Positions 1 to 64,000 of a stretch of DNA of 64,000 bases are shown here, one piece after another. Source of the DNA: Candidatus Multivorans sp. (lineage in GTDB: Bacteria > Acidobacteriota > Thermoanaerobaculia > Multivoradales > Multivoraceae); the NCBI GenBank assembly GCA_965247095.1, contig OZ251997.1, forward strand, positions 3,136,001-3,200,000, written 5' to 3'. Each line of letters starts with the position of its first letter. Position 1 is the stretch's first letter. The notes beneath the pieces were generated by a model. The model was not told the DNA's origin. It made no database searches and saw only the letters and a program-made list of their open reading frames with translations. The position numbers and the translations under genes were made by a program.

Positions 1-436
1 CCTTGGTCTTGCGGTACCGCGCCCAGGGAAACACCTTCAGGCACAGGTCCACGTACGTGGCGTCGAGCGACAACAGCTTGTTCCGGAAACGGAACCCATG
101 CCCCGGCGCCGCCGCCTGACAACGGCTCAGAAGGCGACCGAACAGCGCCTCGTACAGTTCGTGAGGCTGCTCTCTGTTCACCCGCGCCAGCGAAGATCGG
201 GCTACCCGGCCAACGCCGAGATGGTACAGCTTGTGAGCCTGCGCATCCAGGTTCGACACGATGTCTCGCAGACTGCGCCGCCCGGAAAGCTGCGCCATCG
301 CCATCGCTACGAACTGGCCCCAGCGGCTCATCGAGCGCAGCTTGCGTCCCCTGTGATGCCGCCGGGCCTCCCGCTCGAACTCATGTCTCGACACCAGCTT
401 GAGGAACTGGCCAAGTACGGTACTATTGTGCGCCAT
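1..436 (-). CDS. IS4-family transposase, N-terminal part (truncated by the window edge)
   Basis: ATG at 436 preceded by AAGGAG; nucleotide sequence closely parallels about 1245-1680. Confidence 0.8.
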   Translation of the reverse strand, partial: MAHNSTVLGQFLKLVSRHEFEREARRHHRGRKLRSMSRWGQFVAMAMAQLSGRRSLRDIVSNLDAQAHKLYHLGVGRVARSSLARVNREQPHELYEALFGRLLSRCQAAAPGHGFRFRNKLLSLDATYVDLCLKVFPWARYRKTK

Positions 437-506
437 GGGTCTGGATCTCCTTGCCGTCATTGGCTTTGCTTGAACACCAATCATACGACAAGGCACGGTT
501 CAGACC

Positions 507-1782
507 CAGTGCTGTCCCACAAACTTCAGCGCAGTGCGAGTTGAGTCTGTGCGTTTCTGGGATCAGGGGGTCCGCTCCGGGGTTCGAACAGGTCCAGGAG
601 CGGTCTTCGCGCGAACAGGTTGAGTTGCAGGAGGCGCAGGATTTCGCTCATGGTCCAGGACATCTTGTTGACGAACTTCAGGTAGGCGAGCAGGAGATGC
701 ACGCACATGGCGATCCAGATCTGGGTCATGACGGCATTGCGCGAAGTGCCGACGAAGCTCTTGATGCGCAGGTTCTGCTTGATCCACTTGAAGAAGGTCT
801 CGATCTGCCAACGCTGCTTGTAGATGGCCGCGATGGTCTTCGGAGCGAGCCTGAAGTTGTTGGTGAGGAACGCGTAGAACTTCTTCGTGTCGGGGTCGCG
901 ATAGCCGACTCGACGCAGCGGAATCGGACACCGGGCGCGGCCTCTGACGCTGGTCAACTCGATGATCTGGTCCGAGGTCACGCCCGTCCCAGGCGCGAAC
1001 GACCGCCGCTCTCGAACCGCGTACTTGATCTTGCGCTTCAGCCGAGTGACCAGGAAAACCCCTTGTGCATCAAGGGATTTCAGCCACTCGAAGTCGAGGT
1101 ACAGCCGGTCCGCAGCGACGATGCTTCCCTTCGGCAGACGAAGGGACCGCGCCACCTCAACGTCCGACCCCTTGCCGTCCGTGACTTGCAGGAACGCCGG
1201 CAGAAAGCCTTCGTGGTCCAGCCCCACGTGGAGCTTCAGCGCCCCCTTCGTCGTGCGGTACTGCGCCCACGGAAACAGCTCCAGGCACAGGTCCACGTAC
1301 GTCGCATCCAGCGAGAACAGCTTGTTGTGGAACCGGAACCCGTGCCCCGGCGCCGTCGTACGGCATCGCGCCAGCAAACGACCGAACAACGCCTCGTAGA
1401 GACCGGAGGGCTGCTTCTCGTTGACGCGCGCCAGCGACGACCGGGCCACCCGGCCCACGCCAAGGTGGTAGAGCTTGTGAGCCTGCGCGTCCAGGTTCGA
1501 CACGATGTCGCGCAGGCTGCACCGCCCGGAAAGCTGGGCCGTCGCCATCGCTACGAACTGGCTCCAGCGGCTCATCGAGCGCAGCTTGCGTCCCCTGTGG
1601 TGCCTTCCCGCCTCCCGCTCGAACTCATGTCTCGACACCAGCTTGAGGAACTGACCGAGTACGGTACCATTGTGCGCCATGGGTCTGGATCTCCTTGCCG
1701 TCATTGGCTTTGTGTGAAAACCAATCATACGACAGGGCACGATTCAGACCCATCCTGACCCTCCGTTTGTGGGACAGCACTG
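507..1782 (-). mobile_element. IS4-family insertion sequence, complete inner copy (1276 bp)
   Basis: Perfect 18-bp IRs at 507-524 (CAGTGCTGTCCCACAAAC) and 1765-1782; 9-bp TSD GTTCAGACC at 498-506 and 1783-1791. Confidence 0.95.
526..1680 (-). CDS. IS4-family DDE transposase (DUF4372-type N-terminus)
   Basis: LDATYVDL, AADRLYLD and YKQRWQIETFFKWIKQ (YREK) motifs; SD AAGGAG before ATG 1680. Confidence 0.93.
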   Translation of the reverse strand: MAHNGTVLGQFLKLVSRHEFEREAGRHHRGRKLRSMSRWSQFVAMATAQLSGRCSLRDIVSNLDAQAHKLYHLGVGRVARSSLARVNEKQPSGLYEALFGRLLARCRTTAPGHGFRFHNKLFSLDATYVDLCLELFPWAQYRTTKGALKLHVGLDHEGFLPAFLQVTDGKGSDVEVARSLRLPKGSIVAADRLYLDFEWLKSLDAQGVFLVTRLKRKIKYAVRERRSFAPGTGVTSDQIIELTSVRGRARCPIPLRRVGYRDPDTKKFYAFLTNNFRLAPKTIAAIYKQRWQIETFFKWIKQNLRIKSFVGTSRNAVMTQIWIAMCVHLLLAYLKFVNKMSWTMSEILRLLQLNLFARRPLLDLFEPRSGPPDPRNAQTQLALR

Positions 1783-1823
1783 GTTCAGACCCATCCTTCC
1801 TCCCCGTTTGTGGGACAGCACTG

Positions 1824-2316
1824 AGTTTTCGTGGTGCCGGTCCGTGTTGCCAACCACCGCATCCAGGAGTAGGTATACAGCAAACAGCCGCTTCGTCGTC
1901 TGCAGGTCGCTCGCAGTCAGACGACTCAATAGACCGAGACACTCCCAAATGTTCGCCAGCGTGTGCCGCTTGTAACGAAACCCCGCACACGGATTGTAAG
2001 AGTCCACCGCGATCTCCATTAGCTGGTTGCCATGAACCAGCACCGTTCCAGGCGTCATGAAGGACCTAACGGCCACGCCCCTCTGCCCTTGAAACACGGC
2101 TAAGTCGGCCGTGGCGTGAAGGATTCCCAATGCTGCCGCAACTTCCGCAGCGATCTTCTCGGCCCAATGCTCGCCCGTGCCCTCTCGGGGATACTTGAAC
2201 AGCCACTCGACCTTGGTGCTCGGATCGCGATACCAAAACTTTCTCTTGGTTCCCATGCCCTCCTCGTCCAATACCCAAGCGGGCAGGACGGTGACCACGG
2301 GATAGGGGTCAGCCAT
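1824..2316 (-). pseudogene. HipA-like kinase, interrupted by IS4
   Basis: GMGTKRKFW, WLFKYPREGTGEHWAEKIA and LDAVVGNTDRHHEN motifs; frame runs into the IS IR right after DRHHEN. Confidence 0.8.
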
Positions 2317-4537
2317 TGTCTTCCACGACGACTCGCCGCGCAGCAGTACCCTGGCTGCCCAGCAGCGGCACCCGCTCCACCCCGCCGGAGGGCTCGAAGC
2401 CGAGGATCTGGCCGTAGAAGCTGAGTTCGGCTTCGAGGGCGCGGACGATGTTCTCGGCGCGGCGGAAGCCGTGCTGCTCGCCCGCAAAGAGGAGGTAGGC
2501 GACGGGGACGCCCTTGGCGCGCAGCGCCTCGACCATGGACTCGGCCTGGTTCGGCGGCACGATCCGGTCTTCCGCGCCCTGGAAGAAGATGACCGGGCAG
2601 GAGAAGCCGTCGCGGGTGCTGAGCGGCGAGCGCTCTTCGTAGAGATCGCTCCGCTCAGGGTACGGGCCGACCAGGCGGTCGAGGTAGCGCGACTCGAACT
2701 TGTGGGTGTCGCGGGCGAGGGCCGCGAGGTCGGCGACGCCGTAGTGGCTGGCGCCGGCGGCGAAGGTGTCCCGGAACGCGAGCGCGGCGAGGGTGGTGTA
2801 GCCGCCGGCGCTGCCGCCGCGGATCACGAGCTTCTGCTCGTCGACCTCGCCGCGGGCGGCTAGCCACTCGGCGGCGGCGGCGCAGTCCTCGACGTCGACG
2901 ATCCCCCAGCGGTCGCGCAGGGACTCGCGGTAGGCGCGGCCGTGGCCGGTGCTGCCGCCGTAGTTCACGTCGACCACCGCGAAGCCGCGCGAGGTCCAGT
3001 ACTGCACGCCGGGGTCGTAGGCATGCTCGGCGGCGGAGGTGGGGCCGCCGTGGCTCTTGACGATCAGGGGCGGCTTGGCGCCGGCCGGGGCCTGCTCGTC
3101 GTCGTTCTTCGGCGGGTAGAAGAAGGCGAAGGCGCGGCGGCCGCCGGCGGACGGGAAGTCGATCGGGCGGCCGGCCGAGAGGTAGCGGGGGTCCGGGGCC
3201 GGGCCGGTGGTGGCGAGGACTTCGAGTTCGGGGGCTTCGGGGTTGGTGGAGCGGGCGGCGGAGTCGGCGGCGGCGCCGGCCGCGCTGCCCGGCAGGCGGA
3301 GCCGGACGAGCTCGGCGTGCCGGTCCGGCGCGGCGCCGAGGAAGACGGCGGCGTTAGTGGGTGCGGCGCCTGCCCGCAGCCAGGAGATCGAGGTGTAGGG
3401 GGTGGGGATGGGGACGGGCGGAGGCGCGGCGTCGGTGGCGCCGGCGGGGAGGAAGAGGAGGCGCCAGGCGCCCTGGTCGCAGCAGGCGGCGACGATGCCC
3501 GAGGCGGTGTGGGCGTAGGTGGACATGCCGAAGAGCCAGGGGGGCATGCCGAACTCGGAGTCCCGGGGGTGGAGGGGGTGGATTCGAGGCGGAGGCCGGC
3601 GCTGCGCGCCGCATGCGGGCAGGATGCCCGCGTTCCCAGGGGCGGAGGATGCAGAGGCGGCGGTCCAGGCGGGGTCCAGGCGGTAGAGGTTCCACCAGCC
3701 GCTGCGGTCGGAGACGAAGGTGAGCCGGCCATGGGCGTCGAAGCCGGGTTGCTGGACCGCCTCGGGCGCGGCGGCGTCGCCGCCGGCGACGAGGCGTGGG
3801 GCAACCGGCAGCCCGCTCTCGTCGAGGTCGGCGAGCCGGAGCTCGGTGGCGTCCCAGGGCATGTCGGGGTGGTTCCAGCTCAGCCAGGCGAGCTTCGAGC
3901 CGTCGGGCGAGAGCCGGGGACTGCTGTAGAAATCGGCGCCCGAGACGAGTTCGGTGGGCGGCTGCGGGGCGGTGGACCGGTCGGGCTCGGGCGAGTCGGG
4001 TGCGGGCAGAGGAATCGCGACCAGGGCGGCGATCTCCTCGCCGCCCGCGGGGTCGGGACGCTCCTGGACGGCGATCAGGCGGCGGCGGTGCGGGTCGGGA
4101 GTGAGGTCGGCGTAGTGGGCGCCGTCGGCCGGGGTCAGGGGGATCGGCGGGCCGGCGCCTGCCACGAAGTAGACGCGCTGGTCCTGGAAGTTGACGAAGG
4201 CGTGGGGGAACTCGCGCGCGCCGCTTCGCGGCAGCGCGCCTGGTGCGGGCGAGACGCCCGCGTTCCCAGGGCAGAAGCAGAAGGCGCCGCCGCCGTACTC
4301 GTGGACGCGGCTGCGGACGTCGTAGCCGGCCTGCGTCAGTGTTTCGGTGGCGCCGTTCGGCCGGCGGCAGACGAGCACGTTGCGCCCGCCTTCGTCGGGG
4401 CGCCGCTCGATCCAGCAGACGCAGTCGCCGGCCGCGGCGATGTCGTCGATGCGGCGTGCTCCCTCGGCGACGCCGCGGGCCGAGATCGGCGACGTCCAGG
4501 CGCCGTAGGGGGTCGGCTCGCGGTGGCTCGGCCCCAC
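2309..4537 (-). CDS. S9 family (prolyl oligopeptidase / acylaminoacyl) peptidase carrying REP-derived and low-complexity insertions
   Basis: PYGAWTSPI N-terminus, HGGPT, GGSAGG nucleophile, QGAEDRIVP, EQHGFR; GTG start overlaps the upstream TAG. Confidence 0.9.
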   Translation of the reverse strand: MGPSHREPTPYGAWTSPISARGVAEGARRIDDIAAAGDCVCWIERRPDEGGRNVLVCRRPNGATETLTQAGYDVRSRVHEYGGGAFCFCPGNAGVSPAPGALPRSGAREFPHAFVNFQDQRVYFVAGAGPPIPLTPADGAHYADLTPDPHRRRLIAVQERPDPAGGEEIAALVAIPLPAPDSPEPDRSTAPQPPTELVSGADFYSSPRLSPDGSKLAWLSWNHPDMPWDATELRLADLDESGLPVAPRLVAGGDAAAPEAVQQPGFDAHGRLTFVSDRSGWWNLYRLDPAWTAASASSAPGNAGILPACGAQRRPPPRIHPLHPRDSEFGMPPWLFGMSTYAHTASGIVAACCDQGAWRLLFLPAGATDAAPPPVPIPTPYTSISWLRAGAAPTNAAVFLGAAPDRHAELVRLRLPGSAAGAAADSAARSTNPEAPELEVLATTGPAPDPRYLSAGRPIDFPSAGGRRAFAFFYPPKNDDEQAPAGAKPPLIVKSHGGPTSAAEHAYDPGVQYWTSRGFAVVDVNYGGSTGHGRAYRESLRDRWGIVDVEDCAAAAEWLAARGEVDEQKLVIRGGSAGGYTTLAALAFRDTFAAGASHYGVADLAALARDTHKFESRYLDRLVGPYPERSDLYEERSPLSTRDGFSCPVIFFQGAEDRIVPPNQAESMVEALRAKGVPVAYLLFAGEQHGFRRAENIVRALEAELSFYGQILGFEPSGGVERVPLLGSQGTAARRVVVEDNG
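3613..3640. repeat. REP-like palindrome, in-frame within the S9 peptidase (PGNAGILPA)
   Basis: ATGCGGGCAGGATGCCCGCGTTCCCAGG. Confidence 0.9.
4220..4270. repeat. REP-like palindrome plus GCCGCTTCGCGGC hairpin, in-frame within the S9 peptidase (PGNAGVSPAPGALPRSG)
   Basis: TGCGGGCGAGACGCCCGCGTTCCCAGG at 4244-4270. Confidence 0.9.
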
Positions 4538-6267
4538 TACTTCGGGCCGATGGCCCCGCTCGAGGACAGGATCGCGCCGGTGAGCGGGTCGTAGACGGCG
4601 ATGACGAAGGTGTGCTCCCGGCGGCGGAGTTGGAGGGATGTCTGGTAGGTGAAGTACTGGCCCGGCTGCGGTTCCTGGTTGCCGGCGATGCGGATCTTCT
4701 CCACCGGCGTTTCCGAGCGGCTGCCGTTCTCGTCCATCACCGTGACGCGGAACTCCAGCTCGTTCTGCCACACGCCGGCTACCGGAAGGAGCGCCACTTC
4801 GTCGAGCGGGATCGCGACCTCGACCGGCACAAGCATCTTCCCGCGTCCCCCGCGCTGCGGTTTGCCGAAGCGCACGCCGAGCGGTTTGGCGCTGGGCGGA
4901 TTGCCGAACAGCAGAGAGCCCTCGACCATCATCGTGACCTCGGCGCCGCGCGACATGTCCACATAGCCCTCGCGCGAGCGCACCCTGTACTCCGGGTAAC
5001 CCACCAGCCGCACGTCGATGTCGTGGACCTCGTCGTCCTCGCGCCGCTGCGGCTCGAAGCCGAGCCAGTAGTAGGAGCGGGTGTCCGCCACCACGTCGGC
5101 GAGCGCCGTGTCGCGTCGAGAGTTGATCATCGGCACGCCGCCGGTTGCGTGGGCCAGCAGTTGGAGGGTGCTGTGCTGGAGCAGCTCCCGTTCCTGGAAC
5201 GCGCCGGCGCCCCGGGACGGGTCGCCCGCTGAGTTGCCGTCGATTCCCGCCGACGCACCCAGGGAGAACTGCGGGCGGAATCCCGGCACGTCGACCGGGT
5301 AGAGGGTGTAGCCGATCAGGTTCGCGGCGGAGACGAGGGGGCCGTAGAGGTCGTCCTGGCTCATGAGCCGGGAGTCGGACGAGGCGCCGAGGCTCGCGGC
5401 GACTATGCCGCGATCGGCGATCGTGTAGAGCGCCGGCGATTCGGGCCAGCCGCCCGCAAGCAGGAGCATGACCTTGCGCCCCGGGCGGTTGGCGAAGCTG
5501 CGCAGGGTCGCCACGGCCGCGAGCACGGAGCGCTCCAACTGGCTCTCCAGGTTCGTCGCGTAGCGCAGCTCGGTGCCGCGCAGGCTGTTGCGCAGCACGT
5601 CCTCGGGCAGTTGGACGCCGCCCTCCTCGGCGAACCGGTTGGCGATCGCACGCAGGTTCGCCTGCTCAGTCCGTTCCTGGTCACTCGTGCGCAGCTCGCC
5701 GATGCGCATCAGGCCGAACGTCTTGCGGCGGCGGGCCTGCCGCAGCGCTTCCGACAACTGGCTCGGCGAGTTGGTCCAGGTGGTGAGCATGGCGACCGAC
5801 TTGCCGTCGAAGGCGACGGCCGCCACCCGGTCGGCCGGCCCAAGCTGCGTCAGATCGTCCTCCAGGCGATCGAGCACACGGTCCCGGTCGCGGCCGATGG
5901 AGAAGAAGTCGTCGATGAAGAGGAGGAAGCTCGTGCCCACCGGCGCGTTCGGGTCCAGGTTCGGCACGCCGGCGATGTCGGCGCCCGCCGTCTCCCTGGC
6001 CAGACCCTCCTCGATCTCCGTGAAGTAGTTGATCGGCGTCGGCTCGCCGTCGACCAGGAGTTCGAAGTCCGACGCCTTCAAACCGTGGATGCGGTTGCCC
6101 TGCTTGTCGGTGACCACGACCTCGATGTTCACGACCCGGACGTCGATCACCTCCGAGAACACGGCCGGGAGGTCGTCCTGCTGGGCCGGGACCGGGGCCG
6201 CGGCCGCAAGCAGCACCAGCGCGGCGACAATCCAGGGCACGTCGAATGTTCGTCTGGGCTTCGTCAT
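4537..6267 (-). CDS. Secreted VWA-domain protein (Acidobacterial VWFA-related type)
   Basis: Signal peptide; FSEVIDVRVVNIEVVVTDKQG, PGRKVMLL, LAHATGG, SYYWLGF, VRSREGY; alternative start at 6282. Confidence 0.85.
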   Translation of the reverse strand: MTKPRRTFDVPWIVAALVLLAAAAPVPAQQDDLPAVFSEVIDVRVVNIEVVVTDKQGNRIHGLKASDFELLVDGEPTPINYFTEIEEGLARETAGADIAGVPNLDPNAPVGTSFLLFIDDFFSIGRDRDRVLDRLEDDLTQLGPADRVAAVAFDGKSVAMLTTWTNSPSQLSEALRQARRRKTFGLMRIGELRTSDQERTEQANLRAIANRFAEEGGVQLPEDVLRNSLRGTELRYATNLESQLERSVLAAVATLRSFANRPGRKVMLLLAGGWPESPALYTIADRGIVAASLGASSDSRLMSQDDLYGPLVSAANLIGYTLYPVDVPGFRPQFSLGASAGIDGNSAGDPSRGAGAFQERELLQHSTLQLLAHATGGVPMINSRRDTALADVVADTRSYYWLGFEPQRREDDEVHDIDVRLVGYPEYRVRSREGYVDMSRGAEVTMMVEGSLLFGNPPSAKPLGVRFGKPQRGGRGKMLVPVEVAIPLDEVALLPVAGVWQNELEFRVTVMDENGSRSETPVEKIRIAGNQEPQPGQYFTYQTSLQLRRREHTFVIAVYDPLTGAILSSSGAIGPK

Positions 6268-6458
6268 GGTCTCGGTTTCCAACTTGGTTACTTCTGGTTA
6301 GGTCAGCGGGGGAAGAAGACTATACGGACACGGCCATTGCCGGTGGCAAGGCCTGCTCGGGAGAACCCCGCCGGGCATGGCTCCATTCCGTCTCGGGGGT
6401 GGTCGGGGGTGGTCTGCAATCCTCGACTGCAACTGGAGCCTCGTGCCAACATCGGCAC

Positions 6459-7565
6459 ATGAAGGCCGGCGACATCATCTCGCGGTTCCGGGTCCACGGT
6501 GCGCTTCCCGGCCTGCCGGGCGAGCTGCCGTTGCCGCTGTACCGCGCCCAGGACATCGGCGCCCGGTCGTGGGTGCTGGTTCAGCGCTTCCCCGAGGATG
6601 CGCCGCACGCGGAGGTGGAAGCCGCCGCGGAACGCGCGGAGGCGCTGGCCGCGGCCAAGGGTGAAGAGGGACACGGCTTCCCGCGCCTGGTCGATCGGTC
6701 GTTCGATCCGCCGGCGCTCCTCGCCTGGTCCCTGGGCGGAGGCGAGACGATCCGCCAGCGACTCCAGCGCTCTCCGCTCAGCCCCGAGCAGGCCGCCGAC
6801 ACCGGCCTAGCGCTCGCCCGTGCACTGCGCGATGTGCACCGGGCCGGCGTGGTTCACGGCGGCCTGCGTCCGGCGAACGTCCAACTGCAGGACGGCGGCA
6901 GGCTCGGCCTGCTGGCGCCGTCGAGCCTGGGGCCGGTGACGCTGGCGGTGGCCAGCGAAGCCGCCGAATCGCCGAGCCTGTGGACCGCGGCCTACCTTTC
7001 GCCCGAGCAGATCGACGGGGCGGAGGCGGCGATCACCGGCGCCCCGGTGCAGTTCACGACCGCGGACGACGTGTGGACGTTGGGCGTGGTGCTCTATGAA
7101 CTTGCCACGGGGGAATTACCCTTCCTTGCCAACACCTACGCCGCGATGAGACGCGCCGTCGCCGTCCAGCCCGTGGACCTGGCCGCCACCCTTCCGGGCA
7201 GCGCGCCCGAGGCCTTCGAGGCGGTGTTCGCTGCCGCCCTCGACCGGGACGCGGACCGTCGCCGGGCCGCACTGGACGACGTGATCGGCCGGCTGCGCCA
7301 GGTCAAGGACGAGCTCTTCCCGCGCGTTCGGCCGGCGGTCGACAGCGTGGCCCGTACGCACGCACGCAAGACGGCAGCCGCCACCGATCGTTCCGCCGCC
7401 AGCCCGGCCGACCCCGAGTGGCAATCCGCGATCTCGCGGATCAGAGACCGACGCCGCCGCCTCGCCCGCGAGCGCGCGGCCCCGGCACTGTGGCGCGTGC
7501 TGACCGGTCCGCTGCTGGCGCTGCTGTTGACCGCTGCGGCGGTAGCAGCGTGGCTTTTGCTCTGA
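6459..7565 (+). CDS. Hanks-type Ser/Thr kinase-like protein with C-terminal TM helix (probable pseudokinase)
   Basis: VHGGLRPANV, AYLSPEQ, DVWTLGVVLYELATGELPF; the HRD Asp and DFG are absent. Confidence 0.75.
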   Translation: MKAGDIISRFRVHGALPGLPGELPLPLYRAQDIGARSWVLVQRFPEDAPHAEVEAAAERAEALAAAKGEEGHGFPRLVDRSFDPPALLAWSLGGGETIRQRLQRSPLSPEQAADTGLALARALRDVHRAGVVHGGLRPANVQLQDGGRLGLLAPSSLGPVTLAVASEAAESPSLWTAAYLSPEQIDGAEAAITGAPVQFTTADDVWTLGVVLYELATGELPFLANTYAAMRRAVAVQPVDLAATLPGSAPEAFEAVFAAALDRDADRRRAALDDVIGRLRQVKDELFPRVRPAVDSVARTHARKTAAATDRSAASPADPEWQSAISRIRDRRRRLARERAAPALWRVLTGPLLALLLTAAAVAAWLLL

Positions 7566-7596
7566 GCCGCGACGAATCGGCCCCCGACACCAAAAC

Positions 7597-7621
7597 AAAA
7601 GCGGGCCCGGAGGCCCGCTTT
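7597..7621. terminator. Bidirectional intrinsic terminator
   Basis: AAAA-GCGGGCC-CGGA-GGCCCGC-TTT between convergent genes. Confidence 0.75.
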
Positions 7622-7645
7622 CAGAGAAGTCGCTTGACGCGACGG

Positions 7646-7990
7646 TCAGGCGGCTTCGGCGGCGCTGACAGTCACGGTGACCGTGCCGTCGTCGGCCTTC
7701 ATGGCCTCGCCCGTGACCTTGGCGGCCTTGCCGCCGAGACCCTCGAGGGTCTTGATCGCATCGGCGTCGGAGCCGCCGCGGTCGATCTTGACGACATCGT
7801 CGCCGACCAGGAGACCCATGTCGTTGCCCTTCTCCAGGCAGGTCACGGCGCAGCCGGCATGACCGGCGCCCTTCTGACCGTCCCCGAAGCAGACCATGTC
7901 GAGGACCTCGCCGGTCCAGGTGTCACCAGCCAGCGCCGGGGCGCCGACCATCAACGAAAGAGCCAGAACCGCAAATAGTGCCTTCTTCAT
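7646..7990 (-). CDS. Small secreted protein with DxxC...HxxCAxxC motif
   Basis: SD GGAGG; signal peptide MKKALF...PALA; Cys/His cluster. Confidence 0.8.
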   Translation of the reverse strand: MKKALFAVLALSLMVGAPALAGDTWTGEVLDMVCFGDGQKGAGHAGCAVTCLEKGNDMGLLVGDDVVKIDRGGSDADAIKTLEGLGGKAAKVTGEAMKADDGTVTVTVSAAEAA

Positions 7991-8081
7991 GCCAAATCCT
8001 CCAGTTGCCTCTCGTTGTTTCGAGGCGGGGGGTAGTTGTCAGTTGTGCTGGACAGGCTAGCACAGCAGAGAGGGGGCAAGG

Positions 8082-8123
8082 GGCTCGGGCTCGCCGCTTC
8101 GCGGCATCGCGCTTGATGCGGGC
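8082..8123. repeat. Intergenic hairpin/REP module, 41/42 identical to the coding copy at 11727-11768
   Basis: GGCTCGGGCTCGCCGCTTCGCGGCATCGC(G/A)CTTGATGCGGGC. Confidence 0.85.
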
Positions 8124-8188
8124 CGGAAGGCCGGCGCCGCTTTGAACGGCCAGCCGAGGCCCAGCCCCCTATGCCATAGTCCGCGGCC

Positions 8189-9865
8189 ATGATCCAGTTG
8201 AACCGCTATTCCGCTCGCATCACTCAGGACAAGTCCCAGGGGGCGTCGCAGGCGATGCTCTACGGGGCCGGCCTGACGCCCGAGGACATGGCGAAGCCGC
8301 AGGTCGGGATCGCCAGCGTCTGGTACGAGGGCAACACTTGCAACATGCACCTCCTGGAGCTCGCCGCGGCGGCCAAGGAGGGCGTCGACGGGACGGGTTG
8401 CCTGGGCCTGCGGTTCAACACGGTCGGGGTCTCGGACGGCATCTCGATGGGTACGGACGGGATGAGCTACTCGCTCCAGTCGCGGGATCTGATCGCCGAC
8501 TCGATCGAGACGGTGATGGCGGCGCAGTGGTACGACGCGAACATCTCGATCCCCGGCTGCGACAAGAACATGCCCGGCTGCATGATGGCGATCGCGCGGC
8601 TCGACCGCCCGTCGCTCGTGATCTACGGCGGCACGATCCGGTCCGGCGAGTTTCGCGGCGCCAAGATCGACATCATCTCCGCCTTTCAGAGCTACGGCGA
8701 GGCGATCAGCGGCGCCCTGAGCGAGGAGGACCGCCAACGAATCGTCCGCCGCGCCTGCCCCGGCGCCGGCGCCTGCGGCGGCATGTACACCGCGAACACG
8801 ATGGCGGCGGCGATCGAGGCGCTCGGCATGTCCCTGCCCTACAGCTCGTCGACGCCCGCCGTAGCGGACGAGAAGCTGGAGGAATGCCGCCGCGCCGGCG
8901 CCGCGGTGAAGAACCTGCTCGAACGGGACATCCGGCCGAGCGCGATCATGACCCGCGCGGCGTTCGAGAACGCGATGGTGCTGATCACCGTGCTCGGCGG
9001 CTCGACGAACGCGGTTCTCCACCTGCTGGCGATCGCCCATTCGGCGTGCGTCGACCTTTCGATCGACGATTTCCAGAAGGTCAGCGACCGGATTCCCTTC
9101 CTGGCCGACCTGAAGCCATCGGGCCGTTACCTGATGGAGGACCTGCACGATGTCGGCGGCACCCCGGCCGTGCTGCGGATGCTGCTCGACCGGGGGCTGA
9201 TCGACGGCGACTGCCTGACCGTCACCGGCCGCACGCTGGCCGAGAACCTGGCCTCGCTGCCGGATCTCGCCGCGGGGCAGGATGTCGTGCTGCCCTTCGA
9301 CGAACCGATCAAGTCCACCGGCCACCTCCAGATCCTGCGCGGCAACCTGGCCCCCGAGGGCGCGGTGGCGAAGATCACCGGCAAGGAGGGTGAGCAGTTC
9401 GCCGGTCCGGCCCAGGTCTACGACTCGGAGGAGGCGATGGTCGAGGCGCTCGAGCGCGGCGAGATCCGCGCCGGTTCGGTGATCGTCATCCGCTTCGAGG
9501 GCCCGAAGGGCGGTCCGGGCATGCCCGAGATGCTCAAGCCGACCTCGGCGCTGATGGGCGCCGGCCTCGGCGACCAGGTGGCGCTGGTCACCGACGGCCG
9601 CTTCTCGGGGGGCTCCCACGGCTTCCTGATCGGCCACGTGGCGCCCGAGGCCCAGGAGGGCGGCCCGCTCGCCCTGGTGAGCGACGGCGACCGGATCGAG
9701 ATCGACGGCGTGCGCAACACGATCGACGTGGCGCTCGACGAGGCCGAGCTGGAGGCCCGAAGGAAAGCCTGGGAGGCGCCGCCGCTCAAGGCGAAGCGGG
9801 GCACGCTGCACCGCTACATCAAGACCGTGAGTTCCGCGTCGACCGGCTGCATCACCGACGGCTGA
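8189..9865 (+). CDS. ilvD: Dihydroxy-acid dehydratase
   Basis: [50 protein letters not shown]. Confidence 0.97.
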
Positions 9866-10883
9866 GCCCCTCCGTGACGCCGATGGCGCTTTCGAACGGG
9901 TACTGGACCCCCATCCGCCGGCGGACCTCGTCCATCAGTTCGAGCAGGGCGATCGATTCGGCGTGGGGCAGCAAGGGGCTCTCGAGTGCGCCTTCGCCCA
10001 GGAGACGTTCGACCTCCAGGGCCTGGTACTCGTAACCGTTGGCGAGGAAGGCGAACTCAGCGGTCGCAGCGCGGCGGGCGCCGCGGTGGAGCACTGCGCG
10101 CTGGGCGCGCCAGAACCGGGGGATCTCGATGCGGCCTTCGGTGCCCTCGATCACGGCGGTGTGATCGGTGTGGCGGCTGACGGAGCTTTCGAGGTGCGCC
10201 TCGGCGCCGGAGGGGAACCGCAGGGTCATGTTGCAGTGCTGGTCGACACCTGTCGGTGCGAGTTCCGCCTCGACCTCGAGTTCCGGGGCTTCGGGGCCGA
10301 TCACCGCCTGGCCGAAGACGAGTGTGGCGAGCGAGAGGGTGTAGCAGCCGATGTCGAGCATACTGCCGCCCGCGAGTTCGGGGGCGTAGAGCCGGCTCTT
10401 CGGATCGAACGGGGCCTCGAAACCGAAGGAGCAGGCGAGGCGCCGGGGTTCGCCGATCGCGCCCTCGGCCAGCCAGCGCGCGACGTGGCGGGTCGCCGGC
10501 AGAAAGCGGCTCCACATGGCCTCCATGAGCAGAACGCCGTGCTCCCGGGCGATGCGGCACATCGCACGGGCCTCCGAGGCGTTAACGGTGAGCGGCTTCT
10601 CGCACAGGACCGCCTTGCTCTGCCGGAGCGCCAGCGCCGCGTGCTCCAGATGGCCGGGATGGGGCGTGGCGACGTAGACGGCATCGACCGCCTCGCTACG
10701 CGCGAGCTCGCGGTAGGTCCCCGCCTCGGCGGCGGCGTAACCGCGCTCGGCATTGAAGGCGCGGGCGCGATCCGGGTCGCGGCTGCCGGTGGCGGTCACG
10801 TCGTGACCGTCCAGCGCATCGATGGCGGTGGCGAAGGAGCGCGCGATGGCGCCGGGACCGAGGATGCCCCAACGAACGGCCAC
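9852..10883 (-). CDS. Gfo/Idh/MocA family oxidoreductase
   Basis: [36 protein letters not shown]; GTG start inferred. Confidence 0.9.
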
Positions 10884-10885
10884 GG

Positions 10886-12973
10886 CTACACCTGCCCCCG
10901 CAGCGCCTGGAGGACCAGGTCCCGGGCGCGGCGCGGCTCGTAGATGAACACCCGGCGCACCTTCGGCCCGACCTGATAGCGGAACCGCGCGAGCCGCCCG
11001 GCGAGGCCGCTGTGCGGCCGCGCGACGGTCAGCGCGTAGTGCGCTCTCGAGCGGCCGGCGCCCTCCGCCAGGCGGCGCAGCTCGTCCGGGGACAGTTGGC
11101 TCCAGTTCACGCAGGGACCGAGGGGGGCGACCAGATCGCCGCCGTAGGGGCGGACGGATTCGACCTGGAAGCCGGTGCGGATCAGGCGACCCAGGTCGCG
11201 GGAACGGATGGCGTGGGCGCAATCGCCCGCGGTCGGTGGCAGCGGCAGCCGGTCGAATCGTCGGGCCGCGGCCGGGAGACGGCGGAAGGCCGCCGCGGCG
11301 GCGGCGCCGGCGCGGCCGTTCCACTGGTGCCGGGCCGGACCGACGTAGTCGTCCACGATCAGCCGGCCGCCGGGTTCGAGGGCCTCGAGCACGGCGATGA
11401 GGAGGCGCTCGAGCCGCAGGTGGGCGGAGAATCCGCCGATGCAGCAGACCGCCTGGTAGGCGGCCGGGGGGAGTGCGGGGCGGCGGGGGTCGAGGATGAG
11501 GCGCCGGATGGCGGCGGATGCGGGCGAGACGCCCGCGTTCCCAGGAGAGGCGGCGATGTCGACATGCGCGGCGAAGCCGGTGCGGAGGAACTCGGCGGCC
11601 CAGGTGTCGTCGCCGACGAGGAGGACGCGGTCGAAGGGGTCGGCGGGGGCGTGCTCGGCGATCCACTCGCCCGGGGCGGGGCCGGCGGCGGCGGCGCGGA
11701 CGGGGGCGGGGAGGCCCCATGCGGGCGGCTCGGGCTCGCCGCTTCGCGGCATCGCACTTGATGCGGGCGAGACGCCCGCGTTCCCAGGTCCGGATGCGGG
11801 CGAGGCGGACACGAGCCCAGGAGATGCGGGCGAAGCGGGCACGACCCCAGCGGTCCCGGGGCCGGGGCCGAGTTGTTCGAGGCGTTCTTCGACCTGCTCT
11901 CGCCACTGGAGGCGGAAGTACAGGGCGTGCTTGCGTTCGGAGCAGGTGCGGCAGGTGCCGCACGGGTTGCCGGTGCGCAGGCCGTCGGTGATCGAGGAAA
12001 GAAGCGGCGAGCGCTCGACTTCGGCGAGCGTCGTCTCGGGGTAGAGGCCGATCGGCTGCTCTTCCCAGAAGATGCACGGCGAGACGGCGCCGTTCGGCCG
12101 CACGACCACGGTGTGGCGGGGCCAGGCGCAACCGCCGACCGCGGTCCGGACGCGGCCGCGCAGGCGGCGGCGATCGTAGAGCCCGGCGCGCCAGCGCAGC
12201 AGGTGGCCGCGGAGCCCGATCGCGGCGCCGTCGTCGAAGTCGGGGTAGGAGACGAGCCGGAGGCCCCGGGCGGCCGCGTCTTCGGCGGCCGCGGCCAGCT
12301 CGGCCCGCAGGGCGCCCGGATCCTCACCGTCGAGGAGTTCGTCCTCGGCGGTGACGTGGGCGGTCGGCGCGACGAACCGGACGTCGAGCTCACTGGCGCC
12401 GACTTCTTCGGCGAAGCGCGGCAGATCGGCGAGGTCGGCGCGGTTCGTCTGCATCCACACGAAGATCAGCCGCAGGCGGGTGGCGGCGCCACGCCGCACG
12501 TCGTTCAGAAGATCGAGAGAGCGCATCAGCCGGGCGAACGTGGCGCCGACCCGGATCGTCTCGTAGGTCTCGGCGTGGGTGCCGTCCATCGACACGCCGA
12601 CCGTCTTGACCCCCGCCTCGCAGATCGCCTCCGCCTTGGGCGGGGTGAGCGGCAGCAGGTTGGTGGGGAACCAGAGGTCCGGAATGCCGTAGCTCCCCGC
12701 CTCGCGCATGATGTCGATGAACTTCGGGTGAACCAGGGGCTCGGCGGCGCATCCGAGAGCGACCCGGTGGGCGCGCGGGAAGAGGTCGGCCGCGACCTGG
12801 CCGAAGGTCTCGAGCGGCATCATGCCGGTGCGCGACAGGTTCCGGTCGAAGGGCAGGAACTGCAGCCGGTCGACCGCGGAGAAGTAGCACATCTTGCACT
12901 TCAGGTTGCAGCGCTCGGTGGTGTCGAGGATGACCTCGAGCGGTCGGCGACGGAAGGGGGAGGTGGGGGTCAC
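10886..12973 (-). CDS. Radical SAM/SPASM-like protein fused through a REP-derived linker to a degenerate class I methyltransferase-like domain
   Basis: CNLKCKMC, CAWP...SPC...CGTCRTC; C-terminal LEPGGRLIVDDYVGP; GTG start at 12973 inferred. Confidence 0.8.
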   Translation of the reverse strand: MTPTSPFRRRPLEVILDTTERCNLKCKMCYFSAVDRLQFLPFDRNLSRTGMMPLETFGQVAADLFPRAHRVALGCAAEPLVHPKFIDIMREAGSYGIPDLWFPTNLLPLTPPKAEAICEAGVKTVGVSMDGTHAETYETIRVGATFARLMRSLDLLNDVRRGAATRLRLIFVWMQTNRADLADLPRFAEEVGASELDVRFVAPTAHVTAEDELLDGEDPGALRAELAAAAEDAAARGLRLVSYPDFDDGAAIGLRGHLLRWRAGLYDRRRLRGRVRTAVGGCAWPRHTVVVRPNGAVSPCIFWEEQPIGLYPETTLAEVERSPLLSSITDGLRTGNPCGTCRTCSERKHALYFRLQWREQVEERLEQLGPGPGTAGVVPASPASPGLVSASPASGPGNAGVSPASSAMPRSGEPEPPAWGLPAPVRAAAAGPAPGEWIAEHAPADPFDRVLLVGDDTWAAEFLRTGFAAHVDIAASPGNAGVSPASAAIRRLILDPRRPALPPAAYQAVCCIGGFSAHLRLERLLIAVLEALEPGGRLIVDDYVGPARHQWNGRAGAAAAAAFRRLPAAARRFDRLPLPPTAGDCAHAIRSRDLGRLIRTGFQVESVRPYGGDLVAPLGPCVNWSQLSPDELRRLAEGAGRSRAHYALTVARPHSGLAGRLARFRYQVGPKVRRVFIYEPRRARDLVLQALRGQV
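11517..11545. repeat. REP-like palindrome, in-frame in the methyltransferase-like domain (PGNAGVSPAS)
   Basis: GATGCGGGCGAGACGCCCGCGTTCCCAGG. Confidence 0.9.
11727..11860. repeat. Tandem REP cluster (hairpin module, one intact copy and about two degenerate copies) forming an interdomain linker
   Basis: GATGCGGGCGA recurs at about 11760, 11793 and 11823; encodes PGTAGVVPASPASPGLVSASPASGPGNAGVSPASSAMPRSGEPEP. Confidence 0.85.
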
Positions 12974-12977
12974 GATG

Positions 12978-14213
12978 TCAGAGGCGGATTCCGCCTGCGG
13001 CGGATGCGGGCAAGATGCCCGCGTTCCCAGGGCCGGAGGGGGGAGCGGGCCACGACAGGGCCGCCAGCATTGCCGCGCACACGCCGCGGCCGGAACTCCT
13101 TTGGCGCCACACGGCGGCGATGCTAACCGGATCGCGCTCGCCACGGCGCCACGCGGCCTGCTCCGCCGCGATCGCATGGGCCAGGGGACCGGCACGGTGG
13201 GCGGATGAAACCCGGCCGTAGGCGCCGTCTTCGGACCAGCTCCGGAGGCTCGGAATGGGCGTGCCGACGATCGTCGCGCCCACGGAGAGCGCCTCGCAAC
13301 CGGCGTGGGGGGCGCCCTCCCAACGCGAGGAGAAGACGATGGAGCGGCTGCCGGCGAGCGCCTCGGCCAGCACCGGCGGGTGCTGAGGACCGCGGTAGAC
13401 GACCCCAGGGAACCGCCCGCACAGTTCCCGGAAGTGCTCTTCGCCGCCGGCGCCGAAGATGTGGACCGGTTGTTCCTCCTCGTCGCCGGCGGCGGCGAGA
13501 TAGCGGGTCAGCGCCGCAGCCAACAGAGGCGCGTTCTTCTGGGGGTCGTCCCAGCGGCCGACCGCCACCAGGCCGCGGCGCTCCCGTTCGAGGTCGGGAA
13601 ACTCGCAGAAGACCCTGTTGATCGCGAGCGGCGCCACGTGGACCCGTTCGGCGTGGTCGCCGGCGCCGGCCTTGCGCAGGAAGCGGCGGAAGTGGTCGCG
13701 CGACTCCGCGTTGCCCAGGATCAGCACGTCGGAGAACCTGGCGCTACGCAGGAACTCGGCGTCCTGCGGATCCCGGCGCTGGAACGAGCGCAGGTAGCGA
13801 AGCCCGAGCCTGGCCAACTGCCGGCGGCGCCGGCGCCGGTCGGAGGTTCCGGCATAGACCGTCCGTCTCATCGTCGCGAGCGGAAAGGCCCGCAACCCCA
13901 TCTGCCCGTCCGAGTCCCCCATGGCGATCGTGCGCACACCGATACCCACCAGCAACTCGAGCAGGCCGGACATCTGGTGGAAGGAGGGCAGGATCGCGAC
14001 GGTGACCTTGAGATCGAGCCAGAACTCCCGGTTCGCCAGCCCCTCGCCGAGCGGCGGGCAGAAGGTCGGCACGGGGAAGCCGTCGTCAGAGGACTGAGGG
14101 CAGACAACGAATGCCTCGTGGCCGAGCTCTTCCAGGCCGCGGATGTACTCCTCGAACCGGAACGAGCACTGGCTCAGGGGCGTGCCGTGGTTCCAGACAA
14201 CGGCGATCCGCAT
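12978..14213 (-). CDS. Glycosyltransferase, GT4/GT-B type
   Basis: VAVGRWDDPQKN, SSRWEGAPHAGCEALSVG (ExxxxxxxE motif). Confidence 0.85.
   Translation of the reverse strand: MRIAVVWNHGTPLSQCSFRFEEYIRGLEELGHEAFVVCPQSSDDGFPVPTFCPPLGEGLANREFWLDLKVTVAILPSFHQMSGLLELLVGIGVRTIAMGDSDGQMGLRAFPLATMRRTVYAGTSDRRRRRRQLARLGLRYLRSFQRRDPQDAEFLRSARFSDVLILGNAESRDHFRRFLRKAGAGDHAERVHVAPLAINRVFCEFPDLERERRGLVAVGRWDDPQKNAPLLAAALTRYLAAAGDEEEQPVHIFGAGGEEHFRELCGRFPGVVYRGPQHPPVLAEALAGSRSIVFSSRWEGAPHAGCEALSVGATIVGTPIPSLRSWSEDGAYGRVSSAHRAGPLAHAIAAEQAAWRRGERDPVSIAAVWRQRSSGRGVCAAMLAALSWPAPPSGPGNAGILPASAAGGIRL
13003..13031. repeat. REP-like palindrome, in-frame in the glycosyltransferase C-terminal tail (PGNAGILPAS)
   Basis: GATGCGGGCAAGATGCCCGCGTTCCCAGG. 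Confidence 0.9.
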
Positions 14214-14268
14214 GATGCGCGACGCTACAGGACGGGAGCGGGGAGGGGAACGTGTCGCTGAGTGGGCT

Positions 14269-15866
14269 TCAGTCGCACCTGAAGGCCATGGTGTCGATCC
14301 CGGTCGCTGCCTTCTCACCCTGCCGGTTGTAGTGGCTCCAATAGTGCCCGTTGCCGTCTGTGACGTACAGATTGAAGGCCACGTCAGTGACCGGGCCCAC
14401 GAAGACCCAGCGGTGACCGTTGAGGTGGCATCCGTCGAGCACCTTGATCAGGACCTCCGCGTTGCCGCGGCTGAAGAACCAGAGCAGACCCGACTCGGAC
14501 GAGGCCCAGATGCCGGACTTCGCCTCACCGACCTCGCCAGCCGGCGTCTCGTAGCACATGTGCACCTCGTAGCCCCCGTCGAAAACGAGCGGCGTGGTCT
14601 CCGGACGGCAACTCGTATATCCAGGTCCCGTCGGCGGGTCGGGATACGGATCGCGCGGAACCGGATACAGATAGCGCACGGCGTCGCGGTCATCGCTGTT
14701 GAGCGCGGCGCCGCGGCCGTCGCCGTGGACCCTCGCGCGCATCAGCGCCTGGGCGGTCACGGCGTCACAGGAGCCGCTGGCGCGATCGCCGCAAGAGTGG
14801 GATATTCCCAACACATGGCCGAGCTCGTGGGCCATGACTTCCTCGTGGGCCTTGCGCGGATTCGAGTTCGAACTCACCCACTCCTGGTAGCCGTCCTGGG
14901 TGGTCACGTTCGACTCGACGATCGCGAGCGCCTCGTCCGATTCGTTGCCCGGAATCCTGTGCGGCGGGGCGGAGCCGTCGCAGTAGAAGAAGGTGTAGGT
15001 GATCGCGATCACGCCGCCACCGCCACGTTCGTAGGACCCTGGAATCTCGTCGAACGGATCCTCGTAGGAGATCGAGTTCACGCCGTCGACATCGTCGATC
15101 AGGAACTCCTTGCTCGATGTGCCCTCAAGGACCAGGTTCACACGGCTCTCGGGATCGTTGTTCCAGGCCCGGATGGCGGTGCGCACCTCGAACAGGCCGC
15201 CGCCGGGCACCCCCGGCTGACCGCTCGCCTGGACGGTCACGCCGACGCTCTCGCCGCGGTCGAACTCTCGCCACCGGATCGGCAGGCCGTCGTGGAGGCA
15301 CGACGCGGGACTCCGGGTCACCCGGAACGGCTCGGCGACCGCGAGGGGCCCGTCCGGCCAGCCGGCGTCGAAGTAGTCGGCCGGCCGCTCGACACCCGCC
15401 GCGCGGTCCGCGATCCAGCGGCGAAAACGGGCCGCGTCGCGCGGTCGGCGGCTTCGGGCTCGGAGCAGTACGCGTTCCCCCACCCGGACCTCGAAGAACA
15501 GGCCCAGGGCGAACTCGACCGGGCGGTAGGCATCGTCCACCGGATCGAGGAAGAGCAAGACCCGGTCCCCCTCGGCCAGCATGGGCAGGCCGAGGATCTT
15601 CATCGCCACGCCGTCCGGGCCTACGCCGCCCGGCTGGCGAACGAGGATCGTGCCGCCCGGCACGAAGCCCTTCAGCACCTCCGCGACCTCGACCGCGTAG
15701 TCCCGGACCGGCCGGCGTCCCGCGAATGCCGGCGTAACGGACCGAACCTCGCCGAACACGATCACCTGGGAACGCTCGACCATCGACTCGTCGGTCGGCA
15801 GGACGTAGACGATCGCCGCCGCCGGAGGCGCACAGATGGACACCGCGAGCAGCAGCGCAACTGGAA

Positions 15867-15879
<13 letters not shown>
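14269..15879 (-). CDS. Secreted metzincin-type Zn metalloprotease with C-terminal WFF/KVLDGC domain
   Basis: Signal peptide; HELGHVLGISH and Met-turn ALMRA; C-terminal LLWFFSRGNAEVLIKVLDGC. Confidence 0.85.
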
Positions 15880-17078
<1,199 letters not shown>

Positions 17079-17221
17079 GACGATTCCTCCTCGGTGTCGG
17101 TCAACGGTCATCTGCCCGGCAACGATGCACGCGGCATGCCAGGCCGCCGGTCTCATCGGGGCGACTGTGATGCGATGCTCAGGGATCCGAACTCCAGCAG
17201 GGCGCTACAACGTGACGACTC

Positions 17222-19696
17222 TCAGGCCACCGGGGCAGAACACTCGAAGGCCTCGACATCCTGGATGGGCTGGAACGGCGTGCCGGCGGGGTTCTCGTAG
17301 GTCCTCTCCTCGCCGGTCTCGCTGTCGGTGACCGTCATCGTCACGGCGACGTCCGTGAGTCCGCCGGCGAACACCCAGCGGTGGCCGTTGAGCTCGCAGC
17401 CGTCGAGCACCTTGATCACCATCTCCACGTTGTTCGGACCGAAGAACCAGTAGAGGCCCGTATCCCGGGTGAGCGGCCAGGCCGTGGCGTCGCCGCTGCC
17501 GTCATCCGTTTCCCAACGGGCGCGGACCGCGAAGCGACCGCCCTCGAGGCAGAGGGTGAGGTCGTCGGCCTCGCAGGCGCCGCCTTCGTCCTGCGGCAGC
17601 GCGACCCGGCCGGGACGAAGCGCCCCGGTGAAGCGCTCGGCGAACCGGGACGTCCGGTTCGTGCCTCCGCGCACAGACTCCATCTCCCCGGGCAGCAGCA
17701 GGTACCGGCTCTGGCCGTACAGGTTCCGGCCCTGGGAGCAGACGGCGAAGGACTCATTGTCCTGAACCGGCCGGAAGGGAGTGCCCGGCGGGTTGTAGTA
17801 CGTCGCGGCGACTCCGGTTTCGGAGTCGATCACGGTCATGACGACCTTGACGTCGGTCAGGCCGCCGGCGTACACCCAGAAGCGCTCGTTGAACGCGCAC
17901 CCGTCCAGGACCTTGACCACGAGTTCGATGTTGTCCGGAGAGAAGAACCAGAAATCGCCGGTGTCGTTGGTCAACGGTTCGGCATCGCCCCGGTCGCTTT
18001 CCCTGCCGGTCTCCCACCGCACTTCGACCCGGAAGCGTCCGTCGTTCAGACACAGCGTGTCATCGTCCTCCACGCAGCCTTTGACCTCGGCGAAGGTCGT
18101 GGCGCCCGCTTCCGGCGTCGGTTCGGAGATGCCGCGGTTGTTCCGCGCCACGACCTGGTAGCCGCGGTAGGTCGCGGGCGGGATGTTCTGGATCACCACG
18201 GAGGTGCTGTTGCGCTCCAGGGTGGCGATGCGCTCGAAGTCGCTGTCGACCATCCGCTCGTAGATGTCGAAGGCTCTCTCGTCGCCGGAACGGTCCTGCC
18301 ACCGGAGTTCGAGTTCGTTCTGGCTGATCGCGGTGACGGTCAGATCGGTGGCCGCCGCCGGCCCCACCGGACCGACCGGACCGATCTCCGGGTAGAGAGC
18401 GCGCACCGCGTTCCGGTCGTCGGCGTTGAGCACGGCCCCATCGATCCGGCTTCCGACCCGCGCCCGCATGAGCGCCGTGCGCTTCAACTCCGTGTCGCAG
18501 GGACTGTTGGCCCCCTCGTCGCAACTGTGGCCGATACCCAGGACGTGGCCCAGCTCGTGGGCCATGATCTGGGCGTGGGCGAGGCCGGCATCCGGCACGA
18601 GGGCCAACCAATCCCGGTACCCGTCCTGGGTCGTGATGTTCGCCTCGACGAACTCGTAGGCCTCCACTCTCCCCAGGCCCGGGATCGGGTGCGGCGGGGC
18701 GGATGCACCGCAGAAGAAGTATCCGTACGTGATCGCAAGGACCCCGCCCACCGAGGGAAGGAACGAGCCGGGAATCTCGTCTAGGGAATCCTCGAAGCTG
18801 ATCCCGTTCTCGTTGTCCGAAGCGAGCGGGAGTTCGTCATCCGACAGGCCGCTGCGAACCAGGCGCGCCCGGCTTCTCGGGTCCTGGTTCCAGGCCCTCA
18901 TTCCAGCCAGGACCTGCGCATGACCGTTGCCTGGCGCGCCGGGCTGGCCCCGGCGCTGGACCACCAGCCCCACGCTCTGACCCCGGTCGAAGTTGCGCCA
19001 GCGAATGCGGGTACCCGGCTTTTCGCAGCCGCCGGGGGCCGAGATCAGACGGAAGTCCGAAATGACCGTGGCCAGGCCCTCCGGCAGGTCGGTCGCGAAG
19101 TAGTCGGGCGCGCGCTGATCCCCCGCCGCGCGGTCGGCGATCCAGCGGCGGAAGCGGACGGCGTCGCGCGGGACGGCGCCTTGCGCGCCTTGCCGAGCGG
19201 CCTGGTCGCCCGGCATCGGCAACACCAACTGCTCCGTCGAATCGCGCAACAGCAGCATCCGTTGGCCGGCCGGCACCTCGAAGAAGATCCCGAGCGCGAG
19301 TTCAACGCTGCGGTAGACGCCCTCGACCGGATCGAGGAAGAGCAGCGCCCGGTCTCCCTCGGCAAGTACCGGCGCACCGATCACCCGGCCGGCAAGGCCG
19401 CCCGGACCGAGGCCGCCGGCCTGCCGGACGACGATCGTGCTGCCGGGCACGAAGCCCTTCAGCACTTCCTCGACCTGGAACATGAGGTCGGTGGCGGGAG
19501 GTCCTCCAATGGGCGCCGGCTCCGTGGCCAGAACCTCGCCGAAGACGATGACCGGCGACCGCGTAACCATCGCCTGGTCGGTCGGCATGACGTAGACGGT
19601 CGCCGCCGCCGGCGCCGCCACGATCAGCAGGACGGCGAGCCCGGGCAGCAGCGCGAGAAGCCGCTTACTGGGCGGCAAGACGCTGCCGCGACGCAT
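17222..19696 (-). CDS. Secreted metzincin protease with FN3-like domain and two WFF/KVLDGC domains
   Basis: HELGHVLGIGH, ALMRA; FN3-like LTVTAISQNELELRWQD...YQVVARN; two LCLxxGRF...WFF...KVLDGC repeats; start uncertain (19696-19786). Confidence 0.85.
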   Translation of the reverse strand: MRRGSVLPPSKRLLALLPGLAVLLIVAAPAAATVYVMPTDQAMVTRSPVIVFGEVLATEPAPIGGPPATDLMFQVEEVLKGFVPGSTIVVRQAGGLGPGGLAGRVIGAPVLAEGDRALLFLDPVEGVYRSVELALGIFFEVPAGQRMLLLRDSTEQLVLPMPGDQAARQGAQGAVPRDAVRFRRWIADRAAGDQRAPDYFATDLPEGLATVISDFRLISAPGGCEKPGTRIRWRNFDRGQSVGLVVQRRGQPGAPGNGHAQVLAGMRAWNQDPRSRARLVRSGLSDDELPLASDNENGISFEDSLDEIPGSFLPSVGGVLAITYGYFFCGASAPPHPIPGLGRVEAYEFVEANITTQDGYRDWLALVPDAGLAHAQIMAHELGHVLGIGHSCDEGANSPCDTELKRTALMRARVGSRIDGAVLNADDRNAVRALYPEIGPVGPVGPAAATDLTVTAISQNELELRWQDRSGDERAFDIYERMVDSDFERIATLERNSTSVVIQNIPPATYRGYQVVARNNRGISEPTPEAGATTFAEVKGCVEDDDTLCLNDGRFRVEVRWETGRESDRGDAEPLTNDTGDFWFFSPDNIELVVKVLDGCAFNERFWVYAGGLTDVKVVMTVIDSETGVAATYYNPPGTPFRPVQDNESFAVCSQGRNLYGQSRYLLLPGEMESVRGGTNRTSRFAERFTGALRPGRVALPQDEGGACEADDLTLCLEGGRFAVRARWETDDGSGDATAWPLTRDTGLYWFFGPNNVEMVIKVLDGCELNGHRWVFAGGLTDVAVTMTVTDSETGEERTYENPAGTPFQPIQDVEAFECSAPVA

Positions 19697-19926
19697 TCGT
19701 GAAGCCCATCCGGGCTGCCCGCTGGCAGTCCTGCCGCTCCGGCGGCCGGAGCGAAGAGACATGTCGATTAGACGATGGGTGAACATAGGTCAAACCCGCG
19801 CCCAGACCACGGAGCGCAGGGCGAAAGCCGCCGGATTCTAGCATTTTCACGTGTTTTACGGTGTTCTTGAGCGAGGAACACTGGTTTCAACGCGCGCCGG
19901 CGCGGCCGGATTCCGGCTCAGGACTG

Positions 19927-20595
19927 CTAGGACAGCAGCCGGGCGGCCCGAGCGGTCAGGTCGTCGAGCCTGGCGCCGAGTTCGAGCCGGGCCGCCTCCC
20001 GCTCGGCGTCGGTCGATCCGCGATCGAGCACCATCGGTTCCCCGACCGCGACCGCCACCCTGGTGAACGGGGCGCCGACGATCATGCGGTCCCAGCTCCT
20101 CAACCTCAGACCGCGGTCCGCGGCGAGGCCGGCGGGGACGATCGGCGCGCCGGACATGGCCGCCAGCACGATGCTCCCGGCTTTCGGCCTGCGCGCCGGC
20201 CCGCGCGGACCGTCGGGCGTGAGCAACAGGGTCGACCGATGCTTGACGAGCTCGCGGTAGAGGGAGAGCACCGCCTCGCGGCCGCCGCGGGAGGTCGAGC
20301 CGCGGGTGACGCGGATGCCCCAGGCCCGCGCGACCCGAGCAGCCAACTCACCGTCGTCGGAGTGGCTGGAGAGGATGGAAACCGGTCCACCGGCCGGCAG
20401 CAGGCGCCGGCGCACCAGCAGCAGGGAGAGCGCCAACTGCTCGTGCCAGCAGGCGAGCATGGCCGGCGGCTCGAGCGCGCGGTCGAGGTGCTCGGCGCCT
20501 TCGAGGCGGTGCAGGCGGTAGCTGGCGGTGAGGGTCTGGGAGAGGAGACGGACCAGGACCGCCGCCGCGGGCAGGGCGGCGCCGCGTATCTTCAA
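19927..20595 (-). CDS. DUF374 / lysophospholipid acyltransferase family protein (LpxJ-like)
   Basis: ACWHEQL, SSHSDDGEL, RGSTSRGG, TPDGPRGP, SWDRMIV. Confidence 0.85.
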   Translation of the reverse strand: MKIRGAALPAAAVLVRLLSQTLTASYRLHRLEGAEHLDRALEPPAMLACWHEQLALSLLLVRRRLLPAGGPVSILSSHSDDGELAARVARAWGIRVTRGSTSRGGREAVLSLYRELVKHRSTLLLTPDGPRGPARRPKAGSIVLAAMSGAPIVPAGLAADRGLRLRSWDRMIVGAPFTRVAVAVGEPMVLDRGSTDAEREAARLELGARLDDLTARAARLLS

Positions 20596-20822
20596 CCGAT
20601 GCCGGCGGCGTAGTTGAGCACATCGCCGACGGTCTCCATGGCGGCGGCGTCTTCGTCGCTGATCTCGATGTCGAGGGCCTCTTCGAGTTCGATCAGCAGT
20701 TCGAGCTGCTTGGGAGAGTCGATGCCGAGGTCGGCCACGAGGTCGAACTCGGGCCGCAGCTCGCCTTCGTCCCGGCCGCTGGCCCGTGCCAGTACCTTGC
20801 TCGCCGCTGCACGTGGATCCAT
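20592..20822 (-). CDS. Acyl carrier protein
   Basis: 76 aa acidic protein; DLGIDSP phosphopantetheine site; SD GAGGAG. Confidence 0.9.
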   Translation of the reverse strand: MDPRAAASKVLARASGRDEGELRPEFDLVADLGIDSPKQLELLIELEEALDIEISDEDAAAMETVGDVLNYAAGIG

Positions 20823-20874
20823 TGCTCCTCAGCTCCTGTGCCCAACCGTGGCTGCCAAGTCCGGCGAGGCCGGG

Positions 20875-22555
20875 TCAGAAGTCGGCCGCTAGTTCGCCGC
20901 GAAGGTACTGCTCGCGGAGGGACCGCCGCCGGACCTTGCCGCTGGTGGTGCGCGGAATCCTACCCCGGCGCACCAGGAGCAGATCGGCGAGCTGGATGCC
21001 CAGGGCGCGGCCGACGCTGCGGCCGACTTCGCTCCGCAGCAGGGCGGTGCTGCCGCGGTCGCCGCCGGTCTCCATCACCAGGATCGCCCGCTCGCCGTGC
21101 GGCGCGTCGACCGAGAAGGCGGCGGCGCGCTCGCGACCGCCGGCGCCGAGAACGGACTCGGCCACCCACTCGATCTCGTGCGGCATCACGTTCGAGCCGC
21201 CCAGGATGAGCAGCTCCTTGGTGCGGCCGGTGATGTGGACCTCGCCGGCAGCGCTCAGGAAGCCGAGGTCGCCGGTGTAGAGCCAGCCGTCGCGCAGCAC
21301 CTCGGCGGTCGCTTCCGGGTCGTTCCAGTACCCCAGCATCAGGGAGGGCGACCGCAGCCGGATCTCGCCCACTTCGCCCGCCGGCAGCGGGCGCCCGTCG
21401 GGCGCCGCGATCTCGATATCGGTGCGGTCCATCGGCGGGCCGTTCGACGTCACCTCCGGTCCGCCGCCGGACGGCGCCGCGGTGTGCAGGCCGTCGACGG
21501 TCTGGCTGATCGAGATGAGCAGCGTGTTCTCGGCCATGCCGTAGGCGGCGCGCAGGGCGCCCGGATCGAGGCCCGCGGCCTCGAAACGGCGGCTGAACTC
21601 GTGCATCGTGTCGGCGCGCACCATCTCCGAGCCGCTGCACACGTCACGCCAGCCGCTCAGATCGAGCGATGCCAGGCGATCGTCGCCGACCCGTTCGACG
21701 CACTGCCGGAAGGAGAAGTTGGGGGCCGCCGACATCGCGGTCTTCGTGCGCTTGAACTGCTCCAGCCATACCCAGGGCCGCGCCAGGAAGGCGCGCGGGT
21801 TGAGCATGATCAGGTCGGCGCCGGTAAGCAGAGAGCCGAGCAGGCAGCCTCCCAACCCCATGTCGTGGTAGAGCGGCAACCAGCCGACGAGGGCATCCAT
21901 CAGTTGTCCGCCGCGCGGAATCGCCACCGCTTCCATGCTGGCGCGGGCGCTCCAGGTCGCAGCAAAGTGGCCCACGACCACGGCCCTTTGGTGACCGGTC
22001 GAGCCGCTGGTCATCTGCAGGAAGGCCGGATCGTCGCCCCGCGGCGGCCGGCCGGCCGGTACCGGCGACGGACTCGTCGCGGCCAGGGCGGACTGCGAGA
22101 GCAGATTGGGACGCGACCCTCCGGCGGGCCCGACCGAGGCGATCTCCTGGACCTGATCGCTGACCGGGTCGGTGCAGACCATGTAGCGGGCGTCGAGCAA
22201 CTCGTTCACCGCGAGCGCCTTCTCGATCTGATTGCGGGGCGAGCCGAGCGTCCGCGGGGGCGCGACCGCCGCCGGCAGAGCGCCGAGGCGAACGGCGCCG
22301 AACCAGACCTGGAACCAGGGCCAGGAGGTCGGCAGGCACACCAGGATGCGGTCGCCGGGGCGGACGCCGAGGGTGATGAGACGACCCGCGGCAGCCTCGA
22401 TCTCGTCCAGCAGGAAAGGCCACGTGCGCCGGCCCTCCACCCGGCCGCGGCTGTCGATCAGCGTGATGCCGCGCTGCGGCCAAACTGACGCCGCTCGTTG
22501 AAGCGCCTCCAGCAGGGTCTCGGGGTGGTGCTCGCGGTTCGTTGCTGCGCCTGGA

Positions 22556-22563
<8 letters not shown>
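20875..22563 (-). CDS. Fatty acyl-AMP ligase-like adenylating enzyme
   Basis: AFLQMTSGSTG, WLPLYHDMGL, APNF, YGMAE, TGDLG, IPRTTSGKVRR. Confidence 0.85.
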
Positions 22564-26553
<3,990 letters not shown>

Positions 26554-26881
26554 GGCTGCCCTATCTGCAAGCAGCGGCAGCAAGGGGCAACCGCACCGCA
26601 TGGTCTCCGGCGCCCTCTCCTTGCCACGCAACGAGACCCTGAGCCTGCGAAGCCTGTCCCGTGACCTCGGCCGAATCGGCTTCTCGTGCGCAACGACCTC
26701 GCTCATTCTCCCTTGGAGCGCTGGATCTGAGGTTGCCTGGCTTGGGCGTGTCACTCACGGTTGACCTCCTCCCGTTTCCCCGGGGACCGGCTGACGACCG
26801 GGGCCGGCGGCGCGGTCCGACTCTACCCGCAGGCGCGCCGACACCGGCGGAATGGCAGCGGCGCCGGTGACTCGTTGGCCG

Positions 26882-26910
26882 GATGCGGGCGAGACGCCCG
26901 CGGTCCCAGG
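26882..26910. repeat. Intergenic REP-like palindrome
   Basis: GATGCGGGCGAGACGCCCGCGGTCCCAGG. Confidence 0.85.
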
Positions 26911-26961
26911 ACCGGATCCCAGAACCACGCCGACCTGCGGCGAATGCCTGTAGCAACTAGT

Positions 26962-28361
<1,400 letters not shown>

Positions 28362-28365
<4 letters not shown>

Positions 28366-29078
28366 CCGCGCTGTCGGTGAACATCGACCACGTCGCCACC
28401 GTGCGGCAGGCGCGCCTGGTGGGCTATCCGGACCCGGTCGAGGCGGCGCGGCTCGCCGAGGAGGCGGGAGCGTTCGGCATCACGGTGCATCTCCGCCAGG
28501 ACCGCCGCCACATCCAGGATCAGGACGTCGTCCTTCTCCGGCAGACGGTCGGCGGCCGGCTCAACCTCGAGATCGCGTCGGAAGAACCGATGCTGGAATT
28601 CGCCGAGCGCGTCGGCCCGCATCAGGTCACGCTGGTTCCGGAGCGCCCGGACGAGGTCACCACCGAGGGCGGCCTCGACCTGATCGGACGCGGCGACCAG
28701 GTGCGGAGCGCCGCGAAGCGTCTCGTCGCCGCCGGCATCCGGGTCTCCGTCTTCGTCGATCCGGCTCTCGACCAGATCGCGGCGCTCGACGACCAGGACG
28801 ACGTCACCGGCTTCGAGTTGAACACCGACGCCTACACCCGGGCCTCGGGCGCCGTTACTGTCGCCGAGTTCGCGAAGATCGAGGACGCCGCCGAGCGCGG
28901 CCTGGCCGCGGGCCGGGAGGCGTACGCCGGACATGGCCTGACCGTGGCCAATGTCGGCCCGGTGGCGACACTCGCCGGCATCAGCGAACTGAACGTCGGC
29001 CACTCGATCGTCTCGCGGGCGGTGCTGATCGGCATGACCGCTGCGGTGAGGGAGATGTTGGCGGCGATGCGGGCCTAG
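28362..29078 (+). CDS. pdxJ: Pyridoxine 5'-phosphate synthase
   Basis: NIDHVATVRQAR, HLRQDRRHI, TTEGGLD, AGHGL, ELNVGHSI. Confidence 0.95.
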
Positions 29079-29227
29079 GAGACTGCGCGGCAGAACGACC
29101 GGAGGCCGGCGCTTCGCGCCGGATGCCCGCGTTCCCAGGTCAGATCGTTCTACCGCGAAGCTTTGCATGGAACAAGCCATGTTTCCTGTGCGTCAGCGCG
29201 GCGCGGACGCCGCGACTCGACTCCTAG
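29075..29227. repeat. CTAG-flanked modular hairpin mosaic filling the entire pdxJ-glmM intergenic space
   Basis: CTAG at 29075-29078 and 29224-29227; module A at 29085-29157 (ends CGCGGCAGAAC / GTTCTACCGCG); module B at 29163-29227 is the reverse complement of 36992-37055 except for a 1-nt indel. Confidence 0.85.
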
Positions 29228-30591
29228 CCGAGTTCGGCCTCGATGACGCTGGCGATGCGGTCGCAAAGGTCCTCGATCTGTTGCTGGTCGGGGCCCTCGA
29301 TCATCACTCGGGCGAGCGGCTCGGTGCCGCTGTAGCGCAACAGGACGCGGCCGGAGGATCCGAGTTCCCGTTCCGCGGAGGCGACTGCGTCGGATAGAGC
29401 GGGCACGGTCGCAAGCGGCAGCTTCTCGCGCACGGCGACGTTGCGCAGGGTCTGCGGAAAGCGCTGGAAGCCGGCCGCCAGATCGGCGAGCGAGCGGCCG
29501 GATGAGGAGACGATCCCGGCCGCGGCGGCGGCGGTGAGCAGGCCGTCGCCCGTGGTCGCGAGGTTCAGGTCGAGCAGGTGGCCGGATTGCTCGCCGCCGA
29601 GCCGGATTCCCTCGCGGCGCATCGTCGCGGCGACCTCGCGGTCGCCGATGCCGCAGCGCAGCACCTCGACGCCGTGGCGCTCCAGCGCGCGCTCCAGCCC
29701 CATGTTCGACATCGTCGTCGCGACGATCCGCCGGCCGGGAAGTTCGTCCCGGGCCGCGAGGTGGGACGCCCAGACGTACAGCAGAACGTCGCCGTCGCAG
29801 ATGTGGCCGAGGTGATCGGAGAGGATGGCCCGATCCGCGTCGCCGTCGAGGGCCGCGCCGAGGTCGCTGCCGGTCTCGCGGGTGAAGGCGACAATCCGGT
29901 CGGTGCAGGTCGAACCGCAGTCCCGGTTGATGTTGCGGCCGTCGGGACGGTCGCAGGTGACGCGGCAGTCCGCCCCCAGAGCTCGGAACAGCCGTCCGGC
30001 GTGCGGCGCCGCGGCGCCGTTCGCGGCGTCGATGGCCACCCGAACGCCGTCGAGAGGACGGCCTCCCGGCAGCGAGGCCCACAGGTGATCCAGGTACCGG
30101 TCCGCGAGGCCGGCTTCTTCCGCGAGTCCAGCGGCCTGGCCGTGATCCTCCCACGGGACGCCCGCGTCCGCGCCGCCCGCGATCCGGTCTTCGATCGCCC
30201 GCTCGACCGAGGGGTCGACCTTGAAGCCGTCGGCCCCGATCAACTTGACGCCGTTGTCCGCGGAGGGATTGTGGCTGGCGGAGACGACGATGCCGCCCAT
30301 CGCGCCCAGTTCGGTGACCAGGAAGGCGACCGCGGGCGTGGGCACGATGCCGGCCGAACGCACATCGGCGCCCGCGGCGCGAACGGCGGCTGCAAGCCAG
30401 CCGGCAATCTCCTCCCGGCTGTCGCGGGTGTCGCCGCCGAGAATCAGAAGCGGCCGCGAGCCTGCCGGCGGCGCCGGCGGCAGGCTGAGGCGGGCAAACC
30501 AGTAACCGACCGCCTGGACGGTCGACCGGTCGAGCGGCGGCGTTCCGAAGACGGCCCGCATGCCGTCGGTGCCGAAGAGTCCCGCGCTCAA
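29224..30591 (-). CDS. glmM: Phosphoglucosamine mutase
   Basis: LFGTDG, SASHNP, DGDADR, GGEQSGH, RYSGTEP. Confidence 0.95.
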   Translation of the reverse strand: MSAGLFGTDGMRAVFGTPPLDRSTVQAVGYWFARLSLPPAPPAGSRPLLILGGDTRDSREEIAGWLAAAVRAAGADVRSAGIVPTPAVAFLVTELGAMGGIVVSASHNPSADNGVKLIGADGFKVDPSVERAIEDRIAGGADAGVPWEDHGQAAGLAEEAGLADRYLDHLWASLPGGRPLDGVRVAIDAANGAAAPHAGRLFRALGADCRVTCDRPDGRNINRDCGSTCTDRIVAFTRETGSDLGAALDGDADRAILSDHLGHICDGDVLLYVWASHLAARDELPGRRIVATTMSNMGLERALERHGVEVLRCGIGDREVAATMRREGIRLGGEQSGHLLDLNLATTGDGLLTAAAAAGIVSSSGRSLADLAAGFQRFPQTLRNVAVREKLPLATVPALSDAVASAERELGSSGRVLLRYSGTEPLARVMIEGPDQQQIEDLCDRIASVIEAELG

Positions 30592-31343
30592 GAACCTGCG
30601 CCGGACTGCGGCTGGCGTCCCTGGGTCATCGGCACTTCCACCCTCACGAAGGTTGGGAATTCGACCACGACGTGTTCGCTCTCGAAGCGCACGCGCGCCT
30701 GTTCTTCGACGAATCCGAGACCACGGCCATCGATGTCGATCGGCCCCGCCAGCGCATACCCCAACCTGTTGACCTCCGAGCGCGACCCCCGGACCGTGGC
30801 CAGGCGCGGCTCGATCCGCACATTGCCGTAGTCGACGCTGAAGCCGCCGATCGGTTCGCCTCTCCAGTCGACCTGTACCGGCACCTGAACCGAGATCTCC
30901 TCGTCGAGGGTCAGGGTCAACTGCTCGGGCGTGAGCGACACCACCTCGATGCCCTCCGCGTCCTCGGGGAGCACGACATTCTCCGTACTCAGAATGACGT
31001 CGACCTGTCGCGGGCCGCCGTACGTCGCGCCGCCGAAGAGGTTCTCTCCGAGCGGCACCCGGACCCGGATCTGATCCCGGTTCAGGGAGGCGATCGCGTC
31101 CTCGCTGCCCCGGATCAGAACGAAGAGCTCCTCCCTGGGATCTTCGGGCGAGCCGAGGATCGGCGAACCCAGGACCACCATCTGGTCGTGATCCTCCGTC
31201 GTGACCCGCGCCGGAACACTGTCCTCGACCGGCGGCACGGTCATCTCCTCCAGGCGGGGACAGAAGGAGGCCGGCAGCCAGATGCCGACCGCGATCGAGA
31301 CGGCAAGAGCCCGAAAGGCCCAGCGGTTGCGGCTCTCGTTCAT
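30588..31343 (-). CDS. CdaR/YbbR-like regulator
   Basis: N-terminal TM helix and YbbR-like repeats; lies between cdaA and glmM. Confidence 0.8.
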   Translation of the reverse strand: MNESRNRWAFRALAVSIAVGIWLPASFCPRLEEMTVPPVEDSVPARVTTEDHDQMVVLGSPILGSPEDPREELFVLIRGSEDAIASLNRDQIRVRVPLGENLFGGATYGGPRQVDVILSTENVVLPEDAEGIEVVSLTPEQLTLTLDEEISVQVPVQVDWRGEPIGGFSVDYGNVRIEPRLATVRGSRSEVNRLGYALAGPIDIDGRGLGFVEEQARVRFESEHVVVEFPTFVRVEVPMTQGRQPQSGAGS

Positions 31344-32110
31344 CAGCCCCCCTGAGCCAGCAGCAACTCGAAGAGTCGGTTGCGCAGTTCCCGCATGGTC
31401 AGATCGCCGCTCAGGCGACCCTCATGCGCGATCGAAACTCTGCCGTTCTCCTCCGAGACGACGACCACCACGGCGTCGTTCACCTCGGTGATGCCGATCG
31501 CAGCCCGGTGCCGCGTGCCGTGCTCGATCGAGACGCTGGCGCTGGTGGTCAGGGGCAGGAAGCACGCGGCGGCGGCGACCCGATCCTTCTGCACGATCAC
31601 GGCGCCGTCGTGGAGCGGCGTGCCGCGGGCGAAGATCGTCAGCAGCAGGTCGTAGGAGATCGAGGCGTCGAGCACGATGCCGTTCTCCACGTAGTCCCGC
31701 AGGCCGTCCACCCGTTCGATGACGATCAGGGCGCCCAGCCGTCGCAGGGACAGCGCCTGCGCCGCGAGCACGATCTCGTGGATCCCGGACTCCGGCGTCT
31801 GATCGCTCATCAGGCGCAGCAACGGGTTGCGACCGACCCGGCCGAGGGCGCTTCGGATCTGGTTCTGGAACAGGACCACGATGACCACCGGCAGCACGGG
31901 CAGCAGGTAGTTCAGCGAAGCCTCCAGCGTACGCAGCCTCACGGCCGCGGCGATCCACGCCGCTCCCAGCAGGACCAGGATGCCGAGCACGATCCGCATG
32001 CCCCCGGTGCCCCGGATCAGCAGCAGCAGGTTGTAGACGACGAGGCCGACGACCAGGAGGTCGACCAGATCCCTCCAACCTAGAAGCCCGAGCGGCTGTG
32101 CCAAGTCCAT
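31343..32110 (-). CDS. cdaA: Diadenylate cyclase
   Basis: Three N-terminal TMs; PLHDGA and GTRHRAA motifs. Confidence 0.93.
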   Translation of the reverse strand: MDLAQPLGLLGWRDLVDLLVVGLVVYNLLLLIRGTGGMRIVLGILVLLGAAWIAAAVRLRTLEASLNYLLPVLPVVIVVLFQNQIRSALGRVGRNPLLRLMSDQTPESGIHEIVLAAQALSLRRLGALIVIERVDGLRDYVENGIVLDASISYDLLLTIFARGTPLHDGAVIVQKDRVAAAACFLPLTTSASVSIEHGTRHRAAIGITEVNDAVVVVVSEENGRVSIAHEGRLSGDLTMRELRNRLFELLLAQGG

Positions 32111-32149
32111 CGCGCTCCGATCACCGTGGACGGTCGCCGCTGCGAATCT

Positions 32150-34147
<1,998 letters not shown>

Positions 34148-34299
34148 CTACTTCCAAACCTGCTCATTCACCTTCAGTCCTGCCTGTCGACGTTTCGGTC
34201 CTCGCTCATCCACGTTCGGTCGTCCTCATCGCGGAGTGACAACCACGCTCCGGCCGGCGAGATTCCTGTCCCGCAGGCAGCCGGACTGCAACAAGACTG

Positions 34300-35349
34300 T
34301 CACTCCGTCCCCGGTTCTTCAAGCAATTCAATTCTTTGATCCATAGCGAACGAAGGGCGCCGCAGCACTCTGAGCCGGTCGCGGCGCTGCTCCCAGCGCC
34401 AGCCGTCGCCGCAGTCGCAGCCGACGGACGCGCCGGTCTTGTGGCGCTGCCCGAGCTGCCGTTGCAACTCGCGCCGAGCCGCCCGCGTCGGCGGGTAGGG
34501 CGCACCGGCCAGGCGGTGAAGGCGGGCGAGCGCGGCCGGCCAGAGCGTCGGCGGCAGCCGGGTCAGGGCACAGGTGTCGATCTCGCAGCTCTGGCGGCCG
34601 GTCCGCGGTTCGAGAGCCTCGTCGAGCAACCGGCGAACGGTCGGCTCGGCGCCCTGGGCGGCCCGGGCCAGACGGCTCAGCCGGGCGGCGAGGTCCGGCG
34701 TCTCGGCCGCGAGAAGCGGCAGCAGGCGGCGGCGCACGAAGTTGCGGCGCGGTCCCGGGGCACGGTTCGTCGGGTCGTCGACCGGGCGCGTCCCCTGGTC
34801 GGTCACATAGCGGCGGAGAGGCCCGGGCTCGATGTCGAGCAAGGGCCGGAGCAACGGCAGGCCGAGGCGGTTCGATGCCGGGCGCATCGCGGCGAGACCG
34901 GCGGCGCCGCTACCGAAGAGAATGCGCAGCAGCACGGTCTCGGCCTGGTCCAGCCGGTGATGCGCGGTGACGATCGCCGCGGCGTCCAAGGACCGCGCCG
35001 CCGCGGTCAGGAGCCGGTAGCGCTCGGCGCGGGCCCACTCCTCGATGCTCCAGCCCGGCGGCATCTCTTCAGCGACCCTGAGTTCGAAGGCAACCCCGAG
35101 ATCATCGGCGATGCGTCGCGCCGCACGGGCGCGCCGGCCCGATCCCTCGTCGAGCCGGTGGTCGACGTGGACGGCGCTGGGCCTGAAGGCGAATCGGGAG
35201 GCGCAGGCGCGCAGGGCGATCAGCAGCGCGGACGAATCCGGTCCCCCGGAGAAGGCGACGACGAGCGCGGATCCGCGGATCGCACGGGTCAGTTCGGGAC
35301 GCCGCGCGAAGAACCGGGCGACTGCCCGCTCGATGGGGTGCGAGGGCAA
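34300..35349 (-). CDS. tilS: tRNA(Ile)-lysidine synthetase
   Basis: AFSGGPDS, HVDH, TAHHRLDQAET, LRPLL, DPTN; TTG start at 35349 inferred, and the frame stays open upstream to 35460. Confidence 0.9.
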   Translation of the reverse strand: MPSHPIERAVARFFARRPELTRAIRGSALVVAFSGGPDSSALLIALRACASRFAFRPSAVHVDHRLDEGSGRRARAARRIADDLGVAFELRVAEEMPPGWSIEEWARAERYRLLTAAARSLDAAAIVTAHHRLDQAETVLLRILFGSGAAGLAAMRPASNRLGLPLLRPLLDIEPGPLRRYVTDQGTRPVDDPTNRAPGPRRNFVRRRLLPLLAAETPDLAARLSRLARAAQGAEPTVRRLLDEALEPRTGRQSCEIDTCALTRLPPTLWPAALARLHRLAGAPYPPTRAARRELQRQLGQRHKTGASVGCDCGDGWRWEQRRDRLRVLRRPSFAMDQRIELLEEPGTE

Positions 35350-35353
35350 CGGA

Positions 35354-35430
35354 TGGTGGCGGTGGAGGGACTCGAACCCCCGACGCAGCGGATATGAGCC
35401 GCTTGCTCTAACCGGCTGAGCTACACCGCC
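35354..35430 (-). tRNA. tRNA with CAU anticodon (most likely elongator Met; Ile2 not excluded)
   Basis: GGCGGTGTAGCTCAG...CTCATAT...GTTCGAGTCC...CCGCCACCA. Confidence 0.93.
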
Positions 35431-35508
35431 CAATCGACGCGGAACCCTACCGGAATCCATACCGGTCTCGGCATTGCGGCCCGTCCCCCGAACGCGAACG
35501 TTGGCCGC

Positions 35509-35796
35509 TCAGGGGGACCGTTTGCGCAGGGAGTTCTGGCAGCTTCGGAACTGGCCGAAGAAACTGCGCATCGACTCGGAGAGCGCCTCGTCGTTCAACC
35601 GGTAGATCACGTTCTGGCCGCGCCGCTGGTCGATCACCAGGTCGGCCTCCTTGAGCACTGAGAGGTGCCTGGAGATGGTCGGCTGGGAGAGTTCGAACTC
35701 GCCGACGATGTCACCGACGCAACGTTGCTCGTCTTCGAGCAGCCGCAGTATGTCCTGCCGCGTTGAGTCCGAGAGGGCCTTGAAGACCTTCGTCAT
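35509..35796 (-). CDS. ArsR/SmtB family transcriptional regulator
   Basis: VFKALSDSTRQDIL, LSQPTISRHLSVLKEADLV. Confidence 0.9.
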   Translation of the reverse strand: MTKVFKALSDSTRQDILRLLEDEQRCVGDIVGEFELSQPTISRHLSVLKEADLVIDQRRGQNVIYRLNDEALSESMRSFFGQFRSCQNSLRKRSP

Positions 35797-36060
35797 TCTC
35801 CGGGAGCGACGGTGCCGGGGTTCGAGTCCGCTCAGCGAACCGCCGAGGCGTACGGATCGAGGTTCTGTGCTGTGTTCCACGGTCTCAGACCTCCAGTTAG
35901 TTCGGTCCTTGCCTGGCTCCGCCCTTTTTCCTGGCCCGGGGGCCCGGCAGACGGTGGGGCCACGGGGCCCAACGACCAAACGGCTAATGAACAGTTGCCC
36001 ATTATGACATAAGTTCCGCTCCACGTCTCGTGGAAAGAGGTCCGATGCGCCGCGAACACT

Positions 36061-36750
36061 TCAGGCCCTTGAGTTGAGCCTTCCCGGCACCTCCAGACCC
36101 CTGCTCCGCAGTTCCCGCCGCATGCGGCTGATCACCATCGCGACGGTAGCCGGCGCCAGCTCGACGGCGCTGGCGGCCTCGTGGGAACTCCAACCGTCCA
36201 CCACCATGCGCTCGGTGATCCAGGTGTCCCGGAGGCCTGTGGTGCGCTCACTCGCGACGCACCAGCATTCGCGCCGGAACCGGTACCGGAGTTCCTGGAC
36301 GTAGATGTCGTTGAACTGGCTTGTGGCCGCCCTCGGCAACTCCAACCGGTCGTTTTCGTCGGCCAGCCCTTCCCGGAGATCGATGTTCAGCTCGGCGGCG
36401 GGGTCGCGCTTGAGCGCCCGGCGGGCGCGTAGCCAGTCGACCAGAGCGCTGCGCGCGACGCTGCGCAGGTAGGACATGATCGTCGACTCCGTACGCCCCT
36501 TGCATCCGCGCAGCACCCGGCGGTTGTTCTGTAGCAGGCGGACGTAGGTCTCCTGGATGACTTCGTCCACGAGGTCGCGGGTCAAGCGCAGGCCGTAGCT
36601 TCGCCCCAACCCGACGAGCATGCAGCGCAGCGCCGGTTCGACTCGCTGGACCACGGGCGCCCAGTCGCCGTCGGGGGCGGCGCACCCGCGCCAGAGGATT
36701 GGAAATTCCTGCGACTCTTCGCACTCACGTTCATTGGTCTTTGGGTTCAT
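36061..36750 (-). CDS. ECF-type sigma-70-like factor
   Basis: DEVIQETYVRLL (region 2.2), YLRSVARSALVDWLR, C-terminal HTH-like region 4. Confidence 0.65.
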   Translation of the reverse strand: MNPKTNERECEESQEFPILWRGCAAPDGDWAPVVQRVEPALRCMLVGLGRSYGLRLTRDLVDEVIQETYVRLLQNNRRVLRGCKGRTESTIMSYLRSVARSALVDWLRARRALKRDPAAELNIDLREGLADENDRLELPRAATSQFNDIYVQELRYRFRRECWCVASERTTGLRDTWITERMVVDGWSSHEAASAVELAPATVAMVISRMRRELRSRGLEVPGRLNSRA

Positions 36751-36752
36751 CT

Positions 36753-36776
36753 TCCGCTCCAAGAAGGAGGAGCGGA
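36753..36776 (-). promoter_or_regulatory. SD-sequestering hairpin just upstream of the sigma-factor start codon
   Basis: Minus strand TCCGCTCC-N8-GGAGCGGA-AG-ATG. Confidence 0.55.
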
Positions 36777-36991
36777 GACACCCAAGGGGCAGTCCGGGGG
36801 AACCTGGGCGGTCCAGCCGGGACGGCCTTACCCACGAGTCGGCAAGGGCCGGCGAGCGTAGCACTCTCCGCGGCCTGATGGGAGACCTGGAGAGCCGGAA
36901 TTTGTTGCGCGCCGCTTCGCGGCCGTGGCCCAGACGCAGGCCAGAAGGCCCGCGCAACGGCCGGCGCAGGCAGGGATGCGCCTTCGGCGCC

Positions 36992-37208
36992 CTAGGAGTC
37001 GAGTCGCGGCGTCCGCGCCGCGCTGACGCACAGGAACATGGCTTGTTCCATGCAAGTACCCACAGCGGTATCGCTGCGCTGTCGCGCAGGGAACGACGCG
37101 GCGTCCGGATGCGGGCAGGATGCCCGCGTTCCCAGGAGCTTGTTCCATGCAAGCGTGCGCCACAGAACATGGGGGGTATGCCGATCTCCGTGCCGCGCAC
37201 GCTGCTAG
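36992..37208. repeat. CTAG-flanked modular mosaic (module B, REP, module A-like) ending at the rpmG stop
   Basis: CTAG at 36992 and 37205; REP at 37108-37136; GCTTGTTCCATGCAA twice (37041, 37138). Confidence 0.8.
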
Positions 37209-37360
37209 CGCATCTTCTCTTCGACGAACTCGACGTGTCGCCGGATCTTCGGGTCGTACTTCTTGAGCCTCAGCTTCTCACGGCTGAGCTTCTTGTTCTT
37301 CGTCGTCGTGTAGAAGTACCCGGTACCAGCGCTTGATACGAGCTTGATCTTTTCACTCAC
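37205..37360 (-). CDS. rpmG: 50S ribosomal protein L33 (Zn-free type)
   Basis: [20 protein letters not shown]...[13 protein letters not shown]; GTG start with SD GAGGT. Confidence 0.95.
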
Positions 37361-37427
37361 GTGGTGGTCACCTCTGATGAAACCCGGTGGCGAAGGGGAA
37401 GGGCGAAGGGGATAGGGCGGAGCGGAA

Positions 37428-37504
37428 TGGCGGGGCCGACGGGACTCGAACCCGCGACCTCCGGCGTGACAGGCCGGCATTCTAACCAGCTGAACTACGA
37501 CCCC
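37428..37504 (-). tRNA. tRNA-Asp(GUC)
   Basis: GGGGTCGTAGTTCAG...CTGTCAC...GGCCCCGCCA. Confidence 0.96.
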
Positions 37505-37610
37505 GTTGGTGTCCGTTTCCTCTTTCTCGCTATCTGAGTCGTCCTTCCTGGCCGCCGCAGCGGCACTGACTTCGGCACTTCTCCTGTTGGCGCGTACTGC
37601 AGAACCTCCA

Positions 37611-37685
37611 TGGTGGGAGGTGAGGGATTCGAACCCGCGACCCCCTGCGTGTAAAGCAGGTGCTCTACCCCTGAGCTAACCTCCC
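37611..37685 (-). tRNA. tRNA-Val(UAC)
   Basis: GGGAGGTTAGCTCAG...TTTACAC...CCTCCCACCA. Confidence 0.96.
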
Positions 37686-37831
37686 CGGCACCGACCCTCC
37701 GGCCGCCCGGCGGACATCGCAGGCCGCGCGATCTTAGGGCAGGCGCGGGACATCGTCAACGAAGAGCAAGGCCGCGTCACTCCGTGGCACAATCGCCCCG
37801 CCTAACCACCTTCTCACAGGAGTACCCGACC

Positions 37832-38431
37832 ATGCACGAAGTTCCGGATCTCGTATACCCGTTCGACGCGCTCGAGCCCCACATCGACGCGCGGACGATG
37901 GAGATACACCACGACAAGCACCACGCCGTCTACGTGGCGAACCTCAACGCGGCGCTGGACGGCCACCCGAATCTCGCCGCCATGAGCGTCGAGAACCTGC
38001 TCAGAAACATCGCCGACGTGCCCGACGCGATCCGCGGCGCGGTCCGCAACCACGGTGGCGGCCACGCCAACCACTCGCTCTTCTGGTCGGTCATGGGCCC
38101 GGGCGCCGGCGGTGCCCCCAGCGACGACCTGGCGACCGCGATCAACATCCGGTTCGGCAGCTTCGACCAGTTCCGGGAACGCTTCAAGGGCGTCGCGATG
38201 GGCCAGTTCGGCAGCGGCTGGGGTTGGCTCGTGACCAGCGACGACGGCCTCGCCGTGATCGCGCGCCCGAACCAGGATTCGCCGTTGATGGAGGGGTTGA
38301 CTCCCCTGCTCGGCGTCGACGTGTGGGAGCACGCCTACTACCTGAACTACCAGAACCGGCGGCCGGACTACCTGGACGCGTTCTGGAACGTCGTCGACTG
38401 GGATGCCGTGTCGGAGCGGTTCAGGGGATAG
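37832..38431 (+). CDS. sodA: Superoxide dismutase, Mn-type signature
   Basis: [37 protein letters not shown]. Confidence 0.92.
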
Positions 38432-38464
38432 GGCGTTACCAAGCCAGGCCGGATGCGGGCGAGG

Positions 38465-40180
38465 TTACTGAGCGACCAGGCCGGACGTGCGGCTCTGGCC
38501 CTGCCCGTCCAGGTCGCGGCGCTGCTCGAGGAGGTCTTCCGCTTCGTCGAGTAGTTCGATGGCGCGGGCGAGCTGGTTGTCCAGTTCCGTCCCGGCCTTG
38601 AATCCCTCGGTCAGGCCGAACCTGGTGTTGAAGATCTCGTAGCGGAGGCGGACCCGGGCGTAGCGCTCCACTTCCGGATCCTCCAGGGCCTCTTCGAGTT
38701 CCTCGGCTGTGGTGAGATCCTCTTCGACGACCCATTCCCAGAAGCGCTGGAGGTACTCGTCCGACACCTGCCAGTCGGTCGATTCGACATCTTCCGGGTT
38801 GCCCGCCTCGAACGGGAAACGGTGGAAGCCGCTCCGCGCCTGCAGGCGCCAGATGACGGCCGGCGGCTCGTCCTGCTCGACCACGTAGTCCGGGGTCACT
38901 CCGCCGCCGCCGAAGACCTCGCGGCCGAGGTCCGTGTAGAAGACGGGACGCTCCTCCCGCGAAGGAGGCTCCAGGTCGAGGAGCGGGATGCCGTCATCGT
39001 CGCCTAGGTGGCTCTTGATGAGTGCCTTGATCTGCTGGGCAGTGGCCATGTCTTCCGCCTCATCCTCCCCGTTGGCGCCGTTCGCGTCGTACTCGGTGAG
39101 GTAGTCCCAGTACGAGGAGTAGTCACGCTGGATCAACCTTCCGGCCGGCGTGTAGTACCGGGCCGTGGTCAGTGCGAGCCCGGCGCCGTAGGACAGCTCG
39201 TAGACGGTCTGCACGAGACCCTTGCCCCAGGTCGACGCGCCCACCACCAGACCGATGTCGTGATCCTGGATGGCGCCCGAGACGATCTCGGAGGCGGAAG
39301 CGGAGCCGCGGTCGACGAGCACCACGATCGGCAGGCCGAGCGGCTCGTGTCTGCCGGTGGAGGTGTACGTCTGATGGGAACTGTCGATGCGGCCGCGGGT
39401 CTCGACGATCGTGCTGCCGGGGGGCACGAACTGGTCGGAGACCTCGATCGCCTGATCGAGCAGACCGCCGCCGTTGTCCCGGAGGTCGAGAATCAACCGC
39501 TCCATGCCCTGCGCCCGGAGATCGGCCAGGGCGCGGGCGAGCTCGCCGCCGGTGGAGCGGGAGAAGTCGGTCACCCACACGAAGCCGACGCCCGGCTTCA
39601 CCATGTGAGCGTGACGCACGGTTTCCTGCGGAATCTCGGCGCGGGTCACCGTAACCACCAGAGGCTCGTCGAGACCGGGACGCAGCAGGGTGACGGTGAC
39701 GTCGGTTCCCTTCGGGCCCTTGAGATTCCGGATCGCCTCGTTCGGGCTCATCTCCTCCGTCGGCTCGCCATCGATCAGATGGATGATGTCGCCGGCGCGG
39801 ATGCCCTTCCTGTAGCCCGGCGTGCCTTCGATCGGCGAGATGACGGTCAGACGGCCGTTGCGCGTTCCGACGTAGATGCCCAGACCGTAGAACGAACTCT
39901 GCTGCCGTTCCCGCATCGAGTCGTAGGCCACCGGCGGCAGGAAGCTGGTGTGCGGATCGAGGCTGCGCAGCATGCCGCCGATCGAGGCGTAGATCAGGTC
40001 GCGGTAGGCGACATCGGGAACGGCGTAGTGCGCGTGCGCCGCCTCGACCAGGTCGGTGTACTCGCGAATGGGCGCGAACTCGCCGCTGGCCACAGCCAGG
40101 AGGTTGCCGCCGGCGACACCGCCGATGAGAACGGCCGCAACGAAGAGGACGAGTGCGAGGTTGCGCCAGGGTTTCTTCAC
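38465..40180 (-). CDS. S41 C-terminal processing peptidase (CtpA-like)
   Basis: LDPHTSF, PDZ domain, ILDLRDNGGG, SASASEI, GKGLVQ. Confidence 0.93.
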   Translation of the reverse strand: MKKPWRNLALVLFVAAVLIGGVAGGNLLAVASGEFAPIREYTDLVEAAHAHYAVPDVAYRDLIYASIGGMLRSLDPHTSFLPPVAYDSMRERQQSSFYGLGIYVGTRNGRLTVISPIEGTPGYRKGIRAGDIIHLIDGEPTEEMSPNEAIRNLKGPKGTDVTVTLLRPGLDEPLVVTVTRAEIPQETVRHAHMVKPGVGFVWVTDFSRSTGGELARALADLRAQGMERLILDLRDNGGGLLDQAIEVSDQFVPPGSTIVETRGRIDSSHQTYTSTGRHEPLGLPIVVLVDRGSASASEIVSGAIQDHDIGLVVGASTWGKGLVQTVYELSYGAGLALTTARYYTPAGRLIQRDYSSYWDYLTEYDANGANGEDEAEDMATAQQIKALIKSHLGDDDGIPLLDLEPPSREERPVFYTDLGREVFGGGGVTPDYVVEQDEPPAVIWRLQARSGFHRFPFEAGNPEDVESTDWQVSDEYLQRFWEWVVEEDLTTAEELEEALEDPEVERYARVRLRYEIFNTRFGLTEGFKAGTELDNQLARAIELLDEAEDLLEQRRDLDGQGQSRTSGLVAQ

Positions 40181-40304
40181 GAGTCTCCCGCGGTGAGCTG
40201 CGTCGGTCCGTCAGCCGCCCGGCAGGGCGAGCGGCGCGAATCAGGCATTGTACCAGCGAGCGAGCGCCGCACCGGCGCTTCCGGTTGGCGTATCATGCCG
40301 CCCC

Positions 40305-40628
40305 ATGTTCGGCCCGATTGGCATGCAGGAGATGCTCTTCATCATGGCGGCCGCTCTCCTCATCTTCGGCCCCAGGAAGCTGCCCGAGCTCGGCCGCACC
40401 CTCGGCCGGGGGATGGCCGAGTTTCGGCGCGCCACGAGCGACCTGAAACGCTCGATCGACGTCGAACTCGACGAGGAGAAGCAGCCCCCGCCGCCGCGCC
40501 GCATCGACAAGCCCTCCAAGACCACGAAACCCGCGGACGCGGACGACTCGAAGAAGGCGGCAGGCGCGGACGACTCGAAGAAGGCGGGCGAATCGGGCGC
40601 CCAGACGCCGAGTGACCCCGAAGTCTGA
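40305..40628 (+). CDS. tatA: Twin-arginine translocase TatA/TatB family subunit
   Basis: GMQEMLFI...[16 protein letters not shown]; tail has a duplicated ADDSKKA; could be TatB. Confidence 0.85.
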
Positions 40629-41469
40629 CGAGCCCGATCCGGGCCAGCCGACCGAAGAGTCGGAACCGAAGCGGCTGCCCGCGACGCAGCCGTCCCGGAG
40701 GAAGTCCAAGGAGGACGAAGATCTTCCGCGGATGACGCTGCTCGAGCACCTCGACGAGCTGCGCCGCCGCATCCTGCGCACGCTCATCGTCGTGCTGGTG
40801 GCGTTCTTCGCCTGCTTCGCCTTCGCCGAGAACATCTACGAAGTGCTGGAACTGCCGATCAAGCCGCACGTCGAAAAGCTCTCGTTCCTCCGCATCACCG
40901 ATCCGTTCGTCGTCTACATCAAGGTCGCGTTGCTGGCCGCTGTGTTTCTCACTTCGCCCTACCTGGTGGCCCAGCTCTGGGGTTTCATCTCGCCGGGCCT
41001 CTACCGCCGCGAGAAGCGTTACGCGATCCCCTTCATCTTCTTCGGCTCGTTCTTCTTCCTGGGCGGCGGTCTGTTCGGGTACTTCATCGCCTTCCCCTTC
41101 GCGGTCGATTTCCTGATCAACCTCGGCGACAAGTTCGAGCCGGTGATCACGATCGACTTCTACCTCAACACGCTGATCAACATCCTGCTCGGCCTGGCGG
41201 TGATGTTCCAGCTCCCGATCGTCATCTTCATGCTGTCGCAACTCGGCGTGGTGACGCCGAAGTTCCTGATGCGGCACTTCCGCTGGGCGGTGCTCATCAT
41301 CGTCATCATCTCCGCAGCGATCACGCCGACGCCGGACGTGGTGAACATGACGATCGTGGCCGGCCCGACCCTGCTGCTCTACCTGCTCGGGGTCGGCGCC
41401 TCGGCTCTGGCGCAGAGCCGCCGCAAGCGAGTCCAAGAAGAGGCGGAAGATGAGTGGGCCGATAGCTAG
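40612..41469 (+). CDS. tatC: Twin-arginine translocase subunit TatC
   Basis: [27 protein letters not shown]; the last G of the stop codon is supplied by the IS end. Confidence 0.95.
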
Positions 41470-43248
41470 TGTCCGCCAGAAAACCCCCGTTCCGCTGGGT
41501 TTCGAGCGTTTCGGATTGGTCCGGGAGGTTGTTTCTGGGCGGGAATAGTCGGCTGCGGGGCTTCTGAGGAGCGGCGCAGCGGCATCGGCGGGTCGGCAGC
41601 CGGGATTCGCGCCGGATTCGGAGGGTTGAGGCACGGCGGCGCCTCCCGTTTCGAGCGGGAAGGCGGCGCCGCGCGTTGTGCAAGCTGCCGTGGCGGTCAG
41701 GCGGCGCGTCGTCGTCGTTTGCGTTCGCGTGCTTGCAGCATTCGGCCGAGGCGGTGCAGGTTGGCCGCGAGCTCCGAGAGGGCGACAGTGCGCTCGAAGC
41801 CGTCGGCGCCGCAGCTTCGGACACGGTCGAGGCCGCGATGCTCCAGAGCGTTGATGGCCGACTCGACTGCCGGATGCGCACGCCGTGCGGCGGCGAAGGC
41901 TTCACCGTTCTCCCGCTCCCGATCGGCGCGAGACAGATACCCCTTCTTCGGCAGGACGTTGAGATCAAGAATCTGGTCAAGCCGGATGCGGTTCTCCGAA
42001 CTGTGGAAACCTCGGTCGAAGCTGCACGCCCGCAGGTCCGGGAACCGCTCCTGGGCCGCCCTCACCAGCGGCACTGCCGCATCGACGTCCTCGCCGTGCC
42101 ACAGCACCTCGTGGTGAAGGATGAACCGATACTGGTCCTCGATCAGCGCCACCGGGACTCCGAGCTCCACCGGCGTGCCCGCCTTGCCCTTCGAGACCCA
42201 TCGCGTGTGCGGCTCGAAGATCGAGAAGACCTTCTCCCGATGAGGAATCGTCTCGCCCAGAAGCAGCCGGCGCTCGACCTGCTCCATCTGACGCCGAGCA
42301 TGAGCGATGAAGCCCTCGATCGATTCGCAGGCGGCTTCGTTGCCTGCGTTCCGCAGCGCCTCGACAGTGCGCGTCGCCCGCGCCACCAGCTCGCCGCACT
42401 GCGCCAAGTACGCCTTCACACGGGCCGGAAACCGCTTCGCCCGGCGCGTCCCACGCACCTTGTGGAACAGCCTGCGCACCAACCTCGACTGATACCGCCA
42501 CTGACGCCAGCCGCCGATGCCGTGCCTCCCTGCCGACCGACCGGTCTCCCGCACAAGGCGCCGCATCGCATCCCACAGCAGATTCACGTCCGTCGGGTAA
42601 TGCACGTCCGTCTCGACCACGAACGAGTCACACCGCCCGCGCAACGGCTCGCCAGGCTTTTTTCGCGCGACCGCATGGCCGCTTTCCACCACCAATCTGC
42701 CCACCTCGGACAATAGCGCCGGCGTCAACAGACACACGTTGTCCACCACCGTCTGGTACTCGTAGTACGACTTGTCGCCGAACTCGGCGTGACCCAGGAA
42801 CGCCCGCACGGTCGCGTGCTGGTTGGCCAACTCCTGAAGCCGGTCGAAGTCGCAGCCCAGACCCTGCTTCAGCACCCCCAACACCAGAATCCGCCACAAC
42901 TCCATGCCCGGACGACCAACCTGCCGGTCCGTCCCCGGCAGCACATGCGCGTCCAGCAGCTTGAACAGACGAGCCCGCAACTCCTCGTTGCACCAGAGGT
43001 GCTGAAGACCCTTCAACACCGCCGGAATGTCGTCCCGAGACTTCGGGTCGATCCAGATCTCCCCGATCGGCGCCTGACCGACCTTGAACTGCCGACTTTG
43101 CACCTCCCTCATCGCCCCACCTCCCCGAAGATGACCCGAAACGGACCGATTTCGACGAAAAGGCTATCCGATGACGACTATCTTCCCCCTACAGAACCCT
43201 CGGAAAGACCTGTAAACTCAATGGCTTGCTGGGTTTTCTGGCGGACAC
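41469..43248 (-). mobile_element. ISNCY (ISDol1-like) element, copy 1
   Basis: 16-bp IR GTGTCCGCCAGAAAAC / GTTTTCTGGCGGACAC; flanks TAGCTA and TAGTTA. Confidence 0.9.
41697..43112 (-). CDS. ISNCY/ISDol1-like transposase
   Basis: DPKSRDDIP, DSFVVETDVHYPTD, EKVFSIFEPHTRW, FDRGF, AVESAINALE. Confidence 0.88.
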   Translation of the reverse strand: MREVQSRQFKVGQAPIGEIWIDPKSRDDIPAVLKGLQHLWCNEELRARLFKLLDAHVLPGTDRQVGRPGMELWRILVLGVLKQGLGCDFDRLQELANQHATVRAFLGHAEFGDKSYYEYQTVVDNVCLLTPALLSEVGRLVVESGHAVARKKPGEPLRGRCDSFVVETDVHYPTDVNLLWDAMRRLVRETGRSAGRHGIGGWRQWRYQSRLVRRLFHKVRGTRRAKRFPARVKAYLAQCGELVARATRTVEALRNAGNEAACESIEGFIAHARRQMEQVERRLLLGETIPHREKVFSIFEPHTRWVSKGKAGTPVELGVPVALIEDQYRFILHHEVLWHGEDVDAAVPLVRAAQERFPDLRACSFDRGFHSSENRIRLDQILDLNVLPKKGYLSRADRERENGEAFAAARRAHPAVESAINALEHRGLDRVRSCGADGFERTVALSELAANLHRLGRMLQARERKRRRRAA

Positions 43249-43254
43249 TAGTTA

Positions 43255-45010
43255 GTGTCCGCCAGAAAACGCCGTCTTTCTCGGGTTCTGGGTCGTTTCA
43301 TTGGCGCATGATTGGCGGGGCCGGAGCCGCGCGGTGGCGAGCGAGGGCGGTTCTGGTGTTTACGAGGCGCAATCAGGGTTTGTCGGGCAGGGCGGCGCCT
43401 CCGGTGCTCGGCGCTGATTCGGTTTTCGGAAAGGCGTCGCCGTTAGGCGACGCGTCGTCGCCGCTGGCGTCTTCGTTCGAGCTGCTGCAGCAAGCGGCCG
43501 AGGCGATGCAGGTTGGCCGCGAGCACGGAGAGGGCGACGGTGCGCTCGAAGCCATCGGCGCCGCAGCTTCGGACACGGTCGAGGCCGCGATGCTCCAGAG
43601 CGTTGATGGCCGACTCGACTGCCGGATGCGCACGCCGTGCGGCGGCGAAGGCTTCACCGTTCTCCCGCTCCCGATCGGCGCGAGACAGATACCCCTTCTT
43701 CGGCAGGACGTTGAGATCAAGAATCTGGTCAAGCCGGATGCGGTTCTCCGAACTGTGGAAACCTCGGTCGAAGCTGCACGCCCGCAGGTCCGGGAACCGC
43801 TCCTGGGCCGCCCTCACCAGCGGCACTGCCGCATCGACGTCCTCGCCGTGCCACAGCACCTCGTGGTGAAGGATGAACCGATACTGGTCCTCGATCAGCG
43901 CCACCGGGACTCCGAGCTCCACCGGCGTGCCCGCCTTGCCCTTCGAGACCCATCGCGTGTGCGGCTCGAAGATCGAGAAGACCTTCTCCCGATGAGGAAT
44001 CGTCTCGCCCAGAAGCAGCCGGCGCTCGACCTGGTCGATCTGACGCCGAGCATGGCCGATGAAGCCCTCGATCGATTCACAGGCCGCTTCACACCCCGCA
44101 GCCCGCAGCGCCTCGACAGTGGTTGTCGCCCGCGCCACCAGCTCGCCGCAATGCGCCAAGTACGCCCTCACACGGGCCGGAAACCGCTTCGCCCGGCGCG
44201 TCCCACGTACCTTGCGGAACAGCCTGCGCACCAACCTCGACTGATGCCGCCACTGACGCCAGCCACCGATGCCGTGCCTCCCTGCCGACCGACCGGTCTC
44301 CCGCACAAGGCGCCGCATCGCATCCCACAGCAGATTCACGTCCGTCGGGTAATGCACGTCCGTCTCGACCACGAACGAGTCACACCGCCCGCGCAACGGC
44401 TCGCCAGGCTTTTTTCGCGCGACCGCATGGCCGCTTTCCACCACCAATCTGCCCACCTCGGACAATAGCGCCGGCGTCAACAGACACACGTTGTCCGCCA
44501 CCGTCTGGTACTCGTAGTAGCTCTTGTCGCCGAACTCACCGTGACCCAGGAACGCGCGCACGGTCGCGTGCTGGTTGGCCAACTCCTGAAGCCGGTCGAA
44601 GTCGCAGCCCAGACCCTGCTGCAGCACCCCCAACACCAGAATCCGCCACAACTCCATGCCTGGACGACCAACCTTCCGGTCGGTCCCCGGCAACACGTGC
44701 TCGTCCAGGAGATCGAACAGACGACCACGCAACTCCTCGTCGCACCAGAGGTGCTGAAGACCCTTCAACACCGCCGGGATGTCGTCCCGAGACTTTGGGT
44801 CGATCCAAATCTCCCCGATCGGCACTTGGCCGACCTTGAACTGCCGACTTTGCACCTCCCGCATCGCCCACCTCCCCGAAGATCACCCGAAACGGACCCA
44901 TAACTGGCCGACTTCGCCCAAAAGGCTATCCGATGACCACTATCTTCCCGCTACAGAATCCTCGCAAAGACCTGCAAACTCAATGGCTTGCTAGGTTTTC
45001 TGGCGGACAC
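43255..45010 (-). mobile_element. ISNCY (ISDol1-like) element, copy 2, in direct tandem with copy 1
   Basis: Same IRs; right flank TAGCTA at 45011-45016. Confidence 0.9.
43443..44864 (-). CDS. ISNCY/ISDol1-like transposase
   Basis: Highly similar to 41697-43112. Confidence 0.88.
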   Translation of the reverse strand: MREVQSRQFKVGQVPIGEIWIDPKSRDDIPAVLKGLQHLWCDEELRGRLFDLLDEHVLPGTDRKVGRPGMELWRILVLGVLQQGLGCDFDRLQELANQHATVRAFLGHGEFGDKSYYEYQTVADNVCLLTPALLSEVGRLVVESGHAVARKKPGEPLRGRCDSFVVETDVHYPTDVNLLWDAMRRLVRETGRSAGRHGIGGWRQWRHQSRLVRRLFRKVRGTRRAKRFPARVRAYLAHCGELVARATTTVEALRAAGCEAACESIEGFIGHARRQIDQVERRLLLGETIPHREKVFSIFEPHTRWVSKGKAGTPVELGVPVALIEDQYRFILHHEVLWHGEDVDAAVPLVRAAQERFPDLRACSFDRGFHSSENRIRLDQILDLNVLPKKGYLSRADRERENGEAFAAARRAHPAVESAINALEHRGLDRVRSCGADGFERTVALSVLAANLHRLGRLLQQLERRRQRRRRVA

Positions 45011-45013
45011 TAG

Positions 45014-46843
45014 CTAGCTGCCGGGAGAGATCCAGATCGGCGACGACCAGGCGCGCTCCTGGATCGTCGCCGGCAGGGATACGCGCGGCGAAACTCCGGC
45101 TTTCACGGCATCCCACATCGACCAGCGGCACGTCGGGTTCTCCAGGACGCGAACGTAGTAGAACGCGAGATGCTCGGGGTCGAAGCCGGGATCGCTCCAG
45201 GTCGCTCCCAGCTCGACGTCGCCCACGTCCTGGCTGATGGCGCAGTTGGACAGGTCGACGGAGGCACCGTTGTCCGGACATCGGTGGGTCCCGGGATCCG
45301 GCTGCAGCCCATCGGAGCAGGCGACGTCGAAGATTTGCTCGTGCTGATCGCCGCCTTGGACCCAGCCCTTGACGATCTGGAGACGCTGGAGCGGGGCGCC
45401 GGACGGGTCGCGCAGCGCGCGGACCGCGAATGTAGGACTGCCGCCTCGATCGGCGTCGATCTCGCCTCCCATGGAGACGCCGCGCTCGTAGCCCACCGCC
45501 GCCATGTCGTCACGGCGGTGAAGGTCATCGGGCAGGCCGTAGCCGGCGAACATCTGCACCCGGATGCGAGTGCCCGAGGTGGCGAAGGTCTCCTTGCGAC
45601 GCAGAGCCTCGTAGAGGGCCTTCCGGGTGTTCTCCTCGGCCCAGACACCGGTGAGGCCCGAGTTGCTGTAGTAGCGGCGGAAGACCTCGCGATACGTCGG
45701 CACGCCATCGACGACGTCGGCCGGGACCGAGCCTCTGCTGACCGGGTCGAAGTCGTGCACGCCGACCTTGCCGGTGTGCTTCTCCTCGTCGAACTGAAAA
45801 CCCGAGTTGTGGGTGTCGCTGGCGCCGACGAACCCCAACCGATACGGGTTGAAGCCCTCTTGGCTCTGAAACGCGATGCCGTCCAGCAGCGCCTGGCGGA
45901 CGTAGCTGCCCCTGGGTCGGCTCTTGCCCCACTGGCCGACGCGAAAGGGGAAGATCTCGAAGTCGGCCCACTCGTCGTTGGGCGACAGAAAGGGATGGGT
46001 CTCGGAGGTGCCCTTGACTTGCGTAATCTCGACGAGCGGCTCGTTGCGCATCCGTTTCGTCGCGTAGTCGGCGTCGAGCGGGCCGCCGTCGAACGTCTCG
46101 GTCTGGAACATCCAGCCGTCCGAGCCGTTGGAGTTGTGCGGGATCGCCAGTGCCTCGATGCCCTGGTCACGCAGGCGATCCATCCAGCTCCAAAGGTCTT
46201 CGGGATTCACCGAATCGAGTCGGCTGAAAGGTTCCTGGGGCGCGACGCTGCCCCTGAAGATCACGTTCCGGTGCAGGTTGCCGCCGTCCCGCGCGGGGGT
46301 GTACTCGTAGCCGATGAAGGTCGTCAGGGTGCCCGGCCGGTAGTGGCGCTCCGCGGCGGCGACGATCTCCTGCCACGCCGTCCGGAACACTTCGGGATCT
46401 GCGTGCCGGGCAACGAACTCCGCGGCGCCCGGCAGGTAGCCTCCTCGCGCCTTGACCGTCGTCGCGTCGACGAAGCGCTTGACGTCGGGGTCGTCCGCGA
46501 GCGGGTGGCTGGGGTCGGCGAGGGCGCGCATGACCCCCAGGTACGCCGCGTGGTCCGTCACGGCGTAGAAGTCGAGGGCCCGGTCGAGCTGGATCTCGTG
46601 GCCCGAGGGATGCCTGATCGCCTCTCCAGCAGCGAAACGGTACGCGTCGCCGGGTGTCGTCCGCGTGGCGAACGAGAAGGCATCGAACGAGTAGGCGGTG
46701 TGCACGTGCAGGTCGCCGAAGAACGCCGAGCGCTCCTGCCCTCCGGCAGGTGAGAGCGGTGCCGCCGCCTGGAGAATCCCCAGGATCGCCGGGAGAAGGA
46801 GTCGAGAAGGTCGCATGGTGGGCTCCGATTCAGCCGGTTTCAA
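45014..46843 (-). CDS. DUF3604 family secreted PHP-like protein
   Basis: GDLHVHTAYSFDA, VTDH, NLHRNV, IPHNSN, DTHN, QERAWSSPIW; start 46816 or 46843. Confidence 0.88.
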   Translation of the reverse strand: MKPAESEPTMRPSRLLLPAILGILQAAAPLSPAGGQERSAFFGDLHVHTAYSFDAFSFATRTTPGDAYRFAAGEAIRHPSGHEIQLDRALDFYAVTDHAAYLGVMRALADPSHPLADDPDVKRFVDATTVKARGGYLPGAAEFVARHADPEVFRTAWQEIVAAAERHYRPGTLTTFIGYEYTPARDGGNLHRNVIFRGSVAPQEPFSRLDSVNPEDLWSWMDRLRDQGIEALAIPHNSNGSDGWMFQTETFDGGPLDADYATKRMRNEPLVEITQVKGTSETHPFLSPNDEWADFEIFPFRVGQWGKSRPRGSYVRQALLDGIAFQSQEGFNPYRLGFVGASDTHNSGFQFDEEKHTGKVGVHDFDPVSRGSVPADVVDGVPTYREVFRRYYSNSGLTGVWAEENTRKALYEALRRKETFATSGTRIRVQMFAGYGLPDDLHRRDDMAAVGYERGVSMGGEIDADRGGSPTFAVRALRDPSGAPLQRLQIVKGWVQGGDQHEQIFDVACSDGLQPDPGTHRCPDNGASVDLSNCAISQDVGDVELGATWSDPGFDPEHLAFYYVRVLENPTCRWSMWDAVKAGVSPRVSLPATIQERAWSSPIWISPGS

Positions 46844-47155
46844 CTGCGAACGCGTTTACCGGCAGGATCGTACATGGGTCGGATGGAGGTCTCGGTCAGG
46901 ACGCGGACGCCCGCGACCTCGATCTCGAAGCGGCTGGGCAGTTCGGGGAAGTCCGGCAACAGCGACATGCGGACGTAGCCGAGGCCGACGGCCGCTCCGA
47001 GGCTGTGGCCGTAGTTCCCGGAGGTGACGTAGCCCGCGATTTCGTCCCCCAGCCAGATCGGTTCGTGGTGGTAGATCAAGGGTTGCAGCATCCCCGAGCT
47101 CCCGGGTCCACATACCGGCGCAGATGACGACTACGCTCGCGCGGCGCGGCAATTC
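46840..47155 (-). pseudogene. Internally deleted GcvT / dimethylglycine-dehydrogenase-like gene
   Basis: LPRRASVVVI+CAGMWTRELG fragment, then an out-of-frame C-terminal GYVTSGNYGHSLG...PMYDPAGKRVRS. Confidence 0.75.
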
Positions 47156-47236
47156 CCAGGCTTCTGAAGCAGCGATATGGCAAGCTAGCAAATGATGTCG
47201 CCAACACCCCGGCCGGAACGGTCCACAGGCCGCTCG

Positions 47237-47908
47237 ATGGATCGGCGCCGCTTCCTGGAGGGAGCGATGGTGGCGGCCGGCGCTTGCCTCGGAGTGGGCT
47301 CGGCGCAGGGGGCGAGCACCGCTGACATCGTGTCGCCCTCCGACTTCGCCCACCTGGCGGTGAGAGTCGGCGACCTGAACGAGGCTCTGACGTTCTACGA
47401 CACCCTCCTGCGTTGCCGTCCCAACCACGTCGCGCGCGCACCTGTGGAAGCCGGGAAACTGGCTCGGGGCGGCGCCTGGTGCTCCTACGACATCGAGCAT
47501 CATCGCGTCTCGATCTTCGGGCGAGGCGGTCAACCCGTGCCTGAAGCCGGCCTGCTCGGCTGGGATCGCTTCACCTTCAGCTACGACTCGCTCACCGAAC
47601 TCGGCGCCAACTACCACGCTCTGAAACTCGGGGGAATCGAACCACGCGCAGCCAGACGCTACGGCGACAGCGTTTCACTCCTCTATGCCGACCCCAGCGG
47701 CAATCGCATCGAGATGCTCCTCGACCGCTTCGATCGAATCGAAGATCTCGAGCCCTATCTGGGGGAGGCGGCAGGCTCGGAGAAATCCGCCGCCGGCGCC
47801 GCGTCCCGTCGAGGGCGTGCACTTCTAAGGAGCCTGCGCCCAAGCCCGCCTCGGACTCGAGTGCGGCATAATCGGCCCAAATCCAGAATGGGGAGGGGGA
47901 GCATATGA
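47237..47908 (+). CDS. Tat-exported VOC/glyoxalase family protein
   Basis: MDRRRFLE signal; FAHLAVRVGDL, EHHRVS, YADPSGNRIE. Confidence 0.75.
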   Translation: MDRRRFLEGAMVAAGACLGVGSAQGASTADIVSPSDFAHLAVRVGDLNEALTFYDTLLRCRPNHVARAPVEAGKLARGGAWCSYDIEHHRVSIFGRGGQPVPEAGLLGWDRFTFSYDSLTELGANYHALKLGGIEPRAARRYGDSVSLLYADPSGNRIEMLLDRFDRIEDLEPYLGEAAGSEKSAAGAASRRGRALLRSLRPSPPRTRVRHNRPKSRMGRGSI

Positions 47909-48975
47909 AGGCCACACATCTCACGCTCGGTATTGCATTCACACTGCTGATTGGCGCTTGCACGGCCGCCCCGGAGGACGAGACTGAGCCGGCATCGGAC
48001 ACGGATGGGGCGGCATCCTCGCCGGAACCCGCTCGGAGCTACTCTCCCGAATCGCGCGATCTCTCCCAGGCGGACATCGAGCGCCTGATGGAGGAGCTCT
48101 CCAACTGGGGTCGCTGGGGCGACGACGACCAGTTGGGGGCGGCCAACCTCATCACCCGGGAGAAGCGCCTCGAGGCTCTGGCCCTGGCGACGGAGGGCAT
48201 CTCCGTCTCGCTCGCCCATCCTCTGATCACCGAGGAGGCCGTCGATGTGCCGCTGCCGTTCGAGCGCGCGATCTTGCGGCTTCCCGACCCCGACGAGGAG
48301 CCCGGGTTTCGCGGCGGTGTCAGCGATCGCTACGAGATCAGCTACCACGGCTACTCGCACAGCCACATCGACTCGCTGTGTCACATCCTCTACAAGGGGA
48401 AGATGTACAACGGCTTCTCGCAGGACACGGTCACCGAGGAAGGCTGCACGCGGTCTTCGATCGTCAACCTCCAGGGTGGCATCGTCACGAGGGGCATCGT
48501 GTTCGACATCCCGCGCCTGAAAGGCGTGCCCTATCTCGAGCCGGGCACGCCGATCTACACCGAGGACCTCGAGGCCTTCGAGGAGATGGCCGGGCTCCGC
48601 GTCCGTGCGGGCGACGCCATCTTCATACGCACCGGGCGCTGGGCGCGGCGCGCCGAGCTCGGACCTTGGGCGGTGTCGCAGAATGCGGCCGGCCTCCACG
48701 CCTCGACGATGCCCTGGGTTCGCTCCCGCGACATCTCGTTCATCGGCTCCGATGCGGCACTCGACGTCGTTCCATCGCAGGTGGAAGGCGTCGATCTTCC
48801 GGTTCACATCCTCACGATCGTCGCCATGGGCATCGACATCTTCGACAACCAGGACCTCGAGGCCGTCGCCGAGACGGCGGCCGAGCTGGGTCGCTGGGAG
48901 TTTCTGCTCGTGGCGGGGCCTCTGGCCGTCGAAACCGGAACCGGCTCGCCGATCAACGCACTGGCGATCTTCTGA
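47905..48975 (+). CDS. Cyclase (kynurenine formamidase-like) family lipoprotein
   Basis: Lipobox LIGAC; NWGRWG, SHIDSLCH, GDAIFIRTG, GTGSPINALAIF. Confidence 0.88.
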   Translation: MKATHLTLGIAFTLLIGACTAAPEDETEPASDTDGAASSPEPARSYSPESRDLSQADIERLMEELSNWGRWGDDDQLGAANLITREKRLEALALATEGISVSLAHPLITEEAVDVPLPFERAILRLPDPDEEPGFRGGVSDRYEISYHGYSHSHIDSLCHILYKGKMYNGFSQDTVTEEGCTRSSIVNLQGGIVTRGIVFDIPRLKGVPYLEPGTPIYTEDLEAFEEMAGLRVRAGDAIFIRTGRWARRAELGPWAVSQNAAGLHASTMPWVRSRDISFIGSDAALDVVPSQVEGVDLPVHILTIVAMGIDIFDNQDLEAVAETAAELGRWEFLLVAGPLAVETGTGSPINALAIF

Positions 48976-48995
48976 GGGCTGAGGGAGGAGAGACG

Positions 48996-50222
48996 ATGAT
49001 CGATTTCGAGATTCCAGAAGAGACCAAGGCGGTGCGCGCCAAAGTGCGTGCGTTCGTCCAGAACGAGTGCATCCCGGCCGAAGAGAGATGCACTCCGGAG
49101 AACTTCGACGAGGTGCTGGCTGAGCTCCGCACGAAGGCGAAGTCGCAGGGGCTGTGGTGCCCCTTCATCCCGGAGGAGCACGGCGGCATGGGTCTGAAGC
49201 CGCTGGCCAATGCGCTGGCCCAGATGGAGCTCGGCGAGAGCTTCCTCGGAGCGCTCTCTCTCAACACGCAGGGTCCCGACGATGCGACCATGCTGACGTT
49301 GCTCGAGAACGGTACCGAGGACCAGAAGGAGCGCTTCCTGAAGCCTCTGCTGGCGGGCGAGAAGCGCATCTGCTACTCGATGACCGAGAAAGCCGCCGGT
49401 GCGGACGCCACGGGCATGCAGACCTCGGCCGTTCTCGACGGTGACAACTACGTGCTCAACGGTGAGAAGTGGTTCAGCTCCTCCGCGAGCGTTGCCGACG
49501 TCGCCCTCGTCATGGCGAAGACCGATCCCGACGTCGCCCGCCACCGGCAGTTCTCGACCTTTCTCGTCGAGCTGCCGAACCCCGGCTACAAGATCATCCG
49601 CAACATCGAGACGATGCAGCCGCACACCGATCTCGGCCTGAAGCTCGGATCCTCGCACTCGGAGATCCACATCGAGAACCTCGTCGTCCCGAAGGACAAC
49701 CTCCTCGGTGGCCGCGGCCAGGGCTTCGCGATGGGCCAGCACCGCCTCGCCTACGGGCGGCTGCGTCACGGCATGCACAACGTGGCGAGGGCACAGCGTG
49801 CCCTCGATCTCGCCGTCGGGCACGCTGTGAAGCGGGTGACGTTCGGCAAGCGCCTCGCCGACCGCCAAGGGGTTCGCTGGATGCTCGCCGACTGCGCCGC
49901 CGAGCTCTACAAGGCTCGGCTCATGCTGCTCCACATCGCCTACAAAGCGGAGAAGGGCATGGACCTGCGCAACGAGAACGGCATCGCCAAGGTCTTCCTC
50001 GCCAATATGGTGCACCAGGTGGTCGACACCGCGATCCAGCTCCACGGCGCCCTGGGCTACAGCATGGACACGCCGCTGGCCGGCTGGTATCGCGGCATCC
50101 GCGCGCAGCGTCTGGTCGATGGGCCGGACGAGGTCCATCGCTGGCGCACCGGCAAGAACGTCGTGCAGGCGTTCGAGGCGCACGGTACGTGTGCTTCCGC
50201 CTGTGGCGGCGATCTCCTTTGA
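48996..50222 (+). CDS. Acyl-CoA dehydrogenase
   Basis: CYSMTE, LNGEKWF, AIQLHG, RLVDGPDEVH; SD GGAGGAG. Confidence 0.92.
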   Translation: MIDFEIPEETKAVRAKVRAFVQNECIPAEERCTPENFDEVLAELRTKAKSQGLWCPFIPEEHGGMGLKPLANALAQMELGESFLGALSLNTQGPDDATMLTLLENGTEDQKERFLKPLLAGEKRICYSMTEKAAGADATGMQTSAVLDGDNYVLNGEKWFSSSASVADVALVMAKTDPDVARHRQFSTFLVELPNPGYKIIRNIETMQPHTDLGLKLGSSHSEIHIENLVVPKDNLLGGRGQGFAMGQHRLAYGRLRHGMHNVARAQRALDLAVGHAVKRVTFGKRLADRQGVRWMLADCAAELYKARLMLLHIAYKAEKGMDLRNENGIAKVFLANMVHQVVDTAIQLHGALGYSMDTPLAGWYRGIRAQRLVDGPDEVHRWRTGKNVVQAFEAHGTCASACGGDLL

Positions 50223-50409
50223 GTCATCGCGCGCTCTCCGGCGGCGGCCGCGGCTGCCGCGGCGCGGGCGTCCTCGCGGCGGAGCCCCGCCACCTGACGC
50301 CGGCCCCTTCGGCAAAGGCCACGCCGCCTACTGCTAAAGCTGCCAGAGCTATGCAGTAGCCCGCAAAGGTGGCCGCTCGGTGGTCAACGGGCGGCCGCGT
50401 GCAACCGAC

Positions 50410-50847
50410 TCAGGCTGCCTCGCTGACAGTAACGCTGAGTCGCTTGCCCAGGCGGCGCAGCGCCCGGTCGATGGTAGCCGCCTTAGTGGCGTGATCGGGG
50501 TTCAGCATGCGCCGAACTTCGCTTTCGGCGACATCGAGGTCGCGGGCAAACTGCCGCCGCGAGATTCCGGCGTGACGCCAAGCGTCGTACAAGGCCGCCT
50601 TCAGGGCGATCTGCACCGGCGGGACGACCATGAGCCGCTCCTCGCCGGTGGGCGAAGGTTCGGGCAGATCGCCGCCTTCGCGTATCGTGGTGGCGATCAA
50701 CTCCCGCAGCAGATCCCTGGCTTCGGCTAGCGCCTCCTCCCTCGTCGCGCCATCTGTGGCGCCCCAGCCGAAATCCGGAAACGCGACGACGTGGCGGCCG
50801 TCCTCGTCACGTTGGATGTCGGCGGGGTAGTTGTAACCGTCAGGCAT
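50410..50847 (-). CDS. HicB-family antitoxin with C-terminal HTH (no adjacent hicA)
   Basis: YPADI...VAFPD...TDGATREEAL; EVRRMLNPDHATK. Confidence 0.85.
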   Translation of the reverse strand: MPDGYNYPADIQRDEDGRHVVAFPDFGWGATDGATREEALAEARDLLRELIATTIREGGDLPEPSPTGEERLMVVPPVQIALKAALYDAWRHAGISRRQFARDLDVAESEVRRMLNPDHATKAATIDRALRRLGKRLSVTVSEAA

Positions 50848-50966
50848 CGGGTTCTCCTAGGCTAGACCGGCGCATTCGGGGTAGCCGCCCGCCCTGGACC
50901 GCTATCGGAGTAGGCGTGGGTATGCGAGTTCCCGCACAGGCTGCAGTGCTACGCTACAGCAGGACG

Positions 50967-51170
50967 ATGAAGCTGCAGGTCGTGATTCACGAGGCCGAAG
51001 AGGGCGGGTACTGGGCGGAAGTGCCGTCGATCCCGGGGTGCGCCACCCAGGGAGATTCCTTTGAGGAACTGCTGACCAACCTCTACGAAGCGGTCGAGGG
51101 CTGCCTCTCCGTGCAGATCGCCGAAGTCCCCGTCTCCGAGACGGACCGGGTCATCGAAATCGCTGTGTGA
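50967..51170 (+). CDS. hicB: Short HicB-family antitoxin
   Basis: HEAEEGGYWAEVPSIPGCATQGD. Confidence 0.9.
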   Translation: MKLQVVIHEAEEGGYWAEVPSIPGCATQGDSFEELLTNLYEAVEGCLSVQIAEVPVSETDRVIEIAV

Positions 51171-51370
51171 AGGCTCTCGCCGGCAAGCAGTTCTGCTCCC
51201 TGCTCCAATCGCGAGGATGGCAGTTGAAGCGGATCCGAGGCAGCCATCACATCTTCGTCAAGCCAGGCATCGCGGTTCGTATCTCAGTCCCAGTCCATCG
51301 GGGCACACTGAAGAGCGGCCTTCAACGGCACCTGATGAAGCTCGCCCAGATCAAGGGCTCGGAGTTGTAG
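51167..51370 (+). CDS. hicA: HicA-family mRNA interferase toxin
   Basis: GWQLKRIRGSHHIF, VPVH. Confidence 0.9.
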   Translation: MKALAGKQFCSLLQSRGWQLKRIRGSHHIFVKPGIAVRISVPVHRGTLKSGLQRHLMKLAQIKGSEL

Positions 51371-51389
51371 GGCCCCGATCCAGCGCAAC

Positions 51390-51550
51390 TGAGAGGCGTC
51401 GCCAGCGTCGTGGCCCGTCCCCCTTCAGCGGTTCGCCTCGACCACCTCGCCCGGCTTGAGGAAGCGATCCTCCGGTCCGCGAGTTGCGGCCGCTCCGGCT
51501 GCCGTGCCGCCTGAGGTGCCGTTGTTGATGACGTCGCCCGGGTAAAGGGG
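51390..51550 (-). pseudogene. Fumarylacetoacetate hydrolase family C-terminal remnant
   Basis: Manual translation PLYPGDVINNGTSGG...RFLKPGEVVEA followed by a stop or frameshift. Confidence 0.6.
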
Positions 51551-51611
51551 ACGGCGAGTCTGTGCGATGGAGCGACGAGTCTAGCTCCCCGCGCACACCG
51601 CAATTGGTCCG

Positions 51612-52439
51612 TCAGGTTCGGGGTGGTCGACCGGAGACCAGGATCGAGAACTGTCGATCCGGGTCTTGCTGGAGGACGGGTCGGTAGCCGCCGGCACTCT
51701 CGTCGGGCTCCATACGGCGGGCCCCGTCGGGGGCGAGCTGAACGATGTAGGCCTTACGGACCTCGGAGGTGAGATTCGGCCCGGTGGCATGCGGAGTGAG
51801 TGAGGAGAAGACTACGATGCTGCCTGCTTTTGCCGGTGCGGCGAGCCCTTCGGCATCTTTTTCTGCACAGCAGTAGCCGAGATCGGTGGTCCAGTGCTCG
51901 AGAGTGCCCTGGCGATGCAGTCCTGGAAGCACCTGGGGGCACCCGTTGCTGGGGCTGGCGTCGGTCAGTGCGATCCAGCAGGTGAGATAGCTCTGTGGTT
52001 CGAGGAACCCGTATCCGTTGTCCTGATGCCAGGGAAAGGGGGCCGGAACGCTCGGCTTCTTGTAGACCGCCTGGTCCCAGTAGAGCCGAACGTCGGGGCC
52101 CACCAGGTCCCATGCGAGATCGCGAAAGAGAGGCCCGGCACAGAAGTCGCGGAGAAAAGTCGAGCGCTGCACCAGGTGGACGGTGAAGGTGATCTCGTCG
52201 GCGCGAGCGATGAAGCGACGCCCCTGCGGCTGCTTGCGCAGCCACGCTTCGGCCTCGGCCTCCCAGGGGTCGATCTCGGCGATCAAGCGCTCGAGCGTGG
52301 AAGGCTCGATAGCGTTCTCGAGCACGAAGAAGCCTTGCTCGCTCCATTGGCGGGCCTGCGCGGAAGAGATGCGCCGGTAGGGGCCGCCTCTGGGCTCCCA
52401 GCGAAAGCCCTGGTTGAGCGGATGGAGCTTCGGCGTCAT
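51612..52439 (-). CDS. Phytanoyl-CoA dioxygenase (PhyH) family 2OG-Fe(II) oxygenase
   Basis: PWHQD, WIALTDA..NGC, PHATGPN, RKA. Confidence 0.9.
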   Translation of the reverse strand: MTPKLHPLNQGFRWEPRGGPYRRISSAQARQWSEQGFFVLENAIEPSTLERLIAEIDPWEAEAEAWLRKQPQGRRFIARADEITFTVHLVQRSTFLRDFCAGPLFRDLAWDLVGPDVRLYWDQAVYKKPSVPAPFPWHQDNGYGFLEPQSYLTCWIALTDASPSNGCPQVLPGLHRQGTLEHWTTDLGYCCAEKDAEGLAAPAKAGSIVVFSSLTPHATGPNLTSEVRKAYIVQLAPDGARRMEPDESAGGYRPVLQQDPDRQFSILVSGRPPRT

Positions 52440-53464
52440 GCCTGATCGGCAACTGACTGGTCCGGCACGACCGCCACGATCAGGCCGCCGAAGGGTGTAC
52501 CGCGCTCGGACTCCCCTCCGAACGCCTCGAAGCTCTCCACTTCCAGGCTGCGGCCTTCGAAGAAGTCCAGCGCCTGCTGACGCGCGGGCGCGGCGGTCGA
52601 GATGCCGAAGTGCATGCTCTCGCCGTAGAACGACTTCAAGGCGTACTTCATGTAGTTCCCGATCACGGCGTAAGGCTTTCGGCCGAACACGAGTTCCCGG
52701 CTGAAGAAGTCGAAGGCGATGCGCGACCCGGGAGCGAGTCCGGCGACTTCGGCCAGCGTCTTGTCGACGGCCGCGTCGTCGAGGTACATCGTCACGCCTT
52801 CCCAGAGGATGAAGGTCGGCAAGTCCTGGTCGAACCCGTGTTCCGTCAGGGACTCCAGCCAGGACTGCTGGTTGAAGTCGGTCGGTGCAAGGGTGACGTG
52901 GCTGTACTCGACGCCGGCGGCTTTGAGGGCGCGCACCTTGGCCTCTTGCGTTGGCGGCTCGTCGACCTCGAAGATCTTCACGCCGCTGCCGCCCGGATCG
53001 GCGCCGTCCGGCAGCGGGCCGTACGCGCGCGTGTCCCAGCCGGCGCCGAGGACGACGAACTGGCGGATCGGGCTGTCCGCTCCAACCGCGGCAGCAATGG
53101 CGCTGTCGAAGAAGTGCGTGCGATGGCTGATGAAGGTCATCAACGTCGACGGCCGCGGGCCGGGATAGGCGAAGAACGAGCCCCGGAAACCGCTCCACCG
53201 CGCTGCTAAGGCCACGGTCTTCATCAGCAGCCGCATGACCAGGGGCGACAGCGCCGGCAGGTGCGGGGCGATGCGTTCAGCAACAGCGTCGCTCCGGTTC
53301 CCAATCATCTGAAGCACCAGACGGGCCATGTAGGGCTCGTACGCGGTGCCGGAGATGCCCCGCGGCATGTTCACGAAACGGACCTTGAAGGCAAAGGCCA
53401 GCGTTCCGATGAGCTGGAGGGGGGAGAAGAGGACCTCCAGCAGGGCGAAAACCAGAACTCTCAC
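52436..53464 (-). CDS. SAM-dependent methyltransferase (LCM / TIGR00027-like)
   Basis: RTHFFD, VVLGAGWDTRAY, FEVD, WEGVTMYL. Confidence 0.88.
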   Translation of the reverse strand: MRVLVFALLEVLFSPLQLIGTLAFAFKVRFVNMPRGISGTAYEPYMARLVLQMIGNRSDAVAERIAPHLPALSPLVMRLLMKTVALAARWSGFRGSFFAYPGPRPSTLMTFISHRTHFFDSAIAAAVGADSPIRQFVVLGAGWDTRAYGPLPDGADPGGSGVKIFEVDEPPTQEAKVRALKAAGVEYSHVTLAPTDFNQQSWLESLTEHGFDQDLPTFILWEGVTMYLDDAAVDKTLAEVAGLAPGSRIAFDFFSRELVFGRKPYAVIGNYMKYALKSFYGESMHFGISTAAPARQQALDFFEGRSLEVESFEAFGGESERGTPFGGLIVAVVPDQSVADQA

Positions 53465-54489
53465 TGGTTGCTCTCCTCGGGCGACTTGAGGCTCTGGTCG
53501 TCGAGCCCGTCGATGAACTCGGTGATGACTTGCACGACCTCTTCCTGGTGCGACACCGGCATCATGTGATCCGCCCCGTCGATGAGATGCACCTGCGCGT
53601 TGGGCACACTATCCGCCAGGAATCGGGCGTGCTCGACCGGAACGGCCGCGTCCGCCGTGCCGTGGATCGCCAGGGTCGGAACCTGAATGTCGGCGAGGGG
53701 CAGGTCCAGGGCGTCGAACTGCTCCTCGTCGTTCGCCAGACCGTCGCCACGCAGCGATGGTGGCCAGAGCGACCACATCAGACCTTCGAACGCGGCGACC
53801 TTCTCTTCGTCCTCGAGCACGAGTCGCCGGTTCTCGGGATCCGGCACGAACATCTCCAGCAGACCCTCGGTACCGACGGCACGTCTGAGCAAGCTCAGGG
53901 ACAGCCACGCCGTGAAGTCGCCGCTGAGGAACGCTGGGGCCGGGATCTCCGGAAGGTCGCTGTTGCTCACCGCCTCCAGCGCGATGAGAGCCCGAGCCCG
54001 GTCCGGGTACGCCGCAGCGAAGGTCATCGACGAAGGCCCGCCGCCGGAGAGCCCCATGATGACGACCTCGTCGATCGACAGAGCATCGAGCAGCGCAACG
54101 TACGCGTCCGCCTGCTCGCGCGGAGTCCGGCCGGCGCTGATCGGCGTGCGGAGGTAGCCCGGACGGGACGGGGCAAGGACCTGGAAGCTGTCCAGTCCGA
54201 AGCGCTGGTCGTACCCGCCCGGCGTCCCGTGAACGAAGAGCACGACCTGGTCGCCGTCTCCCTCCAGGACGTACTCGATGGGACCGGCCCGGGTCTCGAT
54301 CACCTGGCTTCCTGATCGGAGCTCCTCCAGGCGGTCGCTGCGGAAGGAGTTGTAGGAGAACCCGGCGAGCGCGACGAGCGCGACGACCAGGGCCGAGCCG
54401 CCGAGCAGGAGTCCCTTAGCGATCCGCCACAGGTTGGAGCGTGGGCTTGCTCTGCCCGGCGAGCCTCCTGCTGTCTGGCCGATGGTCAT
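53461..54489 (-). CDS. Membrane-anchored alpha/beta hydrolase
   Basis: HGTPGG, SRPGY, GLSGGG, HGTAD, GADH. Confidence 0.88.
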   Translation of the reverse strand: MTIGQTAGGSPGRASPRSNLWRIAKGLLLGGSALVVALVALAGFSYNSFRSDRLEELRSGSQVIETRAGPIEYVLEGDGDQVVLFVHGTPGGYDQRFGLDSFQVLAPSRPGYLRTPISAGRTPREQADAYVALLDALSIDEVVIMGLSGGGPSSMTFAAAYPDRARALIALEAVSNSDLPEIPAPAFLSGDFTAWLSLSLLRRAVGTEGLLEMFVPDPENRRLVLEDEEKVAAFEGLMWSLWPPSLRGDGLANDEEQFDALDLPLADIQVPTLAIHGTADAAVPVEHARFLADSVPNAQVHLIDGADHMMPVSHQEEVVQVITEFIDGLDDQSLKSPEESNQ

Positions 54490-54579
54490 CGCCGCCGCCT
54501 CCCCCAGCCCTGGCCGCCAGGGCCCGATGTCGCCGGGAGCCTAGCCGGCAAACCAGAGAGCAAGCTCACTCGGCCCCGA

Positions 54580-54625
54580 TTGACAGCGTTGAGGGCAGTT
54601 CTTACGATTGCTGTCATTGACAGCA
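54580..54625 (+). promoter_or_regulatory. Sigma-70 promoter with palindromic operator for the FitA-VapC operon
   Basis: TTGACA (54580)-17 nt-TACGAT (54603), followed by TGCTGTCA-T-TGACAGCA (54609-54625). Confidence 0.7.
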
Positions 54626-54660
54626 CCACCATGAAGGCTCGAAGAGAAGGAGTCGCCGTC

Positions 54661-54897
54661 ATGCCGCAACTGACCGTTCGCAACGTACCCGCGCAGGTGG
54701 TCGCCGCACTCAAGACCCAGGCAGCCGCGAGCGGCCGGTCTGCGGAGGCCGAACATAGGGACATTCTCCATCGCGCCCTCCTGGCTGACGGCAGCGACTT
54801 CGCCGCCCGCGCCGCAGCGATGCGACGACGCGTCCGCTCAACCGTCGACAGCACCGACACGATTCGGGAGGAACGCGACCGGGACAGCGGCCTGTGA
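54661..54897 (+). CDS. FitA-like ribbon-helix-helix antitoxin
   Basis: MPQLTVRNVP...GRSAEAEHRDIL; SD AAGGAG. Confidence 0.88.
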   Translation: MPQLTVRNVPAQVVAALKTQAAASGRSAEAEHRDILHRALLADGSDFAARAAAMRRRVRSTVDSTDTIREERDRDSGL

Positions 54898-55328
54898 AGG
54901 GCTGCGTCGTCGATGCCAGCGTCGCCGTGAAGTGGCTCGTGGACGAGAAGCACTCCAAAGAAGCATCGAGCCTGCTCGCCGCCGGCACGACGCTGCTGGC
55001 GCCGGAGCTGCTGTTCGCCGAAGCGACGAACGCCCCCTGGGCCATGTGCCGCCGCGGCGACATCGACCGCGACGCCTTGGCGGACGCCGTCGCTCTGTTG
55101 CGGAGAGCCCCTGTGGCGACGCCGGTGCCCATGCGCCAACTCGCTAGCGCTGCCGCGCGACTAAGCGTCGATCTGGACCACCCGACCTACGACTGCTTCT
55201 ACCTCGCCCTCGCGCTTCACGAACAGCATCCCGTCGTCACCGCGGACTCGCGCTTCCTCAAGAAGGTGCAGGATCATCCCTACCTGACCGACGCGATCCG
55301 GCACGTGGCGGAAGTCGGCCGGAGTTGA
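54894..55328 (+). CDS. vapC: VapC PIN-domain toxin
   Basis: VVDASVAVKW, YDCFYLALA, VTAD. Confidence 0.88.
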   Translation: MKGCVVDASVAVKWLVDEKHSKEASSLLAAGTTLLAPELLFAEATNAPWAMCRRGDIDRDALADAVALLRRAPVATPVPMRQLASAAARLSVDLDHPTYDCFYLALALHEQHPVVTADSRFLKKVQDHPYLTDAIRHVAEVGRS

Positions 55329-55375
55329 CGCCGAAGACGCTTGAACGCCGCCGCAAAGCACGGCCCTAGAGGCTT

Positions 55376-55528
55376 GCGCGGCAGAACGATCCGACCTGGG
55401 AACCCGGGTGGCGCGATCCGCGCCACCCGCGAACCACTCCGTGCGCCCGTCATCGGGCGGACGGAGGGCACGCGGGCATCCCGCCCGCATCCGGCGCGAA
55501 GCGCCGGCCTCCGGTAGTTCTGCCGCGC
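55376..55528. repeat. 153-bp MITE/REPIN-like element (module A) with 12-bp TIR
   Basis: GCGCGGCAGAAC / GTTCTGCCGCGC; inverted near-copy of 60015-60145. Confidence 0.85.
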
Positions 55529-55635
55529 CAGAGCACATACTTGTAGCGCACTCCGAGATAACTTGACTACTTCGGAGCACACTCCAAATCGGGCGAGCTT
55601 GACGGTGTCGATATCGAGGACCAGTCTGGAGCCTA

Positions 55636-56854
55636 GTGCCGTGTCACTCGTCCTAGGTCGCATGAATCGTAGTAGGTTCCTTGCCGTTCGACGACGGCAA
55701 GGAGTCTGGCATGAAGCGGTATGTGGTGGAGTTGGAGGAGCAGGAGCGCGAGGCGTTGGCGACGACTACGCGCAAGGGTTCGCATCGGTCGCAGAAGGTG
55801 ATCAACGCCTTGATTCTGCTCAACTGCGACGAGGGCGAGTTCAACGGGCGTCGGACGACCGGCGAGACGATCGCCGGGGTCTTGCGGATCAGTGCGCGCA
55901 AGGTGGATCGTGTGAAGAGGCGGTTTGTGGAGGACGGTCTGGAGGCGGCGCTCGGGAGTCGGCAGGGGCGTCGTCCCAAGTACCTGCGCAAGGCGGATGG
56001 CGAGTTCGAGGCGCGGCTGATCGCGCTCAGTTGCGGAGAGCCGCCCGAAGGGCATTCGCAGTGGTCTCTGCGTCTGTTGGCGGACCGTGCGGTGGAGCTC
56101 GGCTATATCGACAGCGTCTCGCACGAGACGGTGCGGCGGGTGCTAAAAAAAACGCTCTCAAACCGTGGCGCCGCGTCGGCTGGGTGATTCCGCCGCAATG
56201 CAACGCCGACTTCGCGGCGAACATGGAGCGGGTGCTCGACGTCTATCGGCGTCCGCACGACGCGAACTTCCCGGTGGTGTGCATGGACGAGACGCCGCGG
56301 CAGTTGATCGCCGAGACACGCGCGCCCATCCCGCCGGCCCCTGGACGGGAGGTCCGCGAAGACTACGAGTACCGACGCTGCGGCGCCTGCAACGTGTTCA
56401 TGGCGACCGAACCGCTGGCCGGGCGGCGTCTGACCAAGGTCACCGAGCGCAGGACCAAGACCGACTGGGCGCGTTTCCTGGAAGACATCGCCGGGCAGTA
56501 TCCCGACGCCACCCGAATCACGCTGGTGATGGACAACCTCAACACGCACCGCCCCGGCGCGCTCTACGAGACCTTCGACCCGGCCAGGGCCAAGGCGCTG
56601 TGGGACCGCTTCGAGTTCGTCTATACCCCCAAGCACGGCAGTTGGCTGAACGTCGCCGAGGTCGAACTCAGCGTGATGATCCGCCAGTGCCTCAACCGCC
56701 GCATCGACTCCATCGACACCCTACGCGCCGAAGTCGGCGCCTGGCAGGCCGCCAGAGACCGGATCCAAGCCAAGGTCAACTGGCACTTCACCACCGACGA
56801 CGCTCGCGTCAAACTCAAGCGCCTCTATCCGACTTTTGACGAGTGACACGGCAC
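55636..56854 (+). mobile_element. IS630-family element
   Basis: 17-bp IR GTGCCGTGTCACTCGTC; TA duplication (55634-55635, 56855-56856) in a CTAG context. Confidence 0.93.
55711..56846 (+). CDS. IS630 transposase, OrfA/OrfB joined by a -1 frameshift at the A8 run (56145-56152)
   Basis: HTH OrfA ends ...VRRVLKK; OrfB has CMDE, MDNLNTH, PKHGSWLNVAE. Confidence 0.9.
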
Positions 56855-56878
56855 TAGTCTGTTTGAGAGGGCGAACCG

Positions 56879-57139
56879 ATGGACAACGTGTGGCAGGTGC
56901 AGGATGCGAAGGCGCGCTTCAGCGAGTTCCTGGAGACGAGCGTGGCCGAAGGACCGCAGATCGTCACGAAACGCGGCGTGCCGACCGCTGTCCTGGCGCC
57001 CATCGAACAGTGGCGCAGGCTGTCGAGCGCGTCGAAGCCCGACCTCAAGGAACTACTCCTGGCGCGCGAACCGAGGACCGAGGAACTGGCCCTGCCGCGT
57101 CGCCAGTTCCGCTATCGCGACGCGCCTCGATTCGAATAG
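56879..57139 (+). CDS. Phd/YefM-family antitoxin
   Basis: WQVQDAKARFSEFL...GPQIVTKRG. Confidence 0.9.
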   Translation: MDNVWQVQDAKARFSEFLETSVAEGPQIVTKRGVPTAVLAPIEQWRRLSSASKPDLKELLLAREPRTEELALPRRQFRYRDAPRFE

Positions 57140-57142
57140 GGG

Positions 57143-57556
57143 ATGTACCTGCTCGACACGAACGTCGTCTCGGAGTTGCGACGCAGCCGGCCGCATCCTG
57201 CGGTTCTGGAGTGGATCCGGAACGTCCCGTCGGAACGACTCCATCTGTCTGCGGTGACCGTGGGTGAGGTTCAGGGGGGAATCGAGAAGACTCGGGCGCA
57301 CGACTCTGCGAAGGCCCGCATGCTGGAGGTGTGGCTCGATCAGGTCATGACGGCGTACCCGATCCTGGCTCTGGACGGCGTGATCTTCCGGGAGTTGGGA
57401 AGGCTGAAGCACCGTCAGTCGGTTGCCTTGTCCCAGGATGCGATGATCGCTGCTGTCGCGAGGATTCACGGTCTCACCGTCGTCACGCGCAACGCCCGCG
57501 ACTTCGAGCAGTTCGGCGTAGAGATACTCGATCCGTTCGCTACGCCGGCATCTTGA
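57143..57556 (+). CDS. vapC: VapC PIN-domain toxin
   Basis: YLLDTNVVSE, DAMIAA, VVTRNARDF. Confidence 0.92.
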   Translation: MYLLDTNVVSELRRSRPHPAVLEWIRNVPSERLHLSAVTVGEVQGGIEKTRAHDSAKARMLEVWLDQVMTAYPILALDGVIFRELGRLKHRQSVALSQDAMIAAVARIHGLTVVTRNARDFEQFGVEILDPFATPAS

Positions 57557-57676
57557 TCTTCGCCTGCACGAGCGGCGCGTGACGCCGGTGTTGTTGGCGA
57601 CGGTCAGTCCGTGTCCAGAAGGCGAGGTCCCGGAGGAACCCGGAAGAGAAGACGGCCTCCCGAGGCCGCACTTCCG

Positions 57677-57961
57677 TCACTCTTCCGTGAGCCCGAACCG
57701 CGCACGAAGCTCCTCGACCGTCATCACCACGCCCTTCCCGGCTCGGATCTCCTCATCGGCTTGCCGAATCCTCTCGGCGTTCTTCGGCGAGCGAAGGAGG
57801 TACTCCGTTTCCATCCAAGCGCTCAGCTCGCTCGCCGCGATGAGAGCGACGTCCTCCTTGCCACGCCGTCTTATGTACACCGGCTCCCGCGTGTCCGTCA
57901 CCTGATCCATCAGCGTGGCGAGGTTCTGGCGCGCGCCGGTGTAGGTGGTTTCTCTGATCAT
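57677..57961 (-). CDS. YefM/Phd-family antitoxin with no downstream toxin
   Basis: TYTGARQNLATLMDQV, ETEYLLRSPKNAERI. Confidence 0.85.
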   Translation of the reverse strand: MIRETTYTGARQNLATLMDQVTDTREPVYIRRRGKEDVALIAASELSAWMETEYLLRSPKNAERIRQADEEIRAGKGVVMTVEELRARFGLTEE

Positions 57962-58052
57962 GTGGTTGCTCCGACCTTGCCCTCGGAACGCGCGAATCCT
58001 GCTCGTGTCCGGGCAGTGTTTCGGGGACGACCGCCGCGGATCTCGGCGAGAC

Positions 58053-58069
58053 GTACATGGATTCTGTAC
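58053..58069 (-). promoter_or_regulatory. Possible YefM-type operator palindrome
   Basis: GTACA-N7-TGTAC upstream of the antitoxin gene. Confidence 0.4.
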
Positions 58070-58160
58070 CGCTACGGCCGCCCGCGCAAGCGGGCCGCAG
58101 CGCCTCACTGCGGGCAGCCGGCGGAGAAGCCGGCGCATCCAGTGGTTGCCGTCGGCGGCA

Positions 58161-59939
58161 CTACCCCTGCTGCTCGATCCACCAGTCGATGTGCTCTTCC
58201 AGCACCACCATCGGCATGGCGCCGCTACCGATCACGGCGGCGTGGAAGGCCTTGAGGTCGAACTGGTCGCCGAGCCCGTCTTCGGCCTTCTTGCGCAGGC
58301 GGAGGATCTCGAGGTTGCCGATGCGGTAGGCGAGCGCCTGGCCGTGGATGTCGGCTGAGTAGCGGAGGAGTTCGGTGGCAATCTCGACGTCGGAGTAGAC
58401 GACCCGCGCGCTCATGAACTCGCGGGCGCGCTCGAGGTCCCAGCCCAGGTGGTTCATGCCCGTGTCGATCACCAGCCGGCACGAAATGAACATCTCCATG
58501 ACCAGGCGCCCGTAGAGGTCGCACGGGTCCTTATACATGCCCATCTCCTTGCCCAGGTTGGCGGCGTACTCGGCCCAGCCTTCGGTGAAGGCGCCGTACC
58601 CGATCGTCTCGCGCCGGAACCGGGGCAGGTCCTCGCGCTCGTTCGCCAGCGCGAGCTGGAAGTGGTGTCCGGGGATCAGCTCGTGGTAGATCAGCCCCTG
58701 GGCCGAGAACAGGGACCGGTTCTCCAGGTCGGAGCCGTTGTAGCGGTACTCGCCGCGCGGGTTGGCCACGGTCGGGAGCTGGTAGACGCCGAAGGTCATC
58801 GTCGCTTCCGAGGTCTCGTCGAGCCGGCGGACGCCGTACGGCGCTTCCGGCAGAGCCTCGAAGTAGTCGGCGACGCGGGGCTCGATCTTCTCGATGTAGC
58901 CCATGTACCGCTCTTCGACCTCCTCGGCCGAGCTGGCGACGAAGCGCGGGTCGGCTCGCACCTGGTCGAGGAACTCCTTCATTGCGGTCTCCTCGGAGCT
59001 GGCCATAAAACCGATCTGCTCCCGTAGCGCCGCCATCTCTGTTTCGAGCCGCGCCACCTCTTCCAGGCCGATCTCGTGGATCTCCTCGGGCGAGAGGTCG
59101 GTCGTCGTGTGCATGCGAACGCGGTGGAGGTAGAGATCGCGTCCGCCGGGCACGCCTCCCAGTCCCACCTGCTCGGGCGCCGCCTCCAGGTAGTCGTCGC
59201 CGAGTTCGGCGATCAAGCGAGTGAATTCGCTGTCGATAGCCGTTTCGATCTTCTGCCGGACTTCGGCCAGGAAGCCCTCCGCCCCGTCGCCGACGCGGTC
59301 CGGGCCGGGCAGGAACAACTTTTCGAGACGACCGCGGTACCCCTCGAACATGCCGACGACGTTGGGGACCTGGGCCTTCGGTAGATAGATGCCGCGCTCC
59401 TTCTGCCCCTCAACCTTGTCGGCGAGCTGCCCGATGGTCTGCCCATACTCGCCGAGCAGGTGAAGGTAGTGAGCCCTCTCCTCGTCGGTTCCCAGTGGAG
59501 CGGCACCCAGCACCTGGTGGAGGATGTCCAGGACGAACCCCCCGGCGGCATAGGGCGTGATGTTGAAGTCCGCCCAGTAGTGCTCCGGCGCCTTGATCAG
59601 GAGGCCGAGATTCCAACGCAGCAGCTCCAGCGAGATCCAGTCCTCGTGGTCGATCGCCTGCTCGTCGATGTCCGCCAGCCGGTCGAGGAGGTTCTGCGCG
59701 AAGGCCGCGTTCGCCTCGGCCGCCTCCAGCGTCGAGTCCGGGAACTCCGTCACCGTCTCGCCGCGCCGGAATCTGATGTACGGGCTCTGGTCGGCGGCGA
59801 ACGCCGCGTACTCGTCGCCGACGGACGCGATGAGCGCCGATGAACCAGGGCCGGCGGCCTCCCCATCCGTGGTCCGCGCGCCGCAAGCCGGCAGCAGAAG
59901 GACGACGAGCAAGGCAGCGAAGATCGATATCCGTTTCAT
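58161..59939 (-). CDS. DUF885 family lipoprotein
   Basis: Lipobox LPAC; HELIPGHHFQ, TEGWAEYA, GQALAYRIG. Confidence 0.9.
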   Translation of the reverse strand: MKRISIFAALLVVLLLPACGARTTDGEAAGPGSSALIASVGDEYAAFAADQSPYIRFRRGETVTEFPDSTLEAAEANAAFAQNLLDRLADIDEQAIDHEDWISLELLRWNLGLLIKAPEHYWADFNITPYAAGGFVLDILHQVLGAAPLGTDEERAHYLHLLGEYGQTIGQLADKVEGQKERGIYLPKAQVPNVVGMFEGYRGRLEKLFLPGPDRVGDGAEGFLAEVRQKIETAIDSEFTRLIAELGDDYLEAAPEQVGLGGVPGGRDLYLHRVRMHTTTDLSPEEIHEIGLEEVARLETEMAALREQIGFMASSEETAMKEFLDQVRADPRFVASSAEEVEERYMGYIEKIEPRVADYFEALPEAPYGVRRLDETSEATMTFGVYQLPTVANPRGEYRYNGSDLENRSLFSAQGLIYHELIPGHHFQLALANEREDLPRFRRETIGYGAFTEGWAEYAANLGKEMGMYKDPCDLYGRLVMEMFISCRLVIDTGMNHLGWDLERAREFMSARVVYSDVEIATELLRYSADIHGQALAYRIGNLEILRLRKKAEDGLGDQFDLKAFHAAVIGSGAMPMVVLEEHIDWWIEQQG

Positions 59940-60014
59940 GGCTTCGAGAACCTCCTCGTCGTCACACTGTCTCATGAACTCTGCTCGGTATGGCTAGCGC
60001 CGTCTATAACCAGA

Positions 60015-60145
60015 CCGGCGCTTCGCGCCGGATGCGGGCAGGATGCCCGCGTGCCATCCGTGCGCCCGATGACGGGCGCACGGAGTGGTTCGCGGGTGCC
60101 GCGGATCGCGCCACCCGGGTTCCCAGGTCAGATCGTTCTACCGGG
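60015..60145. repeat. Module A MITE/REPIN-like copy overlapping the RND permease stop codon
   Basis: REP core split by a 68-bp hairpin insert; right end GATCGTTCTACC contains the minus-strand TAG at 60138-60140. Confidence 0.82.
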
Positions 60146-63100
60146 CAATCTCCCGAGTGCGACGGCCACTGAGGTAGAGCACCGGCACGACCAGCAGGTT
60201 CAGGAACGTCGACGTCAACAAACCTCCGAGAATGACCTGCGCCATCGGACTCAGGATCTCGTTGCCCGGGGCGCCCGCAGCCAGCACCAGCGGCACCAGC
60301 GCGAGTCCCGCGGTCAGGGCGGTCATCAGGACGGGCGCCATCCGCTCCCCCGAGCCGCGCCGCACGGCTTCGTCCAGCGGTAGCCCCTCGCCGAGCAGCC
60401 GCCGGTAGTTGCTGACCAGCAGCACGCCGTTGCGCGTGGCGATGCCGAACAGCGTGACGAAGCCGATCACGGTGGCAAGCGACAGGACGCCGTCGCCCAG
60501 AGCCACCGCGACGACGCCCCCAACGAGAGCCAGCGGGACATTGACGAGCATGATCAGGGTCTCGCGGTGACTGCCGAACTCGATGTAGAGGAGCCCGTAC
60601 ATGGCGACCAGGATGAGCACGACCAGCAGGGCCACGGTGGAGATGCGGCGGCCGGCTTCCTCGAACTGCCCACCGAAGGTCACGAAGTAGCCGGACGGCA
60701 GGTCGACCCCGGCGTCGACGGCGGCCTGCGCCCGCTCCACGGCGCCCACCAGATCGGCGCCCGTCGCGTTGGCGGTGATCATCGCCACCCGCTGCGCGTT
60801 CTCCCGCCGGATGAGCGACGGTCCGAGAGCGTGCCGGACCTCCGCCACGGCGCCCAGCCGAACCAGGTCCCCGGCCGGCGTCGAGACCGGAAGGGCCGCG
60901 ATCTTCTCGGGCGAGGACCGGAGGCTCGGCAGCAGACGCACGGCGACATCGGACGCCAGACCCTCCTCCACGATCTCGCCAACCACCACACCCTGGAAGA
61001 GTGCTTCCACTCCCTCCCCGAGGTCCGCCAGGGCAAGCCCGTGCCGTGCCATGGCCGTGCGATCGAAGTCGATCACCAGTTGGGGAATCGCCGCCTGCTC
61101 CTGGTTCGACAGGTCGACGATGCCGGGCACCGTGCCCAGAACCTGCTCGACCCGGGAAGCGAGCGTCCGCAACACGGCCAGGTCGGGCCCGAAGACCTTG
61201 ACCGCGAGATTGGTCCGGGACCCCGACATCATGTGGTCGATCCGGTGGCTGATCGGCTGCCCGAAGGAGACGGTCGTCCCCGGGATCGTTGCCACGGCCC
61301 GGCGCATCTCGGCGACCAGTTCGTCCTTTGAGCGCCCGCCTTCGAGCGGGGCCAACACCACTTCAATCTCGGAGGCGTTGACCCCCTGCACGTGCTCGTC
61401 CTTCTCGGCGCGACCGGTCCGGCGGCTAGTCGAAACCACCTCGGGGAAGGCGAGGAGCGCCTCCTCGACCTGGCTCCCCAGCCGGTCGCTCTCGGCGAGT
61501 GGGATTCCCGGCGGGCTGACGACCGCAACAGTCAGCGATCCCTCGTTGAACGGGGGCAGGAAGCTGCGGCCCAGACCGGGTACGAGCGCGGCCACGGGCG
61601 CCACCGCCAGGACCACCAGCAACAAGACCGCCCGGCGATGCCCGAGGCACCAGTTGAGCGTCGGCGTGTACCCCGCTCGGAACGCGCGCAGGAGCCAGGG
61701 CTCCCGGGCACGCAGCGCCTTCGCCCGCCCCAGCAGCAGGAGCGCCAGCACCGGCGTGACGGTCAGCGCCACCACGAGCGAGGCCGAGAGCGCCGCGATG
61801 AAGGCGAGGCCGAGTGGGCGGAGCAGCCGGCCCTCCAACCCCGGCAGGAAGAAGATCGGCACGAAGACCAGGACGACGACCAGGGTGGCGATGAGGATCG
61901 GGCTCAGCACCTCCCTCGTCGCCGCGGCGACAACCTCGGCCGCCGGCCGGCGATCGCCCCTCGTCAGACGCCGCTCCTCCTTCAGCCGGCGGAAGATGTT
62001 CTCGATCGCGATGATCGCGTCGTCGACCAGGAGACCGACCGCGATCGAAAGGCCGCCGAGCGTCATCGTGTCGATCTGGAGGCCCAGGGCCGCGATCACC
62101 AGAATCCCTGTGACCAGGGACAGCGGAATGGCGAACGCCGAGATCAGCGTCGTCCGGACGCTGCCGAGGAACAACGCCAGGATCACGATGACCAGGATCG
62201 CGCCCCAGCGAAGCGCTTCGGAGACGTTTCCGATCGCCACCTCGATGAAGTCGGCCTGACGGAAGTTCTCGCTCTCGAGAACCACCCCCGAAGGCAAAGT
62301 CTGCTGCAGCCGGGCGAGCGCCGCGTCGATCGCCCGGGTCAGTTCGAGCGTGTTGGCCTCCGGCTGTTTCTGAACCGACAGGATGACCGCCGGGCGGTTG
62401 CGGTACGACGCCGTGCCGCGAGCCGGCTCGGCGCCCCATTCGACGGTCGCGATGTCGCCGACCCGTAGAGGGACGCCGCCCGTGACCCGAACCACAGCGG
62501 CGGCCACGTCCTCGGGGCTGCGCGCCCGGGTGAGCCCGCGGACGATGTGCTCCTGCCCGCCCTCCACGTGAAAGCCCGCCGCCAGACTGCGGCTCGCGGC
62601 GGCCACCGCCTCGATGACGTCGGTGAGGGGCAAGCCATTCTGGGCGAGAGCAGCCGGCCGGACCGTGACCTGGAGCTGACGCCGTTCGCCGCCGATGGGG
62701 ACCACCTGGGAGACGCCGGGGATCGAGAGGAGCGTGCGCCGGACCACCGTCTCGGCCACACGGCGCAGTTCCATGGCACTGACGCCGCCGTCCGCGGCCG
62801 GCGCCGCGGTCATTGCGATGAACGTGATCTCACCCATGATCGACGAGATCGGCCCGAGCTCCGGCTGCTCGGCCTGGGCCGGGAGGTCGACCCGCTGCAG
62901 GCGCTCGTTGACGACTTGGCGGGCACGGTAGATGTCGGTTCCCCAGTCGAACTCGACCCACGCCACCGAGAGCCCGTCGGCGGAGACCGAGCGCAGCCGG
63001 CGCACTCCCGGTGATCCGTTGACCGCCGACTCGACCGGGAAGGTCACCAGGAGTTCGACCTCTTCGGCCGCCATGCCGGGAGCTTCGGTGATCACGGTCA

Positions 63101-63245
63101 CCGTCGGCGCGGAGAGGTCCGGGAAGATGTCCACCGGCAGGGTCGCGATAAAGAAAGCTCCGGCCAGGGTGAGAAGCGCGGCCCCGGTGACCACCAGCCA
63201 CCGGTAGCGGAGGGAGAACCGAAGCAGTCTTTCGAGGGGTCCCAT
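60138..63245 (-). CDS. CusA/CzcA-family heavy-metal RND efflux permease
   Basis: LPVDIFPDL, VDDAI, GIATRNG, PVLMTA; 1035 aa. Confidence 0.93.
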   Translation of the reverse strand: MGPLERLLRFSLRYRWLVVTGAALLTLAGAFFIATLPVDIFPDLSAPTVTVITEAPGMAAEEVELLVTFPVESAVNGSPGVRRLRSVSADGLSVAWVEFDWGTDIYRARQVVNERLQRVDLPAQAEQPELGPISSIMGEITFIAMTAAPAADGGVSAMELRRVAETVVRRTLLSIPGVSQVVPIGGERRQLQVTVRPAALAQNGLPLTDVIEAVAAASRSLAAGFHVEGGQEHIVRGLTRARSPEDVAAAVVRVTGGVPLRVGDIATVEWGAEPARGTASYRNRPAVILSVQKQPEANTLELTRAIDAALARLQQTLPSGVVLESENFRQADFIEVAIGNVSEALRWGAILVIVILALFLGSVRTTLISAFAIPLSLVTGILVIAALGLQIDTMTLGGLSIAVGLLVDDAIIAIENIFRRLKEERRLTRGDRRPAAEVVAAATREVLSPILIATLVVVLVFVPIFFLPGLEGRLLRPLGLAFIAALSASLVVALTVTPVLALLLLGRAKALRAREPWLLRAFRAGYTPTLNWCLGHRRAVLLLVVLAVAPVAALVPGLGRSFLPPFNEGSLTVAVVSPPGIPLAESDRLGSQVEEALLAFPEVVSTSRRTGRAEKDEHVQGVNASEIEVVLAPLEGGRSKDELVAEMRRAVATIPGTTVSFGQPISHRIDHMMSGSRTNLAVKVFGPDLAVLRTLASRVEQVLGTVPGIVDLSNQEQAAIPQLVIDFDRTAMARHGLALADLGEGVEALFQGVVVGEIVEEGLASDVAVRLLPSLRSSPEKIAALPVSTPAGDLVRLGAVAEVRHALGPSLIRRENAQRVAMITANATGADLVGAVERAQAAVDAGVDLPSGYFVTFGGQFEEAGRRISTVALLVVLILVAMYGLLYIEFGSHRETLIMLVNVPLALVGGVVAVALGDGVLSLATVIGFVTLFGIATRNGVLLVSNYRRLLGEGLPLDEAVRRGSGERMAPVLMTALTAGLALVPLVLAAGAPGNEILSPMAQVILGGLLTSTFLNLLVVPVLYLSGRRTREIAR

Positions 63246-63256
63246 TCGCTAAGCCC

Positions 63257-64000
63257 TTAGTGGACGTGACCCTCGGCCTCGCCGCTCGCCATCAGGGACG
63301 AGCGGCGAATGGCGTCGCCGCCGCGGGTCACCAGGCGCTGGCCCGGCGCCAGGCGCTCGACGCGCGCCCGGTCTCCCTGCCGCTCGAGCACGGTCACCCT
63401 CTGGCGCCCGAAGCTCTCCCCGGAGAGCTGCAGGAACACGACCGGCACGCCGCCGTCGTCGACCAGGGCCGACTCCGGAACGACGATGCCGGTCTCCTCG
63501 TCGGCGAGGAGGATCTGCGCCGCGACAGTCGATCCCAGTGCGAAGCCGGCGCCGCCAGGGCCAGGGACCTGCAGCAAGACGGTGACGGTACCTGTCCGCG
63601 GCGAGACTTCCGGCGCGACCGAGACGAGGGAGAGCCCCTCCTCGACTCTCACCGGCTCGCTCTCCGGATCCTCGAGCACAAGGCCCCGCACACCCGAGGC
63701 CGCGAGCCGCCGCGCTCCCTGCGGCGGCAACGCGACCTCGATCCACACCACGTCGGTTCGGACCAGGCGGGCAAGGGAGTCGCCGGCGGCCACCGTCGCG
63801 CCGGGTGTCGTGTTGACCGCGGCTATCCGGCCGGAAAACGGAGCCCTCAGGGAGATGCCGGCGCCGTCCGCTCCACCCTCGCGCGAGGAACGGGCCGACT
63901 CGAGGTCTCGCTCTGCCGCCCGGTGTCGGGCCTCAAGGGTCAGGACCCGAACCCGAGCCTCCTCCAGCTCGCGCCCACTCGTCGCTTCGAGAGCCAGGAG
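63257..64000 (-). CDS. RND periplasmic adaptor subunit (5' end beyond the window)
   Basis: Open frame to the window edge: LRAPFSGRI, VVPESALVD, C-terminal GHVH. Confidence 0.88.
   Translation of the reverse strand, partial: LLALEATSGRELEEARVRVLTLEARHRAAERDLESARSSREGGADGAGISLRAPFSGRIAAVNTTPGATVAAGDSLARLVRTDVVWIEVALPPQGARRLAASGVRGLVLEDPESEPVRVEEGLSLVSVAPEVSPRTGTVTVLLQVPGPGGAGFALGSTVAAQILLADEETGIVVPESALVDDGGVPVVFLQLSGESFGRQRVTVLERQGDRARVERLAPGQRLVTRGGDAIRRSSLMASGEAEGHVH

Follow-up and report, generated by a model that had tools for sequence, protein, structure and literature searches.

The 64-kb window (64,000 nt, the whole stretch of DNA analyzed, from Candidatus Multivorans, Acidobacteriota) contains three minus-strand genes with copies of a short, GC-rich hairpin element inside their reading frames. 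These genes encode an S9 peptidase of the prolyl oligopeptidase family, a radical SAM/SPASM protein fused to a methyltransferase-like domain (rSAM/MTase-like), and a GT4-type glycosyltransferase (Table 1). Further copies lie between genes. The core of the element, GCGGGC-N5-GCCCGCGTTCCCAGG, occurs eight times in the window, against none expected. As a 29-nt pattern allowing up to three mismatches, it gives eight matches, on the plus strand only (0.00 expected from shuffles of the window): four are exact (11517, 11760, 13003 and 37108), three have one mismatch (3612, 4242 and 26882) and one has three (29111). The 15-mer GCCCGCGTTCCCAGG, with up to two mismatches, is matched 11 times vs. 0.67 expected.

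A first-pass annotation of this DNA had listed five intact coding copies in three ORFs. Five copies are indeed found in three minus-strand ORFs, at 11517, 11760 and 13003 as listed, but only three of the five are exact; the two in the S9 gene deviate in the first three bases and begin at 3612 and 4242, one or two bases from the 3613 and 4244 given. Its intergenic copies at 26882 and 37108 hold, but the match at 29111 is an internally truncated copy, and those placed at 55470 and 60031 belong to composites of ~125 nt, in which ~62 nt of other hairpins part the GGGAAC tail from the hairpin. The composite at 55.4 kb, the sole window copy on the opposite strand, folds with −57.8 kcal/mol (z −6.4).

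The element is made up of a 9-nt tail and a hairpin whose 6-bp GC stem closes a 5-nt loop; a second, variable GC hairpin is usually present as well. Its ends, given for the host-gene sense strand, are CCTGGGAAC (the tail) and ATCC(GG). The first hairpin is present in all seven window copies that were folded, and the 45-nt unit is open in all six frames, as had been noted for the core. Only 6 of the 61 listed Multivorans copies match the strict second-hairpin pattern of the 45-nt form; hence, the unit length is not fixed, and translated units measure 27, 33, 45 or 66 nt. The only doublet in the window is the degenerate dimer at 4205-4270 (−30 kcal/mol, z −3.8, outer stem GGGAAC/GTTCCC), the remaining copies being singlets. 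Longer palindromes enclose some copies, as at 29055-29185 in the window and in locus L010. The sister family B has a different first hairpin and the same GAA-loop hairpin as the REP element; within S9 orthologs, it encodes GAPAFWPAS..PRSGEPE. Next to the copy at 26882, the receiver domain of the sigma-54 response regulator begins at residue 77 of the extended ORF, and the coding signal of this gene begins ~60 nt away from the copy.

Table 1. Host genes and repeat copies in the window.
Feature	Position	Strand	Remarks
S9 (prolyl oligopeptidase family) peptidase gene, two inserts	2309..4537	-	ORF; PF00326 E 3e-49
45-nt REP unit, S9 site 2	3596..3640	-	tail, 6-bp stem/5-nt loop, second hairpin; read PGNAGILPACGAQRR
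66-nt dimer-like REP, S9 site 1	4205..4270	-	core, GAA-loop hairpin, degenerate inverted tail GTTCCCC; read PGNAGVSPAPGALPRSGAREFP
Sister-family B unit, intergenic	8084..8143	-	upstream of ilvD; families D7, D9, D11
Radical SAM/SPASM + methyltransferase-like fusion gene, two inserts, REP-derived linker	10886..12973	-	ORF; Pfam Radical_SAM + SPASM
REP core, exact	11517..11545	-	inside methyltransferase-like domain after HVDIA; read PGNAGVSPA(S)
REP core + GCCGC-GAA-GCGGC hairpin, interdomain linker	11729..11788	-	read PGNAGVSPASSAMPRSGEPEP; family D7
Two degenerate tandem REP-derived units	11789..11870	-	PGTAGVVPAS.., PGLVSASPASG; family D1, 72% copies
GT4-type glycosyltransferase ORF	12978..14318	-	PF13692 E 6e-11 (Glyco_trans_1_4)
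REP core, exact, then second hairpin	13003..13031	-	read PGNAGILPA, last 19 residues of GT4
REP core, intergenic	26882..26910	-	1 mismatch; upstream of sigma-54 response-regulator gene, antisense to gene
Truncated REP (tail, half stem, second hairpin)	29106..29139	-	centre of longer palindrome; between convergent genes
REP core, intergenic, exact	37108..37136	-	close to tRNA-Asp; a 16-nt motif directly repeated on either side
Composite variant, intergenic	55395..55507	+	tail, ~62 nt with two other hairpins, hairpin 1, hairpin 2
Composite variant, second copy, intergenic	60015..60127	-	between DUF885 and AcrB-type genes

Inserts in the host proteins

In the S9 ORF, GC3 stays at ~0.9 in a single frame over the whole length, before and after the inserts; the ORF corresponds to a database protein of 742 aa (P0001). 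Residues S576, D657 and H689, the putative catalytic triad, are invariant across 68 aligned orthologs. The copy at 3612 reads PGNAGILPA, and that at 4242, PGNAGVSPA. Both the site 1 dimer and the site 2 unit are missing from the closest orthologs (P0002-4); the site 2 unit is found in P0005. At site 1, the distance from anchor to anchor is 11 aa in all 24 distant orthologs and 11-67 aa in 89 close ones, while site 2 spans 11-83 aa in 94 close orthologs. In the nearest solved homolog, PDB 7c72, the alignment breaks at site 2 (query 286-320 vs. chain 304-313), and site 1 falls in a 15-aa gap. As the closest orthologs lack the inserts and the distant orthologs and 7c72 have short turns in their place, the comparison supports the view, already held in the first-pass annotation, that the coding copies are insertions and not ancestral sequence. 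Both sites are hot spots, shared by three repeat families, A (PGNAG), B (GAPAFWPAS) and C.

In the rSAM/MTase-like gene, GC3 periodicity of ~0.9 holds one frame across the ORF, being weaker at 11600-11900. The methyltransferase label comes from a weak PF13489 match below cut-off (E 0.031). The copy at 11517 is kept in 11 of 11 orthologs (P0241-251), with a tandem duplicate in P0242 and P0246. That at 11760 reads PGNAGVSPA in the interdomain linker. The orthologs hold two to three tandem units. One 33-nt unit (11789-11821), present in the window and missing from OZ250177, is the sole large difference in an otherwise near-identical DNA alignment, and this indel likewise speaks for insertion. The linker is built from tandem REP-derived units, in keeping with the earlier proposal that the element builds loops and linkers. 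The REPs enlarged a pre-existing linker, however, and did not create the fusion: P0255 is fused with a REP-free linker. Distant homologs encode the radical SAM and C-terminal-domain proteins separately.

The GT4 gene probably starts later than its ORF, near 14213, and its product matches PimA weakly in the PDB. The copy at 13003 lies inside the ORF, as had been reported, but 23 nt ahead of its TGA, and forms a C-terminal tail rather than an internal loop. It was not picked by the automatic coding criterion and is counted as coding by its ORF only. An overlapping extension of the rSAM ORF reads this copy as LGTRASCPH, but in a stretch that precedes the likely rSAM start (12973).

The hairpins may never reach the proteins at all, if the host ORFs were pseudogenes or artefacts of high GC, or if the hairpins were bypassed in, or cut out of, the message. 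Spurious long ORFs do arise in high-GC DNA (the window has 215 ORFs of at least 100 aa), and in a relative 95-98% identical (P0253/P0254), a frameshift within the REP array splits the rSAM/MTase-like gene. Such an explanation is nevertheless very improbable: GC3 periodicity stays in one frame across the inserts, S576, D657 and H689 are invariant, Pfam domains are recognized, the orthologs are full length, and the bias in frame and orientation reported below, which untranslated copies do not show, would be puzzling if the in-gene copies were not read. The in-gene copies are probably translated.

The persistence of some inserts could also reflect co-option, the hairpin being useful in mRNA or DNA (for pausing, for transcript stability or as a binding site) or PGNAG being useful as a loop. 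The two rSAM/MTase-like copies are found in 11 of 11 orthologs, down to ~60% local identity, the same two S9 loops are filled by three families in many lineages, and the core is constant beside divergent transposases (see below). Co-option is nonetheless improbable, as the closest S9 orthologs manage without inserts, copy number varies freely and the host proteins are unrelated to each other.

Distribution and transposase linkage

A sequence scan found at least 139 unique exact copies of the core in at least 126 loci. By their record titles, the matches listed come from ~10 phyla, with Acidobacteriota, Gammaproteobacteria, Planctomycetota, Verrucomicrobiota and Chloroflexota among them; Binatia, Myxococcota, Gemmatimonadota, Armatimonadota and others also occur, and closed chromosomes represent at least four of these groups. 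Among the matches listed, the Multivorans copies are mainly intergenic and in either orientation, and the gene gaps that hold copies are convergent in 12 cases vs. divergent in 4. Coding signal on both sides was detected for 5 of the 61 listed Multivorans copies and for none of the listed Gammaproteobacteria copies. REPIN-like inverted doublets are present in loci L015, L019 and L067 (Gammaproteobacteria, Thermoanaerobaculia), with folding energies of −47 to −58 kcal/mol and z scores of −7.8 to −9.1.

A Y1 transposase adjoins the core in 3 of the 126 listed loci. Inverted copies stand on both sides of the gene in L066 and L039 (Chloroflexota), and one copy lies directly upstream of it in L118 (Gemmatimonadales), a locus too short to show the far side. 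The protein is a REP-associated tyrosine transposase (RAYT), with PF01797 at E 3e-7 and 84.7 bits to the NCBIfam model of that name (cut-off 80). REP-coded peptides were seen at protein ends in 21 of the best 120 of 1577 RAYT homologs. The element is hence a REP-type sequence, highly repeated and mostly extragenic; the doublets and the RAYT linkage in other genomes bear out its earlier description as a REP-like selfish hairpin family. MITEs carry the terminal inverted repeats of a parent IS and a target-site duplication; for this element, no parent IS was identified. No RAYT gene turned up in the window (as noted before), in the Multivorans loci sampled or, from this genus, among the best 120 of the 1577 homologs, so that present mobility in the genus is no more than putative. 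Beside RAYT proteins of different phyla, which by eye share less than half of their residues, all 21 specified core bases agree.

Reading frame and orientation of translated copies

The first-pass annotation had stated that coding copies always read PGNAG(V/I)(S/L)PA. This is true for all five in the window, but not everywhere: locus L011 in Multivorans reads LGTRAS, and two Gemmatimonadales ORFs read LGTRAS and AGETPAIPG. In a census that samples the matches listed and is not genome-wide, 11 of 13 independent translated Multivorans copies (different genes or sites) are in the PGNAG frame, one is in the LGTRAS frame and one in the reverse mirror frame (binomial p = 1.5e-7 against an expectation of 1/6). 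The inserts in L001, L036, L009 and L053 are flanked by Pfam domains, which marks their host genes as real. As a control, untranslated Multivorans copies up to 150 nt after a stop were taken from the same matches; only 3 of 37 share the PGNAG phase and orientation (Fisher p = 6.6e-7), the phase being counted relative to the finished ORF, so that insertion inside codons is outside its measure. These gene-adjacent copies are evenly split in orientation (19 vs. 18), with 3, 6 and 10 copies in the three phases. The uncharged PGNAG peptide has many Pro, Gly, Asn, Ala and Ser residues; the other frames have many Arg, His, Cys and Trp. The contrast between 11/13 and 3/37 supports a filter that acts on the peptide of translated copies, probably by selection, as had been proposed.

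A mutational origin of the bias is the least improbable of the alternatives, though still unlikely. The element would then enter GC3-rich codons at a phase-biased target, and copies would be born in the PGNAG frame with little selection on the peptide. Four copies in C-terminal tails (L009, L053 and L114 in other genomes, and 13003 in the window) are all PGNAG although weak constraint is expected there, which hints at some contribution other than peptide selection, and a C precedes the element in 8 of 11 translated copies, read by eye. A preference for C at −1 could, however, shift the phases modestly at most. Around the 61 listed Multivorans copies, the flanks show neither a conserved duplication nor a strong conserved target; the untranslated copies have no excess of the PGNAG phase or of one orientation, and the other frames do occur, in Gemmatimonadales and L011.

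The preferred reading, with a probability of roughly 80%, is that of a RAYT-family REP whose in-frame copies are filtered for the PGNAG peptide in permissive sites. Y1 HUH transposases of the RAYT type would mobilize the family, to which the presence or absence of copies among orthologs and the 33-nt indel point indirectly, and single, dimeric or tandem units would sometimes land in or beside coding sequence. Such an insertion would add 9-22 residues and, with no stop in six frames, need not break the gene. Purifying selection would purge most alleles with inserts. The survivors would occupy beta-hairpin turns in the S9 propeller, one loop of the methyltransferase-like domain, linkers between domains and C-terminal tails, and would be read in the single frame that gives the uncharged PGNAG..PA peptide. 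Later tandem expansion and contraction of the copies would leave these loops hypervariable between species.

Relation to known elements

REP/REPIN-RAYT systems comprise the E. coli REP with TnpA-REP and the Pseudomonas REPINs. The element resembles them in its short GC-rich hairpin, its conserved unpaired tail, its many mostly extragenic copies, their preference for the 3' ends of genes, with more convergent than divergent gaps, and, in other genomes, the inverted doublets and a Y1 HUH transposase gene between inverted copies (L066, L039). It differs in Multivorans, where most copies are singlets with an unrelated second hairpin behind them, and where neither the window nor the loci sampled yielded a RAYT.

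Rickettsia palindromic elements (RPEs) were reportedly found in-frame within genes by Ogata in 2000 and 2002. They are AT-rich and ~100-150 bp long and, to our knowledge, occur in Rickettsia only and lack a known transposase. The present element shares with them the in-frame position in unrelated genes and the one conserved peptide (PGNAG..PA in 11 of the 13 listed translated copies), and the analogy drawn earlier is apt. In contrast to RPEs, its units are GC-rich and only 27-66 nt long, RAYT-linked, mostly intergenic and found in Acidobacteriota and other phyla. Its size and its hosts outside Rickettsia exclude a true RPE, although it works like one. In excerpts of PMC10969869 and PMC3733652, palindromic RPEs are described in-frame in unrelated, still functional genes, with a conserved peptide per family.

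Intragenic REPs of the GTAG and CGTC superfamilies are described in excerpts of Di Nocera et al. 2013 (PMC3733652) from Opitutus terrae, Thauera and R. conorii. These singlets, dimers and clusters encode 20-82 aa, often at protein termini, and are argued there to be flexible linkers or loops. The copies reported here are likewise singlets, dimers and clusters inside ORFs, but of another REP family and in another host phylum; those excerpts contain neither statistics on frame or orientation nor an untranslated control. The element does not belong to either superfamily as characterized in those excerpts, as its ends, CCTGGGAAC and ATCC(GG), carry no GTAG or CGTC tetranucleotide. The same excerpts describe TIRtrons (TIRYT), RAYT-like genes between non-GTAG inverted repeats, with one Acidobacteria group; some of their repeats form moderately abundant families, dimers or clusters. 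A RAYT-like transposase flanked by non-GTAG repeats is a common feature, but the quoted motif, GGGGWSAS, misfits the tail of the element in a comparison by description only.

In-frame palindromic inserts have been described before, as RPEs and as intragenic GTAG/CGTC REPs; the element family is new. With it, the phenomenon reaches free-living Acidobacteriota, beyond Rickettsia and the few REP-rich Proteobacteria and Verrucomicrobia. Translated and untranslated copies of one element within one genus form a natural experiment on the conversion of selfish DNA into protein sequence; the strong filter on the translated copies alone fits selection on the peptide.

In excerpts of PMC5581495, REPIN-RAYT systems are described as mainly vertically inherited, a lineage-bound picture with which a core identical across ~10 phyla sits uneasily. 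A speculative extension is a single REP/RAYT superfamily with a near-invariant core, which in ~10 phyla of GC-rich soil bacteria would be a general supplier of loops, linkers and tails, permissive loops being recolonized by successive repeat families. If so, the six stop-free frames and a near-ideal turn peptide (P-G-N-A-G) could account for the repeated colonization of permissive loops, the two S9 propeller turns among them, it would become directly measurable how fast and by what rules selfish DNA drives the evolution of protein loops, and the vertical view of REPIN-RAYT systems would be called into question. For annotation, PGNAG..PA, GAPAFWPAS and PRSGE stretches and their Arg-rich alternative readings in "hypothetical proteins" are to be taken as repeat-derived; such stretches account for length variation between orthologs and for frameshift-prone spots in high-GC MAGs.

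Copies of the repeat in the window

The full 29-nt pattern of the repeat matches the 64-kb window eight times with at most three mismatches, always on the plus strand, against 0.00 matches expected from shuffled sequences. Its 15-mer, GCCCGCGTTCCCAGG, is found 11 times with at most two mismatches (0.67 expected). The repeat pattern noticed inside ORFs in the first-pass annotation is thus real, and five copies read PGNAG(V/I)(S/L)PA (see table). Three tRNAs were the sole matches in the Rfam scan of the window, and no family covers the repeat.

The window has a G+C content of 62–74% and contains 215 ORFs of at least 100 amino acids. As high G+C makes long spurious ORFs abundant, coding was judged by third-position G+C (GC3). 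The S9 peptidase region (2301–4550) keeps a single phase, with GC3 values of 0.88–0.99, unbroken through both copies. A single GC3 phase is also seen in the rSAM/methyltransferase-like ORF (10850–12950), with a dip confined to 11600–11900, and the phase of GT4 is kept over 13100–14300. In Pfam, the hosts match Peptidase_S9, Radical_SAM plus SPASM, and Glyco_trans_1_4; for the C-terminal "methyltransferase" domain of the fusion, the sole match is PF13489, which is sub-threshold (E 0.031). All five copies described as coding are within ORFs, with one correction: the GT4 copy, because of its closeness to the stop codon, is a C-terminal tail.

Copies of the repeat within ORFs of the window
Host	Position	Reading	Peptide	Remark
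S9 peptidase	3612	minus strand	PGNAGILPA	
S9 peptidase	4242	minus strand	PGNAGVSPA	
rSAM/methyltransferase-like fusion	11517	minus strand	PGNAGVSPA	
rSAM/methyltransferase-like fusion	11760	minus strand	PGNAGVSPA	
GT4	13003	minus strand	PGNAGILPA	23 nt before GT4 stop

The intergenic copies differ in part from their earlier description. The copy at 29111 is truncated, and those placed at 55470 and 60031 are composite palindromes of ~125 nt in inverse orientations (55381–55525 and 60015–60140), the one at 55.4 kb lying on the opposite strand. In these composites, the REP tail is separated from hairpin 1 by two extra, nested hairpins (~62 nt), and the whole is bordered by short inverted flanks, GCAGAAC../..GTTCTGC. 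The composite folds at −57.8 kcal/mol (z −6.4) and resembles one element inserted into another. A 16-nt motif, CTTGCATGGAACAAGC, occurs three times (29162–29177, 37041–37056, 37138–37153; 0.01 expected), each time beside a REP, and two direct copies of it enclose ~80 nt with the REP at 37108. This motif may represent a target duplication, or else a small repeat of its own.

Read along the sense strand of its hosts, the unit comprises the tail CCTGGGAAC and a 6-bp GC stem with a 5-nt loop, after which comes ATCC(GG). A second GC hairpin is usually present and differs from copy to copy: a strict pattern for that of the 45-nt form fits 6 of the 61 Multivorans copies among the matches listed, which rules out a constant unit length of 45 nt. 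Diverged copies were brought in by fuzzy matching. Translated units have lengths of 27 nt (the 9-aa units repeated in tandem in P0248, an ortholog of the fusion), 33 nt (an indel that distinguishes the window from OZ250177), 45 nt (3596–3640) or 66 nt (4205–4270); the last is dimer-like, with an outer stem GGGAAC/GTTCCC and a fold z of −3.8. As had been claimed for the core, the unit is stop-free: all six frames of the 45-nt form are open. A sister family, "B", at 8084–8143 and 36907–36955, has a different first hairpin and the same GCCGC-GAA-GCGGC hairpin.

Other repetitions were seen in the window. An IS-type transposase gene (526–1740; DDE_Tnp_1 and DUF4372) adjoins the S9 gene, and a 300-nt part of it is repeated with 83% identity (1–300 vs. 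1245–1544). Three adjacent ORFs at 14269–19789 have repeated segments in common (72–84% identity); the two that were scanned gave weak matrixin-type (M10) metalloprotease matches, one of them also fibronectin type III. A 12-nt tandem repeat lies at 16237–16308. Tandem paralogous genes of ~470 aa at 41697–43163 and 43443–44882, in which 300 nt are 94% identical, match no Pfam family.

Reading frame of translated copies

Copies were classed by flanking GC3 and open frames. The set with coding sequence on both sides comprises exact copies and those found by fuzzy matching, which also took in the window. Here, the PGNAG frame is used by the four S9 and fusion copies of the window and by three loci of other genomes: L001, in an SNF2 helicase (insert between its two lobes), L036, in an FG-GAP repeat protein, and L098. 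The LGTRAS frame is used by one copy with one mismatch, L011. Two copies of L095 were left out, as they are orthologous to those of the window. Three further copies are read through from the upstream gene as C-terminal tails, all in the PGNAG frame: L009 (CoA-transferase III), L053 (PALP-fold enzyme) and L114. The reverse "mirror" frame, AGETPAFPG, is read in L100, uncertainly because this locus is short. These hosts were named by Pfam, which gave no match for L098, L100 and L114. The GT4 copy, missed by the automatic coding criterion, was counted as well, giving a total of 11 PGNAG, one LGTRAS and one reverse reading in the sampled loci and the window.

As a control, Multivorans copies at most 150 nt downstream of the stop codon of a well-supported gene were taken: 19 have the orientation of that gene (phases 3, 6 and 10 copies) and 18 the opposite one. 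The PGNAG phase and orientation are found in 11 of 13 translated vs. 3 of 37 control copies (Fisher's exact p = 6.6e-7). Orientation alone also separates the two sets (p = 0.009), as does phase among co-oriented copies (p = 8.8e-5), and a binomial comparison with 1/6 for the PGNAG frame gives p = 1.5e-7. The very difference from untranslated copies argues for translation of those within genes. Basic residues are fewest in the PGNAG reading, which is also the richest in Pro, Gly, Ala, Ser and Asn. Seven closed chromosomes display local clusters of copies and no replichore pattern, which speaks against the replication strand as the cause of the orientation.

The earlier statement that coding copies always read PGNAG hence holds for 11 of 13 translated copies and fails for L011, perhaps for L100, and for the Gemmatimonadales ORFs. 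In the latter (L116 and L117), ORFs with a DPPY-type motif beside a RAYT gene read the dimer as LGTRAS.. and then AGETPAIPG; they have no Pfam match.

With these corrections, the contrast supports the earlier idea of a selfish hairpin filtered for a tolerated peptide. A RAYT-type repeat, mostly intergenic, would on landing in a gene add 9–22 residues and no stop; the insert would persist at loop-tolerant places of the protein when read as a small, uncharged turn-former, and copy number would vary after insertion. Some room is left for a bias in the phase of insertion instead of selection, since the C-terminal tails are also all in the PGNAG frame. For the filtered hairpin, transposition in Multivorans is the proposed mechanism. 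The wider interest lies in a controlled frame filter, and in a repeat core common to several phyla.

Inserts in the S9 peptidase and the rSAM/methyltransferase-like fusion

For the S9 peptidase, 91 of the 120 listed relatives were aligned, and both insert sites were measured in all 120. At site 1 (4205–4270), distant orthologs (44–51% identity) have an anchor-to-anchor distance of 11 aa in 24 of 24 cases and none of the repeat families. In close orthologs (n = 89), this distance is 11–67 aa, near the minimum in 37; the PGNAG family (A) is present in four and family B (GAPAFWPAS..PRSGEPE) is far commoner, in 34. At site 2 (3596–3640; n = 94), the range is 11–83 aa, with family A in seven close orthologs, B in 24 and C in 16. 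Family C, a third, longer and putative repeat family, is a ~45-aa insert (WVRGSSDPLPPEAAS...SGSEDPRTQ) in the site 2 loop, seen among P0040–P0074.

The closest relatives of the S9 protein (P0002–P0004) carry neither insert and P0005 carries the second one alone; as expected for inserted sequence, the peptides are absent from the distant orthologs at site 1. Judged by these sequence comparisons, the in-gene copies are insertions. Alignment to the nearest solved structure, 7c72 (E 5.5e-124), leaves a gap of 15 residues at site 1 and is broken at site 2; from the ortholog gaps and this alignment, the inserts would lie in surface loops. S576, D657 and H689, invariant in 68 aligned S9 sequences, probably form the catalytic triad.

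In the fusion, both copies are kept in 11 of 11 close orthologs, some of which have two or three tandem units. The window contains one extra, degenerate 33-nt unit in comparison with the otherwise nearly identical DNA of OZ250177. With the linker (residues 385–430) as query, 11 orthologs of the same fusion and nothing else were recovered among 307 candidates: this motif is too short to score for a database-scale frame census by protein search. More distant homologs are separate proteins, either radical-SAM (~350–375 aa) or C-terminal-domain proteins (~280–320 aa). A creation of the fusion by the REPs was considered and rejected, as P0255, a 70% identical relative, is fused with a repeat-free linker; the repeats hence lengthened a pre-existing linker.

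In a 95–98% identical relative (P0253/P0254), the fusion gene is split by a frameshift within the repeat array: three PGNAG units are followed by the reading LGTRASRPH, and a separate ORF starts from an ATG inside the GAA-loop hairpin. The shift may be genuine, or it may stem from a long-read indel or assembly error in the array.

Known systems, spread of the core and the RAYT link

In-frame palindromic inserts, the RPEs of Rickettsia, are said to have been described by Ogata in 2000 and 2002. Such inserts are presented as established for RPEs (PMC10969869, PMC3733652) and, in the accessible text of PMC3733652, for the GTAG/CGTC REPs of Opitutus terrae, Thauera and others; its authors favour flexible linkers or loops and warn of N-terminal misannotation. 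The insertion of palindromes in frame is therefore already known, and the Multivorans-type REP family adds to it. Unlike the GTAG/CGTC REPs, as described there with a GTAG or CGTC tag tetranucleotide, the Multivorans-type element has neither. Judged by description, it may be closer to the TIRtron/TIRYT class of the same text, which includes an Acidobacteria group. In the literature covered (few of the subscription journals, and PMC3733652 without its supplements), no paper was found on this family, its peptides (PGNAG etc.) or its 12-nt core, nor any translated-vs.-untranslated frame test for such repeats.

Scanning species-representative genomes for the core gave at least 126 loci and at least 139 unique copies. 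Ca. Multivorans (Acidobacteriota, class Thermoanaerobaculia), with genomes encoding proteins 84–86% identical to the S9 protein of the window, has the largest share, with 61 copies among the matches listed. Others are in records titled Gammaproteobacteria, Planctomycetota, Verrucomicrobiota, Chloroflexota, Binatia, Myxococcota, Gemmatimonadota, Armatimonadota and others; closed chromosomes with the core include Gammaproteobacteria, Chloroflexota and Binatia. Inverted doublets in Gammaproteobacteria and Thermoanaerobaculia loci form perfect ~30-bp stems (z −7.8 to −9.1), which is the REPIN arrangement.

In three of the 126 loci listed (L039, L066, L118), the core is directly followed by a gene matching PF01797. 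The gene beside the core passes the NCBIfam equivalog "REP-associated tyrosine transposase" (84.7 bits, cut-off 80), its database homologs bear the source name RayT, and in L066 and L039 it is flanked on either side by inverted core copies. Among the best 120 of 1577 homologs, the predicted termini of 21 contain peptides from this repeat superfamily, and none of the 120 was recognised as a Multivorans RAYT. No RAYT was found in the Multivorans loci of the core scan or, in agreement with the first-pass annotation, in the window.

RAYT groups of wide taxonomic range, possibly transferred horizontally over long times, are discussed in PMC5581495, and published abstracts present REPIN-RAYT systems as mostly vertically inherited. 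A plasmid vector for spread across phyla was rejected: in 72,556 plasmids, RAYT identity did not exceed 34%, and the REP had no significant match. Across genomes labelled as ~10 phyla, closed chromosomes included, the 21 specified core bases are identical (L001–L126). The RAYTs beside the core in two phyla (L066 and L118) are well under half identical, as judged by eye. On a Gemmatimonadales contig (JBDIWC010000042, ~17.8–21.2 kb; L115–L118), a stretch of 3.4 kb beside a RAYT holds four exact copies.
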